Of a DNA stretch of 64,000 nucleotides, positions 1-64,000 are shown in pieces. The DNA lies in NCBI GenBank assembly GCA_963716865.1, contig CAVQUF010000002.1, forward strand, positions 86,316 through 150,315. The letters are read 5' to 3'. A program made the translations under genes and the position numbers. Under the pieces are notes generated by a model. That model was not told the DNA's origin and made no database searches. It was given only the letters and a program-made list of their open reading frames with translations. Each line of letters starts with the position of its first letter. Within the stretch, counting starts at the first letter, position 1. The stretch is from an uncultured Actinomycetes bacterium. Its GTDB lineage: Bacteria; Actinomycetota; Thermoleophilia; Gaiellales; Gaiellaceae.

Positions 1-1
1 C

Positions 2-1021
2 ATCACGGTGCAGCTGGTTCTGACGCCGGACTGGCCCGCTGCGGGGATCCCCGATGCGCTCGGCGGAGGTCCGGTGATCGTCCGGAACGGCAAGGCCGTC
101 TACACCGCGGGGGAGGACTTCCTGCCGTCGCAGCTCGCCCCGCGCGACCCGCGCACCGGGATCGGGCAGCGCAAGGACGGCAAGATCGTCATGGTCGCGG
201 TGGACGGGCGGCGCCGTGGCTACAGCGTGGGCCTCACGAACTTCGAGCTCGCCCAGGCGCTCGTCCGTCTCGGCGCCGTCACCGGCTCGGCGCTCGACGC
301 CGGCGGCTCGACCACGATGGCGTTCGACGGCAAGCTCCTGAACCGCCCGTCTGACGCCGGCGGAGAGCGCTCGGTCAAGGAGATGCTCGCGATCATGTAC
401 GCCGGGGTATACGCCGCGCCGCCTGCGTTCCCGGTGATCTCGCCCAACGGAGACGGGACGGCCGAGCGGCAGACGCTCTCGTTCAAGCTCGTCCGCACCT
501 CGACGGTCACCGCCAATCTGATCGACGCCAGCGGCACGAGCGTCTACAGCGTCACGGGCAGCCGCGCGCCCGGGATCTACAAGGTCACCTGGCCGAGCAG
601 CATGACCGCGAAGCGGCAGGCCCAGGAATCGCTCGGGCGCTGGCGCTGGGTCGTGAACGCCACGGACGACCTCGCGCGGCAGTCGTCGGTGGAGCGCTCG
701 TTCTGGGTCAACGACACGCTCGGCTTCCTCGGCGTCGCGCCGCGGTCGGTACGGCTCGGCCCCGGGCGGGCGAACCGCGTCGTCGCCCGCTTCCGGCTTG
801 CGCATCCCGCGCGCGTGATCGGCTCGGTCTGGACGAGCTCGGGCGTGCTCGTGCGCCGGATCGGCGCGGTCAAGATGAAGGCGGGGATGCGGGCCGTGCG
901 CTGGAACGGCCGCTACGCGAGCGGGCACCTCGCCTACCGCGGCAGCTACCTGTTCAAGGTCTATGCGCAGAACGCCTACGGGCCGGTCGAGCTGGCGAAG
1001 TCGTTCGGCGTCCGCCGCTAG
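2..1021 (+). CDS. Phosphodiester glycosidase (NAGPA/DUF2233-type) domain protein with C-terminal FlgD-Ig-like domains; 5' end lies outside the window
   Basis: Track ORF 8..1021 stays open back to nt 2. GIGQRKDGKIVMVAVDGRRRGYSVGLTNFELAQALVRLGAVTGSALDAGGSTTM fits the NAGPA family pattern. ISPNGDGTAE and GSYLFKVYAQNAYG segments resemble FlgD-Ig folds. Confidence 0.6.
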   Translation: MTVQLVLTPDWPAAGIPDALGGGPVIVRNGKAVYTAGEDFLPSQLAPRDPRTGIGQRKDGKIVMVAVDGRRRGYSVGLTNFELAQALVRLGAVTGSALDAGGSTTMAFDGKLLNRPSDAGGERSVKEMLAIMYAGVYAAPPAFPVISPNGDGTAERQTLSFKLVRTSTVTANLIDASGTSVYSVTGSRAPGIYKVTWPSSMTAKRQAQESLGRWRWVVNATDDLARQSSVERSFWVNDTLGFLGVAPRSVRLGPGRANRVVARFRLAHPARVIGSVWTSSGVLVRRIGAVKMKAGMRAVRWNGRYASGHLAYRGSYLFKVYAQNAYGPVELAKSFGVRR

Positions 1022-1031
1022 GGACTAAGAC

Positions 1032-1090
1032 GGCCGCACCGGCAAAGCAGGCACGGCCTCTTTGGTCGGCGTCGCAAGCGAGCGCCTTAG
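1032..1090 (+). repeat. Repeat family B, copy 1 (59-nt structured intergenic repeat)
   Basis: GGCCGCACCGGCAAAGCAGGCACGGCCTCTTTGGTCGGCGTCGCAAGCGAGCGCCTTAG. It is 56/59 identical to 4996..5054 and lies between the stop at 1021 and the GTG at 1108. Confidence 0.8.
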
Positions 1091-1107
1091 GACCGTAGAC
1101 TCGGCGC

Positions 1108-1749
1108 GTGCTCGCGTCGCTGACGGGCTCGATCACCTCGTTCGTCGGAAACCACGGGCTCTACGCGGTGTTCCTGTTGATGGCGATCGACGCCGTCTTC
1201 CCCGCTGCGAGCGAGCTCGTGATGGTCTACGCGGGCGCACTCGCGTCCGGCGCCTTCGCCGGTCAGCACGTGGTGCTGTTCGGGAACGACGTGACAACCC
1301 CGTTCTGGGCGTACGTCGCCGTCTCGCTCGCTGGCACGCTCGGCTACCTGTTCGGATCGGAGGTCGGCTGGGCGATCGGCTGGAAGGGCGGGAGGCCGCT
1401 GGCCGAGCGGCACGGAGGTTGGCTGCACCTCGGCCCCGAGCGGCTCGCGCGTGCCGAGCGCTGGTTCGAGCGCTGGGACGACTGGGCGGTGGCCCTCGGC
1501 CGGATCGTGCCGGTCGTCCGCTCGTTCATCTCCATCCCGGCCGGGATCTTCCGGATGCCGCTCGGCCGCTACACGCTGCTGACGATCCCGGGCTCGGCTC
1601 TGTGGTGCTTCGCCTTCGCCGGGATCGGCTGGGCGCTCGGGGCCAGCTACGAGAGCTTCCACCACGCGTTCGACTTCGTGGACGTCGTGATCGTGGCAGG
1701 AGCCGTTGCGCTCGCGCTGTATCTGGTAGCGCGGCGACGCTCAAACTAG
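1108..1749 (+). CDS. DedA/SNARE-associated family membrane protein
   Basis: 213 aa, multi-TM. VFLLMAIDAVFPAASELVMVYAG and RIVPVVRSFISIPAG segments are typical of DedA proteins. Confidence 0.85.
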   Translation: MLASLTGSITSFVGNHGLYAVFLLMAIDAVFPAASELVMVYAGALASGAFAGQHVVLFGNDVTTPFWAYVAVSLAGTLGYLFGSEVGWAIGWKGGRPLAERHGGWLHLGPERLARAERWFERWDDWAVALGRIVPVVRSFISIPAGIFRMPLGRYTLLTIPGSALWCFAFAGIGWALGASYESFHHAFDFVDVVIVAGAVALALYLVARRRSN

Positions 1750-1924
1750 TGCCCCATCCAGCAACACATACCGGCTTCTGGCCCGCGATCACACGGCGCG
1801 AGATCCCACCCTTGCCCTTGGCAAGGCAGTCAAGCCTTGCCGCGGGCAAGTGCGAACTCCGGCTTGGTGCTCGCAGCCCAGAAACTCAGCTGTGCTCCTG
1901 GACGGGGCACTAGACTCAAGCCCC

Positions 1925-3006
1925 GTGCCCGATTCCATCCCTCTCGTCGACGTCAAGGCGCAGTACGAGCACCTGATTCCCCAGATCCAGGCGCGAATCG
2001 GGGAGGTGCTCGACTCGGGCGTCTTCATCCTCGGGCCGAACGTCAAGGCGTTCGAGGCCGAGGCCGCCGACTACCTCGGAGTGCCCCGGACCGTCGGCGT
2101 CGCGAACGGGACCGACGCGCTCGTGCTCGCGCTCGACGCGCTCGGAATAGGCCCGGAGGACGAGGTGATCTGCCCCGCGTTCACGTTCTACGCGACCGCA
2201 GAGGCGATCGCGCGGCGAGGCGCGACGCCGGTGTTCGCGGACATCGATCCGGTCACGCTCAACCTCGACCCGGAGGACGTCGCCGCGAAGGTCACGTCGA
2301 GAACGAGGGCGCTGATGCCGGTGCACCTGTTCGGTCGGCTGATGCCGCTCACGGCGCTCGAGGAGCTCGGCGTGCCGATCGTCGAGGACGCCGCGCAGGC
2401 CTTCGGGGCCGAGGGCGCCGCGCGCACCGGCGTGCTCTCGACGTTCAGCTTCTTCCCGACCAAGAACCTGTTCGGCCTCGGGGACGGCGGTCTCGTCGCC
2501 GCGAACGACGAGGCGCTCGCGGACCGGATCGCGCTGCTGCGCTTCCACGGCTCGCGCGAGAAGAAGGAGTTCGAGGCGGTCGGCTACAACTCGCGCCTCG
2601 ACGAGCTCCAGGCGGCCGTGCTGCGGCTCTTCCTCGGCGAGCTCGACGGGTGGACGCAGGCCCGGCGCGACGCGGCCGTGCGCTACGAGGAGCTCGGCCT
2701 CGGCTCGCTTTGCGAGCTACCGCCCGACGAGTCCGCGCACGTCTACCACATGTACGTCGTCCGCTCGACCGAGCGGGACCGCCTCGCAGAGGCGCTCGCG
2801 ACGGCCGGGATCGGGCACGCGTCCTACTACGTGACCCCGCTCCACCTCCAGCCGGCGCTTCGCTACCTGGGCTGGAAGGAGGGGTCGCTGCCGGAGACCG
2901 AGCGGGCGTCGCGCGAGAACCTTGCGCTCCCGATGTGGGCCGGCATCCCGGCCGAGACGCAGGAGCGGGTCGTCTCCGTGATCCGCGAGGCCGCGGCGGT
3001 ACGCGC

Positions 3007-3010
<4 letters not shown>
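1925..3010 (+). CDS. DegT/DnrJ/EryC1/StrS-family PLP-dependent sugar aminotransferase
   Basis: ILGPNVKAFEAEAADYLG, VANGTDALVLAL and FSFFPTKNL (PLP lysine context). The track ORF starts at 1850; the GTG at 1925 (VPDSIPLVDVK) fits the family N-terminus better. Confidence 0.9.
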
Positions 3011-4908
<1,898 letters not shown>

Positions 4909-4995
4909 GCCCGTCCGCGTCCAGGGCTAGGGTGGCTTCGCGGCCATCTCACTAGGAGGGCAAGATCGTTCTGCATCCCAAACGGTGCGTCCGAC

Positions 4996-5054
4996 GGTCG
5001 CACCGGCAAAGCCGGCACGACCTCTTTGGTCGGCGTCGCAAGCGAGCGCCTTAG
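4996..5054 (+). repeat. Repeat family B, copy 2
   Basis: GGTCGCACCGGCAAAGCCGGCACGACCTCTTTGGTCGGCGTCGCAAGCGAGCGCCTTAG. Two of the 3 differences from copy 1 are a compensatory pair (GGCCG..CGGCC versus GGTCG..CGACC). Confidence 0.8.
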
Positions 5055-6931
5055 TGGACGCGGGCGCGGGGGCGATTCTCGGCGGGCTGAACCCCGAGCA
5101 ACGCCGGGCGGCGGAGGCCGTGCGCGGCCCCGTCTGCATCCTCGCCGGCGCGGGCTCGGGGAAGACGACCACGATCACGCGGCGGATCGCGTGGCAGGTC
5201 GCGTCGGGCGCGGTTCGCTCACAGGAGATCCTGGCCGTCACGTTCACGGACAAGGCGGCGACCGAGATGCGCGGCCGGCTCGAGCGGCTCGGTGTGGAGG
5301 GGGTCGAGGCGCGGACGTTCCACTCGGCGGCGCTTGCGCAGCTGCGGCGGGCCCGCGGCGAGGGGCCGGGGCGGATCCTCTCGACGAAGGCGCTGCTGCT
5401 GCGCCAGGTCGGGAACACGCTGCCGCGCCCCTATCGCTTCCGGCCCGCGGGCGACCTCGCGACCGAGGTCGAGTGGGCGAAGAACCGCCGCCTGACGCCG
5501 GAGACCTACCGGCGCGGGCTGGGCGGCCACGAGCCTCCGATCCCGGCCGACCTGATGGAGCGCGTCTTCCGCGAGTACGAGCGGCGGAAGGCGGCGGCCG
5601 GGCTCATCGACTTCGAGGACCTGCTCGAGCTCGCGGTGCGGATGTACGAGGAGGACGAGTGGGCGCTGGCCGCGCTGCGAGAGCGCTATCTCGCGTTCAC
5701 CGTGGACGAGTACCAGGACGTGAACCTGCTGCAGCAGTCGCTGCTCGAGCTCTGGCTGGGCGGGAGCGAGGAGATCTGCGCGGTCGGAGACGACTACCAG
5801 TCGATCTACGGGTTCACCGGCGCGTCGCCGGAGTGGCTGCTCGGCCTCGAGCGCCGCTTCCCGAATGCGACGGTCGTGAGGCTCGAGTCCAACTACCGCT
5901 CGTCGCCGGAGGTCCTCGCGCTCGCGAACCGCCTCGTGCCGCGGCTCGGCGGCGCCGAGAAGACGCTGCGGCCGACGCGGCCCTCGGGGGCCGAGCCGGT
6001 CGTCCGCGGATTCGACTCGCCCGAGGACGAGGGCGCGTTCGTGCTCGAGCGGGTCCGGGCTCTCGCCGCCGAGGGCGTTCCGTACGAGGAGATGGCCGTG
6101 CTGATGCGCCTGAACGCGCGCTCTGTCGACTTCGAGGAGCTCTTCGGCGACACGAAGATCCCGTTCCAGGGCTCGGCGCTCCTCTCGCGCGACGGTGCGA
6201 GGCAGCTCCTGAAAGCGCTCCGCGGCAGCTATCGCTTTGAGTTACCGCTGGCCGAGGAGGTGCGGCGCGTCGCACGCGAGCAGGGCATGGCCGATCCCGT
6301 GCCCGACGGCGTGGGCGAGCGCGAGCTCGTGCGCCAGGCCGACCTCGCGCGACTTTGCAAGCTGGCCGAGGAGTTCGACGACGGCTCGCACACGGTCGAG
6401 GAGTGGGTCGAGTGGCTCCGGGCGCGTTTCGACCACGGGGCGCAGGGCGGCGTGCACCTGCTGACGCTCCATCGGGCGAAGGGCCTCGAGTTCGAGGCCG
6501 TTTTCATCCCGCGGGTCGAGGAGAAGGAGCTCCCGTGCAAGCAGGCCATGCGGCTCCCCGGTGCGCTGGCGGAAGAGCGGCGCCTGCTCTACGTCGGGAT
6601 GACCCGGGCGAAGCGGCACCTCGCGCTGACCTGGGCCGGGAAGCCGAGCCGCTTCCTGGCCGAGCTCGGCGTCGAGGCCGCGCCGCCCCCGCGCAAAGAG
6701 CGCGCGGAGGAATCGAGCGACCCGACGTACCTCGCGCTCAAGCGCTGGCGCCGGGAGCGGGCGAAGAACGACGAGATTCCCGCGTACGTCGTCTTCCACA
6801 ATTCGACCCTGGCCGAGATCGCAACGCGGCGGCCAACGACGATCACGGAGCTCGCGTCAGTGCCGGGCGTCGGGCCGACAAAGCTTGAGCGCTACGGTTC
6901 AGAGGTGCTTTCTACCCTCTCCGCTGCGTGA
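5054..6931 (+). CDS. UvrD/PcrA-family ATP-dependent DNA helicase with C-terminal HRDC-like domain
   Basis: AGAGSGKTTT (Walker A), TVDEYQDVN, LLTLHRAKGLEF, LLYVGMTRAK. The C-terminus YVVFHNSTLAEIA...VPGVGPTKLERYG is HRDC-like. Start placed at GTG 5054, right after repeat B (track start 4985); the start is uncertain. Confidence 0.85.
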   Translation: MDAGAGAILGGLNPEQRRAAEAVRGPVCILAGAGSGKTTTITRRIAWQVASGAVRSQEILAVTFTDKAATEMRGRLERLGVEGVEARTFHSAALAQLRRARGEGPGRILSTKALLLRQVGNTLPRPYRFRPAGDLATEVEWAKNRRLTPETYRRGLGGHEPPIPADLMERVFREYERRKAAAGLIDFEDLLELAVRMYEEDEWALAALRERYLAFTVDEYQDVNLLQQSLLELWLGGSEEICAVGDDYQSIYGFTGASPEWLLGLERRFPNATVVRLESNYRSSPEVLALANRLVPRLGGAEKTLRPTRPSGAEPVVRGFDSPEDEGAFVLERVRALAAEGVPYEEMAVLMRLNARSVDFEELFGDTKIPFQGSALLSRDGARQLLKALRGSYRFELPLAEEVRRVAREQGMADPVPDGVGERELVRQADLARLCKLAEEFDDGSHTVEEWVEWLRARFDHGAQGGVHLLTLHRAKGLEFEAVFIPRVEEKELPCKQAMRLPGALAEERRLLYVGMTRAKRHLALTWAGKPSRFLAELGVEAAPPPRKERAEESSDPTYLALKRWRRERAKNDEIPAYVVFHNSTLAEIATRRPTTITELASVPGVGPTKLERYGSEVLSTLSAA

Positions 6932-6944
6932 TGCCAGGTAGCTA

Positions 6945-7073
6945 AGTAACAGACTGTTACTAAGTCGCTCCGACCGAAGTTGCGACGGCGACGAGCGGTC
7001 GAAGCAGCCCTCCGCCAGGAGTGCGCGATTGCGCAGGCGATCGCAGAGATCCTCCAAGTAACAGTCTGTTGCT
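6945..7073. repeat. Repeat family C, doublet 1: AGTAACAGACTGTTACT (6945..6961) and AGTAACAGTCTGTTGCT (7057..7073) flanking a 95-nt GC-rich spacer
   Basis: Read directly. These are AT-rich palindromes in a GC-rich background, in the 155-nt gap between convergent genes ending at 6931 and 7087. Confidence 0.8.
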
Positions 7074-7086
7074 AAGTGCGGTCTGC

Positions 7087-8115
7087 CTAGACCGTTGGAT
7101 CGTCTGGCCGTGACTGGGCGGAGAGCAGGAGGTTCAGCATCAGCGCCGGGTCGCGGCGAACGCGCTCGCCCGGTCCCTCGCGCTTGCGCAGGTCGAGCGC
7201 GCGCGGGTCGGAGAGCGGGATCAAGCGCCCTTCGCGGATCAGCAGCTCGTCCACGCCGCCGAGCCTCCCGCCGTACGTCGTGTAGACCGGCACGCCGAGG
7301 GCGACCGCCTCGCGATTCATCGTCCCGCCGGCCGAGACGACGAGGTCGGCCAGCGCGATCAGGCTCTGGCCGTCGACCGCCCGGTCGGGCACCTGGACGG
7401 AGGGCAGGCGGAGGCCGCGTACGAAGTCGCGCTGCTCCGGCGTGCGCGGCAGGACGATCGCGTGCACCGAGTCGTCGCGGCCGAGGTGGTCGAGCACCTG
7501 CGGGAAGAGCGGGTTCGAGCGGCGGTGGTACAGCGAGACGTCGGGCGGAGTGCGCACGACGACGAGCGTCCTAGCCGGGTCGATCTCGAACTGCGCGAGC
7601 GCCGTCGGGTCGGGCTCGAAGTCGGCGAGGTAGTACTCCTCCTTCAGGCCGGCGTACTGGCGCAGCTTCGGCGGCTTCACGCCGTAACGCTGGAGCCGCT
7701 CGGGCGGGATCGCCTCGGGCACGACCACGCGCGTCGCCGCCCGGCAGCCGAGCTGGTGCTGGAGCCAGGCGAACTCGTAGTCGAACGTGGTCGCGCTCGG
7801 GATCCCGAGCCGCCGCGCGGTGAGGGTCAGCTCGTGCGAGCCGTGCGCGAGCGCGACGTCGAAGCGCCGCCCGCGCGCCCAGCCGCGGAGCGCGTGCATG
7901 CGGGAGCCGAGAGAGCGCGCCTTGCCCAGCCGCGAGCGCCCGCCGTGACGGCCGAGCACGTCCGCCTCGATCCCGTGGAGCTCGAGCAGCTGCACCGTCT
8001 GCGCGTAGTCGCGGGAGGTGACCTCGATCTCCGCGCCGCGCTCGCGGAGTAGCGGGATCAGCGGCCGGAAGACCAGCACGTGGGCCGGCGCGGTGATGTC
8101 GATCCAGACCCTCAG
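7087..8115 (-). CDS. DUF354-family protein (UDP-GlcNAc 2-epimerase-like fold, glycan-locus associated)
   Basis: VWIDITAPAHVLVFRPLIPLLRERGAEIEVTSRDYAQT...GIPSATTFDYEFA matches the DUF354 N-terminal pattern. Family-consistent start is the CTG at 8115, overlapping the upstream stop (CTGA). The track ORF extends to GTG 8205. Confidence 0.65.
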   Translation of the reverse strand: MRVWIDITAPAHVLVFRPLIPLLRERGAEIEVTSRDYAQTVQLLELHGIEADVLGRHGGRSRLGKARSLGSRMHALRGWARGRRFDVALAHGSHELTLTARRLGIPSATTFDYEFAWLQHQLGCRAATRVVVPEAIPPERLQRYGVKPPKLRQYAGLKEEYYLADFEPDPTALAQFEIDPARTLVVVRTPPDVSLYHRRSNPLFPQVLDHLGRDDSVHAIVLPRTPEQRDFVRGLRLPSVQVPDRAVDGQSLIALADLVVSAGGTMNREAVALGVPVYTTYGGRLGGVDELLIREGRLIPLSDPRALDLRKREGPGERVRRDPALMLNLLLSAQSRPDDPTV

Positions 8116-8486
8116 AGCCTCTCCACCACGCGGAAGCGGATGGCGGAGATGAGCGTGTCCGGCTCGATCGTGCGCTCGAAGAACCGCTCGTGCGCCTCGT
8201 GCCACTCCTCCACCGACTCGAAGCCCTCACCCTCGTCCCGCGCGAACTGCAAGTCGACCTCGGACGCCGGGATCACGCGGACCTCCGTCACCTCGACGAT
8301 CGCCCTGGCGACGCCCTCCGCGTCCTCGACCACGAACCGGTCGCCGGCGTCGGGGGTGGGATCGTCCTCGAAGACTCCGTGGAGGCCCGCGGTGGCGGTC
8401 TTCTCGCCAGCGAGCACGGCCTCGACGAGCTGCTGCCGAAGCTCGGTTCCGGGGTAGCCGAGCCCGAACTCGGGCAGATCGCTCAG
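8112..8486 (-). CDS. ASCH (PUA-like) domain protein
   Basis: EGEGFESVEEWHEAHERFF and AVLAGEKTATAG are ASCH-like. The track ORF (8112..8417) lacks the usual N-terminus. The in-frame CTG at 8486 overlaps the asnB stop (CTGA) and restores LSDLPEFGLGYPGTELRQQLVEAVL. Confidence 0.55.
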   Translation of the reverse strand: MSDLPEFGLGYPGTELRQQLVEAVLAGEKTATAGLHGVFEDDPTPDAGDRFVVEDAEGVARAIVEVTEVRVIPASEVDLQFARDEGEGFESVEEWHEAHERFFERTIEPDTLISAIRFRVVERL

Positions 8487-10372
8487 TGGACGAGCGCCTC
8501 CAGGCGCGGTTCGCGCAGCGGCCCCGGCTCCCGCTCGACGTGGCGCTCGTGCCAGAGCGTGAACGAGAGCAGGCCCCAGAGCTGGCGCGAGAGATCCTCC
8601 TCGCCCGCGACGTGCCGGTCGAGCAGGCGCCCGACCGCCTCAGGCCGGAAGAACCCCTGTCTGCGCAGCGTCTCGGCCGAGAGCGTCTCGCGGGCGAACG
8701 GCTCCAGCTCGCCGCGCAGCCAGGCGGCTGCCGGGATCGAGAAGCCGCGCTTCTTGCCGCCGACGATCTCCTTCGGCAGGAGGGGCGCGACGGCCTTGCG
8801 GAGCAGCACCTTCTTGCGGAAGCCCCGCACGCGCTGTTTCGTCGGCAGCGCGAGCGCGAGGTTCGTCACCGCCGGGTCGAGGTAGGGCACGCGGGCCTCG
8901 AGCGAGTGCGCCATCGACGCGCGGTCGGTCTTCACCAGCAGGTCGTCGACGAGGTAGAGCCCGAGGTCGACGTCCTGGAGGCGCGCGAGCAGCTCGGCAT
9001 CCTCGGTCTCCACGAAGCGCGCGCGGTAAAGGTCGACCGGGTCGAAGCCGTGGTCACGGCCCGTGAGCTCCGCGCGGGCCTCGGGCGAGAAGATCTCCTT
9101 CCAGGCGTGATGGCGCTCGAGGGGCGGCAGGTGGGCCGCGCGGACGAAGCGCTTGGCCTTGTAGTCGAAGCTCGCCCGCGCGCTCGAGCTCGGCAGCCGC
9201 TCCACGACCGGCCGCGCCAGGCCGGCGGCCCAGCCGGCCCGGAGCGCGAGCAGGTCGGCGACATACGTGTAGTAGCCGCCGAAGAGCTCGTCGCCGCCCT
9301 CGCCGGAGAGCGCCACCTTCACGTCCTGCGCCGCCAGCTGAGAGACCAGGTAGGTCGGGAGCGCGGACGAGTCCGCGAACGGCTCGTCGAAGGCCTCGGC
9401 GAGCGCCGGCAGGAGCAGCGCGGCATCGGGCCGGAGGACCAGCTCACGATGGAGCGTCCCGTAGCGGTCGGCGACGAGCCGGGCGCCGGCCAGCTCGTCG
9501 AAGGAGCGCTCCTCGAAGCCGATCGAGAACGTGCGCACCGCCTCGGAGCTCTCCTCCGCCGCGAGCGCGGCCAGCGTGGCCGAGTCGACCCCGCCCGAGA
9601 GGAGGACGCCGACGGGGACGTCGGAGACGAGGTGAGCCCGAACGGAGTCGCGCAACCGCGCGCGGAGCTCCTCGATCAGCTCGGCCTCGTCATCGCCGCG
9701 CAGCGCTTCGGCGGCCGCCGGAGCCGGCCGCGCGTAGCGCTCGAGTCTTGTCTTTCCGTTCTCCCAGACCAGCAGATGGCCGGGCGGGAGCTTGCGCGCG
9801 TCGCGGAAGATCGTCAGCGGCGCGGGGATTGAGTTGAACGCGAGGAACGCCTCGAGCGCGTCGAGGTCGATCTCGCCGCGCGGGAGCGCGCGCAGCTCCG
9901 ACGCGAACTCGAGCGCGTCGCCGTTCGACCGGTAGTAGAGCGGCTTGATCCCGTACCGGTCGCGGGCGAGGACGAGGCGCCGCCGCGGCGCGTCCCAGAG
10001 CGCGACGGCGAACATCCCGCGAAGGCGACGCGCGAAGTCGAGCCCTTCCTGCTCGTAGAGGTGGACGAGCACCTCCGTGTCGCCGTGCGAGCGGAAGCCG
10101 TGGCCGGCGCGCTCGAGCTCGGCGCGCAGCTCGCGGTAGTTGTAGAGCTCGCCGTTCTGGACGACGTGGATCGTCGAGTCCTCGTTCGCGAGCGGCTGGT
10201 CGCCGGTCTCGAGGTCGATGATCGCGAGGCGGCGGGCGGCGAGGGCGACGCCTCCGTCTACGAACGAGCCGTCGCTGTCAGGCCCGCGGTGGACGAGCTT
10301 GGCGCTCATCCGCGCCAGCCGTTCGGGGTCGACGGGACCCGCCGAGGAGACGATCCCGCAGATCCCGCACAC
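8483..10372 (-). CDS. asnB: Asparagine synthase (glutamine-hydrolysing) / AsnB-type amidotransferase
   Basis: MCGICG Ntn-cysteine start and PP-loop LLSGGVDSA; 629 aa. Confidence 0.95.
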   Translation of the reverse strand: MCGICGIVSSAGPVDPERLARMSAKLVHRGPDSDGSFVDGGVALAARRLAIIDLETGDQPLANEDSTIHVVQNGELYNYRELRAELERAGHGFRSHGDTEVLVHLYEQEGLDFARRLRGMFAVALWDAPRRRLVLARDRYGIKPLYYRSNGDALEFASELRALPRGEIDLDALEAFLAFNSIPAPLTIFRDARKLPPGHLLVWENGKTRLERYARPAPAAAEALRGDDEAELIEELRARLRDSVRAHLVSDVPVGVLLSGGVDSATLAALAAEESSEAVRTFSIGFEERSFDELAGARLVADRYGTLHRELVLRPDAALLLPALAEAFDEPFADSSALPTYLVSQLAAQDVKVALSGEGGDELFGGYYTYVADLLALRAGWAAGLARPVVERLPSSSARASFDYKAKRFVRAAHLPPLERHHAWKEIFSPEARAELTGRDHGFDPVDLYRARFVETEDAELLARLQDVDLGLYLVDDLLVKTDRASMAHSLEARVPYLDPAVTNLALALPTKQRVRGFRKKVLLRKAVAPLLPKEIVGGKKRGFSIPAAAWLRGELEPFARETLSAETLRRQGFFRPEAVGRLLDRHVAGEEDLSRQLWGLLSFTLWHERHVEREPGPLREPRLEALVH

Positions 10373-10397
10373 GCGCCGGAGTGTAGTGCCCCGTCCG

Positions 10398-11108
10398 CTA
10401 GTCCCCGTGCCCGAAGAGCCCCCGCACCGATTGGGCGAAGACCCTGGCCGCGGTCGCGGTCAGCGTGCGCAGGTATAGCGGCACGGAGCGGTCGGCGATC
10501 CACTCGAGATCGTGGGCCAGCTTCTCGGCCATCGAGGTCTCGTAGCCGCGCCTCACCTGGGCGAACCCGGTCAGACCCGGGCGCACGACGAGACGCTGCC
10601 AGTAGGCCGGCAGCTCCTCCGCGAGCTGCTCGAAGAAACGGGGCCGGATCGGCCGCGGCCCGACGAAGCTCATGTCGCCTCTGAGGACGTTCCAGAGCTG
10701 GGGAAGCTCGTCGAGCTGCGTCGCGCGGAGACGGCGGCCGAGCCGCGTGGTCTCGGCGCGTGTCTTCTCGACGAGCTCTTCGCCGAGAAAGGAGCCGAGG
10801 CGCTCCTCGGCGCCGGGCTCGAGCGTGCGGAACTTCAGCATCTGGAAGATGCGCCCGTCCTTCCCGACCCGGCGGCCGCGGTAGAAGAGGGGCCTGCCGC
10901 TCGTCAGGAGGAGCGCGGCACCGATCACGAGCAGCAGCGGGACCGCGAGCAGCAGGAAGAGCCCGGAGAAGGCGACGTCGAGCAGCCGAAGCTCCAGATC
11001 GACGCGGCGCTTCGGCGAGCCGCTTCCGAGCCCCGCGAAGCGCTCGATGAAGGAATCGCTCGGTCCCGGCTGCGGCGAGGTTTCCGAGCCCGGCTGGGAG
11101 CTGGCCAC
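10398..11108 (-). CDS. Initiating sugar-phosphate transferase (bacterial sugar transferase family, PglC/WbaP C-terminal type), copy 1
   Basis: PLFYRGRRVGKDGRIFQMLKFRTL and DELPQLWNVLRGDMSFVGPRP. Confidence 0.9.
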   Translation of the reverse strand: MASSQPGSETSPQPGPSDSFIERFAGLGSGSPKRRVDLELRLLDVAFSGLFLLLAVPLLLVIGAALLLTSGRPLFYRGRRVGKDGRIFQMLKFRTLEPGAEERLGSFLGEELVEKTRAETTRLGRRLRATQLDELPQLWNVLRGDMSFVGPRPIRPRFFEQLAEELPAYWQRLVVRPGLTGFAQVRRGYETSMAEKLAHDLEWIADRSVPLYLRTLTATAARVFAQSVRGLFGHGD

Positions 11109-11260
11109 CCCGTGATGCTAGAGGGTCGAGGACACGGCGAGACGGCGGTCGGCCCCTTCGTCCTGTACTACGGTTCGCCCGGCCTCCTCCCCGAGGCGAG
11201 CGTATCGGGGAAATGCGCACGCGTGGGTAACGGAATCGTGCCGGAAGTGTGACTGAAGGC

Positions 11261-11275
11261 ATAATCAATCCTTAT
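11261..11275 (+). promoter_or_regulatory. Candidate LysR-type T-N11-A box (ATAATCAATCCTTAT) overlapping the LysR start codon
   Basis: ATAA-N7-TTAT dyad read directly; an AT-rich patch in the divergent 165-nt intergenic region. Confidence 0.3.
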
Positions 11276-12167
11276 GGACACGCGACAGCTCGCAGCGTTC
11301 TGCGCCGTGGTCGAGCGGAAGAGCTTCTCGCAGGCGGCCGAGCGGCTCGGGGTCACGCAGCCGGCGGTGAGCCTCCAGGTCCGCTCGCTCGAGAAGCGGC
11401 TTGGACGCAAGCTGCTCGATCGCTCGGGTCGCAGCGTCGAGCCGACCGAGGCGGGCCTCGCGCTCTACCGCGGCGCCCAGCGCCTGCTCGCCCTCGAAGG
11501 TCAGCTGCTCGAGGAGCTCGAGGCCGGCGAGGAGGGCGAGCTCGGCGGCACGCTCGAGGTCGGCGCGTCCACCGGCCCAGGTAGCACCGTCGTCCCGGTC
11601 CTGCTCTGCGAATTTCAGCGGCAGAACCCCGGTGTCGCGATCTCGCTCTCGATCTCGGACACGCAGACCGTCGTCGAGCGTGTGGCGGACCGCGAGCTCG
11701 AGCTCGGCGTCGTCGGCGCCGCCCGACGGCACCGCGGGGTCGTGTTCGAGCCGCTCTTCCGCGACGAGGTCGTGCTCGCATGCCCGCCGGACCACCGCTT
11801 CGCCGGCCGCACGGTCGGGCTCGACGAGCTGAGGGAGGAGCAGCTGATCGTGATGCAGGAGGGCGCCGGGGTCCGTCAGGTGATCGAGGACGAGCTCCGT
11901 CGCGCCGGCACGAGGCTGCGGGAGCTGGAGCCGCGGCTCGAGCTCGGCCTCCAGGAGTCGGCGCGATCGGCGGTCGTCGCCGGCTACGGGGTGACGTTCA
12001 TCTCACGCGCCGCGATCGAGGCCGATCTCTCGGCGGGCACGCTCGCCGCCGCGCGCGTGAAGGGGCTCGACCCGGCCCGTGAGATCTCGCTCGTCCGGTC
12101 GGCGGGGCGCTCGCCTACCCGTGCGGCGGAGGCCTTCCTGTCCTTCGCCAGGGAGCGGCTCGAGTGA
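11274..12167 (+). CDS. LysR-family transcriptional regulator
   Basis: N-terminal HTH FSQAAERLGVTQPAVSLQVRSLE; 297 aa. Confidence 0.9.
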   Translation: MDTRQLAAFCAVVERKSFSQAAERLGVTQPAVSLQVRSLEKRLGRKLLDRSGRSVEPTEAGLALYRGAQRLLALEGQLLEELEAGEEGELGGTLEVGASTGPGSTVVPVLLCEFQRQNPGVAISLSISDTQTVVERVADRELELGVVGAARRHRGVVFEPLFRDEVVLACPPDHRFAGRTVGLDELREEQLIVMQEGAGVRQVIEDELRRAGTRLRELEPRLELGLQESARSAVVAGYGVTFISRAAIEADLSAGTLAAARVKGLDPAREISLVRSAGRSPTRAAEAFLSFARERLE

Positions 12168-13126
12168 TCGTCCGCTGGGGGCTCGAGGAGCTCCCCGGCC
12201 TGCTCGCGGAAGCCGGGATCGAGCGCCCGTTCCTGATCGCGAGCGACCGCTGGGCGCGCCTCGACCTTCCCGCGGCCGGAAGATGGAACGAGGTTCCGTC
12301 CCACCGGATCGACGACGCGGCCGAGGCGAGCGACGGCTGTGACGGCCTCCTCGTGGTCGGCGGCGGCAGCGCGATCGACCTGACGAAGGCGATCTCGGCC
12401 GCGACCGGCCTCCCGTTCGTTTCGGTGCCGACCACGTACTCGGGCGCCGAGTGGACGACGTCGTTCGGGATCCGCGACCCGGGCCGGCTCATGAGGGGCC
12501 ACGGAAGCGGCGCCCACCCGGCCGGGATCGTCTACGAACCGAAGCTGACCCTCGACCTGCCACGGGGCGTGAGCGGCGGAACGGCAATGAACGCGCTCGC
12601 CCACTGCGCGGAGGCCCTCTACGTCGAGGGCCGCAACCCCGAGGGCGACGAGCATGCGATCGAGGGCGCGAGGCTGATCGGCGAGTCGCTCCCGTCCGTG
12701 CTCGAGGACGGCCACGACCTCGAGGCCCGAACGACGCTCCTGCGTGGGGCGATGCACGCGGGGGCCGCCTTCGGCTCGGCCGGTCTCGGGCTCGCGCATG
12801 CGATGGCGCAGGCGATCGGCGGCCGCTACGGGATCGCGCACGGAGCTGCGAACGCCCTCTGCCTGCCGCCGGCGCTGCGGTTCAACGAGTCGGTCGCCCG
12901 CGAGGAGATCGCGCGCTTCGCCGAGGCTCTCGGCACGGCCGATGCAGCGGCGCGCTGCGAGGAGCTCTCCCGCCTCTCGGGCTTCGAGCGCCTGCGCGAC
13001 CTCGGCGTCCCGGAGGACGAGCTCGACGAGGTGGCCGAGGCGGCCGCCGCCCGTCCGGGCGCGCTCGTCAACCCGCGCCGTGCGAGCCCGGCCGAGATCG
13101 CCGAGCTCCTGCGCAGCATCTGGTAG
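12164..13126 (+). CDS. Iron-containing alcohol dehydrogenase family protein (maleylacetate-reductase-like)
   Basis: VVGGGSAIDLTKAI and the histidine-rich C-terminal half (NALAHCAE, GLAHAMAQ). GTGA overlap with the LysR stop. Confidence 0.8.
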   Translation: MIVRWGLEELPGLLAEAGIERPFLIASDRWARLDLPAAGRWNEVPSHRIDDAAEASDGCDGLLVVGGGSAIDLTKAISAATGLPFVSVPTTYSGAEWTTSFGIRDPGRLMRGHGSGAHPAGIVYEPKLTLDLPRGVSGGTAMNALAHCAEALYVEGRNPEGDEHAIEGARLIGESLPSVLEDGHDLEARTTLLRGAMHAGAAFGSAGLGLAHAMAQAIGGRYGIAHGAANALCLPPALRFNESVAREEIARFAEALGTADAAARCEELSRLSGFERLRDLGVPEDELDEVAEAAAARPGALVNPRRASPAEIAELLRSIW

Positions 13127-13130
13127 CCGA

Positions 13131-13232
13131 GGCGTCGCTTGCGATGCCGGCCTCAGGACGTGCGGGCTCGGCCTGCGCGTCCGTCTGAAATGACCGGTCG
13201 AGCCGATGGCGCTGTTCCGAAACCGTCGCTAG
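13131..13232 (+). repeat. Repeat family A, copy 1 (double hairpin + invariant tail + third hairpin)
   Basis: GGCGTCGCTTGCGATGCC..GACGTGCGGGCTCGGCCTGCGCGTCCGTCTGAAATGACCGGTCGA, then CGATGG..CCGTCG..CTAG. Starts 5 nt after the stop at 13126. Confidence 0.8.
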
Positions 13233-13567
13233 CAGCCGCCGGCCGCGGGCGTACCGCCGGGCCCGGCGAGGTGCGTCAGGTTCGGGCCGCTTCCGCTCTC
13301 CACGCAGTACGAGGAGGCATCGGCCCGCGCGAGCCTCACCCCGAAGCCCTGGAGCGAGGTGCCCGCGTAGGTTCCGTTGAGGGCGTGGAACTCCTCGAGC
13401 GCGACCCCGGCCTGCTGGAATGCGACGGCCGCGGCCGTCTGCTTCGCCCGGTCGATTTCCTGCTGGGCGCTCGCCTGGCTCGGAGAGTGCTGCAGCTGCG
13501 CGTTCATGATGAAGCCCGCCACGCCCAGGGCGACGAGCAGCGAGAGCAGTGAGAGGCCGCGTGCCAC
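13229..13567 (-). CDS. Small membrane-anchored/secreted protein, weakly pilin-like
   Basis: N-terminal hydrophobic helix GLSLLSLLVALGVAGFIM. ALEEFHALNGTYAGTSL resembles type IV pilin alpha-beta loops, and there are two C-terminal Cys. It lacks the canonical G/FTLIE signature. Confidence 0.4.
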   Translation of the reverse strand: MARGLSLLSLLVALGVAGFIMNAQLQHSPSQASAQQEIDRAKQTAAAVAFQQAGVALEEFHALNGTYAGTSLQGFGVRLARADASSYCVESGSGPNLTHLAGPGGTPAAGGC

Positions 13568-13594
13568 CCCGGATAGATCGGCACGTTCTACGCG

Positions 13595-14512
13595 TCACTC
13601 AAGCCGCCGCGCGACGAACGACAGGACCGTCACGCCCAACTCCTCGAGCGTGTAGCCCCTGCTGAACTTCGGCGCCAGAGGCAGCGACCGCAGCTCGACC
13701 AGGCCCTCCTCGCTCGGCCCCGAGGGTTGCTCGGACACGAGCTCGAGCCCGGCCTCGCGCACGAGGCGGAGGTAGTCGGGGGCGCGCAGCCGGTTCTGGA
13801 AGTGGAGCGGCGAGCTGACCAGCCGCCAGCCGCGGTCGGAGAAGCGGAGGAAGTTGTAGCGGGAGAGCGACCGGTCGAAGTACGCGTAGTGGTCCTGGAG
13901 GTCGATCCGGCAGCTGAATACCCCACCCGGTCGCAGGAGCCGCCCGCACTCGGCGAAGATCCGCGCCAGGTCGTCCTCCGGGATGTGCTCGCAGGTGTCC
14001 GTGCTCGACACGAAGTCGATCGACTCCGCCGGGAAACCGGTCGCGCGCGCGTCGCGCGGGGCGAGGTAGGCGATTCCCAGCCGCTCCTCGAGCTCGGCCA
14101 GCGAGGCCACGGGGCCGCCGAGCCGCCGGAGCTCGCGCCCGGCCTCGCGCTCGAGCTCGTCCCAGAGCCGACCGAACACCCCGAGCGACTCGTTCACGAG
14201 CTCGACGCGAGCGCTCGGGCGGATGTCGACGAGCACCTGGCGGCCGACGCCGAGGCACGCGTAGGAAAGCGGGATCGCCAGGTCCCAGCCGGCGCCGAAC
14301 TCGTAGAAGACGGCCTCGCCGCGGGACGTGCCGGGCCCGTGCTCCTCGTAGGCCTGGAGGTGCTGCCGCGCCCGCGAGAACTTGCGACGGAAGGCTGACT
14401 CGCCGGCGGGCAGGCTGTGCGCCACGTGCCGCTGGAAGAGGTAGTTCAGCCGCTCGCCCTCCGGAAGGACGCCGAGCCCGCGCTGGAGCGCCGCTTTCGC
14501 CAGCCATCTCAT
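13595..14512 (-). CDS. Class I SAM-dependent methyltransferase
   Basis: VFYEFGAGWD (motif I-like) and LLRPGGVF; 305 aa. Confidence 0.7.
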   Translation of the reverse strand: MRWLAKAALQRGLGVLPEGERLNYLFQRHVAHSLPAGESAFRRKFSRARQHLQAYEEHGPGTSRGEAVFYEFGAGWDLAIPLSYACLGVGRQVLVDIRPSARVELVNESLGVFGRLWDELEREAGRELRRLGGPVASLAELEERLGIAYLAPRDARATGFPAESIDFVSSTDTCEHIPEDDLARIFAECGRLLRPGGVFSCRIDLQDHYAYFDRSLSRYNFLRFSDRGWRLVSSPLHFQNRLRAPDYLRLVREAGLELVSEQPSGPSEEGLVELRSLPLAPKFSRGYTLEELGVTVLSFVARRLE

Positions 14513-14551
14513 CGGGCGGCGAGCATAGCCGGGACCTGAGAATAAGGTGAA

Positions 14552-14575
14552 CTAATTCCTGTGATTAGGTAGACT
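14552..14575 (+). promoter_or_regulatory. Candidate operator/-10 region for the sulfonate operon (CTAAT-N7-ATTAG dyad plus TAGACT)
   Basis: The only AT-rich patch in the 72-nt divergent gap. TAGACT ends 9 nt before GTG 14585, so a short leader or leaderless transcript is possible. Confidence 0.3.
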
Positions 14576-14584
14576 CCGACCGTC

Positions 14585-15790
14585 GTGGCCGAGCGGCTCA
14601 TATTCGACGTGCTCGTCGTCGGGAGCGGGGCCTCAGGGCTCGCCGCCGCGGTGTCGGCCGAGACGACCGGCGCGCGCGTCGGTCTCGTCACCAAGGGAGC
14701 GTTGCAGTCCTGCAACTCGGCCAAGGCCCAGGGAGGCATCCAGGCGGCGTTCGGCGAGGACGACTCCCCGGAACAGCACGGCGAGGACGTCTGGCAGAGC
14801 TCCCACGAGACCGCCGACCGCCACCTCGTGGAGGTGCTGACCGGCGAGGCGCCGGGCGCGATCCACTGGCTCGAGGAACACGGGGTCGAGTTCACCAGGG
14901 AGAACGGCGGCTACCGGCTCGCCCGCTGCGGTGGCGCGAGCCGCAAGCGCCTGCTCCAGGTCGGCGACCGTACCGGCCACGCGATCACCACCGCCCTCCG
15001 CGACGCGTTCCTCGCCTCGGACGGCGAGGCCCTGCCCAACTGCCCGCTCGTCGCACTCGAGCCCGCCGGGAACGGCTGGCTCGCGACCTGCCGCCGGAAG
15101 AACGGAGAGGACGTCACGATCGACGCGGCCGCCGTCGTGCTCGCCGCCGGCGGGCGCTGCTACCGCGAGGCCGAGGAGCGCCGCGAGCTTTCGACCAACC
15201 ACCCCGGCGCGACCGGCGAGGTGACGCAGATCGCGCTCGACCTCGGCGCCGAGAGCCGCGACCTCGACGCGCTCCAGTACCACCCGAACGGCGGCGCCTG
15301 GCCTCCGACGATGCAGGGCTACTCGATCCCCGAGACCACCCGCGCCTACGGAGCGACGCTCCTCAACGCCGACGGGGACGAGTTCACCGACCCGCTCGGG
15401 CCGCGCGACACGGTCTCGCAGGCGATCTTCGACGAGGTGGAGGGCGGGCGCGGAGTCGAGACGCCCGACGGCCGCCCCGCGGTCCTGCTCGACACGACCC
15501 GGATCGCCCAGGGCGACGCCGAGATCTCGCTTCCCTACATGCTGCGCCGTTACCGTTCCGCCGGAATCGACCCGCTCGGGCAGGCGATCCTGACCTACCC
15601 CGTCCTCCACTACCAGAACGGCGGCCTCGTCATCGACGAGCGCTCGGAGACGACCCTCGAGGGCCTGTTCGCGTGCGGCGAGATCGCCGGCGGCACACAC
15701 GGGCGCAACCGGATGATGGGGAACAGCCTGCTCGAGTGCACCGTCTTCGGACGCCGGGCAGGCGCAGCCGCCGCGGAGAAGGCGGCGTGA
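14585..15790 (+). CDS. FAD-binding oxidoreductase, fumarate reductase/succinate dehydrogenase/L-aspartate oxidase flavoprotein family, short form (no C-terminal helical domain)
   Basis: DVLVVGSGASGLAAA, AKAQGGI, LQYHPNG, GLFACGEIAGGTHGRNRMMGNSLLECTVFGRRAG; 401 aa. Confidence 0.8.
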   Translation: MAERLIFDVLVVGSGASGLAAAVSAETTGARVGLVTKGALQSCNSAKAQGGIQAAFGEDDSPEQHGEDVWQSSHETADRHLVEVLTGEAPGAIHWLEEHGVEFTRENGGYRLARCGGASRKRLLQVGDRTGHAITTALRDAFLASDGEALPNCPLVALEPAGNGWLATCRRKNGEDVTIDAAAVVLAAGGRCYREAEERRELSTNHPGATGEVTQIALDLGAESRDLDALQYHPNGGAWPPTMQGYSIPETTRAYGATLLNADGDEFTDPLGPRDTVSQAIFDEVEGGRGVETPDGRPAVLLDTTRIAQGDAEISLPYMLRRYRSAGIDPLGQAILTYPVLHYQNGGLVIDERSETTLEGLFACGEIAGGTHGRNRMMGNSLLECTVFGRRAGAAAAEKAA

Positions 15791-15861
15791 GACGCCGCTT
15801 GCGGTGTCGACATCAGGCCGGACGGGCTTTGCTCGCCCGGCCGTCTGAAATGACCGGTCGA
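15791..15861 (+). repeat. Repeat family A, copy 2
   Basis: GACGCCGCTTGCGGTGTC..GGCCGGACGGGCTTTGCTCGCCCGGCCGTCTGAAATGACCGGTCGA, immediately after the stop at 15790. Confidence 0.8.
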
Positions 15862-15887
15862 TGCGCCTGTCGTCAGGAGAAGGCCGC

Positions 15888-16784
15888 ATGAGTCTGGTAG
15901 TGACCGACCTGCGCCAGGCCGTCGAGGACGCGGCTGCCTACCTCTACGTCTGGGCGCTGAAGGACATCCCGCAGGACCTGCGCGACGCGCTCGTGGCGGC
16001 CAGGGACCGCGAAACCTCGACGCCGGGCAAGCGCGTACTGGAGACGATCGTCCGCAACGTCGAGATCGCGGACGACCGCGAGAACCTCGTCTGCCAGGAC
16101 ACGGGGATCGCGGTCTACATGTGCCGTGTCGGAGAAGGCTTCCCGCTCCACCCGGTCCGGATCTACGAGGCGCTCAAGGCCGGCACCGAGCGCGCGACGA
16201 TCGAGCACCCGCTTCGCTCGAACGCCGTCCACACGATCACCCGGGAGAACACCGGGCCGAACACGGGCTACCGGCTCCCGATCGTGCACTGGGAGTTCGT
16301 GCCCGACTGGGACGGCCTCGACGTCAAGTGCGTGCCGAAGGGCTCGGGCTCGGAGAACATGAGCTTCCTGAAGATGTGCGTCCCCGCCGACGGCGTGAAG
16401 GGGATCAAGCAGTTCGTGCTCGAGTCGATCGTCGACGCGGGCGGCAAGCCGTGCCCGCCCGGGATCGTCGGCGTCGGCATCGGCGGCTCGGCCGACTACG
16501 CGATGTACCTCGCCAAGGAGGCGATCGCGCGCCCCATCGGAACCCGCAACCCCGACCCGCACGTGGCGCAGCTCGAGGACGAGCTCTACGGGCTGCTGAA
16601 CGAGACCGGCATCGGGCCGATGGGGCTCGGCGGCGACGTCACCGTCCTCAACTGCCACATAGAGCACGCCGACACGCACATGACCCTGAACCCCGTGGCC
16701 GTCAACTACCAGTGCTGGGCGGCGCGCCGCGCGAGCGCGCATATCGCCGCCGACGGCACGATCGACTACGACCGGGAGGCCTGA
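15888..16784 (+). CDS. Fe-S type hydro-lyase, tartrate/fumarate subfamily, alpha subunit (class I fumarase / TtdA-like)
   Basis: VCQDTGIAVYM, VPKGSGSENMS, GVGIGGSAD. ATG 15888 is preceded by AGGAGAAGG; the track ORF starts at 15861, inside the repeat. Confidence 0.85.
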   Translation: MSLVVTDLRQAVEDAAAYLYVWALKDIPQDLRDALVAARDRETSTPGKRVLETIVRNVEIADDRENLVCQDTGIAVYMCRVGEGFPLHPVRIYEALKAGTERATIEHPLRSNAVHTITRENTGPNTGYRLPIVHWEFVPDWDGLDVKCVPKGSGSENMSFLKMCVPADGVKGIKQFVLESIVDAGGKPCPPGIVGVGIGGSADYAMYLAKEAIARPIGTRNPDPHVAQLEDELYGLLNETGIGPMGLGGDVTVLNCHIEHADTHMTLNPVAVNYQCWAARRASAHIAADGTIDYDREA

Positions 16785-16790
16785 GGTGCT

Positions 16791-16889
16791 TAGTAACAGT
16801 CTGTTACTAGCGGTGTCCCGGGCCTCCAGCGGCCAAGACCCACGGAGATGCGGGAGCTTTCAGGCTCCAAGTAACAGACTGTTACTTGG
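16791..16889. repeat. Repeat family C, doublet 2: TAGTAACAGTCTGTTACTA (16791..16809) and CCAAGTAACAGACTGTTACTTGG (16867..16889), 57-nt spacer
   Basis: Read directly. Lies between the hydro-lyase alpha stop (16784) and the beta start (16904). The second palindrome abuts the GGAGGGGGA ribosome-binding site. Confidence 0.8.
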
Positions 16890-16903
16890 AGGGGGAGACC
16901 TCG

Positions 16904-17488
16904 ATGGCTAGGCACGAAGTGACCTTCCCGGTTACCGACGAGGCCGAGATCCTCAAGCTGCGCGCCGGCGACGAGGTCGTCGTCCAGGGTCACATCATCG
17001 GGATCCGCGACCGCACGCAGATCCGGATCTTCGACGAGGGCGTCGAGCCGCCGATGGACCTCCGCGGCGCGTTCCTGCTCCATACCGCTCCGGGCGTGCG
17101 CAAGGTCGGCGACAAGTACGAGCCTGTCTGCATCGGCACGACCACGAGCGCGCGGATGGTGCGCTTCACCGAGCCGCTCGGTGCGCAGTACGGCGTGCGC
17201 GCGATCTGCGGCAAGGGCGGTTTCCCCGACGAGGCGATCGAGCCCATGCAACGGCACGGGATGGTCTACTTCGCGATCGTCGGCGGGGCCGCGGCACTCG
17301 AGACGACGCAGATCGAGGAGATCGAGGAGGTCGCCTGGGAGGAGCTCATGCCCGAGTGCCTCTGGAAGTTCCGCGTGAAGGACTTCGGTCCGCTCACGGT
17401 CGGCATCGACGCGCACGGCAACTCGCTCTACCACGACGTGCAGGAGGCCGCACACAAGAAGCTGGAGGAGCTCTATGCCAAGCTTTGA
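16904..17488 (+). CDS. Fe-S type hydro-lyase, tartrate/fumarate subfamily, beta subunit (FumA C-terminal / TtdB-like)
   Basis: GHIIGIRDRTQIRIF, IGTTTSARM, ICGKGG. The ATG at 16904 follows a GGAGGGGGA SD; the track ORF starts at TTG 16886. Confidence 0.85.
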   Translation: MARHEVTFPVTDEAEILKLRAGDEVVVQGHIIGIRDRTQIRIFDEGVEPPMDLRGAFLLHTAPGVRKVGDKYEPVCIGTTTSARMVRFTEPLGAQYGVRAICGKGGFPDEAIEPMQRHGMVYFAIVGGAAALETTQIEEIEEVAWEELMPECLWKFRVKDFGPLTVGIDAHGNSLYHDVQEAAHKKLEELYAKL

Positions 17489-18263
17489 CGGATTCCTCGA
17501 CCTGCCCCCTCGCCCCGGGAAGCCGCGCACCGAGGGCCTGACCCACGTCATCGACAAGGGCCTCAACCTGCGCGAGATCGAGGGTCTCTTCGACACCGCC
17601 GGCCAGTACGTGGACATCGTCAAGCTCGGCTGGGGCACCTCGTACGTCACCAACAACCTCGAGAAGAAGATCGCGCTCTACCGGTCGTTCGAGACGCCCG
17701 TCGTCTGCGGCGGCACGCTCTTCGAGGTCGTCTACGCGCGCGGCAAGCTCGACGAGTTCCGGCGCTGGTTGGTCGACCAGCGCTTCTCGCACGTCGAGAT
17801 CTCGGACGGCACGCTCGAGATCCCGCGCGAGCGCAAGCTCGAGCTGATCGCCGACTTCGCGAGCGACTTCACCGTCCTCTCGGAGGTCGGCTCGAAGGAC
17901 GAGGAGATCGTGTTTGCCCCGTACCAGTGGGTCGAGTGGATCAAGGAGGAGCTCGAGGCGGGTGCCTGGAAGGTGATCACGGAGGGGCGCGAGGGCGGCA
18001 CCGCGGGTATCTACCGGCCGACCGGAGAGATGCGCACGGGGCTCGTGGACGAGATCGTCCACGAGGTCGAGCTCGGGGACCTGATCTTCGAGGCGCCGAC
18101 GAAATCGAGCCAGGCCTGGTTCGTCAAGCAGTTCGGTCCCAACGTGAACCTCGGGAACATCCCGCCCGAGGAGGTCATCCCGCTCGAGACGCTGCGCCTC
18201 GGCCTGCGCGGCGACACGCTGAAGGAGGTCTTGCTCGATGGCGAGCGCGCCCCCTCTGCCTGA
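17475..18263 (+). CDS. comA: (2R)-phospho-3-sulfolactate synthase (ComA family)
   Basis: LTHVIDKGL, VDIVKLGWGTSYV, FSHVEISDGTL; 262 aa. 14-nt overlap with the upstream gene. Confidence 0.85.
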   Translation: MPSFDGFLDLPPRPGKPRTEGLTHVIDKGLNLREIEGLFDTAGQYVDIVKLGWGTSYVTNNLEKKIALYRSFETPVVCGGTLFEVVYARGKLDEFRRWLVDQRFSHVEISDGTLEIPRERKLELIADFASDFTVLSEVGSKDEEIVFAPYQWVEWIKEELEAGAWKVITEGREGGTAGIYRPTGEMRTGLVDEIVHEVELGDLIFEAPTKSSQAWFVKQFGPNVNLGNIPPEEVIPLETLRLGLRGDTLKEVLLDGERAPSA

Positions 18264-18939
18264 GCTCGACTTCGAGTCGATGAGCGCGGAGGAGGTCCTC
18301 CGCTGGGGGCACGCCGAGTTCGGCGACCGCCTCTGCCTGACGTGCTCCTGGCAGAAGCAGTCGTCGGTGCTCGTGCACATGGTGGCCGAGCTCGGCCTCG
18401 ACCTTCCGGTGATCGAGCTCGACACGCACCTGTTCTTCCGCGAGAGCTACGAGACGCGCGACCGGCTCGTCGAGCGCTACGGCATCCGCCTGCTTCCGCC
18501 GCCCGAGCTGATCACCGTCGCCGAGCAGCACCGGCAGGAGGGCCCGAACCTCTGGGAGACCGACCCCGACCGCTGCTGCCACATCCGCAAGGTCGAGCCG
18601 CTCCTGAAGGCGCTCCAGCCCTACGACGCCTGGATCTCCGGGATCCGGCGCGACCAGGCGCCGAGCCGGTCTGCGACGCCGAAGGTGCAGTGGTCGGAGC
18701 GCTACGACGTCTGGAAGGTCCACCCGCTGGCCGACTGGGACGAGAAGCGCGTCTGGGCCTACATCACCGTGAACGAGATTCCGTACAACCCGCTCCACGA
18801 CGTCGGCTTCCGCTCGATCGGGTGCATTCCGTGCACGCGTCCGACGAGTCCTGAGGAAGAGGAGCGCGCAGGCCGCTGGGCCGGCTCCGACAAGCTCGAA
18901 TGTGGCATCCACCTCGACACTCCCGTAGGAGGGACATGA
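18238..18939 (+). CDS. cysH: Adenylyl-/phosphoadenylyl-sulfate reductase (CysH), Fe-S-cluster type
   Basis: SGIRRDQ and ECGIH catalytic motif, plus the CC (DRCCHIRK) and CxxC (GCIPC) cysteines that bind the 4Fe-4S cluster in APS-type enzymes. Confidence 0.9.
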   Translation: MASAPPLPELDFESMSAEEVLRWGHAEFGDRLCLTCSWQKQSSVLVHMVAELGLDLPVIELDTHLFFRESYETRDRLVERYGIRLLPPPELITVAEQHRQEGPNLWETDPDRCCHIRKVEPLLKALQPYDAWISGIRRDQAPSRSATPKVQWSERYDVWKVHPLADWDEKRVWAYITVNEIPYNPLHDVGFRSIGCIPCTRPTSPEEEERAGRWAGSDKLECGIHLDTPVGGT

Positions 18940-19535
18940 CCGATCACATCCACGCCGCCGAGCACCCCGAGTCCGATCGGACTCGGTCCGGCGGCTTCAC
19001 GCTCTGGTTCACCGGGCTCTCCGGTGCCGGCAAGACCACGATCGCGCACATCGTCGGGCCCGAGCTCGACCGGCGCGGCCTCGTCGTCGAGTACCTCGAC
19101 GGCGACACGGTGCGGACGCACCTCTCGAAGGGGCTCGGCTTCTCGAAGGAGGACCGCGACACGCACATCGAGCGCGTCGGCTGGGTCGCGTCGCGCCTGA
19201 CCCGCCAGGGCGGCGCCGTCATCACCGCGGCGATCTCGCCGTACGAGGAGACTCGAAGCAAGGCCAGGGCGATGATCGAGGACGTCGGCACCTTCGTCGA
19301 GGTCTACGTGAAGGCGTCGGTCGAGGAGTGCGCGACGCGCGACGTCAAGGGCCTGTACGAGAAGGCCTTCCGGGGCGAGATCAAGGAGTTCACCGGCGTG
19401 AGCGACCCCTACGAGGAGCCGTCGAGCCCGGAGCTGGTGGTCGACACGGAGCTGCTCAGCGCGGAGGAGAGCGCCGCGCTCGTCGTGGCGAGGCTCGAGG
19501 AGCTCGGACTCATTCGGGCCGAGGTGCCGGCGTGA
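18936..19535 (+). CDS. cysC: Adenylyl-sulfate kinase
   Basis: P-loop FTGLSGAGKTTIA. ATGA overlap with the cysH stop; the track ORF starts at 18900. Confidence 0.9.
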   Translation: MTDHIHAAEHPESDRTRSGGFTLWFTGLSGAGKTTIAHIVGPELDRRGLVVEYLDGDTVRTHLSKGLGFSKEDRDTHIERVGWVASRLTRQGGAVITAAISPYEETRSKARAMIEDVGTFVEVYVKASVEECATRDVKGLYEKAFRGEIKEFTGVSDPYEEPSSPELVVDTELLSAEESAALVVARLEELGLIRAEVPA

Positions 19536-20677
19536 CGCTGCTCGACGCACAGCCTCTGATCGCGCCGCACGGCGGGAGGCTCGTCGACCGGACCGGGCCG
19601 CGCCCGGACGCGGTCAAGCGGCTCGAGCAGATCCCGCTCACCTCGCGCGAGCTCTCCGACCTGGACATGCTCGCGAGCGGCGCGCTCTCGCCGCTGGAGG
19701 GCTTCATGGGCCGCCACGACTACGAGCGCGTGGTCGAGGAGATGCGGCTCGAGCGCGGGCTGCCGTGGGCGCTGCCGGTCTGCCTCGCGGTCGACCTGCC
19801 GCCGCAGGGTGACGAGGTCGCGCTGACGGACCAGAGCGGCCGCGCTCTCGCCGTGCTCGAGGTGGACGAGGTCTACGAGTACGACCGGGAACGCGAGGCG
19901 GAGCGCTGCTTCCGCACGACCGACGAGGCGCATCCGGGGGTTGCGCGCCTCTACGCGCAGAAGCCGTTCTACCTCGGAGGGCGCGTGACGGTCTTCGAGC
20001 GGCTCGAGGCTCCGTTCCCGGAGCTGGCGCTCGACCCGATCGAGACCCGGCGCGTGTTCGCCGAGCGGAGCTGGCGCCGCGTGGTCGGGTTCCAGACCCG
20101 CAACCCGATCCACCGCGCGCACGAGTACCTGACGAAGGGCGCGCTCGAGACCGTGGACGGGCTCCTGATCCACCCGCTCGTCGGCGAGACGAAGTCGGAC
20201 GACGTGCCGGTTGCGACGCGTGTCGAGTGCTACCGCGTCCTGGTGGACAACTACTACCCCGCCGACCGCGTGGTCGTCTCCGCGTTCCCCGCGGCGATGC
20301 GCTACGCAGGCCCGCGCGAGGCGATCTGGCACGCGATCTGCCGCAAGAACTACGGCTGCTCGCACTTCATCGTCGGCCGCGACCACGCGGGCGTGGGCGA
20401 CTACTACGGGACCTACGACGCGCAGGAGATCTTCGACGAGTTCGAGCCGCACGAGCTCGACATCGAGCCGATGTTCTTCGAGCACGCGTTCTACTGCCGC
20501 GTCTGCGGGCAGATGGCGACGCCGAAGACCTGCCCGCACGGCGGCGACGACCACGTCTTCCTCTCGGGCACGAAGGTGCGTGAGCTGCTCGCGGCCGGCG
20601 AGCTGCCGCCCGAGGAGTTCTCACGGCCCGAGGTGGCGGAGGTGCTGATCGAGAGCTACCGCGGCGTGCGCTCCTAG
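19532..20677 (+). CDS. sat: Sulfate adenylyltransferase (ATP sulfurylase)
   Basis: GFQTRNPIHRAHE and VGRDHAGVG motifs. GTGA overlap with the cysC stop; the upstream part of track ORF 19328.. overlaps cysC out of frame. Confidence 0.9.
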   Translation: MTLLDAQPLIAPHGGRLVDRTGPRPDAVKRLEQIPLTSRELSDLDMLASGALSPLEGFMGRHDYERVVEEMRLERGLPWALPVCLAVDLPPQGDEVALTDQSGRALAVLEVDEVYEYDREREAERCFRTTDEAHPGVARLYAQKPFYLGGRVTVFERLEAPFPELALDPIETRRVFAERSWRRVVGFQTRNPIHRAHEYLTKGALETVDGLLIHPLVGETKSDDVPVATRVECYRVLVDNYYPADRVVVSAFPAAMRYAGPREAIWHAICRKNYGCSHFIVGRDHAGVGDYYGTYDAQEIFDEFEPHELDIEPMFFEHAFYCRVCGQMATPKTCPHGGDDHVFLSGTKVRELLAAGELPPEEFSRPEVAEVLIESYRGVRS

Positions 20678-20683
20678 CCTCAT

Positions 20684-20846
20684 GGAGGGCTTGACGAAAC
20701 ATCGGCTGAGCCGCCGGGCCGCGCTGCTCGCCCCGATGCTGCGTCCTCAGTCGCGCACGTACCTTCCCGGTACGCACGCTCCCTGCGTCCTTGCGTCGGA
20801 ACGAGCATCGCACCCCGGCGACGAGCGACGTTCCGCCAAGCCCTCC
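20684..20846 (+). promoter_or_regulatory. Candidate structured leader: 10-nt inverted repeat GGAGGGCTTG (20684..20693) / CAAGCCCTCC (20837..20846) closing the whole sat-tauE spacer
   Basis: Perfect complementarity read directly. The 3' arm ends 2 nt before the GTG at 20849. Internal hairpin CGTACC-TTCCC-GGTACG. Confidence 0.35.
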
Positions 20847-20848
20847 CG

Positions 20849-21748
20849 GTGACCTGGCAGTTCACCCTCAGCGGCTTCCTGATCGGCGCCCTCGTCGGGA
20901 TGACCGGGATGGGCGGGGGCTCGCTACTGACGCCGATCCTGGTCATCTTCTTCGGCTTCAAGCCGACGCTCGCGGTCGGCACGGACATCCTCCACGGCGC
21001 GATCTTCAAGAGCTTCGGCGCGGTCCGGCACCGGCGTCTGGGCACGGTCCACGCGCGCCTGACCTTCTGGATGTTCCTGGGCTCGGGGCCTATGTCGCTG
21101 CTGGGCGTCGCCGTGGCGACCTGGCTCTCGCACCACTCGGGGAGCGCCGAGTCGATCGAGGCCTACGCCGTCGGCGTGGCTCTCGTGATCGGCGGGGCCG
21201 GTCTCGTGGCGAAGACGTTCGTCAAGGTCGGCGTCCAGCCCGACGATGCGCCGTTCCTGCTCGAGCGGCGTGACCGTCTGATCGCGTTCACGCTCGGGGC
21301 GGTCTGCGGCTTCGTCGTCGGCCTGACCTCGGTCGGCAGCGGCACGTTCTTCGGGCTCGTGATGGTGATGGTCTTCCCGCTCACGCTGCCGAAGATCGTC
21401 GGCACAGACATCTTCCACGCCGCCGCGCTGTTGTGGGTGGCCGGGTTCGGGCACCTCGTCGCGGGGAATGTCGACCTGCGGACGATGGCCTGGCTCCTGA
21501 CCGGATCGATCCCGGGCGTGCTGCTCACGAGCCACTTCACGCTGAAGCTTCCCGACCGGGCCCTGCGCCTCGGCCTCGCCTGCGTCCTGATGCTGAGCGG
21601 GATCAAGCTGATCGACTTCGAGGGCGCGACCTACGTGATCGCCTTCGGCGCGGCCGTCGCGTTCCTCGGTTTCGCGTTCTGGGCCCTCGTCGCCTGGATC
21701 GGCCGCAGGTCTCATCCTGAGATCGCGTCTAGAACGGGAAGCGGATAG
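20849..21748 (+). CDS. TauE/SafE-family anion (sulfite/organosulfonate) exporter
   Basis: GMTGMGGGSLLTPILV near the N-terminus and a duplicated 4-TM architecture; 299 aa. Confidence 0.85.
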   Translation: MTWQFTLSGFLIGALVGMTGMGGGSLLTPILVIFFGFKPTLAVGTDILHGAIFKSFGAVRHRRLGTVHARLTFWMFLGSGPMSLLGVAVATWLSHHSGSAESIEAYAVGVALVIGGAGLVAKTFVKVGVQPDDAPFLLERRDRLIAFTLGAVCGFVVGLTSVGSGTFFGLVMVMVFPLTLPKIVGTDIFHAAALLWVAGFGHLVAGNVDLRTMAWLLTGSIPGVLLTSHFTLKLPDRALRLGLACVLMLSGIKLIDFEGATYVIAFGAAVAFLGFAFWALVAWIGRRSHPEIASRTGSG

Positions 21749-21762
21749 CCAAACGAGACTGA

Positions 21763-21861
21763 GGCGCCGCTTGCGGCGCCGTCCTCAGGACGCGCGGGCT
21801 TACCCGCGCGTCCGTCTGAAATGACCGGTCGAACCGGTGGACGTCTGGGAAACCGGACTAG
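21763..21861 (+). repeat. Repeat family A, copy 3 (best-formed copy)
   Basis: GGCGCCGCTTGCGGCGCC GTCCTCAG GACGCGCGGG-CTTA-CCCGCGCGTC CGTCTGAAATGACCGGTCGA, then CCGGT..ACCGG..CTAG. Confidence 0.85.
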
Positions 21862-21874
21862 GATCCAGCGGGCG

Positions 21875-22768
21875 ATGCGGCTTGTCTGGGTCAGCTTCGA
21901 CGTGATGGGCCGCGACTGCCTGGCAGCCGCCGCCGACGCGGGTGCGGAGGTTGCCGCGGTCGTGACCCTGCCCGGACCGATCGATCGGGACCGTTCCGGC
22001 CAGTGCTCGTTCGACGAGATCGCCGAACGGCTCGGCGCGCGCCTGATCGAGACGGCCGACATCAACTCGCCGCAGACGGTCGGCGCGGTGCGCGAGACCG
22101 ACCCGGACATGATCTTCGTCGTCGGCTGGTCGCAGCTCGTGCTGGACGAGTTCATTGGCATCCCGCGGCACGGCGTCTTCGGGATGCACCCGACGCTGCT
22201 CCCGAGGCACCGCGGCCGCGCCGCGATCCCGTGGGCGATCCTGAGCGGGCTCGCGACGACCGGCGTGACGTTGTTCGAGATCGCCGACGGCACGGCCGAC
22301 TCCGGGCCGATCGTCGGCCAGGTCGAGGTCCCGCTCGCCCACGACGAGACCGCGGCGACGCTCTACGAGAAGGTCACGGAGGCGCATGTCGAGCTGGTGC
22401 GCCGGTTCGTGCCGCAGCTCCTGGACGGGACCGCGCCGCGGGTCCCTCAGGACACACGCCGCGCGAGTGCGTGGCCGAAGCGGACCCCGTCGGACGGGAT
22501 CATCGACTGGGAGACGCGCGCCTCGTACCTCCACGACTGGGTGCGCGCCCAGACGAGGCCGTATCCGGGCGCGTTCACGTTTCTCGACGACGCGAAGGTG
22601 GTCGTCTGGCGGGCGCGGCCGGTCGAGCTCGAAAAGGAAGCGCCGGCGGGGACGGTCGTCGGCCGGGACGGGGAGGACGCGATCGTGGCCTGCGGTGACG
22701 GCGGGCTCGTGCTGGAGGAGGTGGAGGGCGTGGCCGAGCCGCTGCCCGTCGGCGCCCGGCTCGGATGA
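21875..22768 (+). CDS. Formyltransferase (Fmt/ArnA-N-like; probable sugar N-formyltransferase)
   Basis: FGMHPTLLPRHRGRAAIPWAI (HxSLLPxxRG-type) and a C-terminal Fmt-like domain. ATG 21875; the track ORF starts inside repeat A. Confidence 0.85.
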   Translation: MRLVWVSFDVMGRDCLAAAADAGAEVAAVVTLPGPIDRDRSGQCSFDEIAERLGARLIETADINSPQTVGAVRETDPDMIFVVGWSQLVLDEFIGIPRHGVFGMHPTLLPRHRGRAAIPWAILSGLATTGVTLFEIADGTADSGPIVGQVEVPLAHDETAATLYEKVTEAHVELVRRFVPQLLDGTAPRVPQDTRRASAWPKRTPSDGIIDWETRASYLHDWVRAQTRPYPGAFTFLDDAKVVVWRARPVELEKEAPAGTVVGRDGEDAIVACGDGGLVLEEVEGVAEPLPVGARLG

Positions 22769-23436
22769 ACGTCCTCGTCTTCGCGGCGCACCCGGACGAC
22801 GAGGTGCTCGGGATGGGCGGCACGCTCTGCCTACACGCGGCCGAGCGGGGAGACGACGTGCGGGTCGTCTGCGTGACCGACGGCAGCTCGACGCAGTACC
22901 CGGGCGACCCGAAGGCGCGCGAGCAGAAGAACGACGAGGCGAAGCGGGCCGCGGCCGTGCTCGGCGTGACCGACTACGTCCACCTCGACCTGCCGGACAT
23001 GCGGCTCGACACGCTGCCGCACGTCGAGATCAACCGCGTGGTCGAGGAGCACGTCGGCGAGGTCGGGCCGGCGGTCGTCTACACCGCCCACCCCGACGTG
23101 AACCACGATCACCGCGCGCTGTTCGACTCGGTGGCCGTCGCCACGCGGCCGACGCCGGGGCAGCCGGTTCGGCGAGTGCTCACCTACGCGCCGACCTCGA
23201 GCACCGAGTGGACTCCCGCTGCGACGAACTGGTTCGTCCCGAACTGGTTCGTGGACGTGACGGCGACGCTCGAGCGCAAGCTCGAGGCCTTCGCCTGCTT
23301 CGAGACCGAGCGGCGCGACTACCCCCATCCCCGCAGCGACCGCGCGCTCCGGGCGCATGCCGAGTTCTACGGCGCGAGCGTCGGCTGCGAGTACGCCGAG
23401 CCCTTCGTCCTCGTCCGGAATGTCGAGCCGTCCTGA
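22765..23436 (+). CDS. PIG-L/LmbE-family N-acetylglucosaminyl deacetylase
   Basis: VLVFAAHPDDEVLGMGGT; ATGA overlap upstream. Confidence 0.9.
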   Translation: MNVLVFAAHPDDEVLGMGGTLCLHAAERGDDVRVVCVTDGSSTQYPGDPKAREQKNDEAKRAAAVLGVTDYVHLDLPDMRLDTLPHVEINRVVEEHVGEVGPAVVYTAHPDVNHDHRALFDSVAVATRPTPGQPVRRVLTYAPTSSTEWTPAATNWFVPNWFVDVTATLERKLEAFACFETERRDYPHPRSDRALRAHAEFYGASVGCEYAEPFVLVRNVEPS

Positions 23437-24364
23437 CCGCCTGCGCGCCGCGCGCGTGCTGGTGGCCGTCGTCCTGACCGGGCTGCTCGGCGGAACCGCC
23501 GCCGCGTTCGCGCTCACGGAGCAGCTGAAGCTCGAGCGCAGCCCCGTCTTCCGCACGCACGTCGGGAAGCTGCTCGGGCCGAACTGCCGCTGCCGGCTCC
23601 GGCAGATCCCGATCGACTTCGTGCTGCGCAAGCCGGACCGCCTGACCGTCGTGATCGTCGACTCGGGCGATCACGAGGTTCGGACGCTCCTCCGCTCGAT
23701 CCGACGGCCCAAGGGCCTCCAGCAGCTCACGTGGAACGGGCGCGACAACGCCGGGCAGGTCGTGCCTGCGGGCACGTACAAGCCGCGGATCCACCTGGCA
23801 CGGGAGCACCGGACGATCCTGATGCCGAACCCGATCACGGTCGATCCGACGGCGCCGCGGATCACGAGCGCGTTCCTGACGCCGGACGTCTTCTCGCCGG
23901 ACGGGGACGGCAGGCGCGACATCGTCTACGTCCACTACCGGGCGACCGAGCCGGTCCGGGCGATCCTGTACGCGAATGGCCGGCAGCGGGTCATGCTCCG
24001 ACGCTACGCGGACAGCGGGGTCGCACGCTGGCGCGGGACGGGCCTTCCGGCCGGGCGGTACCGGCTGACCCTGCGCACCGTGGACATCGCCGGCAACCTC
24101 TCGGCTCCGGTCTCGCTGGGAACGGTCCGGATCCGGTTCATCTCGGTGCGCCCGCACGTCCTGCACGCCCTTCCTCGCGCGCGCATCGGCTTCAAGGTCG
24201 TGACCGACGCGAGGGAATTCAGGTGGCGCCTGGGGCACAGCGGCGGCCGGTCGCGCCCCGGGCTGCTGGTGCTGTCTGCCCCCGTGCCCGGCCGCTACCG
24301 GCTGGTCGTGACCGCGAACGGCCACTCGGCGCAGGCGATCCTGTTCGTGGCGGCGGCCGGATGA
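23420..24364 (+). CDS. Membrane-anchored protein with FlgD-Ig-like domains
   Basis: N-terminal TM VLVAVVLTGLLGG. FSPDGDGRRD...GRYRLTLRTVDIAGN is an FlgD-Ig-type pattern. ATG 23420 (track ORF 23357). Confidence 0.6.
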   Translation: MSSRPDRLRAARVLVAVVLTGLLGGTAAAFALTEQLKLERSPVFRTHVGKLLGPNCRCRLRQIPIDFVLRKPDRLTVVIVDSGDHEVRTLLRSIRRPKGLQQLTWNGRDNAGQVVPAGTYKPRIHLAREHRTILMPNPITVDPTAPRITSAFLTPDVFSPDGDGRRDIVYVHYRATEPVRAILYANGRQRVMLRRYADSGVARWRGTGLPAGRYRLTLRTVDIAGNLSAPVSLGTVRIRFISVRPHVLHALPRARIGFKVVTDAREFRWRLGHSGGRSRPGLLVLSAPVPGRYRLVVTANGHSAQAILFVAAAG

Positions 24365-25956
24365 GCTCCGAGCTCGCGCGGATCGCCGGGCCGCTCGGGG
24401 CGGCCGGGCTTGCGGCGCTCATGCTCGCGTCCGGGCGCACCTACCGGCTTGCCGGGCTCGCTGCCTGGGCAGCAGGCGTCGGCGCGCTCGCCGCCTACCT
24501 CGCGCCCTCGGGCCACACGGCGCTCCTCGGCGCCGCGGGGATCCTCGGGCTCGCGCTCGCGGCCGGAGGCGCCTGGCTGCTCGTCCGGTGGCCGTGGCTC
24601 CTGGCCCTGGCCGTCCTCGCGTGCGTTCCGGCCCGGATCCCGGTCTCGGTCGGCTCCACGCAGGCGAACCTGCTCGTGCCGCTCTACGGCTTCGTCGCGG
24701 CCGCCGCGCTGGCGCTCGCCTGGGAACTCGTCAAAGGAGAAGATCGGCAGCGCGAGCTCGGCCCGCTCGCGCTGCCGCTCGCCGCGTTCGTCGGCTGGAG
24801 CGGACTCACGCTCGCGTGGGCCGACGACATCCGCCAGGGCTCGATCGAGCTGCTGTTCTTCTTCCTCCCGTTCGGCCTGCTCGCGGTCTCGCTTTCACGG
24901 CTGAGCTGGGACCGGCGCTGGGCACGGGTCCTCTACGGGGAGCTGATCCTGATGGCGCTCGTGTTCGCGGTCGTCGGCGTCGAGCAGTGGATCAACCGCG
25001 ACATCTTCTGGAACCCCAAGCTGCTCGTCGGGAACATCTACGCGCCGTTCTACCGGGTCAACTCGGTCTTCTGGGACCCGTCGATCTACGGGCGCTTCCT
25101 CGTCGTCGCGATCCTCGCGAGCCTCGTCATCGCGCTCTTCTCCCGGTCGCCGCGAGCCGTGATCGCCGCGGTGGTCGCTATCGGAGCGACGTGGGTCGGG
25201 CTGCTCTTCTCGTTCTCGCAGTCGAGCTTCATCGCGCTGATCGCCGGCGTGATCGTGGCGGCGGTGTTCGCCTGGCGGTGGCGGGCGCTCCTGCTGGTGG
25301 CCCTCGCCGCGGCGGTCTTCCTCGTCGCGGCCGCGGCCGCGCCGAACGTCCGCCACGCGATCACCCACCACGCCAGCGGCGGCCTGAACCGCGTGACGAG
25401 CGGACGCTCGAAGCTCGTCTCGAACGGCATCAAGATCGCCGAGCATCACCCCGTGGCCGGCGTCGGGATCGGCGGCTTCAGGCACGCCTACGCGAAGCAG
25501 GTTGGCCTCCGCGGCAAGGAGCCGGCCGCGGCCGCCTCGCACAACACGCCGATCACGGTCGCCGCCGAGACGGGCGTGCCCGGCCTGCTGCTGCTCGGCT
25601 GGGTGCTCGTCGCCGGCTTCCTCTTCACGTTCCGCCGCGCGGGGCACGACCTCGCGGGCATGGCCGCGCTGGTCTTCGGGCTCGTCCTCGTCTCGATCGG
25701 GGTCCACAGCCTCTTCTACAACGCGTTCTTCGAGGATCCGACCGTCTGGGCCGCGCTCGGCCTGGCCGCCGTCGTCTCGAGGCAGCCGCGGGCCCCGCGG
25801 AAGCAGTCCTCAGCGGGCGGCCGTGACGAGCGCCCGCAACCGCCGCAGCTCGACCGGGAGGTAGAAGCCGAGCGGGAGCAGGACCAGCGGGTAGACGGCC
25901 GCCAGGGCGACCGCGCCCGCGAGCGGGACGTGGAGCGCCTTCCCGAGCGCGGTTAG
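24361..25956 (+). CDS. O-antigen ligase/polymerase family (Wzy_C-like) membrane protein, copy 1
   Basis: Polytopic. LFSFSQSSFIAL and SHNTPITVAAETGVPG motifs. ATGA overlap upstream. The last ~147 nt overlap the convergent wzx-like gene. Confidence 0.8.
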   Translation: MSSELARIAGPLGAAGLAALMLASGRTYRLAGLAAWAAGVGALAAYLAPSGHTALLGAAGILGLALAAGGAWLLVRWPWLLALAVLACVPARIPVSVGSTQANLLVPLYGFVAAAALALAWELVKGEDRQRELGPLALPLAAFVGWSGLTLAWADDIRQGSIELLFFFLPFGLLAVSLSRLSWDRRWARVLYGELILMALVFAVVGVEQWINRDIFWNPKLLVGNIYAPFYRVNSVFWDPSIYGRFLVVAILASLVIALFSRSPRAVIAAVVAIGATWVGLLFSFSQSSFIALIAGVIVAAVFAWRWRALLLVALAAAVFLVAAAAAPNVRHAITHHASGGLNRVTSGRSKLVSNGIKIAEHHPVAGVGIGGFRHAYAKQVGLRGKEPAAAASHNTPITVAAETGVPGLLLLGWVLVAGFLFTFRRAGHDLAGMAALVFGLVLVSIGVHSLFYNAFFEDPTVWAALGLAAVVSRQPRAPRKQSSAGGRDERPQPPQLDREVEAEREQDQRVDGRQGDRARERDVERLPERG

Positions 25957-27246
25957 CCCGACGGCCACCCCGACCGCGAGCACGATCCGGCGCCACTGGT
26001 AGCCGACGTGGAACACCTGCTGGGCGCGCACGGTCATGCCGAGGAACATGACGGTGTAGGCGACGAGGGTCGCCGCCGCGGCGCCCATCATCCCGTAGGG
26101 CGGGATCAGCACGAGGCAGAGCCCGATGTCCACGGCCGCGCCGATGCCGGTCACGACCCAGTTGAACTGCGTCTGCTTCGCCCGGCCGATCCCGATCGAC
26201 ATCACGTTGAAGGCGATGAAGGCCGTGCCTCCGTACACGAGCAGCGGCACGACCTGAGACGCGCCGTAGAAGCGCGGCCCGGTCAGCGCGCGGACGATCC
26301 AGGGCGAGAGCAGCGAGAGGGCCAGCGACGCCCAGCAGCAGATGTAGACGACGTACGTCAGGACGAAGGCGTACGTGCGCTTCGCCTCGGAGTCGTCCTC
26401 GATCGAGTACGCGAAGGCCGGCCAGGCGGTCCGGAGCGCGATCAGGAGCAGCAGCAATGCGCTCGAGACGCGCACGCCGACCGAGTAGAGGCCGACCTCC
26501 GCGGCGTTCTTCATCCGGAGCAGGAGGAAACGGTCGGCGAAGTCGATCGCCCAGAGCGCGAGCCCGGAGGGAACGAGCGGGAGGCCGAAGCGCTGCATCT
26601 GCCGGAAGAGCGGCCGGTCGAACTCGAGCCCGAGCTGGAAGCGCCGATAGGCCAGCAGCGCGAGGTAGACGAGGAGCGTGCCGGTGAAGTTGCCGACGAT
26701 CACGCCGACCGCGCCCTTGTGGAGGACGGCGACGAGCTCGATCGTCGCGCCGACCGTGACCACGACGTTCACGAGCGTCGCCGCGACGTACGCGACCGAC
26801 CGCTCCTCGACGCGGAAGAGCGACGTCAGCTGCTCGTAGTTCATCTGCGCCCAGACGAGCACGAAGGCGGCGCGCACGAGGTTCGCCTGCGACGACGTCG
26901 AGAAGAGCCAGTCCGAGATCTGCGGCGCGAACGCGGAGCCGAGCGCGAGCGCGAGGGTCGCCATCCCCATCGTGAACCAGAAGGAGGTGCGGACGACGCG
27001 GATGCGCCCGCGCTCGTCGGGGGCGTCGAAGTAGAAGCGGAAGAACGCCATCGAGATCCCGGCGCGGAAGACGATCACGAGCACGACCGAGAGCGCGATC
27101 AGCGTGTCCACGCGCCCGAGCTCCGTCCGCGTCAGGTAGCGCGTGACGACCGGCAGGAGGAAGAGCCCGATCAGCCGCGCGACGATCGCGCCCAGCCCGT
27201 AGATGGCCGAGTGCTTGCCGAGTCGCCAGAGCTGCGTTCCTAGCAC
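25810..27246 (-). CDS. Wzx-type polysaccharide flippase (MOP superfamily)
   Basis: About 12-14 TM helices from LWRLGKHSAIYGLGAIVARLIGLFLLPVVTRYL onward. GTG at 27246; the upstream part of track ORF 25810..28119 is antisense to the epimerase. Confidence 0.85.
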   Translation of the reverse strand: MLGTQLWRLGKHSAIYGLGAIVARLIGLFLLPVVTRYLTRTELGRVDTLIALSVVLVIVFRAGISMAFFRFYFDAPDERGRIRVVRTSFWFTMGMATLALALGSAFAPQISDWLFSTSSQANLVRAAFVLVWAQMNYEQLTSLFRVEERSVAYVAATLVNVVVTVGATIELVAVLHKGAVGVIVGNFTGTLLVYLALLAYRRFQLGLEFDRPLFRQMQRFGLPLVPSGLALWAIDFADRFLLLRMKNAAEVGLYSVGVRVSSALLLLLIALRTAWPAFAYSIEDDSEAKRTYAFVLTYVVYICCWASLALSLLSPWIVRALTGPRFYGASQVVPLLVYGGTAFIAFNVMSIGIGRAKQTQFNWVVTGIGAAVDIGLCLVLIPPYGMMGAAAATLVAYTVMFLGMTVRAQQVFHVGYQWRRIVLAVGVAVGLTALGKALHVPLAGAVALAAVYPLVLLPLGFYLPVELRRLRALVTAAR

Positions 27247-27288
27247 GCCTAGAGTTTGCTGGATTGAGGCGCCGGTACACTCCCGCGC

Positions 27289-28272
27289 GTGTCTCTGAGC
27301 GGGAAAACGATCCTGATGACGGGCGGCGCGGGGTTCATCGGCACCTCCCTCGCGCGGCGCCTGGTCGGGGAGAACGAGATCGTCATCCTCGACAACCTGC
27401 ACCGCGACTCGCTCACCGGGACCGAGCTCGCCGAGCACGCGAACCTGCGCTTCGTCCAGGGAGACGTGCTCGACCTTCCGCTCATGCAGGAACTGTCCGC
27501 GGACGCGACCCACGTCGTCCACATGGCGGCGATCGCGGGCGTCGACAAGGTGCTCGAGAGCCGTGTGCGCACGATGCGCGTCAACCTGATCGGCACCTAC
27601 AACGTGCTCGAGGCGGCGCACGAGGCGGGGACGATCGAGCGACTGGTCGACTTCTCGACCAGCGAGGTCTTCGGCACGCACGCCTACAAGGTCGAGGAGA
27701 CGCATGTCACGTCGCAGGGCTCGGTCGGCGAGGCTCGCTGGACGTACGCGGTCTCGAAGCTCGCCGGCGAGTACCTCGCGCATTCCTACTTCGACGAGTT
27801 CGGCCTGCCGGCCGTGTCGGTGCGGCCGTTCAACGTCTACGGCCCGGGACAGGTCGGCAGCGGCGCGATCCACCACTTCACCGTGCGCGCGATCGCGGGT
27901 GACGAGCTCGTCATCCACGGCGACGGCTCGCAGATCCGCGCCTGGTGCTACGTGGACGACGTGGTCGAGGCGCTGCTCGTGATCCTCGAGAGCGACGAGG
28001 CCGTCGGGCAGGTCTTCAACATCGGGAACCCGCGCTCCGTCGTCACGGTGTTCGACCTGGCAGCCAGGATTCGCCGGCTCGCCGGGTCGGAGTCCGAGAT
28101 CGTCTTCAAGCCGCTCCACTACACCGACGTCGAGATGCGGATCCCGAACGTGGACAAGGCCCGCAAGCTGCTCGGCTGGGAGCCGAAGATCGACCTCGAC
28201 GAGGGCCTCGCGCGCACGATCGGGTGGTACCGCGAGCGGCGGCCCGTGCAGAGCCTGGCTCCTTCCGCGTGA
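27289..28272 (+). CDS. NAD-dependent epimerase/dehydratase (extended SDR)
   Basis: ILMTGGAGFIGTSL and YAVSKLAGE (YxxxK). Confidence 0.9.
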   Translation: MSLSGKTILMTGGAGFIGTSLARRLVGENEIVILDNLHRDSLTGTELAEHANLRFVQGDVLDLPLMQELSADATHVVHMAAIAGVDKVLESRVRTMRVNLIGTYNVLEAAHEAGTIERLVDFSTSEVFGTHAYKVEETHVTSQGSVGEARWTYAVSKLAGEYLAHSYFDEFGLPAVSVRPFNVYGPGQVGSGAIHHFTVRAIAGDELVIHGDGSQIRAWCYVDDVVEALLVILESDEAVGQVFNIGNPRSVVTVFDLAARIRRLAGSESEIVFKPLHYTDVEMRIPNVDKARKLLGWEPKIDLDEGLARTIGWYRERRPVQSLAPSA

Positions 28273-29852
28273 AACTCGCGCTCGTCGCGGCGGCGGCGGC
28301 GGCGGTCGTGGTCGGGGTTCCTGGCGCAGGGGCGCAGGGGAAGCCGGCTCTCCGGCTCGTGGGCTTCGGCCCGGCCGTGATCAGCCCGAACGGCAACGGG
28401 ATCAACGACGCCGTGCACCTGCGCGTGCGCGCGCCGGCAGGCTCGGTGCTCGGGCTGCGCGCGTACTTCTGGGGCGGGCGGCTCCACGGCTGGCACCGGA
28501 TCCGGACCGGCGTCACCGAGACCGCCGCCGCGAGCGGCACGACGACGCTGACCTGGGACGGGACCAACACCCTCGCCGGCCGCGAGGTCGGCGACGGAAC
28601 CTACTTAGTAACAGTCTGTTACAAGGATCCGGGGCACAGGCTGCCGCCGGTGATCCCGCCGGCGCAGCAGCGGCCGGGGGCCGCCGAGGAGACGGTCACG
28701 AACCCGCCGTGGCACTTCTCCGGGTGCCTGAAGGAGCCGCGCGCCCTGCGGGTCGAGCGGCTCGCGGCATACGTGGACTCGACCTCGAGCTTCGGGCCGG
28801 GACAGCGCCCTCCGCTCGTGGTCTCGGCCGACGGCGGCCGGGCGCGCGTGCGGCTGGAGCAGGACTGCTCGGGCCGGGACTTCCCCGCCGGGCGGCTGCC
28901 GCGCGGGCTCCGCTCGGGCCTCTACCACTACATCGCGACCGATCCTGCCGGCGACGAGTTCGAGGCGCCGCTCGTCGTCCGCAACGGTCGCTTTCCGGTC
29001 GACGACCCGCCTGCGCACACGGCGCTGCTCGTCTGGCCGTACCTGACCTGGCGCGCGTACAGCGCCTACGACGCCGACCTGAACGGGATCCCCGACACGT
29101 GGTACCAGTGGTGGCGGCAGCGGCGCGTCTCGTTCGTCGGGCCGCTGCTGCAGCGCGGGGAAGAGGACGACCACGAGGCCGCGGCGCCGTTCGAGCGCTG
29201 GGCCTGCGCGCGCAACGTGCGCGTCCAGAGCGTCACGGACGTCGAGCTCCGGCACATCCCGTTGTCGGCCCTTCGACGCTACGCCGCGGTCGTCTACCCG
29301 GGGCACAGCGAGTACTACCAGCCCGGGACCTACAACCTGCTCCGCCGCTACCGCAACGGCGGCGGGCACCTCTTCATCCTGCAGGCGAACCCGTTCTACC
29401 GGCCGGTGCGGATCGACCGGCGGCACAACGCGATGATCCTGCTCGACTTCGACGCGCGCAGCGCCCGCCGCTCCGACTTCGCGCTCGCGGGGGTCGGCTA
29501 CGACGGCTGCTGCTTCCCGCGCTCGCGGGCCGCGCCGTACGTCGCGGCGACCGGCCGTGACTACGCGCGCGTGCGCTGGCTCTTCCGCGGCACGGGGATC
29601 GGCCCTGGTGACAGCTTCGGCTACGCAGGCTCCGAGAGCGACAGGATCGACCCGGCGTGGACGCCGCGAGACCACGTGGTCGCGGCCGAGGCGATCATGC
29701 CCGGCAAGTTCGGCGTGATCAACGCCGCGCTCGTCTGGTCGCGGGCCGGCCGGGGAGAGGTCCTCTCGACCGGCAACTACGACTTCCTGCGCATGGGCAG
29801 GGGCCTGACCTGGAAGCTGCTCGACAACGTGTGGCGCAAGTTCGTCGGCTAG
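28269..29852 (+). CDS. Secreted protein: signal peptide + FlgD-Ig-like domain + domain resembling the N,N-dimethylformamidase beta-subunit-like (DUF6605-type) fold
   Basis: VKLALVAAAAAAVVVGVPGAGAQG signal, ISPNGNGINDAV, then LLVWPYLTWRAYSAYD, YPGHSEYY, GGGHLFILQANPFY. GTGA overlap upstream. Confidence 0.55.
   Translation: MKLALVAAAAAAVVVGVPGAGAQGKPALRLVGFGPAVISPNGNGINDAVHLRVRAPAGSVLGLRAYFWGGRLHGWHRIRTGVTETAAASGTTTLTWDGTNTLAGREVGDGTYLVTVCYKDPGHRLPPVIPPAQQRPGAAEETVTNPPWHFSGCLKEPRALRVERLAAYVDSTSSFGPGQRPPLVVSADGGRARVRLEQDCSGRDFPAGRLPRGLRSGLYHYIATDPAGDEFEAPLVVRNGRFPVDDPPAHTALLVWPYLTWRAYSAYDADLNGIPDTWYQWWRQRRVSFVGPLLQRGEEDDHEAAAPFERWACARNVRVQSVTDVELRHIPLSALRRYAAVVYPGHSEYYQPGTYNLLRRYRNGGGHLFILQANPFYRPVRIDRRHNAMILLDFDARSARRSDFALAGVGYDGCCFPRSRAAPYVAATGRDYARVRWLFRGTGIGPGDSFGYAGSESDRIDPAWTPRDHVVAAEAIMPGKFGVINAALVWSRAGRGEVLSTGNYDFLRMGRGLTWKLLDNVWRKFVG
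28605..28624. repeat. Repeat family C, solo copy inside a CDS (TTAGTAACAGTCTGTTACAA)
   Basis: Read directly. Encodes LVTVCY with codons TTA GTA ACA GTC TGT TAC, which are visibly atypical for this GC-rich gene. Confidence 0.75.
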
Positions 29853-31294
29853 CCCTCTGCGCCGCCTGCGCGCTGCTGCTGGCCGGGTGCGGGCACTCGT
29901 CGACGCCCAAACCCCCTCACGGCGGGCCGACGCTCCGGCTCGCGCTTCCGGCCCTGCCGAACACGGTCGATCCGGCCAAGGCGGCTGACCTGCCGTCCCT
30001 CAACATCGCGCACGAGATCTACGCGGGCCTGACCCGGTTCTCCGGGCGAGGCGTCGTGCCCGACCTGGCCGACTCGTGGGCGCGGAGCGAGGGCGGCCTC
30101 GTCTGGACGTTCCAGCTGCGCAAGGGCCTGCGCTGGAGCGACGACCGGCCGATCCGGGCCCAGGACTTCCGGGCGGCCTGGCTGCACGCGCTCGACCCGT
30201 CGACGCGCTCGGCGTACGCGCAGGCGGAGATGGGGAACATCCGCGGCGCCCGCCGCTACCACGCGACCGGCCAGGGCGAGGTCGGCGTCGAGGCTGTGGA
30301 CGACCGCACGCTGCGCGTGACCCTGGAGCACCCGGTGCCGTGGCTCGACCAGCAGGTCGCCTGGCCCGTGTTCTTCCCGCGACCGCCGGCTGCGGGCGCG
30401 TACAGCGGGCCGTTCCGGCTAATCGACGAGCCCAGCGGGCACCCGGTGCTCGAGCGGAACTTCAACTACTGGAACGCGGCCGCCGTGAAGCCGAGCCGCC
30501 TCATCCTGACGACCGCGACGAAGGGAGCCGACGCGATCCTCCCGCGCAACGTCGCGCCGCCCGGCTTCCACTGGGTCCAGACGGCCGCGGCGCCCAGCGG
30601 CTGGCGGGAGCTGCCGACGCTCGCCAGAGGGCTGCTCTGGCTCGTGACGCGCGGGACGCCGCTGGCCGACCCGAACGCGCGGGCGTTCGTCTACCGCTCG
30701 GTGCTCCAGATCGACCCGCGGCCCGGGCCGCTCGTCCCCCCGGCGATGCCGGGAGCCGCGACGGTCAACGCGGGCAGCCCGAGGCTGCGCGACTTCTCGA
30801 CCGCGCCGCCGGCGACGCTCACGCTCGCCTATACCCGGCAGGACGTGGAAGGCACGCAGCTCGCGAACCGGATCCGCACTCGGCTCGGCCAGGAGGGCGT
30901 GGAGGTGAGCCTGAAGGCCGTCCCCACGCTCTCACAGCTCGTCCGCCTCGCCGGCCCGCCCGCCCAGCCGGGGATCGACCTGGTGCTCCTCGGCTGGAGC
31001 TCCGAGTACTTCGACGCCTACAACCTGCTCGACCTGTTCCCGTGCGGGAGCGCGTTCAACGTCGCGCGGTGGTGCGATCCGTCCTACGACCGGCTGATGC
31101 GCCGCGCGGTCCGCACGCTCGACGACCGGTCGCGCTGGCGGCTCGAACGGAGGCTCGCCGCCATGGTCGAGGACGCGGTGCCGGCGGTTCCGCTCTACTC
31201 GCCGAAGGAGCACGTCCTCCTGAACCACGGCGTGGTCGGGTTCCGCTGGTCGCCGATCGGCTTCTACGAGCTGATGGGCATGACCCGCTCGTAG
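29831..31294 (+). CDS. ABC-transporter substrate-binding lipoprotein, family 5 (peptide/nickel/oligosaccharide type)
   Basis: Lipobox LLLAGC; LVWTFQLRKGLRWSDDRPIRAQDF. GTG 29831 (track ORF 29657). Confidence 0.8.
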   Translation: MAQVRRLALCAACALLLAGCGHSSTPKPPHGGPTLRLALPALPNTVDPAKAADLPSLNIAHEIYAGLTRFSGRGVVPDLADSWARSEGGLVWTFQLRKGLRWSDDRPIRAQDFRAAWLHALDPSTRSAYAQAEMGNIRGARRYHATGQGEVGVEAVDDRTLRVTLEHPVPWLDQQVAWPVFFPRPPAAGAYSGPFRLIDEPSGHPVLERNFNYWNAAAVKPSRLILTTATKGADAILPRNVAPPGFHWVQTAAAPSGWRELPTLARGLLWLVTRGTPLADPNARAFVYRSVLQIDPRPGPLVPPAMPGAATVNAGSPRLRDFSTAPPATLTLAYTRQDVEGTQLANRIRTRLGQEGVEVSLKAVPTLSQLVRLAGPPAQPGIDLVLLGWSSEYFDAYNLLDLFPCGSAFNVARWCDPSYDRLMRRAVRTLDDRSRWRLERRLAAMVEDAVPAVPLYSPKEHVLLNHGVVGFRWSPIGFYELMGMTRS

Positions 31295-32250
31295 ATGCCG
31301 AGCACCTGCCGCGCGACCGTCGTGTGGGCATGCACGCGCTCGACGTACTCACGGCTCTGGCGGCCGAGCTCCGGGAGCGACCCGCGCACGTCGATCAGCC
31401 CGGCGAGCACGTCCTCGAGATCCGACTCGCTCGACCGCACGAGCGGCAGCTCGACCCCGAACGCCTCCTCCGTCTCGGCGGCCGCCTCCTCGTCGAGGTG
31501 GACGACGACCGGCTTCGCGAGCGCCATCGACTCGATCGCGAGCATCCCGTACCAGCCGACCCGGAGCTGGTCGACGACCACGTCGGCCGCCGTGTAGCGG
31601 AGACGCGCCTCGCGGTTCGGGACGCCCTCGATCAGGTCGAGCTCGATCGGCGCCCCGCGCGCCCGTAGCGACTCGACCGCCGCGAGCACGGTGTCGGTCC
31701 CCTTGACCGCGCGCTTGCTCGGCGCGTGCGCGACGCGGAGCATGTCGCCGGGCTCCGTCGGCGCCGGCTCCCAGTCGGCGAGGACGATCGCAGGCGGGAC
31801 GACGTCGTAGTCCGGCCAGGGCCCACGCGGCGCGAGGCGCCGCGTGAGGAAGCTTCCGACGATCACCGCCCCGGCCCGGTGCAGGTAGCGCACCTCGGAG
31901 GCCGCCCGCCCGCGCAGGTCGGAGCCCCACGACTGGAACACGATCCCCTTGTGCATGAGCCGGAGGGCCGGCAGGTTCAGCCTCCGCGGCAAGAGCGTCA
32001 GGCCCGCGTGGAAGTGGAAGACATCGAAACGCGGAGCGGCCCACGCGAACGCGCGCAGCTGCTTGGGGAGGTTGAACGGCACGCTCGAGACGCGGCTCGT
32101 GTCCCGCAGCTCGAGGTTCACGTCGAAGCCGCGCTCGAACGGTCGCTCGTTGAAGACGAGCAGCGTGCTCTCGACTCCGAGCTCCCGCAGGCCCTGCGAG
32201 ATCGCGCCGGGGCCGCCGGCGACGTTGATGGGCGCGTGAAGGACTCTCAA
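31264..32250 (-). CDS. Glycosyltransferase, GT1-fold (GT4-like)
   Basis: LRVLHAPINVAGGPGAISQGL and the C-terminal GWYGMLAIESMALAKPVV. TTG start at 32250 overlaps the upstream stop (TTGA). Confidence 0.65.
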   Translation of the reverse strand: MRVLHAPINVAGGPGAISQGLRELGVESTLLVFNERPFERGFDVNLELRDTSRVSSVPFNLPKQLRAFAWAAPRFDVFHFHAGLTLLPRRLNLPALRLMHKGIVFQSWGSDLRGRAASEVRYLHRAGAVIVGSFLTRRLAPRGPWPDYDVVPPAIVLADWEPAPTEPGDMLRVAHAPSKRAVKGTDTVLAAVESLRARGAPIELDLIEGVPNREARLRYTAADVVVDQLRVGWYGMLAIESMALAKPVVVHLDEEAAAETEEAFGVELPLVRSSESDLEDVLAGLIDVRGSLPELGRQSREYVERVHAHTTVARQVLGIYERVMPISS

Positions 32251-33465
32251 GCCAATGCGCGCGCAGCGTCGATCTCGACGTCCAGCGCCTGGAGCGCCCG
32301 CTCCGTGAGGGCGTCGAGCTCCGCCTCGTCCGGCGCGGTCAGCAGGAGGTAGCCCAGCCGCTCGGCGCCGGACACGAGCGGCGGTAGCACCATGCCCTCG
32401 CGCCAGTAGAAGCCGGCCTCGTGCACGCCCTCGAGCGCGAGCGCAGGCGTTGCATCGAGCCGCACGATGCGGCCCGGAGGCGCGACGACGAAACGGACCT
32501 GCCCGCACGGCGCGACGGCCTCGCCCGGCTCGAGCGCGTCGCGCGTCAGCTCTCCGAGCGACCAGAGCACGTTCGCCTGGATCGCGTCGAAGCCGGTGAC
32601 GAGCTCGGCCAGCTCCGCATCCTTGCCGCCGCCGAGCCTGGCGCCGACCTCGATCACCCACGGCCGCCCGTCCTCGAGCCGCAGCTGGACGTACGACGGG
32701 CCGGTCTCGATCCCGACCGCGCGGCTGGCGCGGTGCGCGAGCTCGAACAGCTCGCGCTCCTGCTCGGCCGTGAGGCCCGAGGGGTAGCGGTGAGCCGTGC
32801 AGACCCCGAGCGGCGGCGGCGGGTGCAGGAGCCGCTGGGTGACGCTCATCGGGAAGTACTCGTCCTCGAGCAGGAAGCCGTTGACGGTCAGCTCCTCGCC
32901 CTCGACGTAGCGCTCGAGCACGACCGCGCCGGTGCGGGAAGCCGCGAGCGCCCGCTCGAAGGCCGGCTCGAGCTCGCCCTCCGTGCGCACCTCGCTCACG
33001 CCGCGCTGCCCGGAGCCGTCGACCGGCTTGAGGACTGCGGGCAGGCCGAGATCGCTCGCGGCAAGGGTGGCATCATCGGGGCTGCCGACCTCGCGGCCGC
33101 CGGGCGAGGCGACCCCGGCCGCCTCGAACGCAGCTCGCATCCTCCGCTTGTCGGCGACCGTCTCCGCGGTCCGCACGGAGAGCCCGGGGAGCCCGAGGCG
33201 CTCGTGCGAGCCGCGCGGTCGGGAGCACGGCCAGGTCGGAGCCCATCGTCGCGACCGCGACCGGCTCGATCCCGAGCTCGCCCAGGTCGGCGAGGACGCC
33301 GTCGACGTCGGTGAAGCTCCGGACGACCGGGTAGTCGGCCTCGGCGAGGAGCGGGGCGGTCGCGGCTCCGTCGACCACGCACACCTCGTGCCCGAGCGCG
33401 CGGGCGCGCTCCAGGAGCCCGAGCTGGGACCTCGAGCCTCCCGAGAGGACGAACGCCTTGGGCAC
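32247..33465 (-). pseudogene. ATP-grasp ligase (paralogue of 40938..42053) interrupted by a frameshift near 33203..33212
   Basis: N-terminal part VPKAFVLSGGSRSQLGLLERARALG...VAVATMGSDLAVLPTARLA is in one frame (track 33073..33465). HERLGLPGLSVRTAETVADKRRM...LKPVDGSGQRGV...VIEVGARLGGG is in the next. Span is 1219 nt = 3n+1. Confidence 0.7.
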
Positions 33466-33466
33466 G

Positions 33467-34330
33467 TCAGGCCGCCGGCGCGGATCGCCACGACTCGAGC
33501 AGCATGCGCAGGCCGTCCTCGAGGCCGACCTCGGCCCGCCAGCCGAGGGCGCGCAGGCGCTCGACGCTGATCGTCGGCGCGACCCGACCGGGCGGCGGCT
33601 CGACCTCGTCGATCAGCTCCTGCGGCGCTCCGGCCAGGTCGCAGGCGATGCGCGCGGCGTCCGTCATCGCGATCGGGTCGGCGTCGGAGCCGACGTTGAA
33701 CACGCCTTCCGCATCGGCCTCGAGCACGAGGCGGATCGCCCGCGCGGCGTCGCCGATCCAGCACCACGTGCGCATCTCTCCACGGTAGGCCGGGATTCGC
33801 TCGCGGCATGCGGCCTGCCAGAGCATGCTCGGGAGCGCGCCCTTCCCCTGTCCCGGCTCGAGCCCGGGCCCGTACGGGTTCGCGAGGCGGACGACGACGA
33901 GCCCGTCCGGCGCGTAGAGCTCGGCCGTCTGCTCTCCCCAGCGCTTCGTCAACCCGTAGAGGCTCTCCGGGGCCGGGGGCGTCTCCTCGTCGGCGAACGC
34001 GGCGACCCCGTAGACGTCCGCGGTCGAGACGTAGGCGATCCTGGCGCCGTGGGCGGCGCACGCGCGCGCGACCATCAGCGTCCCGAGCACGTTCGAGCGC
34101 AGGGCCAGGAGCGGCTCCTCGTCACAGCGCACCACCCCGATCCGGGCCGCGGCGTGCACGACCACGTCGGGCTTCGCCTCGGCCACCGCGCGCTCCGCGA
34201 CTCCGTCCTCGGCGAGGTCGCCGCTGCGACGCTCGAGCGCATGGACCTCGTAAGCTCGATCGCCGTGACGGAGCTCCTCCACGACGGCCCGCCCGACGAA
34301 GCCCGAGGCTCCCGTGACCAGCACTCTCAT
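33467..34330 (-). CDS. NAD-dependent epimerase/dehydratase (SDR)
   Basis: MRVLVTGASGFVGRAVV and SLYGLTKRW (YxxxK). This is the C-terminal 287 aa of track ORF 33467..34870. Confidence 0.85.
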   Translation of the reverse strand: MRVLVTGASGFVGRAVVEELRHGDRAYEVHALERRSGDLAEDGVAERAVAEAKPDVVVHAAARIGVVRCDEEPLLALRSNVLGTLMVARACAAHGARIAYVSTADVYGVAAFADEETPPAPESLYGLTKRWGEQTAELYAPDGLVVVRLANPYGPGLEPGQGKGALPSMLWQAACRERIPAYRGEMRTWCWIGDAARAIRLVLEADAEGVFNVGSDADPIAMTDAARIACDLAGAPQELIDEVEPPPGRVAPTISVERLRALGWRAEVGLEDGLRMLLESWRSAPAA

Positions 34331-34843
34331 CGCGGGCGAGTCTACTGGCGCTCCTGTCTGCTCCTGGCGGCGGCGCTGCTGCTCGCAGGCTGCCACGGCT
34401 CGAAACGGGCGAGCCCGGAGCCGAAGCCCGGCCCACGGTTGTCCTTCCGGGCGCTCGACGCGCAACACCAGCGGCTCGTGGCGAGCTACGAGCCGGTCAG
34501 CCGCGCGCTCACCGCCTACGAGCTCGCGTACCGCGACTGGCGCAACGGCCGCCTCGGCACCCCGGCGCTGGTCGCGCGCATGACCTCCTTCCGGGCCGTG
34601 GTCGCCAGCGCGCTCGGGCGCCTGCGGCGAGACCCGGCAACCGGGGCGACCGCGGACGGGAAGCGCCTGCTCGTGGCCGCGCTCGCGGCCCGTCGCCGCG
34701 CGCTCCTGGCCGCCCCCGGAAGCGAGCCGTACCGGGAGGAGTGGAACCGCTCGGTGGTGGACGCGCGGAGAGGGTTGACCCTGCTCCAGAACATCCGCGA
34801 CCGGGCCAGGCTGATCCCGCTCCCGGAGGACTCGGTCAGCTAG
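34265..34843 (+). CDS. Putative lipoprotein, unknown function (start uncertain)
   Basis: Lipobox LLLAGC within track ORF 33458..34843, followed by a helical, Arg/Ala-rich body. The nearest in-frame canonical start is GTG 34265. Confidence 0.4.
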   Translation: MTELLHDGPPDEARGSRDQHSHRGRVYWRSCLLLAAALLLAGCHGSKRASPEPKPGPRLSFRALDAQHQRLVASYEPVSRALTAYELAYRDWRNGRLGTPALVARMTSFRAVVASALGRLRRDPATGATADGKRLLVAALAARRRALLAAPGSEPYREEWNRSVVDARRGLTLLQNIRDRARLIPLPEDSVS

Positions 34844-34845
34844 AG

Positions 34846-34864
34846 CCCGACGGTCGTCGTCGGG
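34846..34864 (+). terminator. Stem-loop CCCGACG-GTCGT-CGTCGGG after the lipoprotein gene
   Basis: Perfect 7-bp GC stem starting 3 nt after the stop; no U tract (I-shaped type). Confidence 0.4.
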
Positions 34865-34887
34865 TGACAAGCACGCTGGCCCAGCCC
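34861..34887 (+). repeat. Repeat family D, copy 0 (short variant, left edge of lower-GC insert)
   Basis: CGGGTGACAAGCACGCTGGCCCAGCCC. Confidence 0.6.
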
Positions 34888-34921
34888 AGTGCTACGAGTG
34901 CTGGCGGGCTAGGCTGAGTTG

Positions 34922-35490
34922 GTGGTGGGGTCGGGGTACACGATTAAGGCTCTCGATGAGTCGAGCTGGGATGCGTTCGCCAGGCTGGTCGAGGCGAATA
35001 ACGGCGTCTTCGGGGTTGTTGGTGCATGGGCTTTCATCCGGATGACAGCCGCGACCCGGCGTTGAACCGGGAACGCAAGCTCGCACGGGTGCGGGCAGGC
35101 AGGGCACATGCGGCCCTTGTGTTCGATCGCGAGGACTGTGTGGGTTGGTGCCAGTTCGGGGCGCCGGACGAGGTGCCGAAGATCAAGAACCGCGCTGCCT
35201 ACGAGAAGAGCCTCACGACCTTGCCGGACTGGCGGATCGCCTGCAACTTCGTCGGCAAGGGGCACCGGCGCAAGGGCGTCGCCACGGCGGCGCTCGCCGG
35301 GGCGCTCGATCTGATCGCCTCTCTCGGAGGCGGCAAGGTAGAGGGCTATCCCGAGGGCGCGGGTTCGGTTCCTGCCGGCTTCCTCTTCAACGGCGCCCTG
35401 TCGACCTACGAAAAGCTGGGATTCGTCCGCGACCGCCGGATCGGCAAGCACCGCTGGGTCGTCACCAAAGTCGTCGAGCCAACGTCGTAG
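34922..35490 (+). pseudogene. GNAT-family N-acetyltransferase interrupted by a 1-nt frameshift in a G run (35012..35015)
   Basis: YTIKALDESSWDAFARLVEANNGVFG is in one frame. (G)CWCMGFHPDDSRD...KGHRRKGVATAAL (track 35026..35490) is in the -1 frame. Span is 569 nt = 3n-1. Confidence 0.7.
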
Positions 35491-35508
35491 GCGACCTCGC
35501 GACGCTCA

Positions 35509-35537
35509 GGGGTCATTCCGGAACACTGGCCCAATCC
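35509..35537 (+). repeat. Repeat family D, copy 1
   Basis: GGGGTCATTCCGGAACACTGGCCCAATCC, 19 nt after the GNAT stop. Confidence 0.75.
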
Positions 35538-35701
35538 ACGCTCGCCACCCTCGACACATCAAGAGGTCCGGCGCATCAGTGGGGCGACCTCAGCCGAGGG
35601 TCCCCGTCCCGGCAGCACCCTGTCGTCCAGATCAGGCGAGGCGCTTGACAGAGGTTACGATCGACGATTCGCAACGACCCGCGCTACACGGAGGTGGTCG
35701 G

Positions 35702-36340
35702 ATGAACGACAACCCGAAGTGGCAGGTCGCGCGCCTCGACAAGATCGAGCGGCGCGACAGAAGTATCCCGGTGCGCGAGCACCTCGGGATCCACGCATTC
35801 GGAATCAACGCCTACACGCCCGGCGAGGACGGCACGCTGATCAACGAGCACGACGAGTCCGGGTCGGGCCAGGAGGAGCTGTACATCGTGCTCGACGGGA
35901 AGGCGACCTTCGAGGTCGACGGCGAGACGGTCGACGCGCCCGCAGGGACATTCGTGTTCGTCCCGCCGGAATCACGGCGGAAGGCGACCGGGGACGGAAC
36001 CGTCCTCGCCCTCGGCGCGACACCCGGCGAGGCGTACCAGGCGCTCGACTGGGGTGAGGCGTGGCCGCTCCACAGCGAGTCGATGACCGCCTACGGCGAG
36101 CAGCGCTACGCTGACGCGCTCGACGCGGTCCGCCGTGGCCTCGAACGCTTCCCGGATCAGCCGGGCCTCAATTACAACTACGCGTGCTTCGCAACGCTCG
36201 CGGGCGAGACCGGCGACGAGACGTTCGCCCACCTCCGACGGTCCGTCGAGCTGTTCCCGCCGTTCCGCGAGCAGGCGCGAGCGGACGATGACCTCGCCGC
36301 CGTACGCGACGACCCGCGGTTCGAGGAGGCTCTTCGCTGA
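35702..36340 (+). CDS. Cupin-domain protein with helical (TPR-like) C-terminal extension
   Basis: EELYIVLDGKATFEVDGETVDAPAGTFVFVPP is cupin_2-like. ATG 35702 (track ORF 35579). Confidence 0.7.
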   Translation: MNDNPKWQVARLDKIERRDRSIPVREHLGIHAFGINAYTPGEDGTLINEHDESGSGQEELYIVLDGKATFEVDGETVDAPAGTFVFVPPESRRKATGDGTVLALGATPGEAYQALDWGEAWPLHSESMTAYGEQRYADALDAVRRGLERFPDQPGLNYNYACFATLAGETGDETFAHLRRSVELFPPFREQARADDDLAAVRDDPRFEEALR

Positions 36341-36345
36341 GCGCG

Positions 36346-36368
36346 CAGCTCTCGACCTCGAAGAGCTG
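36346..36368 (+). terminator. Stem-loop CAGCTCT-CGACCTCGA-AGAGCTG after the cupin gene
   Basis: Read directly; starts 6 nt after the stop, no U tract. Confidence 0.4.
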
Positions 36369-36402
36369 AGACTAAGGTCCGCCCACTTGCGGGATGTCCG
36401 TC

Positions 36403-36427
36403 GGGTGACATTCCCGAGCACCGCCCC
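36403..36427 (+). repeat. Repeat family D, copy 2
   Basis: GGGTGACATTCCCGAGCACCGCCCC. Confidence 0.7.
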
Positions 36428-36664
36428 ATGCAGATGTATTGACGTTCGGCTGAGTACCGATACTTGAGCGCGGTGAACCTCATTCCCCTCGCGCTGACCT
36501 TCAACGAGGGAGGCGGTCGCACCTACGCAACGGTCGTGGGCGATCGTCTCGACGCGCATCGCGTCGGTGCAGTGAGCCTCGTGATTGGGTTGGCTGGGAT
36601 CGCCGCCGCAATCGCACTTGCGCGGCGCGAGCGCCTGCGCTCCTGAACGTTCTCAACCGCGCTC

Positions 36665-36694
36665 GGGTTACATCCCCGAACACTGGTCCAAGCC
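36665..36694 (+). repeat. Repeat family D, copy 3
   Basis: GGGTTACATCCCCGAACACTGGTCCAAGCC, just before the 3' end of the minus-strand hydrolase gene. Confidence 0.75.
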
Positions 36695-36702
36695 TTTAGT
36701 GC

Positions 36703-37593
36703 CTATGCCGCGGAGGCGAAGAAGTCGATAAGCAGTTGGTTGACGCGTTCAGCCTCGTCGTGATGGACCCAGTGCGACGCGTCGGGCAGGCGCTCGACGC
36801 GGTCGAGGTTGGGTACGTCGTCGCGGTCGGGCTCGGCGAGTTCGGAGCCGAGGTAGGAATCGCGCTCCCCCCAGATCACCAGTGTCGGCGCCGAAATCGG
36901 ACGAAGCTTCGCTGCGGCTTCCTTCTGGGACTGTCGTACCGAGGCGCGGTAGTAGTTGATCATCCCCGACGCTGCTCCTGGTTGCGACCACGCCTCGACG
37001 TAGCGTTCGATTTCCTGCGGCGTGTAAGGCGGGTTCGCGTCCTGCAGGAAGTGTCGGAAGAAGTGCCAGTCTCTGGCGTGCACGACCTCCTCGGGCAGTC
37101 CCGGTGTCGCAAAGAAGAAGAAGTACCAGGACTTCCGGAGCTGGCTCGGGTGGTGCAGTCCCTCCTGGAGCCGCCGCGGATGGGCCGCGTTGAGGATGGC
37201 GAGTCGGTCGACCACCTCGGGGTGGTTCATCGCGGTGGTCCAGGCGATGCTTCCGCCCCAGTCGTGACCGACCAACAGCGCGGACTCGGCACCGAGTTCT
37301 CCGATGAGGCCGCGGATGTCGGCGGCGAGCAGGTCGACGGCGTAGTCCTCGAAGTCCTCTGGCTTCGATGACAGGTTGTAGCCACGCGTATCGGGCGCGA
37401 CGACCCGAAAACCCGCCGCCGCGAGCGGCTCGATCTGTAGCCGCCAACCGAACCAGAACTCCGGGAAGCCGTGCAGCAGAACGATCAGCGGCCCGTCACC
37501 GGCCTCGACGTAATGCAAGCTCTGATCGCCGACCTCGGCATAACCCTCCCGTAGCTCGATCCCGACGTCAGGGAGCAGGCTAGTGGTGGTCAT
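36703..37593 (-). CDS. Alpha/beta hydrolase (epoxide hydrolase / haloalkane dehalogenase-like)
   Basis: LLHGFPEFWFGWR and VGHDWGGSIAW. Confidence 0.9.
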   Translation of the reverse strand: MTTTSLLPDVGIELREGYAEVGDQSLHYVEAGDGPLIVLLHGFPEFWFGWRLQIEPLAAAGFRVVAPDTRGYNLSSKPEDFEDYAVDLLAADIRGLIGELGAESALLVGHDWGGSIAWTTAMNHPEVVDRLAILNAAHPRRLQEGLHHPSQLRKSWYFFFFATPGLPEEVVHARDWHFFRHFLQDANPPYTPQEIERYVEAWSQPGAASGMINYYRASVRQSQKEAAAKLRPISAPTLVIWGERDSYLGSELAEPDRDDVPNLDRVERLPDASHWVHHDEAERVNQLLIDFFASAA

Positions 37594-37700
37594 GAGGACC
37601 TCCGTGGGTAGGTGGATTCGGTTGCGAGACTACGCCTGCCGGTTTGCATACGCAACAACCGTCAGCAGAGCGCCGCGAGACGCACTCGCCCAAGGCGGTC

Positions 37701-37726
37701 TGGTGACATTCCCGAACACTGGCGCA
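37701..37726 (+). repeat. Repeat family D, copy 4
   Basis: TGGTGACATTCCCGAACACTGGCGCA. Confidence 0.75.
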
Positions 37727-37769
37727 GAGGAGGGTTCCGCGCCTGCTGCAGCAGTTGGGTTCACGGGTC

Positions 37770-37798
37770 TTGACAAGGTTGTGAGTGAGTGCTAACTT
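37770..37798 (+). promoter_or_regulatory. Sigma-70-like promoter TTGACA-N17-TAACTT with embedded TetR-type operator; likely leaderless tetR transcript
   Basis: Hexamers read directly. The -10 ends 6 nt before ATG 37805. The spacer GTGAGTGAGTGCTAACTTCC recurs at 38376..38395. Confidence 0.5.
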
Positions 37799-37804
37799 CC
37801 GTCA

Positions 37805-38353
37805 ATGGTCGCCACGGAACGGAAGACGGCAGAGCAGCGGCGCGAGGAGATTCTCGTCGTCGCGATGGAGGAGTTCGGCGAGCACGGGCTGCACGGGACG
37901 TCGACGGACACGATCGCCCGCAGGGCCGGCGTCTCGCAGCCGTATCTCTTCCGGCTCTTCGGCACCAAGAAGGCGCTCTACCTCGAGAGCGTCCGCCGCT
38001 GCTTTCGGGAGACGCTCGAGCTCTTCCAGGAGGCCTCGGTCGGCAAGACCGGGGAGGAGTCGCTGAAGTCGATCGGCACCGCGTACCGCGGGCTGCTCGA
38101 GAACCGGACGCGGCTGCGCGCCCAGATGCAGGCGTACGCCGACTGCGACGACCCCGACGTGCGCGAGGTCGTTCGCGAGGGCTTCGGTGCGCTCGTCGAC
38201 TACGTCGAGCGCGTCTCCGGCGCCGATGGGAAGCGCGTCCGCGACTTCTTCGCCTTCGGGATGCTGCTGAACGTCTTTGCGTCGATGGATCTGCTCGACC
38301 ATCCGGGACCGTGGGCCAAGCGGCTCCTGGACTCGTGCCTCGAGGAGGAGTAA
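37805..38353 (+). CDS. TetR/AcrR-family transcriptional regulator
   Basis: HTH TSTDTIARRAGVSQPYLFRLFGTK. Confidence 0.9.
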   Translation: MVATERKTAEQRREEILVVAMEEFGEHGLHGTSTDTIARRAGVSQPYLFRLFGTKKALYLESVRRCFRETLELFQEASVGKTGEESLKSIGTAYRGLLENRTRLRAQMQAYADCDDPDVREVVREGFGALVDYVERVSGADGKRVRDFFAFGMLLNVFASMDLLDHPGPWAKRLLDSCLEEE

Positions 38354-38375
38354 GGCGCATTTTTTTCGCGCTGAA

Positions 38376-38395
38376 GTAAGTGAGTGGTAACTACC
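38376..38395 (+). promoter_or_regulatory. Second copy of the operator-like motif (GTAAGTGAGTGGTAACTACC) directly upstream of the MFS gene
   Basis: 17/20 identical to 37781..37800; imperfect dyad AGTnAGnnCTnACT. Confidence 0.45.
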
Positions 38396-38396
38396 A

Positions 38397-39827
38397 ATGA
38401 AGGAGGCGAAGATGAACACCCGCAGCACCACGATCTGGACATTCGCGATTACCTCGGTGGCGCTCTTCATGACGACGCTCGACAACCTCGTCGTGACGAC
38501 GGCGCTGCCGGTCATCCGCGTGCAGCTCCACGCGGGCCTCAGCGGGCTCGAGTGGACGGTGAACGCCTACACGCTCACCTTCGCGGTGCTGCTGATCACG
38601 GGCGCCGCACTCGGCGACCGCTTCGGCCGGCGCAAGATGTTCGTCGCCGGCCTCGGAATCTTCACGTTGGCCTCGGCCGCGGCCGCGCTCGCGCCCTCGA
38701 TCGAGGTGCTGATCGCTGCCCGCGCGCTGCAGGGCTTCGGCGGGGCGATCGTGCTGCCGCTGACACTCACCATCCTGAGCGCGGCATTCCCGGCCGAGCG
38801 CCGCGGGCTCGTGCTCGGCGCGTGGGGCGGGATCAGCGGCCTCGCGGTCGCGCTCGGCCCGCTCGTCGGCGGCGCCGTCGTCGAGGGCATCTCGTGGCAG
38901 TGGATCTTCTGGCTCAACGTCCCGATCGGGCTCGTCCTGATCCCGCTCGCGGCGCTGCGGCTGAAGGAGAGCCGCGGCCCGAACAGCTCGCTCGACCTCC
39001 CGGGCGTCGTCCTGGCGAGCGCCGGCCTCTTCGGGATCGTGTGGGGCCTCGTGCGCGGGAACCAGGTCGGCTGGACGAGCCCCGAGATCGTGCTCGCGCT
39101 CTCCGCGGGAGCGATGGTGCTCGGCCTGTTCGTGCTCTGGGAGACCCGCGCCAAGGCGCCGATGCTGCCGCTGCGGTTCTTCCGCAACCGGACGTTCTCG
39201 GCGGCCAACGCAGCCTCGCTGCTGATGTTCTTCGGGATGTTCGGGTCGATCTTCCTCCTGGCGCAGTTCTTCCAGACGGTGCAGGGCTACTCGCCGCTCC
39301 AGGCCGGGCTGCGGATCCTGCCGTGGACGGCGATGCCGATCCTCGTCGCGCCGCTCGCCGGCGCGCTCTCCGACCGGATCGGAGGCCGGCCGCTGCTGGT
39401 GGTCGGGCTCGCGCTCCAGGCCGTGGGGCTCGCCTGGATCGCGCTCGTCTCGACGCCGACGACCCCGTACTCGGAGCTCGTCGTGCCGTTCGTGCTCTCC
39501 GGGATCGGGATGGCGATGTACTTCGCGCCGGTCGCGAACGTCGTCCTCTCCTCCGTGCGGCCCGAGGAGGAGGGCCAGGCATCGGGCGCCAACAACGCGA
39601 TCCGCGAGCTCGGCGGCGTGTTCGGCGTGGCGGTGCTCGCCTCGGTCTTCGCCCACTACGGCGGGTACGGAACGGGCACGACCTTCGTAGACGGCCTGAC
39701 GCCGGCGATCTACGTCGGCGCCGCGATCGTCGCGCTGGGCTCGGTCATCGCCCTCGGCGTCTCACGCGGCCGCCGTCCGCAGGTCGAGCCCCAGCAGGAG
39801 TACGAGCCCCTGGCGGAGGCTGCGTAG
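38397..39827 (+). CDS. MFS transporter, DHA2 (14-TM, EmrB/QacA-like) drug:proton antiporter
   Basis: LGDRFGRRKMF motif and about 14 hydrophobic segments. The alternative ATG 38412 is preceded by GAAGGAGG. Confidence 0.9.
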   Translation: MKEAKMNTRSTTIWTFAITSVALFMTTLDNLVVTTALPVIRVQLHAGLSGLEWTVNAYTLTFAVLLITGAALGDRFGRRKMFVAGLGIFTLASAAAALAPSIEVLIAARALQGFGGAIVLPLTLTILSAAFPAERRGLVLGAWGGISGLAVALGPLVGGAVVEGISWQWIFWLNVPIGLVLIPLAALRLKESRGPNSSLDLPGVVLASAGLFGIVWGLVRGNQVGWTSPEIVLALSAGAMVLGLFVLWETRAKAPMLPLRFFRNRTFSAANAASLLMFFGMFGSIFLLAQFFQTVQGYSPLQAGLRILPWTAMPILVAPLAGALSDRIGGRPLLVVGLALQAVGLAWIALVSTPTTPYSELVVPFVLSGIGMAMYFAPVANVVLSSVRPEEEGQASGANNAIRELGGVFGVAVLASVFAHYGGYGTGTTFVDGLTPAIYVGAAIVALGSVIALGVSRGRRPQVEPQQEYEPLAEAA

Positions 39828-39844
39828 AGGAGGAAAGCCGTCTT

Positions 39845-40711
39845 CTAGCCCGACTGCAGGAGGGCGTAGCCCTCCCGCAGGAACGGCGTTCGGTCGACGA
39901 GGGCGCGGATCTCCTCCGAGGGGTGCGCGCCCTCCTCGGTCACCACGAGGTCGATCAGCTCCGGCGGGGTGAGGTCGAGCTCGGCGGCGTTCAGTCCGGG
40001 TGCCTTGGAGGCCTCGATCGGGGCGAGCTTGATGATCTCGCAGGCGACGATCGTCGGCACGCTCTCGGCGGCGGCCGCCTCGGCGAGCTCTCGCGTCCCG
40101 GCCTTGTTGCAGAGCGTGCCGCAGCGGAACACGGTGTCGGCGCCGACGAGCAGGAGCGAGGCCCACCGCAGCTCGGCCGGCGCGTCGTCGTCCTCGACGA
40201 GCTCGACGTCTAGCCCTTCGGCGCGGAGGTCGGCGGCGAACGCGCGCCCCTCGTCCTGAGGCGACGACGCGGTGCAGATCACGCGCTCGGGCGGGGTGTG
40301 CACCAGCGCCTCGCGAACGGTCGCCGAGGCGGAGTGCGTCAGCACCACAGCCTCCGTGAGGCGGTCCTGGAGCTGGATGGCGATCGAGGCCGCGGCGCGG
40401 CGGCGGCCCTCGATCAGCCCCTCGGCCTCCTCGCCGACTAGCTGACGCAGCTGATCCGGCTCGAGCTGAACGTGCCGCTGGGCCGCGGCGAGCAGCCGGC
40501 CGACTGCGCCGGCGACCGCGCCGACGCCCGGGCGGCTTCCCGCGAGCTCGCGTCCGGCGGCGACGAGATTCGCAAGCAGCTCCTCGCCGGTGGCGGCGTC
40601 CGCCTCCGCAACGTCGACCAGCGCCTCGACCGCCCGGCGCGCCATCCAGCTCGCGCCGTGGCGGCGGTCGAGCCGAAGCTCCTCGACCCGCTCCCCCAGG
40701 ATCGTGGCCAC
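39845..40711 (-). CDS. eIF-2B alpha/beta/delta-like family protein (sugar-phosphate isomerase-like)
   Basis: VLTHSASATV, LVGADTVFRCGTLCNKAGT, VPTIVACEIIKL. GTG 40711 is preferred; the track extension to 40831 is Cys/Arg-rich and contains repeat D5. Confidence 0.7.
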   Translation of the reverse strand: MATILGERVEELRLDRRHGASWMARRAVEALVDVAEADAATGEELLANLVAAGRELAGSRPGVGAVAGAVGRLLAAAQRHVQLEPDQLRQLVGEEAEGLIEGRRRAAASIAIQLQDRLTEAVVLTHSASATVREALVHTPPERVICTASSPQDEGRAFAADLRAEGLDVELVEDDDAPAELRWASLLLVGADTVFRCGTLCNKAGTRELAEAAAAESVPTIVACEIIKLAPIEASKAPGLNAAELDLTPPELIDLVVTEEGAHPSEEIRALVDRTPFLREGYALLQSG

Positions 40712-40758
40712 GGCGACATTGTCGCAGATGGCGCGTGAGCGGCACCGTCGCGTGCGAT

Positions 40759-40779
40759 CGTGACAATGCACGGTGCCCC
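40759..40779 (+). repeat. Repeat family D, copy 5 (short variant, right edge of lower-GC insert; weakest copy)
   Basis: CGTGACAATGCACGGTGCCCC. About 17/20 plus one indel versus copy 0 (GTGACAAGCACGCTGGCCC). Confidence 0.45.
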
Positions 40780-40937
40780 TTCCAGTGATGATGCTCAGGT
40801 TCTCGGTCGGTAGCACCAAGCCGCAGGCCACACTCGGCCGCGGCGCAGGCTGGTTGCCTGCGCGAGGCCGAGGGTGGGCTGTGGCGCAGCGTGATAGCGG
40901 GCGAGAGACGGGCGCTCATTGCTGGGAGGGGCACTAG

Positions 40938-42053
40938 ATGGAGCGTCTGCTCGTCCTGGGCGCCGGCGCAGGCCAGCTCGGCCTGCTCGCGGCAGCGCGT
41001 GAGCGCGGCCTGTTCGTGATCGCGGTCGACCGCGACGCGGGCGCGCCGGGCTTCCGCTACGCCGACCGGCGGGCGATCGTCTCCGTCGACGACGAGCCCG
41101 CTCTCGAGCGCCTGGCCGAGGCCGAGCGGATCGACGGAGTGGCCGCGCCGGGGGCCGACTGGCCGGTGGGCCCCGCCGCCCGCATCGCGGCAAGGCTCGG
41201 CGTGCCCCATCCGATCTCGCCCGAGACGGCGCTGCTCTCGACCTCGAAGCTGCGCCAGCGCGAGCGCTTCGCCGAGGTGGGCGTGCCGCAGACGGGCTGG
41301 AAGGTGGTCACGCGCGCGGACGAGGTGGTCGGCGTGCCGTGCCTCGTGCGAGCGCCGGACCGGCACGGCCGCCGGGCCCGCGCGCTCGTGCGCTCCTCGC
41401 GGGAGCTGCGCGCCGCGGTCAAGACGGCGCTGCGCGCCTCCCGGATCGGGCTCTGCCTCGTCGAGGAGCTGGCCGAGGAGCCCGTGGTCACCGTCAGCGC
41501 CTTCTCCAGGGCCGGTGTCTTCCACGCGCTGACCGTGGCCGACCGCGCTCCCCTGACGCACGTCTGGGAGAGCGAGCACGCGGACGCGGCGGTGGCGCTC
41601 GCGCGGCAGGCCGCTGATGCCCTCGAAATCCAGGACGGCGCGTCCGTCACCCAGCTGCGCATCGGTCCCGACGGGCCGCGTGTGCAGGGAGTCTCGGCGC
41701 GGACCGGCGGCGGCCACGAGGCGGAGCTCTGCCGGGCTGCGCTCGGCGTCGACCTGAACGGTCTCGCGCTGGCGGCCGCGCTCGGCGAGCCGATCTCGGA
41801 GCGGCGCCTGCGGCCTCGCCGCCGCGTCGGCGGTGCCTGCGTGCTCTTCCTCAGCGGCGCGGGCGAGGCCGAGGGCCTCGCGGAGGCGGAAGCCGCGCCG
41901 GGGATCGAATGGGTCCGCGTCTACGGCTGCGGGTCGGACCGCGCCGGTGCCGTGCTCGCAACGGGCGAGAGCCGTGCCCAGGCTCTCGAGCGGGCGACGC
42001 GGGCGGCCGAATGCGTACGCTTCCGCGCGGCCGATGCCCAGGCGCTCGCCTAG
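40938..42053 (+). CDS. ATP-grasp domain ligase (type 1; paralogue of the frameshifted 32247..33465)
   Basis: MERLLVLGAGAGQLGLLAAARERG pre-ATP-grasp start, like 33465 downward; 371 aa. Confidence 0.8.
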   Translation: MERLLVLGAGAGQLGLLAAARERGLFVIAVDRDAGAPGFRYADRRAIVSVDDEPALERLAEAERIDGVAAPGADWPVGPAARIAARLGVPHPISPETALLSTSKLRQRERFAEVGVPQTGWKVVTRADEVVGVPCLVRAPDRHGRRARALVRSSRELRAAVKTALRASRIGLCLVEELAEEPVVTVSAFSRAGVFHALTVADRAPLTHVWESEHADAAVALARQAADALEIQDGASVTQLRIGPDGPRVQGVSARTGGGHEAELCRAALGVDLNGLALAAALGEPISERRLRPRRRVGGACVLFLSGAGEAEGLAEAEAAPGIEWVRVYGCGSDRAGAVLATGESRAQALERATRAAECVRFRAADAQALA

Positions 42054-43037
42054 ATGAACAAACGGACCCGGATCCTCGCGACGCTCGTCGTCACCGGTCT
42101 CTGCACCGCGTACATCCTCTGGAAGATCAACATCCACCAGACGCTGCACGTGATCGCGAATGCGAACTACGCCTACTTCTTCGCCGCGTTCGCGATCATG
42201 GCGCTCTCCGTCTGGCCGATGGCCTGGCGCTGGGGGCGGCTGCTGCGGGTGCGTGGGATTCACGACCGGCTGGGCTGGCTGGTGCGCGCGTACTTCGTCG
42301 CCTACACGGCGGGGCAGGTGCTCCCGACGGCCGTCGGCGGCGACGCCGTCCGGATTTACGAGACCGCGCGCCGGCACGAGGGCCAGGGAGGCCCGGTCGC
42401 GGCGTCCGTGCTGCTCGAGCGTGCGCTCGGCGGCGCAGCGACGCTCGCCCTGGCGGCGGTCGGGTTCGCGCTGGCGGTCGGCCGCTACCCGGTCGGCCCC
42501 TACCTCTGGATCGAGCTGTTCTTCGTCCTCGCGACGATCGTCCTCGCGGTGGCGCTCTTCTCCCGGCGCGCGCGGCCGCTGCTCGCCCGGACCGCCCCGC
42601 TCCTACGGAAGGTCTGGCTCGAGCGCCCGATACGCGCCGCATACGAGGGGCTGCACTCGTACCGCGATCACCCCGACCTCCTGGCCGGCGTCTTCGTGCT
42701 CACCCTCGCCGTGCAGTCCGTGCGCGTGCTGGCGATCTGGTGCGCCGGGAAGGCGGTCGGCGTCGAGCTCTCCCCGAGGCCGTACTACGTGATGGGGCCG
42801 CTGCTGTTCCTCGTCCTGCTCGTGCCGTTCTCGATCAACGGGATCGCCGTGCGCGAGTCGTTCTTCGTCAGCTTCCTCGGGAGGCTCGGCGTCGATGCCG
42901 ACAAGGCCTTCGCGACCGGATTCATCTTCTTCATGGTCACGATCGCCCTGGCGCTTCCGGGCGCGATCCTGCTCGGCTGGCAGGCACTGCGCGGCCTCTT
43001 CGCCCCGAACGATGCCCCGCAGTTACCACGCAGCTAG
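42054..43037 (+). CDS. Flippase-like membrane protein (lysylphosphatidylglycerol synthase TM-region / UPF0104 family)
   Basis: About 8 TM. AGQVLPTAVGGDAVRIYETARRH is the family signature. The ATG immediately follows the upstream stop. Confidence 0.8.
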   Translation: MNKRTRILATLVVTGLCTAYILWKINIHQTLHVIANANYAYFFAAFAIMALSVWPMAWRWGRLLRVRGIHDRLGWLVRAYFVAYTAGQVLPTAVGGDAVRIYETARRHEGQGGPVAASVLLERALGGAATLALAAVGFALAVGRYPVGPYLWIELFFVLATIVLAVALFSRRARPLLARTAPLLRKVWLERPIRAAYEGLHSYRDHPDLLAGVFVLTLAVQSVRVLAIWCAGKAVGVELSPRPYYVMGPLLFLVLLVPFSINGIAVRESFFVSFLGRLGVDADKAFATGFIFFMVTIALALPGAILLGWQALRGLFAPNDAPQLPRS

Positions 43038-43038
43038 C

Positions 43039-43968
43039 GTGTCCGCGGCCTCGCCCGAGGATCGCGTGGAGCGCGCAGTCTCGGTCGTGGTCGTGACCTA
43101 CGACGGGCTCCCGTGGGTCGAGCGCTGCCTCGAGAGCGTGAGCGGCTACGAGACGATCGTCGTCGACAACGGCTCGACGGACGGGACGATCGAGCTGGTT
43201 CGGGAGCGCTTCCCTGACGCGCGCCTGCTCGAGCAGGCGAACAAGGGCCTCGGCGCGGGCTCCAACGTCGGCATGCGAATCGCGGCCGGCGACTACTTCC
43301 TGCTGCTGAACTCCGACGCGTGGGCGGTCGGCGATGCGGTCGAGAGGCTCACGGCGTTCGCCGAGGAGCATCCCGAGGCGGCGGTCGTCGGCCCGCGGCT
43401 CCTCAACCCGGACGGCTCGCTGCAGCCGTCGGTTCGCGGCTTCCCGACGCTCTGGCGGCTGGCGACCGAGTACTTCTTCCTGCGCAAGCTCGCACCGAGG
43501 TCACGGGCGCTGAACGCGTTCTACGGCTCCCGCTTCGCGCACGACGAGGTGCGCGAGGCCGAGTTCCTGATGGGCGCCTGCCTCCTCGTCCGCCGGCAGG
43601 CCGCCGATACCGTAGGGCTCTTCGACGAGGACTTCTTCATGTTCAGCGAGGAGACGGACTGGTGCTACCGCTTCCGGCAGGCCGGCTGGAGCGTGCTCTT
43701 CACCCCGGAAGCGGAGTTCGTCCACGTGGGGGGTGCGACGACGGCGCGTAACTGGGGGCCGATGTACCGGGAGCAGCTTCGCGGGCACCTTCGCTTCATG
43801 GCGAAGCACCACGGGCTGCGTGAGGCGGAGCGGGCCCGGCGGCTGCTGCTCGCGTCGATGCGGCTGCGGTCGGTCGTCTTCCGCGGCGAGCGGCGCGCGG
43901 CGTCCGCAGAGGCGGCCCGGTGGCTCTCGGGCTCGACCGTGCCCGAGCTGCTGGAGCCGTCCGGGTGA
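43039..43968 (+). CDS. Glycosyltransferase family 2 (rhamnosyltransferase-like)
   Basis: VSVVVVTYDG, VVDNGSTDGT, LLNSDA, FFMFSEETDWCYR. GTG 43039 (track ORF 42895). Confidence 0.9.
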   Translation: MSAASPEDRVERAVSVVVVTYDGLPWVERCLESVSGYETIVVDNGSTDGTIELVRERFPDARLLEQANKGLGAGSNVGMRIAAGDYFLLLNSDAWAVGDAVERLTAFAEEHPEAAVVGPRLLNPDGSLQPSVRGFPTLWRLATEYFFLRKLAPRSRALNAFYGSRFAHDEVREAEFLMGACLLVRRQAADTVGLFDEDFFMFSEETDWCYRFRQAGWSVLFTPEAEFVHVGGATTARNWGPMYREQLRGHLRFMAKHHGLREAERARRLLLASMRLRSVVFRGERRAASAEAARWLSGSTVPELLEPSG

Positions 43969-45074
43969 CCTCCGCGGCACGCCCCACGGCGCTCGTGGTC
44001 GACGTCGGCTGGGTGAACGGGCTCGCCGCGATCCGCTCGCTCGGCCGTGCGGGCGTGCCCGTGCTCGCGCTCGACCACCGGCCGAGCGCGCTCGGCTTCC
44101 GCTCGCGCTACGCGAAGCCCGTGCTCTGCCCGGACCCGCAGGACGAGGAGGCGTTCGTCTCGTTCGTGGAGGGGCTCGGGGAGGCGCTCAACGCGCCCGC
44201 ACCCGTCTTCGCGACGCACGACGAGCCGCTGAACGCGATCGCCCGCGCGGCCGGGCGGCTCGGCGACCGGTTCCTGTACCCGTTCCCGCCCTGGGAGGTC
44301 CTGGCGCGGATCCAGGACAAGCGCGAGCAGCTCGCGGCGGCGGAGAGGGCCGGGATCGCGGTCCCGCGGACGGAGGCTCCGAGCTCGGCCGCGGAGGCGC
44401 GCGCGGCCGCGGACGGGCTCGGCTACCCGGTCCTGGTCAAGCCGTCCTCGACGGAGGGCTTCAAGCGCCGGTTCGGGCGCCAGGCGTTCCGGTGCGAGAC
44501 CGGCACGGAGGTCGAGCGCGCATTCGGCGAGGCCGAGCACTACGGGCCGCTCGTCCAGGAGCTCATCCCGGGCGCCGACGGGACGCTCTTCACGCTAGGC
44601 AGCTACCTCGCCGCCGACGGCGAGGCGCTCGGGCTCTTCTGCGGGCGCAAGCTGCGCCAGACGCCGCCCGGCGTCGGCACCTGTCGCGTGGGGGAGGCGG
44701 TCTGGGCCGAGGACGTCGTCGAGCAGGGGCTGCGGCTCCTGCTCGAGGTCGGGCACACGGGGCTGTCGCAGGTCGAGTTCAAGCGCGACCCGCGTGACGG
44801 GGTGCTGCGGCTGATGGAGATCAACCCGCGGCTGTGGCAGTGGCACGGGCTCGCGACGGCATGTGGCGTGGACCTGCCGCGGATCGCCTACGAGGACCTC
44901 ACCGGCGAGCGGCCGGCTCGGGCCTCGATGAACGGGAAGCGCCGCCGCTGGGCGATCACACTGCAAGCCGGCGAGCGCCCGGCCCTGCAGCGGCCGCCGT
45001 ACGTCGACGCGGTCTTCGCCGTCGACGACCCCAAGCCCGCTCTCGTCCAGGCGACCCGGTTGCTGCGGAGATGA
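43965..45074 (+). CDS. ATP-grasp carboxylate-amine ligase (type 2; D-aspartate-ligase-like)
   Basis: GLAAIRSLGRAGVPV, GYPVLVKPSSTEGFKRRFG, LVQELIPG, EFKRDPRDGVLRLMEINPRLW. GTGA overlap upstream. Confidence 0.85.
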   Translation: MTSAARPTALVVDVGWVNGLAAIRSLGRAGVPVLALDHRPSALGFRSRYAKPVLCPDPQDEEAFVSFVEGLGEALNAPAPVFATHDEPLNAIARAAGRLGDRFLYPFPPWEVLARIQDKREQLAAAERAGIAVPRTEAPSSAAEARAAADGLGYPVLVKPSSTEGFKRRFGRQAFRCETGTEVERAFGEAEHYGPLVQELIPGADGTLFTLGSYLAADGEALGLFCGRKLRQTPPGVGTCRVGEAVWAEDVVEQGLRLLLEVGHTGLSQVEFKRDPRDGVLRLMEINPRLWQWHGLATACGVDLPRIAYEDLTGERPARASMNGKRRRWAITLQAGERPALQRPPYVDAVFAVDDPKPALVQATRLLRR

Positions 45075-47116
45075 CATCGGTGACCGCCGACCTCCGCCTG
45101 GAGCTCGAGCCTCGCGCGCTGCCGCTCGCCTGGCTCGCGGCGCCCGTCCTGCTGGGTCTCTCGCACCTGCTGCCCGCGACGGGCGTCGGCCTCGCCGTCC
45201 GGCTCGCAGCAGCGACCCTCTGCCTCCTCGTCCCCGGCACGATCGTGGCGCGCGCGCTCGGGCTCAGCGGCCTCGCGCCCGCGTTCACGTGGAGCCTCGG
45301 GACGCTCGCCGTCGGGATGATGGTCATGTTCGCCGTGCACGGGTCGATCTGGCTCGCGCTCGGCGTGATGGTCGGCGTGAGCGCCTGCGCGGTGCCGTTC
45401 GCACTGCGAAGGCCGCCGCCGGGCATCGCGGCCTGGAGCCTGGCCATCCTCGGGCTCGGGGTCGTGGCCGGGATCGCGCTCTGGTGGGTCGCGGCCTTCG
45501 GCGGCGACTCCTTCTTCCACCTCGCCCGCGTGCGCAAGCTCGTCGACTTCCACTCGATCTCGCTGCGGAGCCTCGACGAGTACAAGGACGGCGGGTTGCA
45601 CCCCGGCTACGCGTTCCCGCTCTGGCACGGCTTCCTCGCGCTCGTCTCCAAGCTCGCAGGGGTGGATCCCACCCAGGTGGTGCTGCACGGGCCGACGGTG
45701 CTGATGCCGCTCTCGTTCCTGCTCACCTACGAGTCGGGGGTCGCGCTCTTCCGCTCGCACTGGGCCGGGCTCTCGACGCTGCTCGCCTCGTTCGCGCTGC
45801 TCGGCCTCGCTCCCGGCCACGGAGGCTCGTACGTCTCCCTGGCGCTCGCCGCCAACGCGAGCAGGATGCTCGTGCTGCCCGCGCTGCTCGCGCTCGTGTT
45901 CCTCTATGTGCGCTCGCCGTCCTGGCAGCTGCTCGTCTCGGTCGCCGCCGCCGCCGGTGCGATGAGCCTGATCCACCCCCCGCACTCGGCGCTCGTCCTG
46001 ATCCTGCTGGCCGGGTTCCTCGTCGTCCGCCTGCTGCTGGCCCGGGAGGACGTCGCGTCGATCGCTGCGGCGCTCGCGGCCGTCGCGATTCCGACGGCGG
46101 CGGTTGCCGTCTGGCTGCTGCCGATCGTCCGCGAGACGGTCGCGCACAACCCGGGCCCGGGCGAGGTGCACCGGGCGTTCGCGAACTACCGCCACGAGCT
46201 GGACGTCTTCGGGCTGCACAGCTACCGCCTCAAGCCGGACGTCTTCGGGCGCGGGGGAGCCGTCGCGGTTGCCACGCTTGCGCTGCTGCCGTTCGCGATC
46301 CTGGCGCGGCGCCGGCTCTGGGCGTCGTTCGTCCTCGGCGGGATGCTCGCCGCGTTCGCGGTCACGCTCCTCGCGTTCGTCTTCCCGCACCTGGCGGACG
46401 CCCTCTCGATCTCCCAGGCGCGCCGACTCGCCGGATTCTCCCCGAAGGCCTTCGCCCTTGCGGGCGCGGCGCTCGTCCTGGCCGGCCTCCTGCGCTGGGC
46501 GGTGCTCCCGGTCGCGCTGGCCTCGGGGATCGTGCTCCAGTGGCTCGTCCCCGGCGACTTTGGCCGGCCGTTCGGGCACGGGCACAGCGGCCCCGCCTGG
46601 CTGACGTGGTTCGCGTTCATCGCCGCCGGCGCCGCGGTGGTCTTCGGCGTGCTCGGCGACCGGCTTCTGCCCCGGCTCGAGCGGGACGGCCCGCTGGCCG
46701 CCGCGGCCGTGGCCCTGTTCGTGCTCCCGGTCGCCGTGCACGGCTACGCCAACTGGAGCAGACCGGCGAGCGCTCGGCCGCCGCTGTCGCCGGCGCTGGT
46801 GCGCGCGCTCGGCGAGCGTCTGCCGCAGGGGGCGGTCGTCTTCACCGACCAGCTGACGGGCTACGAGCTCGGCGCCTTCCTGCCCGTCTACGTCAACTCC
46901 ACGCCGCCGATTCACAGCAGCGACACGCGCGCGAACCACCCCGCCCTCCGCGTCCGCGACGAGCAGCGCTTCTTCCGCAACGGCGGCCCGCTCTCGATGC
47001 TGCGCCGCTACGGCGCCGGCTGGCTGCTCGTCGACCGCACCCGCGTCCTCCACACGCGCTTCAACCTGCCGCGGGTCTACGCGGATGGGCGATACGTTCT
47101 GTACCGAATGCGATGA
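45071..47116 (+). CDS. Large polytopic membrane protein, unknown family (possibly GT-C-like)
   Basis: 681 aa with at least 12 hydrophobic segments by eye and a soluble tail RRYGAGWLLVDRTRV...YADGRYVLYRM. ATGA overlaps at both ends. Confidence 0.55.
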   Translation: MTSVTADLRLELEPRALPLAWLAAPVLLGLSHLLPATGVGLAVRLAAATLCLLVPGTIVARALGLSGLAPAFTWSLGTLAVGMMVMFAVHGSIWLALGVMVGVSACAVPFALRRPPPGIAAWSLAILGLGVVAGIALWWVAAFGGDSFFHLARVRKLVDFHSISLRSLDEYKDGGLHPGYAFPLWHGFLALVSKLAGVDPTQVVLHGPTVLMPLSFLLTYESGVALFRSHWAGLSTLLASFALLGLAPGHGGSYVSLALAANASRMLVLPALLALVFLYVRSPSWQLLVSVAAAAGAMSLIHPPHSALVLILLAGFLVVRLLLAREDVASIAAALAAVAIPTAAVAVWLLPIVRETVAHNPGPGEVHRAFANYRHELDVFGLHSYRLKPDVFGRGGAVAVATLALLPFAILARRRLWASFVLGGMLAAFAVTLLAFVFPHLADALSISQARRLAGFSPKAFALAGAALVLAGLLRWAVLPVALASGIVLQWLVPGDFGRPFGHGHSGPAWLTWFAFIAAGAAVVFGVLGDRLLPRLERDGPLAAAAVALFVLPVAVHGYANWSRPASARPPLSPALVRALGERLPQGAVVFTDQLTGYELGAFLPVYVNSTPPIHSSDTRANHPALRVRDEQRFFRNGGPLSMLRRYGAGWLLVDRTRVLHTRFNLPRVYADGRYVLYRMR

Positions 47117-48363
47117 AAGTCCTGCTCGTGACGATGTACTTCCCGCCGGCGGGCGGGGGCGGCGTGCAGCGTCCGCTGAAGATGGCCACGCACCTGCCGG
47201 CGCTCGGGATCGAGACGCACGTGCTCGCGCCCGACGATCCGAAGTGGCTCCACCGCGACGACGAGCTGCGCCCGCCGACGCAGGCCTTCGTCCACCGCGC
47301 CCGCTACCTCGGCCCGCGCGCGCGGCTGCCCTCGGAGGAGATGCATGGCCTCACGGGGACCGACCTGCTGCTCGCGCAGGCGAAGCTCGCCTACCGGCGC
47401 GTGCTGCTTCCCGACGCAAGCGTGACGTGGCTCCCGACCGCCGTGCCGGCCGCGGTCCGGATCGTCAAGGACGAGGGCATCGACGCCGTGATCACGACGA
47501 GCCCGCCGAACTCGATGAACATGATCGGCGCCGCGGTCAAGCGCATCGCCGGGATCCCGTGGGTGGCCGACCTACGCGACGCCGTGCTCGCGAACGCCGA
47601 CCGCCGCTTCGACCGGACGGCCGTGCGCGTGAAGGAAAAGGCGCTGGAGCGGGTCGTCCGCCTCGTCGCCGGCTCCGCCGACGCGGTCGTGGCCGTCTCG
47701 GAGCCGATCGCCGACGAGGTGCGGGCCTTCGCACCGGCCGGGCCGGTGCGCGTGATCCCGAACGGCTGCGACTTCGACGACTTCGCCGGCCTCGAGTACC
47801 GCAGGGGCGACCGCTTTCGCATCACCCACACCGGCAGCTTCTTCGGCCAGCGGGATCCGCGCCCGTTCCTGAGCGCGCTCGCCGAATCGGGTCTCGACGA
47901 CGCCGTGGCGCGCTTCGCGGGCGACTTCCGCGCCGCCGACCGCGAATGGGTGGACACGCTCGGCCTCGGCGATCGCCTCGAGCTGCTCTCCTACCTTCCG
48001 CACCGGGAGGCGCTCGAGCTCCAGCGCGACTCCGAGGCGAACCTCCTCCTGCTGCCGGAGGCGGCCGGGCGAGGGAAGGTCGTTCCCTCCGGGAAGATCT
48101 TCGAGTACCTCGCCGCCGAGCGGCCGATCCTCGCGGCGGTGCCTCCGGACGGAGCGGCCGCCGACCTCGTGCGCGAGACGGGCGCGGGGATCGTCGTCGC
48201 GCCGGACGACGAGCGCGGGCTGCGCGAGGCGCTGCAGGGCCTTCACGCGCGCTGGCGGGCGGGAAAGCTCTCCGACGCCTACCTCTCACCCGAGCAGCGG
48301 AAGCGGCTCTCGCGGGAGACCCGCGTCGAGGAGCTGGCCGACGTGCTCTGGAGCCTGCAGTGA
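47113..48363 (+). CDS. Glycosyltransferase family 4 (GT1 fold)
   Basis: MKVLLVTMYFPPAGGGGVQR start and GKIFEYLAAERPILA. Confidence 0.85.
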   Translation: MKVLLVTMYFPPAGGGGVQRPLKMATHLPALGIETHVLAPDDPKWLHRDDELRPPTQAFVHRARYLGPRARLPSEEMHGLTGTDLLLAQAKLAYRRVLLPDASVTWLPTAVPAAVRIVKDEGIDAVITTSPPNSMNMIGAAVKRIAGIPWVADLRDAVLANADRRFDRTAVRVKEKALERVVRLVAGSADAVVAVSEPIADEVRAFAPAGPVRVIPNGCDFDDFAGLEYRRGDRFRITHTGSFFGQRDPRPFLSALAESGLDDAVARFAGDFRAADREWVDTLGLGDRLELLSYLPHREALELQRDSEANLLLLPEAAGRGKVVPSGKIFEYLAAERPILAAVPPDGAAADLVRETGAGIVVAPDDERGLREALQGLHARWRAGKLSDAYLSPEQRKRLSRETRVEELADVLWSLQ

Positions 48364-48401
48364 CACGTCCACGCACGGCCCGGCCCAGGCTGCCCCAAAA
48401 A

Positions 48402-48472
48402 GGCGCCGCTTGCGGCGCCGTTCCCAGGAGGCGCGGGCTTTGCCCGTGCGTCCGTCTGAAATGACCGGTCGA
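48402..48472 (+). repeat. Repeat family A, copy 4
   Basis: GGCGCCGCTTGCGGCGCC GTTCCCAG GAGGCGCGGGC-TTT-GCCCGTGCGTC CGTCTGAAATGACCGGTCGA. Confidence 0.8.
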
Positions 48473-48552
48473 GGCGCGGTTCACCAGAGCCGCGAAAGCG
48501 CATTGGTTTCTTTTTCTTCCTCGCGGCCGTCTTCTGCGCGAGCTTCGAGAAA

Positions 48553-49803
48553 GTGCAGTGGAACGTGGCCGGGTCCGTGTTCCTCGCCGACCTGACAGCG
48601 CTCGGCTTCCTCGGCTCGTTCGCGCTCGACCGTCTCGGCTCGTCGCGCGGCGTCGGACGGGTGCCGCGGACCGCGGCCGTGCTGCTCGTGTTCCTCGGCG
48701 CGTTCCTGCTCGTCTACCTGATCGGCTTCTTCAACCTCGAGACGAGCCAGGCGCTGAGCCAGTTCGGCAAGGGGATCGTCAAGTGGCTGATCCACTTCGC
48801 GTTCCTGATCGTCGGCGTCATCTATCTGACCGGGCGCTCGGCGCGGTACTTCTGGCGCACGCTCGCGTGGTTCCTGGGCGGGATCGCCGCCAACGCCGCC
48901 TACGGGATCCTGCAGCTTGCCTCGGCCCAGGCCGGCCACAACCTCGACTCGGTGTTCCTCGTGCCGCTGACGCGAGGCGCCAGCCAGATCAACGTCTACG
49001 GCGCGGTCAACGGCACGAACGTGTACCGGCCGAACGCGCTGACGGGCGACCCGAACCACCTCGGGATCATGCTGCTGATGCCGATCCTGATCCTGACGCC
49101 GATCTACCTGCGGCTCGGGCGGGGACACCGGCTCCGGCGCTGGCTCGCGGCCCTGATCGCGTTCCTGCTGATCGTCGAGCTCGCGACGCTCTCGCGCAGC
49201 GGGCTGCTCGGGCTGACGGTCGGCGCCTTCGTCCTGCTGATTCCGTACCGGCATCTGCTCTTCTCGCGCCTCGCGATCCTTCCGCTCATGCTCGTCGTGA
49301 TCCCGGTCGCCTACGAGGTCTACCGCCGGCGGCACTTCTTCGACGTCGTGATCCGCTCGCGGCTCTCGCGCGGGACCGGGACGAACACGCACCTCGACGT
49401 CTACGCCTTCGTCCCGAAGATCCTGCACGTGCACCCGTTCTTCGGCCTCGGCTTCAACAACTTCTCGGTCTACTACGAGTTCGTCACCGGCAAGACGAAC
49501 TGGGGGCCGCACTCGTACTACGTGGCGCTGCTCGTCGAGGGCGGGCTCGTCGGGACCGCGCTTTTTGCGGTCTTTCTCTGGTTCCTGTTCACGAAGCTCG
49601 CGGCGGCGCGGCGGCTCGGGCGCGCGCTCTCGGCCGCCCACGACCCCCTGGCGGCACGTGTGCGGCCGCTGGCGTGGGGGATGACCGCGGCGCTCGTCGG
49701 GACGATGGCCGCGAACGTCTTCTACCTGACGATGTCGTTCCTCTACTTCTACGTCTTCGTGATGCTCGCGCTCGTGACACCGGCGGTCTTCTCGAAGCGG
49801 TGA
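48553..49803 (+). CDS. O-antigen ligase/polymerase family (Wzy_C-like) membrane protein, copy 2
   Basis: VELATLSRSGLLGL and GPHSYYVALLVEGGLVG motifs. The frame is open from 48460 and encodes a further TM-like IGFFFFLAAVF with no canonical start. Confidence 0.8.
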   Translation: MQWNVAGSVFLADLTALGFLGSFALDRLGSSRGVGRVPRTAAVLLVFLGAFLLVYLIGFFNLETSQALSQFGKGIVKWLIHFAFLIVGVIYLTGRSARYFWRTLAWFLGGIAANAAYGILQLASAQAGHNLDSVFLVPLTRGASQINVYGAVNGTNVYRPNALTGDPNHLGIMLLMPILILTPIYLRLGRGHRLRRWLAALIAFLLIVELATLSRSGLLGLTVGAFVLLIPYRHLLFSRLAILPLMLVVIPVAYEVYRRRHFFDVVIRSRLSRGTGTNTHLDVYAFVPKILHVHPFFGLGFNNFSVYYEFVTGKTNWGPHSYYVALLVEGGLVGTALFAVFLWFLFTKLAAARRLGRALSAAHDPLAARVRPLAWGMTAALVGTMAANVFYLTMSFLYFYVFVMLALVTPAVFSKR

Positions 49804-50840
49804 AGCTCCTGGTGCTGACGACGTCGTACCCGCGCTACGAGGGCGACCCGACCGTGAACTTCCTCGGCGAGGCGGTGGCGCAGCTGCGCGGGCGCGGGGT
49901 CGACGTGGACGTCGTCTCGCCGGCGACGTTCCCGCACTACGGGATCGCGTACGGCTCGGGCATCGTCGGCAACCTGCGGCGTGACCCCTGGAGGGCGGCG
50001 ATGCTGCCGGCGATGTTCTGGAACTTCCGGCGGGCGGCCGGGAAGCTGGCGCCCGAGGCCGACCTGATCCACGCGCACTGGCTTCCGAGCGGGGCAGTCG
50101 CGGCGACCTGCGGGCGGCCGTTCGTCGTCCAGCTCTGGGGCACCGACGTCGAGCTCGCCAGGAAGGCGAAGCCGCTTGCCCGTGAGGTGCTGCGGCGGGC
50201 GCGGCTGACGATCTGCCCGTCGAACGCGCTGGCGACCGCGGCGCGCGAGCTGGGGGCGCGCGAGGTGCGCGTGATCCCGAGCGGCGTGGAGATCCCGGCC
50301 GAGGTGGCCGAGGAGGCCGAGCCGCCGGAGGTGCTCTTCGCGGGGCGGCTTTCGCGCGAGAAGGGCATCCTCGAGCTCGTGGAGGCTGCGAACGGGATGA
50401 AGCTGGTGGTGGCAGGCGACGGGCCGCTGCGCGACTCGGTGCCCGGCGCGCTCGGGTTCGTCCCGCACGACGAGCTCGGCCCGCTGTACGAGCGGGCGGC
50501 GGTCGTCGCGTGCCCGTCCCACCGCGAGGGGTTCGGCGTCGTCTGCGCGGAGGCGATGGCCTATGGGCGGCCGGTGGTCGCGGGCGCGGTCGGCGGGCTC
50601 CTCGACCTGGTCGTGGACGGTGAGACCGGGGTGCTCGTACCGCCGCGCGACGTGCGGGCGCTGCGGGCGGCCCTGGAGCGCCTGCTCGGCGACCGGGAGC
50701 TGCGGGAGCGGCTCGGCGCAGCGGCCCGAGAGCGGATCAAGGAGCGCTTCGCCTGGCCGGCGGTGACCGACGCGACGCTCGCGGCCTACGAACGTGCGCT
50801 CGCGGACGCGTCCGAAGCCCCCTCGAAGCCGAAGAGGTGA
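49800..50840 (+). CDS. Glycosyltransferase family 4
   Basis: FAGRLSREKGI and REGFGVVCAEAMAYGRPVVAGAVGGL (E-x7-E region). GTGA overlap upstream. Confidence 0.9.
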   Translation: MKLLVLTTSYPRYEGDPTVNFLGEAVAQLRGRGVDVDVVSPATFPHYGIAYGSGIVGNLRRDPWRAAMLPAMFWNFRRAAGKLAPEADLIHAHWLPSGAVAATCGRPFVVQLWGTDVELARKAKPLAREVLRRARLTICPSNALATAARELGAREVRVIPSGVEIPAEVAEEAEPPEVLFAGRLSREKGILELVEAANGMKLVVAGDGPLRDSVPGALGFVPHDELGPLYERAAVVACPSHREGFGVVCAEAMAYGRPVVAGAVGGLLDLVVDGETGVLVPPRDVRALRAALERLLGDRELRERLGAAARERIKERFAWPAVTDATLAAYERALADASEAPSKPKR

Positions 50841-52021
50841 CGGCTACAGTGACCGGCAGGGTGACTGACACGTTCGAGGCTCGCGACCGGCCCGTCGTCG
50901 TCTTCGGTCTACTCTGGGCCGGGCTGTCGTTCGCGCGCAGTCTCGGCCGCGCCGGTGTTCCGGTCACCGGCATCACGATGCACCCGCACGAGTTCGGGGC
51001 TCGCTCTCACTACCTGCGCGAGGTGCGGCGCGCCTCGGGCGACGCGGCCGTCCTCGCGGACCTGCGCGCGGCTGCAGACGGCAAGCGTCCACTCCTGCTT
51101 CCTGAGCGCGACGACCACGTCGAGCTCGTGCTGAGGCACTGGTCCGAGGTGACCGCGCTCTACGACCTGCCGATGCCGCCTGATCCCGAGGTCGCCCGCC
51201 GGCTGCGCCGCAAGTCCACCTTGCCGGAGGAGGCCGCGCGCGCCGGAGTCCTGACGCCGCCAACCGTGGCCGCCGACTCGGAGGAGACGTTGCGCTCACT
51301 CGAGCTGCGGCCTCCGTTCCTGCTGAAGCCGGTCGAGGGACAGCACTTTGGCGGCTCGTTCGGCGAGAAAGTCCTCGTCGCCGAGACGGCAGACGTCCTC
51401 GTCGGTCTGTGGCGGGAGGCTCGCAGGCGCGGTTTCGACACCGTCGTGCAGGAGCTCGTCCCGGAGGCGCACGAGAAGATCTGGTCGCTGTTCACGTATA
51501 TCGGCCGTAGCGGCCGGCCGCTGGCAACCGTGACGGGTGTCAAGGTGCGCCAGGGGCCGATCTACTTCGGCACGAGCGCCGTTTTTCGCACGTCTCCCGA
51601 GCCTCGCGTCCGCGAGCTCGGGCTGCGGCTGCTCGAGACCGCCGGCTACCGGGGCTTCGGTCACGTCGAGTTCGCCCACGACCATCGCGACGGAGAGTTC
51701 AAGCTCCTCGAGGTCAACACTCGTGTGCCGATGTGGGGTGGAGTGGCAATGAGCCGTTACCTCGATATGGCTCGGATCGCCTACGACGACCTCTGCGGAC
51801 GGCCGGAGCCCGAGCCTCGTGACTTCGGCGACGAGGTGTCGTGGAGCTTCCTGGCCAAGGATCTGTGGGTCTCGCTGGCGATGGCACGCCGGCGCGAGCT
51901 CACGCCGCGCGAGTTCCTCGGCCCGTACCTGCACCGCAAGAAGGTTCGCGCCGTGTTCGCCGCCGACGATCCGTTGCCGGCGCTCGCAGTGCTTCCCTAC
52001 CTCGGCACGAAGCTCGCGTAG
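50837..52021 (+). CDS. ATP-grasp carboxylate-amine ligase (type 2; paralogue of 43965..45074)
   Basis: GLSFARSLGRAGVPV, PFLLKPVEGQHFGGSFG, VVQELVPE, EFAHDHRDGEFKLLEVNTRV. Confidence 0.85.
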   Translation: MTATVTGRVTDTFEARDRPVVVFGLLWAGLSFARSLGRAGVPVTGITMHPHEFGARSHYLREVRRASGDAAVLADLRAAADGKRPLLLPERDDHVELVLRHWSEVTALYDLPMPPDPEVARRLRRKSTLPEEAARAGVLTPPTVAADSEETLRSLELRPPFLLKPVEGQHFGGSFGEKVLVAETADVLVGLWREARRRGFDTVVQELVPEAHEKIWSLFTYIGRSGRPLATVTGVKVRQGPIYFGTSAVFRTSPEPRVRELGLRLLETAGYRGFGHVEFAHDHRDGEFKLLEVNTRVPMWGGVAMSRYLDMARIAYDDLCGRPEPEPRDFGDEVSWSFLAKDLWVSLAMARRRELTPREFLGPYLHRKKVRAVFAADDPLPALAVLPYLGTKLA

Positions 52022-52030
52022 CCTCTCGCC

Positions 52031-53163
52031 ATGCGAGTCGCCCTGCTCGATCCGCCGAGCTTCACCGCGCCGTACGACCATGCCCTCGCGTCCGCCCTCG
52101 CCCGGCGTGGACACGACGTGACGCTGCTCGCCTCGCCGTTCACGCACGGCGAGATCCCGGCGCCGGACGGCTACCGGCGCGAGGAGGTGTTCCTGTCGTT
52201 CTCGTCCCGGCTCTCCCGCCTGGCGCCTCGGTCTCGCGTCCGACTGGTCCTAAAGGGGCTCGACTACGGCCGAGCGCCGTCCGGCTCGTCCGGCGGATCG
52301 AAGGACTGCGGCCGGACATCGTGCACGTGCAATGGCTCGGCGTGCCGCGCTACGACATCGTCTGGCTTCGCCGCGTAACGGCGCGCTTCCCGACGGTTCT
52401 GACGGCACACGATGTCGTCCCCCGCCTCGAGCGCAACGCACGAGCGTGGCGCGAGGCGCTCGCGCGTGTAGACCGCGTCGTCGTCCAGTCGCAACGCGCC
52501 GTGGATCGGCTGGCCGAGCTCGGCGTCGAGCGCTCGCATCTCGTGCGCATCCAGCACCCGGTCTTCCCGGGACCCGCCGAGCAGCCGTCACCGCCGGCCG
52601 GCTCGACACTCCTCTTCTTCGGCCTGATCCGGGAGCACAAGGGGCTCGACGTCCTGGTGCGCGCGCTGCCCGCGGTCGCCGCGAGCGTCCCGGATGTGCG
52701 CCTCATCGTCGCCGGAGACCCGCTTGACTCAGTCGAGCCCGCGCAGCGCCTGGCGAGCGACCTGGGCGTGGCGGAGCGCATCGAGTGGCGGCTCCGCTTC
52801 CTTGGCGAGCACGAGATAACCGCTGTCATGGGGGAGGCTACCCTTGTCGTCTTGCCCTACCGCAAGATCGACTCGTCCGGCGTGCTGGCGACCGCGCTCG
52901 GCTACGGCCGCCCCGCGGTCGTGACCGACGTCGGCGGGCTCCCCGACGCGATCCGTGAGTTCGGCGCAGGCCGCATCGTGCCGGTCGAGGACGCCGCAGC
53001 GCTCGCCGACGCCTGCGCCGATCTTCTCTCCGACCGAACAGCGCTGGCCGAGGCTTTCCGCGGTACCGGGGCCGCACGCCGCTCCCTGACCTGGGACAGG
53101 GCTGCGGCCGCGCACGAGGCCGTGTACGAGGAGGCCGTCGGCGCCAGGAGCGGCGTGGCGTGA
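52031..53163 (+). pseudogene. Glycosyltransferase family 4 interrupted by a frameshift near 52250..52285
   Basis: MRVALLDPPSFTAPYDHALASALARRGHDVTLL...LKGLDYG (track 52031..52378), then PSAVRLVRRIEGLRPDIVHVQW...FFGLIREHKG...GYGRPAVVTDVGGL in the -1 frame (track 51841..53163). Span is 1133 nt = 3n-1. Confidence 0.7.
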
Positions 53164-53810
53164 GCGTCCAGGCGGTCGCCAAGGAAGTCCTCGATCGGCT
53201 GGTTGCCGCCGTCGGGCTGGTAACGCTCTCGCTCGTCTTCGCCGGGATCGCGCTCTGGATCCGCCTCGAGTCAGGCGGCCCGGTCATCTTCCGGCAGCCG
53301 CGCGTCGGCAAGGACGGCCGCGTGTTCTCGATGCTCAAGTTCCGGACGATGGTTCCGGACGCTGTCGAGCTCGGCTGCGAGCTGGCGCTGAGCGAGGATC
53401 CGTTCGCCGTCCTGCCGGAAGACCCGCGGATCACCCGGTGCGGCCGCTTCCTCCGGCGGACGAGTCTCGACGAGCTGCCTCAGCTGTGGAACGTCCTGCG
53501 CGGCGAGATGAGCCTCGTCGGCCCCAGGCCCGATCTCGTCGAGCAGGCGGCGAACTACGCCCCTGCCGATCGCCGCCGCCTAGCCGTGAAGCCCGGAATC
53601 ACCGGCTGGGCCCAGGTGCACGGCCGCGACGAGATTCCTTGGGAGGAGCGCTTCCGGCTGGACGCCTGGTACGTCGACAACTGGTCGCTCGGCCTCGACG
53701 CACGGATCCTCCTCCGCACCTTCGCGCAGCTCGGGCGCCCCGAGCCGATCCCCGTCGAGGACAAGCTCAACATCGAGCGGGCGCGGGCAGCGCGGCGAGG
53801 CGGCGAGTGA
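53160..53810 (+). CDS. Initiating sugar-phosphate transferase (PglC/WbaP C-terminal type), copy 2
   Basis: VIFRQPRVGKDGRVFSMLKFRTM and DELPQLWNVLRGEMSLVGPRP. GTGA overlap upstream. Confidence 0.9.
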   Translation: MSVQAVAKEVLDRLVAAVGLVTLSLVFAGIALWIRLESGGPVIFRQPRVGKDGRVFSMLKFRTMVPDAVELGCELALSEDPFAVLPEDPRITRCGRFLRRTSLDELPQLWNVLRGEMSLVGPRPDLVEQAANYAPADRRRLAVKPGITGWAQVHGRDEIPWEERFRLDAWYVDNWSLGLDARILLRTFAQLGRPEPIPVEDKLNIERARAARRGGE

Positions 53811-54751
53811 GAGAGGTCGAGCCGGCCGGCTGGGACGACCTGCTGGAGGAGCTGGGCCTCGGGGACGCGTACTTCCGCCGGGCATACGTCGAGAGCTCAT
53901 GCGTGCTCGAGCCGGGCCGGCCACTCCTGCTGGAGCACGAGGGCACCGTCTTCGCGGCGATCGAGCGCGAGGAGCCCCTCGACCTAGTGACTCCGTACGG
54001 CTACGGCGGCCCGATCGGCGGAGACGCGGCCGCGTTCTGGCCGGCGTACGAGGCGTGGTGCGGCGAACGGGGCGTGGTGAGTACATTCATCCGTTTCCAC
54101 CCTCTGTACGAGAACCACCGCCGAGCGCCGATCCGAGTCGAGTCGCTGGCGCCGACGGTCGGCTGGCGGCTTGGCGCGGAGGACCTGCTCGCGGGCATCC
54201 ACTGGAAGCACCGCAACAACGTCCGCAAGGCAGAGGCGGCGGGTGTGGCCGTCAGGGCGGAGGAGGGGCTGGGCGACTTCGTCCCACTGTACGAGAAGAC
54301 CATGCGGCGCGCCGGCGCCTCGCCCTTCTACTTCTTTGCCGGCGCCTACTGGCAGGCGCTCGAGCGGCTGGGCGACGGCCTCGTACGCTTCGACGCTCTG
54401 GTCGGAGACGAGCTGGTGGCAAGCGCGCTTTGCCTCGCCTCGCCACCGTGGCTCCACTACCACCTCGGCGGGACGGCCGAGGCTGGCCGTGCGACCGGCG
54501 CCACGACGTTCCTGCTCCTGGAGGCCGCGCGCTGGGCGCGGGAGCGAGGGTACGAGCGCTTCCACCTCGGCGGCGGCATCGGCGGGCAGCAAGACTCGCT
54601 GCACCACTTCAAGAGCCGCTTCGATCCCGAGGGGCTGCTCGAATTGGCGATCGGAAAAGCCGTCCACGACGAGGACGCCTACCGCGAGCTGGCCGGCCCC
54701 GGCGCGGGCCTTGACGGGTTCTTCCCCGCCTACCGGGCTCCGGCAGGCTGA
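53807..54751 (+). CDS. FemAB-like / GNAT-fold (Acetyltransf_6-type) transferase
   Basis: PWLHYHLGGT, ERGYERFHLGGG, LHHFKSRF. GTGA overlap upstream (track ORF 53438). Confidence 0.7.
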   Translation: MREVEPAGWDDLLEELGLGDAYFRRAYVESSCVLEPGRPLLLEHEGTVFAAIEREEPLDLVTPYGYGGPIGGDAAAFWPAYEAWCGERGVVSTFIRFHPLYENHRRAPIRVESLAPTVGWRLGAEDLLAGIHWKHRNNVRKAEAAGVAVRAEEGLGDFVPLYEKTMRRAGASPFYFFAGAYWQALERLGDGLVRFDALVGDELVASALCLASPPWLHYHLGGTAEAGRATGATTFLLLEAARWARERGYERFHLGGGIGGQQDSLHHFKSRFDPEGLLELAIGKAVHDEDAYRELAGPGAGLDGFFPAYRAPAG

Positions 54752-55809
54752 GGCTGCCAGCCGAAGATCTCCAGCCGCGCCGTGTCGAGGTCGACGGGCA
54801 AGGGGCGCGCGCCTCCGCCTCCGCCGCGGGCGACGTACACGGCCGCCGTCGAGGACGAGGCGAACGCGAGGTAGCGGCCGTTCGAGGACCACGCGAGCGA
54901 GTCGGCCGGCGCGGGTAGGTCGGCGGTGCGCTGGACTCCCCTGGGGTACAGGAAGCCGATCGCGCTGCCCCGGCCGTAGACCACCGTCCCGTCGCGCAGG
55001 AACTGGGCGTCGTGCACGAAGCCGAGACCGCGTTCCTTTTTCGCCGTCCAGAGGTAGGTCGGGTGCGAGAGCAGCGCGCCCGAGGACTCGTACAGGATCC
55101 GGCCGCCGGGGCCCCACTGGATGCGTTCCCCGGAGCCGCCGGTCCCGAGCGACCGGACCTGGCCGCCCGACACAGGGACGGCCAGCAGCGTGAGCTCGGC
55201 GATCGGGTAGTCGAGCCCGGGGGCGAAGGCGAGCAGGCGGCCGTTCGGCGACCAGGCCAGCCCGTCCGCGTGCCGGACGACGAGCTGGGGGCTGCCGCCG
55301 GTGGCCGGGACGACGTACAGGTAGTTGTCGCTCTCGCGCCGTCGGGAGAGGAAGGCCACCTGCTTGCCGTCCGGGGACCACCGCGCGCCGAACTCGTCGC
55401 GGTCCTTCGTCGGCGTCAGATCGAGTGGCGGGCCGCCTCCGGCCGGGAAGCTCAGGACGTCGTCGCTTCTGCGCCGGCGGGCGGTCACGAGGACGTGCGT
55501 CCCGTCGGGCGACCACTCCGGCTGCTCGAGCGGGTCGACACCGCGGGCCAGCAGGCGGGCGGCCCCGCTCGCGGCGTTCACCACGTAGAGCCTGGCGGTG
55601 GAACCGGTCGCGACCGTGGCCAGGAAGGATCCACTGACCTGCACCGGAGGCCCGACCTGCGTCAGCGTGGTCGTCGTCTGCGCCTTGGTGATGCCGCTCG
55701 GCTGCGTCGCGGTGGACGCCGTCCGCGCCTGGGTCGGCGAGGTCGTGCCCGAGTCGCAACCCGCAGCGAGCACGACGACCAGCGCGACGAAGAGGGCCTG
55801 TCGAGCCAT
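54730..55809 (-). CDS. TolB-like beta-propeller lipoprotein (PD40/WD40-like repeats)
   Basis: Lipobox VVLAAGC. Repeated WSPDG/WSPNG blades (EWSPDGTHVL, ARWSPDGKQVAFLS, LAWSPNGRLLAFA, LAWSSNGRYLAFA). The upstream part of track ORF 54730..57105 is antisense to the GT2. Confidence 0.8.
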   Translation of the reverse strand: MARQALFVALVVVLAAGCDSGTTSPTQARTASTATQPSGITKAQTTTTLTQVGPPVQVSGSFLATVATGSTARLYVVNAASGAARLLARGVDPLEQPEWSPDGTHVLVTARRRRSDDVLSFPAGGGPPLDLTPTKDRDEFGARWSPDGKQVAFLSRRRESDNYLYVVPATGGSPQLVVRHADGLAWSPNGRLLAFAPGLDYPIAELTLLAVPVSGGQVRSLGTGGSGERIQWGPGGRILYESSGALLSHPTYLWTAKKERGLGFVHDAQFLRDGTVVYGRGSAIGFLYPRGVQRTADLPAPADSLAWSSNGRYLAFASSSTAAVYVARGGGGGARPLPVDLDTARLEIFGWQPQPAGAR

Positions 55810-55872
55810 CGTGGCCGCGACCCTACCGCGCTTGTCGGAGGATTGGCGGCGATCCTCTAGTACCGTGAACCC

Positions 55873-56985
55873 GTGATCCTGAAGGCGCTTTTCTGGGGCA
55901 GCCTGGGCGGGCTCGCATGGACGCACGTCGGCTACCCGCTCGCCGCGGCCGGCCTGCGACGGGTGCGCGGGCGCGAGATCGCGAAGGCCGACATCACGCC
56001 GAGCGTCACGCTGATCGTCCCCGCTCACGACGAGGAGGACGTGATCGGCCCGCGGGTCGAGAACCTGCTGGAGCTCGACTACCCGCAGGAGAAGCTCGAG
56101 CTCGTCGTCGCCTCGGACGGCTCGACCGACCGCACGGACGAGATCGTCGCCGCGCACGACGGCCGCGTGCGCCTCCTGCAGTGCGAGCGCGCCGGGAAGC
56201 TGCCGTCGATGAACCGCGCCGTGCGAGAGACCGAGAGCGAGATCGTCGCGTTCGGAGACGCGAACGCGACCTGGGCGCCCGACGCCCTGCGCAAGCTCGT
56301 TCGCAGCTTCGCCGACCCCGACGTCGCCTACGTCTGCGGCCAGGTGCGCTTCCAGCGGCAGGACGGCACGAACAAGGAAGGCCTCTACTGGCGCTACGAG
56401 CTGTGGCTGCGGGAGAGCGAGTCGGGCCTCGGCTCGATCACCGGCGGCAACGGCGCGATCTACGCGGTCCGGCGCTCGGACTACGTCGAGTGGCCGTTCG
56501 GGCACGACCTCGGCTTCCCGGCCCTGATGGTGCAGCGCGGCCGCCGCGCCGTCTACGAGCCCCAGGCGCTCGCGTTCGAGAAGCCCTCGCGCGACATCGA
56601 GGACGAGTACCGGCGCAAGGTGCGGATGCTGCCCTGGTCGTGGCGGCACCTGTTCGAGGCCGGAAGCATGCGCGGCGTCCCGCCGCTCTACCTCGCGGAG
56701 CTCGTCTCCCACCGCGTCCTCCGCTACGCGAGCGGCTTCCTCCACCTGGCGCTGCTGACGACGAGCGCCGCGCTCGCGCGCGAGGGGCTGGTGTACCAGG
56801 CGGCGCTCGCCGCCCAGGCCGGGTGGCTCGCGCTCGCCGCGGCCGGGAAGCTGCGCCTGAAGGTCCCGGGCGCGGGAATCGCCTACTACTACCTGCTGAT
56901 GAGCTGGGCGACGGTCGTCGCGCTGGGCCGCTACCTGCGCGAGGGCGCCCCGCTCATGTGGGAGAAAGCGGAGGGAACGCGCTAG
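55873..56985 (+). CDS. Glycosyltransferase family 2 (membrane-associated, synthase-like)
   Basis: VTLIVPAHDEEDVI, VASDGSTDRT, FGDANA, GGNGAIYAVRR, plus C-terminal TM segments. Confidence 0.9.
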   Translation: MILKALFWGSLGGLAWTHVGYPLAAAGLRRVRGREIAKADITPSVTLIVPAHDEEDVIGPRVENLLELDYPQEKLELVVASDGSTDRTDEIVAAHDGRVRLLQCERAGKLPSMNRAVRETESEIVAFGDANATWAPDALRKLVRSFADPDVAYVCGQVRFQRQDGTNKEGLYWRYELWLRESESGLGSITGGNGAIYAVRRSDYVEWPFGHDLGFPALMVQRGRRAVYEPQALAFEKPSRDIEDEYRRKVRMLPWSWRHLFEAGSMRGVPPLYLAELVSHRVLRYASGFLHLALLTTSAALAREGLVYQAALAAQAGWLALAAAGKLRLKVPGAGIAYYYLLMSWATVVALGRYLREGAPLMWEKAEGTR

Positions 56986-57027
56986 CGCCGGCGAAGCAGC
57001 CGCAAGGACGTCTAGCCTGCCGTAGTT

Positions 57028-58440
57028 GTGCGTCGCCTCGGGGTCAGAGTGCTCGTCGTGCTGCCGCTGCTCGGTCTCGTGGCCGCCTGCGGCGAGAGCA
57101 AGCACGCGGATCCGCAGCTGCCGAAGAAAGCGGCTCCGGCCGTCCTGCGCCCGCCGGCCGTTCAGAAGCCGCGGCCCTCGTACGTCCGCGTCTTCGTGTT
57201 CGACGGAGACCTCGGCACGCCGGTCAGGGGCGCGCTCGTCCGCGTCATGGGCCGCCCCGGGCGAACCGACCGGATCGGGAAGGCGCGCATCCTGCTACCG
57301 CACCGGGGCCGGCTGCTGGTCACCGTGGGCAAGCGCGGGTACGACCGCTACCGCCAGCGGCTCAACTTCGTCAACCGCCCGCTGGTCGGCGTCCGCGTCT
57401 ACCAGCAGAAGCTGCAGTGGACGATGTACGGCGCCACCCCGCAACGGGCGCAGGCGCATCCGTACATCCGCGTCCGCCCGCCGTTCAGGACGGTCTGGAG
57501 CCGCGCGGCTGGCGCCCTGCTCGAGTTCCCGGCCGTCGTTGACGACGGGGTCGCGTTCGTCTCGAACTACAAGGGCAGCGTCCGCGCCTACCTGATGCGC
57601 AGCGGCGCGACAGTCTGGCGCCGGGACATCGGTGGGATGATGGCGGCGTCGCCTGCGGTCTACGGCCGCGAGCTGGTCGTACACGGAATGGACGGGTACG
57701 TCTGGGTGCTGAACCGCTACAACGGGCGCGTGCTCTGGCACTACGCGGCCGGCTCGCCGATCGAGTCCTCGCCGCTGGTGGTGAACGGCATCAACTACTT
57801 TGGCGACTGGGGCGGGACCGTCACAGCGCTCGACCTGCGCACGCACCGGGTGCGCTGGACTTACCGCTCCGGCTACAAGATCACCTCCAGCGCCTCCTTC
57901 TCGAACGGGACGGTCTACATCGGCGACTACGGCGGGCGGCTGCTGGCGCTGCGCGCCGGCAACGGGCAGCTCGGCTGGTCGGCCAGCGTCAACGGCCGGA
58001 TCTACGGGACACCTGCGGTGGCGGGCGGCCGCGTCTTCGTGTCGTCGTCCACCGGCGGCTCGCTGACGGCGTTCTCGACCAGCGGCGGGCGGCTGTGGTC
58101 GCTGACCACGGACTCATACGTCTACTCGTCTCCGGCCGTCTGGAACGGCCGGGTCTACATCGGCTCCTACAACGGCGTCTTCTACTGCCTCGCGGCCAAG
58201 AGCGGGGCTGCGCTGTGGCACTTCTCGACCGCGGGGGCGATCGGGGGGGCGCCGACGATCGTCGACGGGATCGCGTACTTCAGCAACAGGCAGCACCGGA
58301 TCTACGGCGTGAGCGCGCTCACCGGCAGGCAGGTGTTTCGCTTTCGCGACGGGGCCTTCGTGCCCGTCTCCGGGAACGGGCGACTTCTGCTCCTGCACGG
58401 GTTCTCGCGGCTCTACGCGGTCGAGCCCCGGCGCAGATGA
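57028..58440 (+). CDS. PQQ-like (BamB-type) beta-propeller lipoprotein with an N-terminal carboxypeptidase-regulatory-like domain
   Basis: Lipobox LVAAC and six or more repeats of the type YVWVLNRYNGRVLWHY / VFYCLAAKSGAALWHF. Confidence 0.8.
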   Translation: MRRLGVRVLVVLPLLGLVAACGESKHADPQLPKKAAPAVLRPPAVQKPRPSYVRVFVFDGDLGTPVRGALVRVMGRPGRTDRIGKARILLPHRGRLLVTVGKRGYDRYRQRLNFVNRPLVGVRVYQQKLQWTMYGATPQRAQAHPYIRVRPPFRTVWSRAAGALLEFPAVVDDGVAFVSNYKGSVRAYLMRSGATVWRRDIGGMMAASPAVYGRELVVHGMDGYVWVLNRYNGRVLWHYAAGSPIESSPLVVNGINYFGDWGGTVTALDLRTHRVRWTYRSGYKITSSASFSNGTVYIGDYGGRLLALRAGNGQLGWSASVNGRIYGTPAVAGGRVFVSSSTGGSLTAFSTSGGRLWSLTTDSYVYSSPAVWNGRVYIGSYNGVFYCLAAKSGAALWHFSTAGAIGGAPTIVDGIAYFSNRQHRIYGVSALTGRQVFRFRDGAFVPVSGNGRLLLLHGFSRLYAVEPRRR

Positions 58441-59690
58441 AGAAGCTCCTGCTCGGCGTGGCAGCGGCCCTTGCGCTCGTCCTCGCCGGCCTGGTCTCCT
58501 ACGGGCTCTACCGCAAGCACCAGGGCCAGGACGTCCGCGGCTCCTCGTCGGTCGAGTTCGTCACGACGCAGGCGAAGCAGCCGGCCAAGCCGGCGAACAA
58601 GTTCGTCTGGCCCATGTACCGCTTCGACCCGTCGCGCGAGGCTGCGCCCGAGGGGATTCTCCGGACGGTCCGTCCGCCCTACCGGTCGGAGTGGTACTTC
58701 GGCGCGCGCGCCCTCGTCGAGTTCCCGCCCGCGATCGCCCACGCGCGTCTCTACGTGTCCAATGCGAACGGGGCCGTCTTCGCGCTGGACACGGCTCTGA
58801 GAGGGGCGATCTGGCGTTTCCAGACCGCGCGCTGCAGCGCGGCCACCCCGGCGGTCGCCGGGCACACCGTCTTCATGTCCTTCCTCAACAAGCCGCCCTG
58901 CAACGCCACGCGCTCGGGGCTCGACGGCCAGGTCGTGGCGCTCGACGCCGACACGGGAAAGGTCCGCTGGCGCGTGTCGATGGGCCCGACGGAGTCGTCG
59001 CCGCTCGTCGTGGGCGGACTCGTCTACGTGGGCGACTGGCGAGGGAGGGTCTACGCGCTCAGCACGAGGACGGGACGAACGGTCTGGGCCTACCAGACCG
59101 GCGACAAGGTCAAGGACGGGGTCGCGTACGCGGGCGGTCGCGTCTACTTCGGCTCCTACGACCACCACGTCTACGCGCTGACGGCACGGACTGGGCGCCT
59201 CGTGTGGAAGGCGTCGGCCCAGGAACGGCTCGGCCCGCGTGGCACGTTCTACTCAACGCCCGCAGTCGCCTACGGCCGCGTCTACATCGGCGCGACCGAC
59301 CACAAGGTCTACTCGTTCGGAGCGACGAGCGGCAAGCTGCGCTGGTCGCACGGGACCGGCGGCTACGTCTATGGCTCGCCCGCCGTGTGGCGGCGGCGCG
59401 TCTTCGTCGGCTCCTACGACGGCACGTTCTACTGCTTCGACGCCGCCACGGGAGAAATCCGCTGGAGCTTCAAGGCGAACGGGCCGATCTCCGGCTCGGC
59501 GGTCGTGATCAACGGGTTCGTGTACTTCTCCACTCTCAGCGGCCGCACGTACGCGCTCGACGCGAAGACCGGCAAGCCGGTCTGGTACTTCCGGCGCGGC
59601 AAGTACGCGGGGGTCGTCTCCGACGGCAAGCAGCTCTTCCTCGTTGGCTATGCGCGCGTCTTCGCCCTCGCGCCGCGAGGCCGTAGGTAG
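58437..59690 (+). CDS. PQQ-like beta-propeller protein, membrane-anchored (paralogue of the preceding gene)
   Basis: N-terminal TM LLLGVAAALALVLAGLV. Repeats VYALSTRTGRTVWAY and FYCFDAATGEIRWSF. ATGA overlap upstream. Confidence 0.8.
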   Translation: MKKLLLGVAAALALVLAGLVSYGLYRKHQGQDVRGSSSVEFVTTQAKQPAKPANKFVWPMYRFDPSREAAPEGILRTVRPPYRSEWYFGARALVEFPPAIAHARLYVSNANGAVFALDTALRGAIWRFQTARCSAATPAVAGHTVFMSFLNKPPCNATRSGLDGQVVALDADTGKVRWRVSMGPTESSPLVVGGLVYVGDWRGRVYALSTRTGRTVWAYQTGDKVKDGVAYAGGRVYFGSYDHHVYALTARTGRLVWKASAQERLGPRGTFYSTPAVAYGRVYIGATDHKVYSFGATSGKLRWSHGTGGYVYGSPAVWRRRVFVGSYDGTFYCFDAATGEIRWSFKANGPISGSAVVINGFVYFSTLSGRTYALDAKTGKPVWYFRRGKYAGVVSDGKQLFLVGYARVFALAPRGRR

Positions 59691-59703
59691 AGTCGCGCCG
59701 GCG

Positions 59704-60546
59704 ATGAGCACCTCGACGGAACCCCGCCCGGCCGAGCAGCAGCCGTCGGACCCGGACGCCGAGCGCGAGGTCGACCTCCACCGCTACTGGAACGCGCTCC
59801 TGCTGCGCTGGTGGCTCCCGGCCGCAGGCCTCGTGGGCGGGATCGTGGTCGGGCTGCTCGTCTCGATCGGCGGCAGCCAGGTGTACACGGCGAAGTCGAC
59901 CGTCTACCTCGGGCAGCCGCTCTCGCCGACGGGCGCGGTGATCCTTCAGAGCGACGCCACCAACCCGTCCACGGTCCCTCAGATCATCCACAGCGAGGCA
60001 GCGCTCCGGCAGGCGGCCCGCGCGGCGGGGATGCCGGTCTCCAAGCTCCGCGGCAACGTCACCTCGCGCCCGGTCTCCGGCGCGCTGACGAAGCTCGGCC
60101 AGACGCCGCTCGTGCTGATCACCGTTACCGGGAGCGCGCCGCGCCAGACACAGGTCGCGACGAACAAGCTCGCCCAGATCGTCATTGCCCAGACGTCGAC
60201 GTACGTGACGCAGCTGGTCGCGAGCCTCAACAGCCAGATCGACGGCTACACGCAATCGCTGGCAGCCATCGACCGCGCGTCGAGCGGGCTCTCGCCGACC
60301 GACAGGCTGATCGCCTCGATCCAGCGCGCCCAGATCGTCGATCAGCTGACCACCGCCAAGCAGCAGCTCGCGGTGGTGCAGGCGGTCATGAAGGGCAAGC
60401 AGGAGACCTTCGCCGTCGCGACCAAGACGACCGCGCGCAGCCGCCGCAACACCGTGATCGTGGCGGCCCTGATCGGGCTCCTGCTCGGGATCTTCGCCGC
60501 GCTCCTGTGGGAGCCTGTGGCCCGGGTCGTCCGCCGGAACGCATAA
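59704..60546 (+). CDS. Wzz-like polysaccharide co-polymerase / chain-length determinant (no kinase domain)
   Basis: A TM at each end (WWLPAAGLVGGIVVGLLV; VIVAALIGLLLGIFAAL) around a helical Gln/Ala-rich periplasmic-type domain. ATG 59704. Confidence 0.65.
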   Translation: MSTSTEPRPAEQQPSDPDAEREVDLHRYWNALLLRWWLPAAGLVGGIVVGLLVSIGGSQVYTAKSTVYLGQPLSPTGAVILQSDATNPSTVPQIIHSEAALRQAARAAGMPVSKLRGNVTSRPVSGALTKLGQTPLVLITVTGSAPRQTQVATNKLAQIVIAQTSTYVTQLVASLNSQIDGYTQSLAAIDRASSGLSPTDRLIASIQRAQIVDQLTTAKQQLAVVQAVMKGKQETFAVATKTTARSRRNTVIVAALIGLLLGIFAALLWEPVARVVRRNA

Positions 60547-60555
60547 CCTCGGGCG

Positions 60556-61524
60556 GTGCTGGACGGCAAGCGGGTGGCCGTCGTCGTGCCCGCGCACGAC
60601 GAAGAGAAGCTGATCGCGGAGACGATCCGCAGCATTCCCTACTTCGTGGATCGCATCTACGTGGTCGACGACGCCTCGCGCGACGACACGGTCGCCCTGG
60701 CCCGCGCCCTCGACGACGAGCGGGTCGAGGTGATCGAGCACGAGCGCAACCTCGGCGTGGGCGCCGCGATCGTCACCGGCTACCGGCGCGCGCTCGAGGA
60801 GCGGATGGACGCCACCGCGGTGATGGCCGCGGACGCGCAGATGGACCCGGCCGACCTGGAGACGCTCATGCGCCCGGTCGCGCTCGGCGAGGTCGACTAC
60901 GCGAAGGCGAACCGGCTCTTCACCGGCCAGGCCTGGGAGGTGATCCCGCGGTACCGCTACCTGGGGAACGCGCTGCTGAGCCTGTTCACGAAGATCGCCT
61001 CGGGGTACTGGCACGTCGCCGACTCGCAGTCGGGCTACACGGCGGTCTCGCTCGAGTACCTCGAGCTGCTCGACCTCCACCGGCTGTACCCACGCTACGG
61101 CTTCCCGAACGACATGCTCGTCCACCTCAACGTCTGGAACGCGCGCGTGCGCGACTACCCGTCACGGCCGATCTACGGCGTGGGCGAGCGCTCCGGGATC
61201 AGGCTGCGCAAGGTCGTGCCCTCGATCTCCTGGCTTTTGTTCAAGGCCTTCTGGTGGCGCATGTGGCAGAAGTACGTGATCCGGGACTTCCACCCGCTCG
61301 TCTTCTTCTACGTGCTCGGCATCGTCATGCTCGGGCTCGGGCTGGGACTCGGGATCGCGGAGGTGGTTCTGCGCAGCCTCGGGAACCCCATTACCGCCGC
61401 GAGTGTCGTCCTGGTCGCGCTCCTGCTGATCTTCGGCCTGCAGTTCTCGCTCTTCGCGATGTGGTTCGACATGGAGTCGAACCGCGACCTCGGCGGCCGC
61501 GGGCGGCGCCACACCGACCGCTAG
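60556..61524 (+). CDS. Glycosyltransferase family 2 (polyprenyl-phosphate glycosyltransferase-like, C-terminal TMs)
   Basis: VAVVVPAHDEEKLI, YVVDDASRDDT, plus two C-terminal TM helices. Confidence 0.9.
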   Translation: MLDGKRVAVVVPAHDEEKLIAETIRSIPYFVDRIYVVDDASRDDTVALARALDDERVEVIEHERNLGVGAAIVTGYRRALEERMDATAVMAADAQMDPADLETLMRPVALGEVDYAKANRLFTGQAWEVIPRYRYLGNALLSLFTKIASGYWHVADSQSGYTAVSLEYLELLDLHRLYPRYGFPNDMLVHLNVWNARVRDYPSRPIYGVGERSGIRLRKVVPSISWLLFKAFWWRMWQKYVIRDFHPLVFFYVLGIVMLGLGLGLGIAEVVLRSLGNPITAASVVLVALLLIFGLQFSLFAMWFDMESNRDLGGRGRRHTDR

Positions 61525-62693
61525 TCGAGTACCGGGATGCTCCGGGCGGCGCACATCTCCTTGAGGATCTGCGGCCAGACGGCGACGCTCACCTCACCCA
61601 GGTGGGCCTTGCGAAGCAGGAGCATCATCGTGCGCGACTGGCCGATCCCGGCGCCGATCGAGAGCGGGATCTCGTCGCGCAGGATCGCCTGGTGGTACGG
61701 GAGCTCGAGGAAGTCGAGCTGGCCGGAGAGCTCGAGTTGCCTCACGAGGGACTCCTTGGTCACCCGGATCCCGCCCGACATCAGCTCGTGGCGTCGGCGC
61801 GTGACCGGGTTCCAGACGAGGATGTCGCCGTTCAGCCCGTGCATCGGGCGCCCGTCGGCCGAGACCGTCTCGGTCGACCAGTCGTCGTAGTCGGCGGCGC
61901 GAAGCTCGTGCGGGTAGCCGTCGGCGAGCGGCCAGCCGATCCCGTAGATGAAGATCGCCGGGTGCTCCTGGAGGATCTGCGTCTCGCGCTGCTTGCGTGG
62001 GAGGTCGGGGTACGCGGCGAGGATGTCCTCCGCGTGCAGGAACTCGAGCTCGCTCGGGAGCTCCGGATAGCGCGGGTCGGCGAGCGTCGGGCAGCGCTCG
62101 CGGAGGAACGAGTCGGCCTCCTTCAGCACCCTCCAGATCGCGCGCACGGTCTCGGTCAGGTAGCCGAGCGTGCGGTCATCGGCCGCGATCGCGCGCTCCC
62201 AGTCCCACTGATCGACGTAGGCGGAGTGGTCGTGGTCGAGGAAGTAGTCCTTGCGTACCGCGCGCATGTCGGTGAGCAGGCCCTCGCCGCGGCCCATCCC
62301 GAACTGGCGCAGGGCCATCCGCTTCCACTTCGTCGCCGCCTGGACGACCTCCGCGTCGAGCGGGTGCGCCTCCCGGTCGTTCGAGATGTGGAATTGGACC
62401 GGCGTCCGTGAGCCGTCGCGGTCGAGATAGTCGTTGACGCCGCTGGCCGCGTCGACGATCAGCGGCACCTGCACCATCGTGAGATTCAGCTCCTCGCAGA
62501 GCCGGTCCTCGATCAGTCGCTTTGCCGCGTAGAGCGCCTGCATCGTCTCCCTCGGCTCGAGCAGGGGCCGGTAGTCGGCCGGCAGGACTCGCTCGAGCTT
62601 GGCGTAGTCGCCGATGCCAGGGCCGGCGAGGTCGGCTTCCTTGGGGGAGATGCCCACGGCCCGATGCTGCTCGACCGACCGGGGGCGGAGCAT
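61521..62693 (-). CDS. asnA: Aspartate--ammonia ligase (AsnA, class II aaRS-like)
   Basis: YVDQWDWER, DYDDWS, LNGDILVWNPV and GIGQSR all align to E. coli AsnA as I recall it. There is an N-terminal extension of about 50 aa, and the start is uncertain. Confidence 0.85.
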   Translation of the reverse strand: MLRPRSVEQHRAVGISPKEADLAGPGIGDYAKLERVLPADYRPLLEPRETMQALYAAKRLIEDRLCEELNLTMVQVPLIVDAASGVNDYLDRDGSRTPVQFHISNDREAHPLDAEVVQAATKWKRMALRQFGMGRGEGLLTDMRAVRKDYFLDHDHSAYVDQWDWERAIAADDRTLGYLTETVRAIWRVLKEADSFLRERCPTLADPRYPELPSELEFLHAEDILAAYPDLPRKQRETQILQEHPAIFIYGIGWPLADGYPHELRAADYDDWSTETVSADGRPMHGLNGDILVWNPVTRRRHELMSGGIRVTKESLVRQLELSGQLDFLELPYHQAILRDEIPLSIGAGIGQSRTMMLLLRKAHLGEVSVAVWPQILKEMCAARSIPVLD

Positions 62694-62765
62694 CCGTGCA
62701 ACTGCTGATCCCCGTTCGGGGAACTACGTGCCGTCGGTCGCACCGACTAGCGGCATGATGGACTC

Positions 62766-63884
62766 GTGCACGCGACCTTCTCCCTCGGCCGGATCGCCGG
62801 CGTCGAGATCGGCGTCAACTGGAGCTGGGCGATCGTCTTCGCCCTGATCGTCTGGTCGCTCGCTTCCGCGGTCTTCCCCACCCAGAACCCCGGCTACTCG
62901 AACGGCGCGTACCTCGCGATGGCCCTCGTGGCGGCGTTCATGTTCTTCGCCTCGCTGCTCCTGCACGAGCTCGGGCACGCCGTCCAGGCGCGCCGCGAGG
63001 GGGTCGGGATCGAGGGCATCACGCTGTGGCTCTTTGGCGGCGTCGCACGGCTCAAGGGCGACCTGCCGAGCGCGGGCGCGGAGTTCCGGATCGCGATCGC
63101 GGGGCCGCTCGTGACCCTCGTGCTCGGAGCGGCGTTCGTGGCGGTCGCCGCGCTGGCCGGGCTCCCCGCGCCGGCCGACGGGGTCGCGGCCTGGCTGGGG
63201 TACATCAACCTCTTCCTGCTCGCCTTCAACCTGATCCCGGCGCTTCCCCTGGACGGCGGGCGCGTGCTGCGCGCGGCGCTCTGGGGGGCGAAGCACGACT
63301 TCCACTGGGCGACCGTGATCGCGGCGGACATCGGCCGGGCCTTCGGCTTCCTGATGATCGCGGGTGGACTGCTGCTGCTGATCGTCCAGGGCACCTTCAG
63401 CGGCGCCTGGCTCGCGTTCCTCGGCTGGTTCCTCCTCGGCGCCGCGGGGGCGGAGGCCCGCTACCTCGCCGTCCGGGAGGCGCTCGCCGGCCTGAAGGTC
63501 GGGCAGTTGATGATCCCCGATCCGGTGACGGCGGATCCCGAGCAGACGCTCGGGGAGTTCATGGACGAAGTCGCCGGAGTCGCCCGCTTCACCGCCTATC
63601 CGGTCGTGCGCCACGGCGAGGCCCTTGGTGCGCTCCCGCTGCGGCGCGTCCTTGAGACACCTCGCAGCGAGTGGGACGAGCGCCACGTCGGGGAGTGCAT
63701 GCTCTCCCTGGACGAGGTTCCCGTACTGCGCGCCGACGACGACGCCCTGCAAGGGTTCGCCGAGCTGGCCGAGAACGATCTGCACCGCGCACTGGTGGTC
63801 GAGAACGGACACCTCGCGGGGTTCGTCTCGATCACCGATGTGGCCCGGCTGTTGGCCGCGCCGCGCGTGCGGGCTGGACGCTAG
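62766..63884 (+). CDS. Site-2 protease family (M50) zinc metalloprotease with C-terminal CBS pair
   Basis: HELGH, NLIPALPLDGGR, and C-terminal CBS-like repeats. Confidence 0.85.
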   Translation: MHATFSLGRIAGVEIGVNWSWAIVFALIVWSLASAVFPTQNPGYSNGAYLAMALVAAFMFFASLLLHELGHAVQARREGVGIEGITLWLFGGVARLKGDLPSAGAEFRIAIAGPLVTLVLGAAFVAVAALAGLPAPADGVAAWLGYINLFLLAFNLIPALPLDGGRVLRAALWGAKHDFHWATVIAADIGRAFGFLMIAGGLLLLIVQGTFSGAWLAFLGWFLLGAAGAEARYLAVREALAGLKVGQLMIPDPVTADPEQTLGEFMDEVAGVARFTAYPVVRHGEALGALPLRRVLETPRSEWDERHVGECMLSLDEVPVLRADDDALQGFAELAENDLHRALVVENGHLAGFVSITDVARLLAAPRVRAGR

Positions 63885-64000
63885 AGACCGCTAGCGCTCG
63901 GAACGCACTTCGAGGCGGAGGACGCGGCGGCCGCCCTGCTCCTGCGCGCGGATCGCCTTGGCGGCGGCCGCTGCGAGGTCGCGGCCCTCGACGTCCAGCT

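Follow-up and report, generated by a model that had tools for sequence, protein, structure and literature searches.

A Wzy-type glycan assembly locus of a Gaiellaceae bacterium with ATP-grasp ligases that may acylate sugar amines

Gene content and layout of the locus

The window analysed here is a 64-kb stretch of DNA from a soil actinobacterium of the family Gaiellaceae. Positions 40938-54751 on the plus strand form a single tightly coupled operon, with the following genes in order:

40938..42053, plus strand: type-1b ATP-grasp protein (L-amino-acid-ligase/PurT-like) with a non-canonical active site; a weak LAL_C2 match and PurT-like matches
42054..43037, plus strand: stand-alone MprF-TM-like "flippase-like" membrane protein (PF03706, TIGR00374)
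43039..43968, plus strand: GT2 glycosyltransferase, 309 aa
43965..45074, plus strand: type-2a ATP-grasp carboxylate-amine ligase with a canonical active site (K159, E285-x-N287-x-R289); CPSase_L_D2 and ATPgrasp_Ter matches
45071..47116, plus strand: polytopic membrane protein, 681 aa, GT-C fold (AF2 model and PDB fold matches)
47113..48363, plus strand: GT4-like glycosyltransferase, 416 aa, directly after the gene for the 681-aa protein
48553..49803, plus strand: Wzy-like membrane protein with a Wzy_C domain match (polymerase or ligase)
49800..50840, plus strand: GT4 glycosyltransferase (domain match)
50837..52021, plus strand: type-2b ATP-grasp ligase with canonical motifs; CPSase_L_D2 and ATPgrasp_Ter matches
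52031..53163, plus strand: GT4 glycosyltransferase (GT4b), frameshift-split at an AAAGGGG run near 52252
53160..53810, plus strand: small phosphoglycosyl transferase (PGT; Bac_transf), initiating on polyprenyl phosphate
53807..54751, plus strand: FemAB/Acetyltransf_6-like double-GNAT protein (Acetyltransf_6 48.7 bits, FemAB 33.8 bits)

The other relevant genes of the window are:

1850..3010, plus strand: DegT/DnrJ-type sugar aminotransferase
8483-10372, minus strand: AsnB-type amidotransferase
10398-11108, minus strand: first phosphoglycosyl transferase
21749-22768, plus strand: sugar N-formyltransferase, placed with PIG-L directly after the TauE gene of a sulfonate operon
22765-23436, plus strand: PIG-L de-N-acetylase
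25810..27250, minus strand: Wzx-type flippase (Polysacc_synt)
27289..28272, plus strand: NDP-sugar 4,6-dehydratase/epimerase
32247..33465, minus strand: type-1a ATP-grasp protein with canonical motifs, frameshifted in the assembly; ATP-grasp_4, LAL_C2 and CPSase_L_D2 matches
33467..34870, minus strand: NAD-dependent sugar epimerase/reductase (RmlD-like), directly upstream of type-1a
54730..55809, minus strand: PD40/Tricorn-like beta-propeller protein, convergent with the operon
55873..61524, plus strand: downstream operon of a GT2, two PQQ-like beta-propellers, a Wzz chain-length protein and a GT2
61521-62693, minus strand: AsnA

Domain matches placed all the genes named in a preliminary description of this DNA at or very near the positions it had given, including the DegT, AsnB, formyltransferase, PIG-L and AsnA genes elsewhere in the window. 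Overlaps of 4 nt (ATGA or GTGA) occur at 43965, 45071, 47113, 49800, 50837, 53160, and 53807. Such overlaps had been reported throughout; they hold at these seven junctions, but not at the GT2 start (43039) or at 42053/42054, where TAG and ATG abut directly. At 53807, the GTG start of the FemAB-like gene overlaps the Bac_transf stop as GTGA, which bears out its reported coupling to the second initiating transferase. The glycan machinery is present in full: PGT, GT2, three GT4, two Wzy_C, Wzx, and Wzz. This is a cell-surface, lipid-linked (polyprenyl-phosphate, Wzy-type) glycan assembly locus, as had been proposed.

The ATP-grasp ligases and the membrane enzymes

The four ATP-grasp genes form two pairs. 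Type-2a and type-2b share 33% sequence identity (E 1e-41), and type-1a and type-1b share 32% (E 2e-18); no sequence-level relationship was found between the two types (E 0.08). The ATP-binding Lys and the E-x-N-x-R Mg motif are kept in the type-2 ligases over 57 aligned homologues. The predicted structure of type-2a is a confident ATP-grasp fold (pLDDT 96.4), and its fold search returned generic ATP-grasp matches only (14-21% identity). Type-2b is the first gene of a divergent four-gene allele block. An identity as purine or biotin enzymes was rejected for the ATP-grasp genes, in agreement with the preliminary description: scores were far under the PurT, PurK and AccC cut-offs, and no Biotin_carb domains were found.

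The type-1 genes are less regular. In type-1b, the ATP-binding Lys is replaced by Arg, the Mg-binding Glu is replaced by Gly, and a 9-residue loop is deleted; its orthologue in G063 retains both the Lys and the Glu. In type-1a, the N-terminal and catalytic parts lie in adjacent frames near 33195-33220; the orthologue in a relative (L008) is one unbroken ORF, and in another (L053) type-1a and the NDP-sugar epimerase are called as a single fused product. The count of four ligases in the preliminary description holds for genes, but one is frameshifted and one lacks canonical catalytic residues, and only the two type-2 enzymes are both intact and canonical.

Owing to the frameshifts in type-1a and one GT4 of the assembly, the pathway may be partly broken in this genome. 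Together with the Lys-to-Arg and Glu-to-Gly changes of type-1b, they might even indicate a decaying locus, whose decoration pathway is partly or wholly non-functional. We regard such decay as improbable. The GT4b shift falls on a homopolymer run in a 5-contig assembly of long-read style, as is typical of sequencing error, and the GT4b reading frame is intact in four relatives. The Arg variant of type-1b is fixed in 60 of 120 homologue clusters and is therefore under selection. Moreover, a very high third-position GC is kept in all genes, and the identical FemAB-like protein recurs in two independent read sets.

The AF2 model of the 681-aa protein (pLDDT 79.9, pTM 0.86) has GT-C enzymes as all of its top 29 PDB matches (DPY19, ArnT, AftA, STT3/PglB/AglB, and Emb). 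GT-C enzymes use polyprenyl-phosphate-sugar donors outside the membrane. The PTPS_related match of this protein is weak, and its homologues carry DUF6541. The GT2 at 43039 is closer to ordinary soluble GT2 enzymes than to ArnC or GtrB. In G063, the gene order around the type-1b orthologue is dehydratase, type-1b, DegT, MprF-TM, GT2, and GT-C.

Domain fusions and related loci

Twenty long relatives of the type-2 ligases carry additional domains. Sugar de-N-acetylases are fused in 7/20 (CE4 deacetylase in four, PIG-L in three). DegT and formyltransferase occur once each, GT4 and GT2 twice each, and a FemAB-like GNAT (Acetyltransf_6) and a low-molecular-weight tyrosine phosphatase (LMWPc) once each; several relatives contain a second ATP-grasp domain. 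Most partners either act on a sugar amine, by making, exposing or modifying it, or take part in glycan assembly, and nine of these fusions are with domains that make, uncover or acylate sugar amines. Amide decoration of free amino sugars, as proposed in the preliminary description, is well founded because the DegT, PIG-L and formyltransferase genes to which it pointed are domains fused to the type-2 family elsewhere. Within the operon 40938-54751 itself no deacetylase was found, and PIG-L and DegT lie 18-40 kb off. Decoration of polymer amino sugars with amino acids or other small acids is the most likely reading of these data.

The preliminary description had also suggested uronate, teichuronopeptide-like chemistry, in which the ATP-grasp ligases would amidate the C6 carboxylate of polymer uronic acids with amino acids or amino alcohols. 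This chemistry is known from ATP-grasp amidoligases of the C. jejuni HS:2 and HS:19 capsules (PMC11800379). The window contains an AsnB-type amidotransferase, and the genome has two UDP-sugar dehydrogenases on other contigs, so uronates are available. However, the 64-kb window contains no UDP-sugar dehydrogenase, and across 32 related loci none was found up to 10 kb from the ligase. The TupA-like ATP-grasp family was matched by none of the four ligases, and no dehydrogenase is fused in the 20 long relatives, against the nine sugar-amine partners. The suggestion is thereby weakened, and uronate amidation is unlikely.

In the 32 Thermoleophilia loci, the ligase has a GT4 beside it in 25 and a DUF7033-GT4 protein beside it in 25; a PGT occurs in 13, and PIG-L in 8. 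The ligases might instead make a soluble product and not a polymer decoration, such as a dipeptide, an acyl-amino acid, or a small GlcN-based glycoside assembled through GT4, deacetylase and ligase steps, as mycothiol and bacillithiol are. The set of GT4, de-N-acetylase, ligase and GNAT is that of MshA/B/C/D, and type 1 resembles L-amino-acid ligases. In some related loci (L041 and L043), ATP-grasp pairs occur with a GT4 and phosphodiesterases, and neither Wzy nor PGT was detected within 10 kb. We consider a soluble product to have only a small chance, since translational coupling joins the ligase genes of the window to Wzy_C, PGT, GT-C and flippase-like genes, and in 12-13 of the 32 loci the ligase is found together with PGT and propeller genes.

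Many type-2 orthologues bear the automated (JGI) name "D-aspartate ligase", and the FemAB Pfam match of 53807-54751 is above its cut-off. The type-2 enzymes might accordingly be true D-aspartate ligases and the FemAB-like protein a FemX, both serving the peptidoglycan cross-bridge. This is very unlikely. Most genomes of the family lack the type-2 and FemAB-like genes, which therefore do not belong to the core set for the wall, and their neighbours are GT4, Wzy and PGT genes. This function is not assigned by any curated NCBIfam model, no Pfam aspartate racemase match was found among the window ORFs, and three paralogues in one genome would be unexpected for one cross-bridge step.

The ligase density had been described as unusual. 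Glycan loci with two to three ATP-grasp genes are common throughout Thermoleophilia, and because such loci are normal across the class, the density belongs to the lineage and is no peculiarity of this genome. In this 3.0-Mb genome, two of three type-2 paralogues and two of three type-1-like paralogues lie within about 20 kb, which far exceeds chance placement.

Proposed decoration route and comparison with known systems

On balance, it is probable that the ligases acylate glycan sugar amines, and that the locus makes a Wzy-type heteropolysaccharide on polyprenyl phosphate with aminoacyl or small-acid amide decorations. From the gene identities, folds, catalytic motifs, domain fusions and synteny, we infer the following substrates, order of steps, and product. 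The small phosphoglycosyl transferase would start the repeat unit, and GT4 and GT2 enzymes would lengthen it. Wzx may flip the product, the Wzy_C protein may polymerise or ligate it, and Wzz may set the chain length. Sugars with free amines, produced by the DegT aminotransferase and dehydratase or uncovered by PIG-L, would be the substrates. The type-1 L-amino-acid-ligase-like enzymes may act earlier, on a nucleotide-linked amino sugar. The two type-2 ligases would turn a small carboxylate (most likely an amino acid) into an acyl phosphate, which the sugar amine would then attack; D-aspartate ligase follows the same logic, except that its acceptor is a lysine amine and not a glycan amine. The FemAB-like GNAT might subsequently attach another aminoacyl residue or cap the chain, and the formyltransferase may provide an alternative N-acyl group. 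The sulfonate of the neighbouring operon, which the preliminary description had named as another candidate substituent, might also be used.

The folds of the MprF-TM-like flippase and the GT-C enzyme suggest an Arn-like route. The adjacent GT2 probably loads a side-branch sugar onto polyprenyl phosphate, and this module would hand the modified sugar to the polymer outside the membrane. Because the GT2 resembles soluble enzymes, this model is weakened. The Arn pathway (ArnA/B/C/D/E/F/T, L-Ara4N) likewise combines an aminotransferase, formyltransferase, deacylase, GT2, small flippase, and extra-membrane GT-C. However, the Gaiellaceae genes are dispersed along the window, the GT2 sequence does not resemble ArnC, the flippase is MprF-TM-like and not an ArnE/F pair, and the ATP-grasp ligases have no Arn counterpart.

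A similar locus is CDR20291_0242-0247 of Clostridioides difficile, where FemAB-like, ATP-grasp and FdtB-like (dTDP-sugar aminotransferase type) genes lie with glycosyltransferases. Its ATP-grasp enzyme belongs to PF13535, the same Pfam family as type-1a. These adjoining genes include the ATP-grasp gene required for the type B flagellin glycan, whose amino sugar (Fuc3N) bears on its amine a short peptide of taurine, a sulfonate, with alanine and glycine (PMC5207246, PMC5207245). Unlike the Gaiellaceae locus, this Firmicute system makes a protein O-glycan, with one ATP-grasp and without Wzy, PGT or GT-C. The type-2 family has not been reported there.

The TupA-like ATP-grasp amidoligases, among them Cj1438C of the C. 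jejuni capsule and the enzyme of Bacillus halodurans teichuronopeptide, share with our ligases the setting inside a polysaccharide locus. Sometimes GT2-fused, they form an amide on the growing glycan (PMC11800379). They activate the glucuronate carboxylate of the glycan, whereas the context here points to sugar-amine acceptors. The D-aspartate ligases Aslfm/AslA (COG3919-type ATP-grasp), whose name the type-2 orthologues received, probably share the reaction logic: a small amino acid, activated as an acyl phosphate, is passed to an amine of a large acceptor that is linked to a sugar nucleotide. However, Aslfm/AslA act on a peptidoglycan precursor with an aspartate racemase as partner, and their genes are core genes present in single copy, whereas the type-2 genes are accessory, multi-copy, and inside glycosyltransferase operons.

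Exosortase/PEP-CTERM EPS loci (FemAB-like TIGR03019, O-ligase-like TIGR03097) also bring together a FemAB-like double-GNAT, Wzy_C, a small sugar transferase, and AsnB. The Gaiellaceae locus has no exosortase, and scores against the exosortase-associated models were 34.5 bits (equivalog cut-off 260) and 51 bits (cut-off 188). Neither these loci nor Caulobacter HfsK/HfsH are known for multiple ATP-grasp ligases. The FemX-like HfsK appears to be a modifying enzyme of the holdfast polysaccharide, and it was proposed to share a pathway with the deacetylase HfsH (PMC5362036). Such glycan decorations are already known; the enzyme family predicted to make them in this locus is uncharacterised yet widespread.

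Contig C1 of this genome carries a second locus, which again combines Acetyltransf_6, a type-2 ATP-grasp, two DegT, and a PGT. PQQ propellers also occur 3' of ligase loci in other families, and the genomic linkage of the glycan locus with the sulfonate operon is conserved.

Organization of the ligase operon and its surroundings

The window (C2:86316-150315) belongs to a Gaiellaceae genome of 3.0 Mb in 5 contigs with about 71% GC. Because the GC content is high, genes were called by third-position GC and frame phase, and were then classified by Pfam and NCBIfam. The operon and the surrounding genes were all recovered; the gene inventory of the preliminary description was correct, and its observation of a glycan locus was confirmed. 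A single plus-strand operon spans 40938-54751, and contains the following genes.

Genes of the ligase operon (window coordinates, strand, product)
40938-42053, +, type-1b ATP-grasp ligase
42054-43037, +, MprF-TM-like flippase-like protein
43039-43968, +, GT2 glycosyltransferase
43965-45074, +, type-2a ATP-grasp ligase
45071-47116, +, 681-aa membrane protein
47113-48363, +, GT4-like protein
48553-49803, +, Wzy_C protein
49800-50840, +, GT4 glycosyltransferase (GT4a)
50837-52021, +, type-2b ATP-grasp ligase
52031-53163, +, GT4 glycosyltransferase (GT4b), frameshifted
53160-53810, +, small phosphoglycosyl transferase (PGT)
53807-54751, +, FemAB/Acetyltransf_6-like protein

Neighbouring genes (window coordinates, strand or position, product)
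32247-33465, -, type-1a ATP-grasp ligase, behind an RmlD-like epimerase, upstream of the operon
54730-55809, -, PD40 propeller gene, convergent with the operon
55873-61524, downstream of the ligase operon, second operon with GT2, two PQQ-like propellers, Wzz, and GT2

ATGA or GTGA overlaps occur at seven junctions of the operon, and its sole real intergenic gap (48363-48553) holds a perfect GC-rich hairpin, GGCGCCGCAAGCGGCGCC, at 48402-48419. The hairpin has a T-run on the minus strand only; the scan for promoters and terminators gave nothing useful besides it. Two single-base frameshifts are present, one of GT4b in an AAAGGGG run (window 52245-52260), the other of type-1a at 33195-33220 outside any homopolymer. 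Neither frameshift is present in the relatives.

Upstream of the operon there are also a dehydratase, Wzx, and a second Wzy_C protein. Farther upstream are PIG-L, a formyltransferase, the sulfonate operon (Sat-CysC-CysH-ComA, with a TauE gene), the first PGT with AsnB and DUF354, and DegT. According to Pfam, the gene set for a Wzy-dependent pathway is complete in the window: two Bac_transf, Polysacc_synt, two Wzy_C, Wzz, GT2, and GT4.

Type-2 ligases and their predicted acceptor

The ATP-binding Lys and the E-x-N-x-R motif are conserved in both type-2 ligases, which share 33% sequence identity. The ATP-grasp motif was defined as the ATP-binding Lys and the Mg-binding Glu, in E-x-N-x-R or, for the PurT/PurK/LAL type, in E-x-x-x-R. 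Residues K159, E285, N287, and R289 are nearly invariant across 57 aligned type-2 sequences. The type-2a model (pLDDT 96.4) has a three-domain ATP-grasp fold, for which 434 chains in the PDB matched at E<=0.001. All of the 50 matches listed are ATP-grasp chains of the biotin carboxylase, PurK, or CPS-like kind at 14-21% identity; these matches are generic, biotin-carboxylase-like, and give no clue to the substrate. Pfam ATP-grasp matches were obtained for types 1a, 2a, and 2b, and the PDB sequence search with the ligases returned weak, generic matches only (CPS, PurT, and the structural-genomics protein 2pn1).

The preliminary description had named purine or biotin-type metabolism as the case against a glycan role. 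The best scores of the ligases are far below the family cut-offs (47.9 bits vs 339 for PurT, 24.9 vs 441 for PurK, and 24.8 vs 768 for AccC), and therefore this case fails; Pfam also found no Biotin_carb_N/C domains in them. A second candidate, D-aspartate ligase (Aslfm/AslA), is a name that the type-2 orthologues carry by automated annotation only. That enzyme acts on the peptidoglycan cross-bridge and has an adjacent aspartate racemase. No curated NCBIfam equivalog for it was matched, Pfam found no racemase among the window ORFs, and most genomes of the family lack the type-2 genes.

The main rival reading is the amidation of uronates, as in teichuronopeptides. ATP-grasp enzymes of the TupA-like family form amides on the glucuronate of the C. 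jejuni capsule (PMC11800379), and ATP-grasp and GNAT ligases have been linked in general terms to O-antigen and teichuronopeptide synthesis (PMC4431377). None of the four ligases matched the TupA-like ATP-grasp profile (PF14305; Cj1438C) at E<=0.01, and a UDP-sugar dehydrogenase was found within 10 kb in 0 of 32 Thermoleophilia ligase loci. The earlier proposal of a glycan with amide decorations was right in kind, and its uronate or teichuronopeptide chemistry is not supported. From the gene content, a sugar amine is more likely than a uronate as the ligase acceptor. The interpretation should move to the N-acylation of amino sugars, with substrates and product as predictions. Glycans with amide-linked amino acids are already known, such as E. 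coli O antigens that carry glycine, alanine, serine, or threonine in amide linkage (PMC7685785).

N-acylation of amino sugars agrees with the composition of the type-2 family, which comprises 6,157 clusters (50% identity) at E<=1e-10, or 767 when the limit is tightened to E<=1e-30. A scan of 20 long members for fused domains identified CE4 polysaccharide deacetylase (4), PIG-L de-N-acetylase (3), GT4 (2), GT2 (2), and one each of DegT, formyltransferase, low-molecular-weight tyrosine phosphatase, and Acetyltransf_6, the last being a direct Acetyltransf_6/ATP-grasp fusion; an additional ATP-grasp domain occurred in several, and a peptidase fragment in one. Most of these partners make, expose, or acylate sugar amines, or build glycan. 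The fusion-partner domains are present as separate genes in the window.

A type-2 ligase was found in 57 of 151 Thermoleophilia genomes. Its neighbours in the 32 loci include GT4 (25/32), PGT (13), PQQ propellers (12), and PIG-L (8), and one family often has its type-2 ligases as tandem pairs. This survey shows that multi-ATP-grasp glycan loci are a trait of the class Thermoleophilia. Directly after the type-2 ligase, 25 of the 32 loci carry a DUF7033-GT4 protein of 785-915 aa (e.g. L047:10489-12846 and L045:11621-14368). Short CE4-like motifs (THDID, GLHGS) were seen in its N-terminal half by eye only. The DUF7033 partner was rejected as a recognisable deacetylase, with no PDB sequence match and no BLAST similarity to a CE4-containing fusion protein. 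A third ATP-grasp type of about 340 aa, with a PylC-like N domain and ATPgrasp_Ter, occurs in 9/32 loci, often directly 3' of PGT (L047:14690-15697, L045:15039-16082, L041:8406-9440, and L042:7294-8358), and is absent from the window.

Because of these domain fusions and the conserved gene order, type 2 is regarded as a large unstudied ATP-grasp family linked to sugar-amine chemistry in glycan synthesis. To our knowledge, the ligases that attach aminoacyl or acyl-amido groups to O-antigen sugars are uncharacterised in most cases; if confirmed, the type-2 family would be an enzymatic basis for such sugars. In soil, Gaiellaceae and other Thermoleophilia rank among the most abundant Actinobacteria, and their envelopes are almost undescribed. 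New here are the type-2 family itself, the domains fused to it, how widely it occurs in Thermoleophilia, and the flippase/GT-C module described below.

Type-1 ligases and a proposed side-branch module

Type-1a is L-amino-acid-ligase-like and has canonical motifs (LKP; VIEVGAR); it carries the 1-nt frameshift in this assembly, and its ORF is intact in a close relative. At L053:4386-6458 (-), a locus orthologous to window 32247-34870, the RmlD-like epimerase and type-1a were called as one 690-aa product, which ties type-1a to nucleotide-sugar metabolism. In type-1b, Arg replaces the ATP-binding Lys, Gly replaces the Mg-binding Glu, and 9 residues are deleted. Arg occupies the Lys site in 60 of the 120 closest type-1b homologue clusters; 40 of those 60 keep the Glu, and 8, including the window copy, have Gly/Ala at the Glu site. 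A more distant orthologue in the related genome G063 is fully canonical. Type-1b is well conserved apart from the Arg/Gly substitutions. Judged by these residues, its chemistry could be altered, or it could have become a pseudo-enzyme. Since type-1a is frameshifted and type-1b is non-canonical, only two of the four ligases (2a and 2b) are both intact and canonical here.

The MprF-TM-like protein next to type-1b (327 aa) matches PF03706 with 126.7 bits and TIGR00374 with 46.6 bits (cut-off 43.2). A full MprF identity was rejected: only the TM flippase domain is present, and the C-terminal aminoacyl-PG synthase domain is not. The 681-aa protein is polytopic with a GT-C fold. Its top 29 PDB matches in the model-based fold search are all GT-C (probability 1.00, E 1e-6 to 5e-3), at TM-scores of just ~0.4. 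A scan of species genomes found this protein in four close loci only. In two homologues of 45071-48363 (P0398 and P0457), the GT-C protein and the next GT4 were called as one product of 1056-1100 aa, which reflects either a true fusion or read-through where the two genes overlap (ATGA).

The G063 genes are arranged in the order dehydratase, type-1b, DegT, MprF-TM, GT2, and GT-C. Together with the joint epimerase/type-1a product and the GT-C fold, this order suggests that the side-branch module might follow an Arn-like route. The amino sugar would be made on the nucleotide and then N-acylated; the product would be loaded onto polyprenyl phosphate and flipped by the MprF-TM-like protein, and the GT-C enzyme would transfer the flipped sugar outside the membrane. 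The GT2 (43039-43968) is not ArnC/GtrB-like by sequence; it matches soluble GT2 enzymes instead (chondroitin synthase, GalT1), and therefore its role as the polyprenyl-phosphate loader remains putative.

Allelic variation, the FemAB-like protein, and the sulfonate operon

The locus is syntenic in four close relatives (L008-L011). From type-1b through GT4a, and in the downstream GT2, the window and these relatives share 85-95% identity, whereas the block of type-2b, GT4b, PGT, and the FemAB-like gene (50837-54751) shares just 54-69%. Among the four relatives themselves, the same block is mostly 77-98% identical, except in comparisons with L010, where some matches are fragmented. From this difference in identity, these four genes look like a cassette of which the window has another allele, much as when serotypes switch. 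Such an allele swap suggests that the glycan decoration varies as a surface trait and that phages or predators possibly recognise it. The FemAB-like protein was seen again, with identical sequence, in two independent read sets.

The FemAB-like protein (53807-54751) matches the double-GNAT profile FemAB of Pfam with 33.8 bits (cut-off 24) over only ~75 residues, and Acetyltransf_6 with 48.7 bits (cut-off 22). By sequence, the PDB entry that matches it best is a peptide synthase that depends on aminoacyl-tRNA (E 2e-4). For this GNAT family, acyl-CoA and aminoacyl-tRNA would be equally possible donors. The PEP-CTERM-associated FemAB (TIGR03019) was rejected at 34.5 bits against an equivalog cut-off of 260. 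Further Acetyltransf_6 genes occur elsewhere in the genome. A second glycan locus (contig C1, ~269-296 kb) contains Acetyltransf_6, GT2, a type-2 ATP-grasp, two DegT, and PGT; its ligase is the third type-2 paralogue of the genome, 36% identical to type-2a.

The acyl group that the type-2 ligases would add to amino sugars might be, or include, the C3 sulfonate of the neighbouring operon (e.g. a sulfolactyl-type acid), and this is considered unlikely. The C. difficile type B flagellin glycan, a Fuc3N bearing taurine, alanine, and glycine, needs an ATP-grasp gene adjoining a FemAB-like gene, and shows that sulfonate/aminoacyl amino-sugar chemistry exists (PMC5207246, PMC5207245). In the region compared (window 14585-23436; L074-L079), glycan genes flank the sulfonate operon in 6 of 6 related genomes. 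In varying combinations, one flank has LysR and Fe-ADH, followed farther out by PGT/AsnB or DUF354, and the opposite one has an FlgD-Ig protein. TauE is immediately followed by the formyltransferase and PIG-L genes in 2 of these 6, as in the window. Wherever ComA and a type-2 ligase share one long contig, they are 10-30 kb apart (the present genome, G063, G039, and G135; a paralogue in G123). Counting against the sulfonate reading, most genomes of the family have the sulfonate operon without a type-2 ligase: type-2 genes are missing from most of them, and ComA occurs in 21 of 26 related genomes with or without the ligase. If the sulfonate reading were true, the envelope of abundant soil Gaiellaceae would contain a glycan with sulfonated acyl- or peptidyl-amido groups, and the enzymes making it would be glycan N-acyl ligases of a family not characterised before.

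Pairs of PQQ-like beta-propellers occur downstream of PGT in the window (57028-59686), and also in L047, L048, L059-L066, and L070 of another family. This distribution suggests that the glycan system has a conserved partner outside the cytoplasm.
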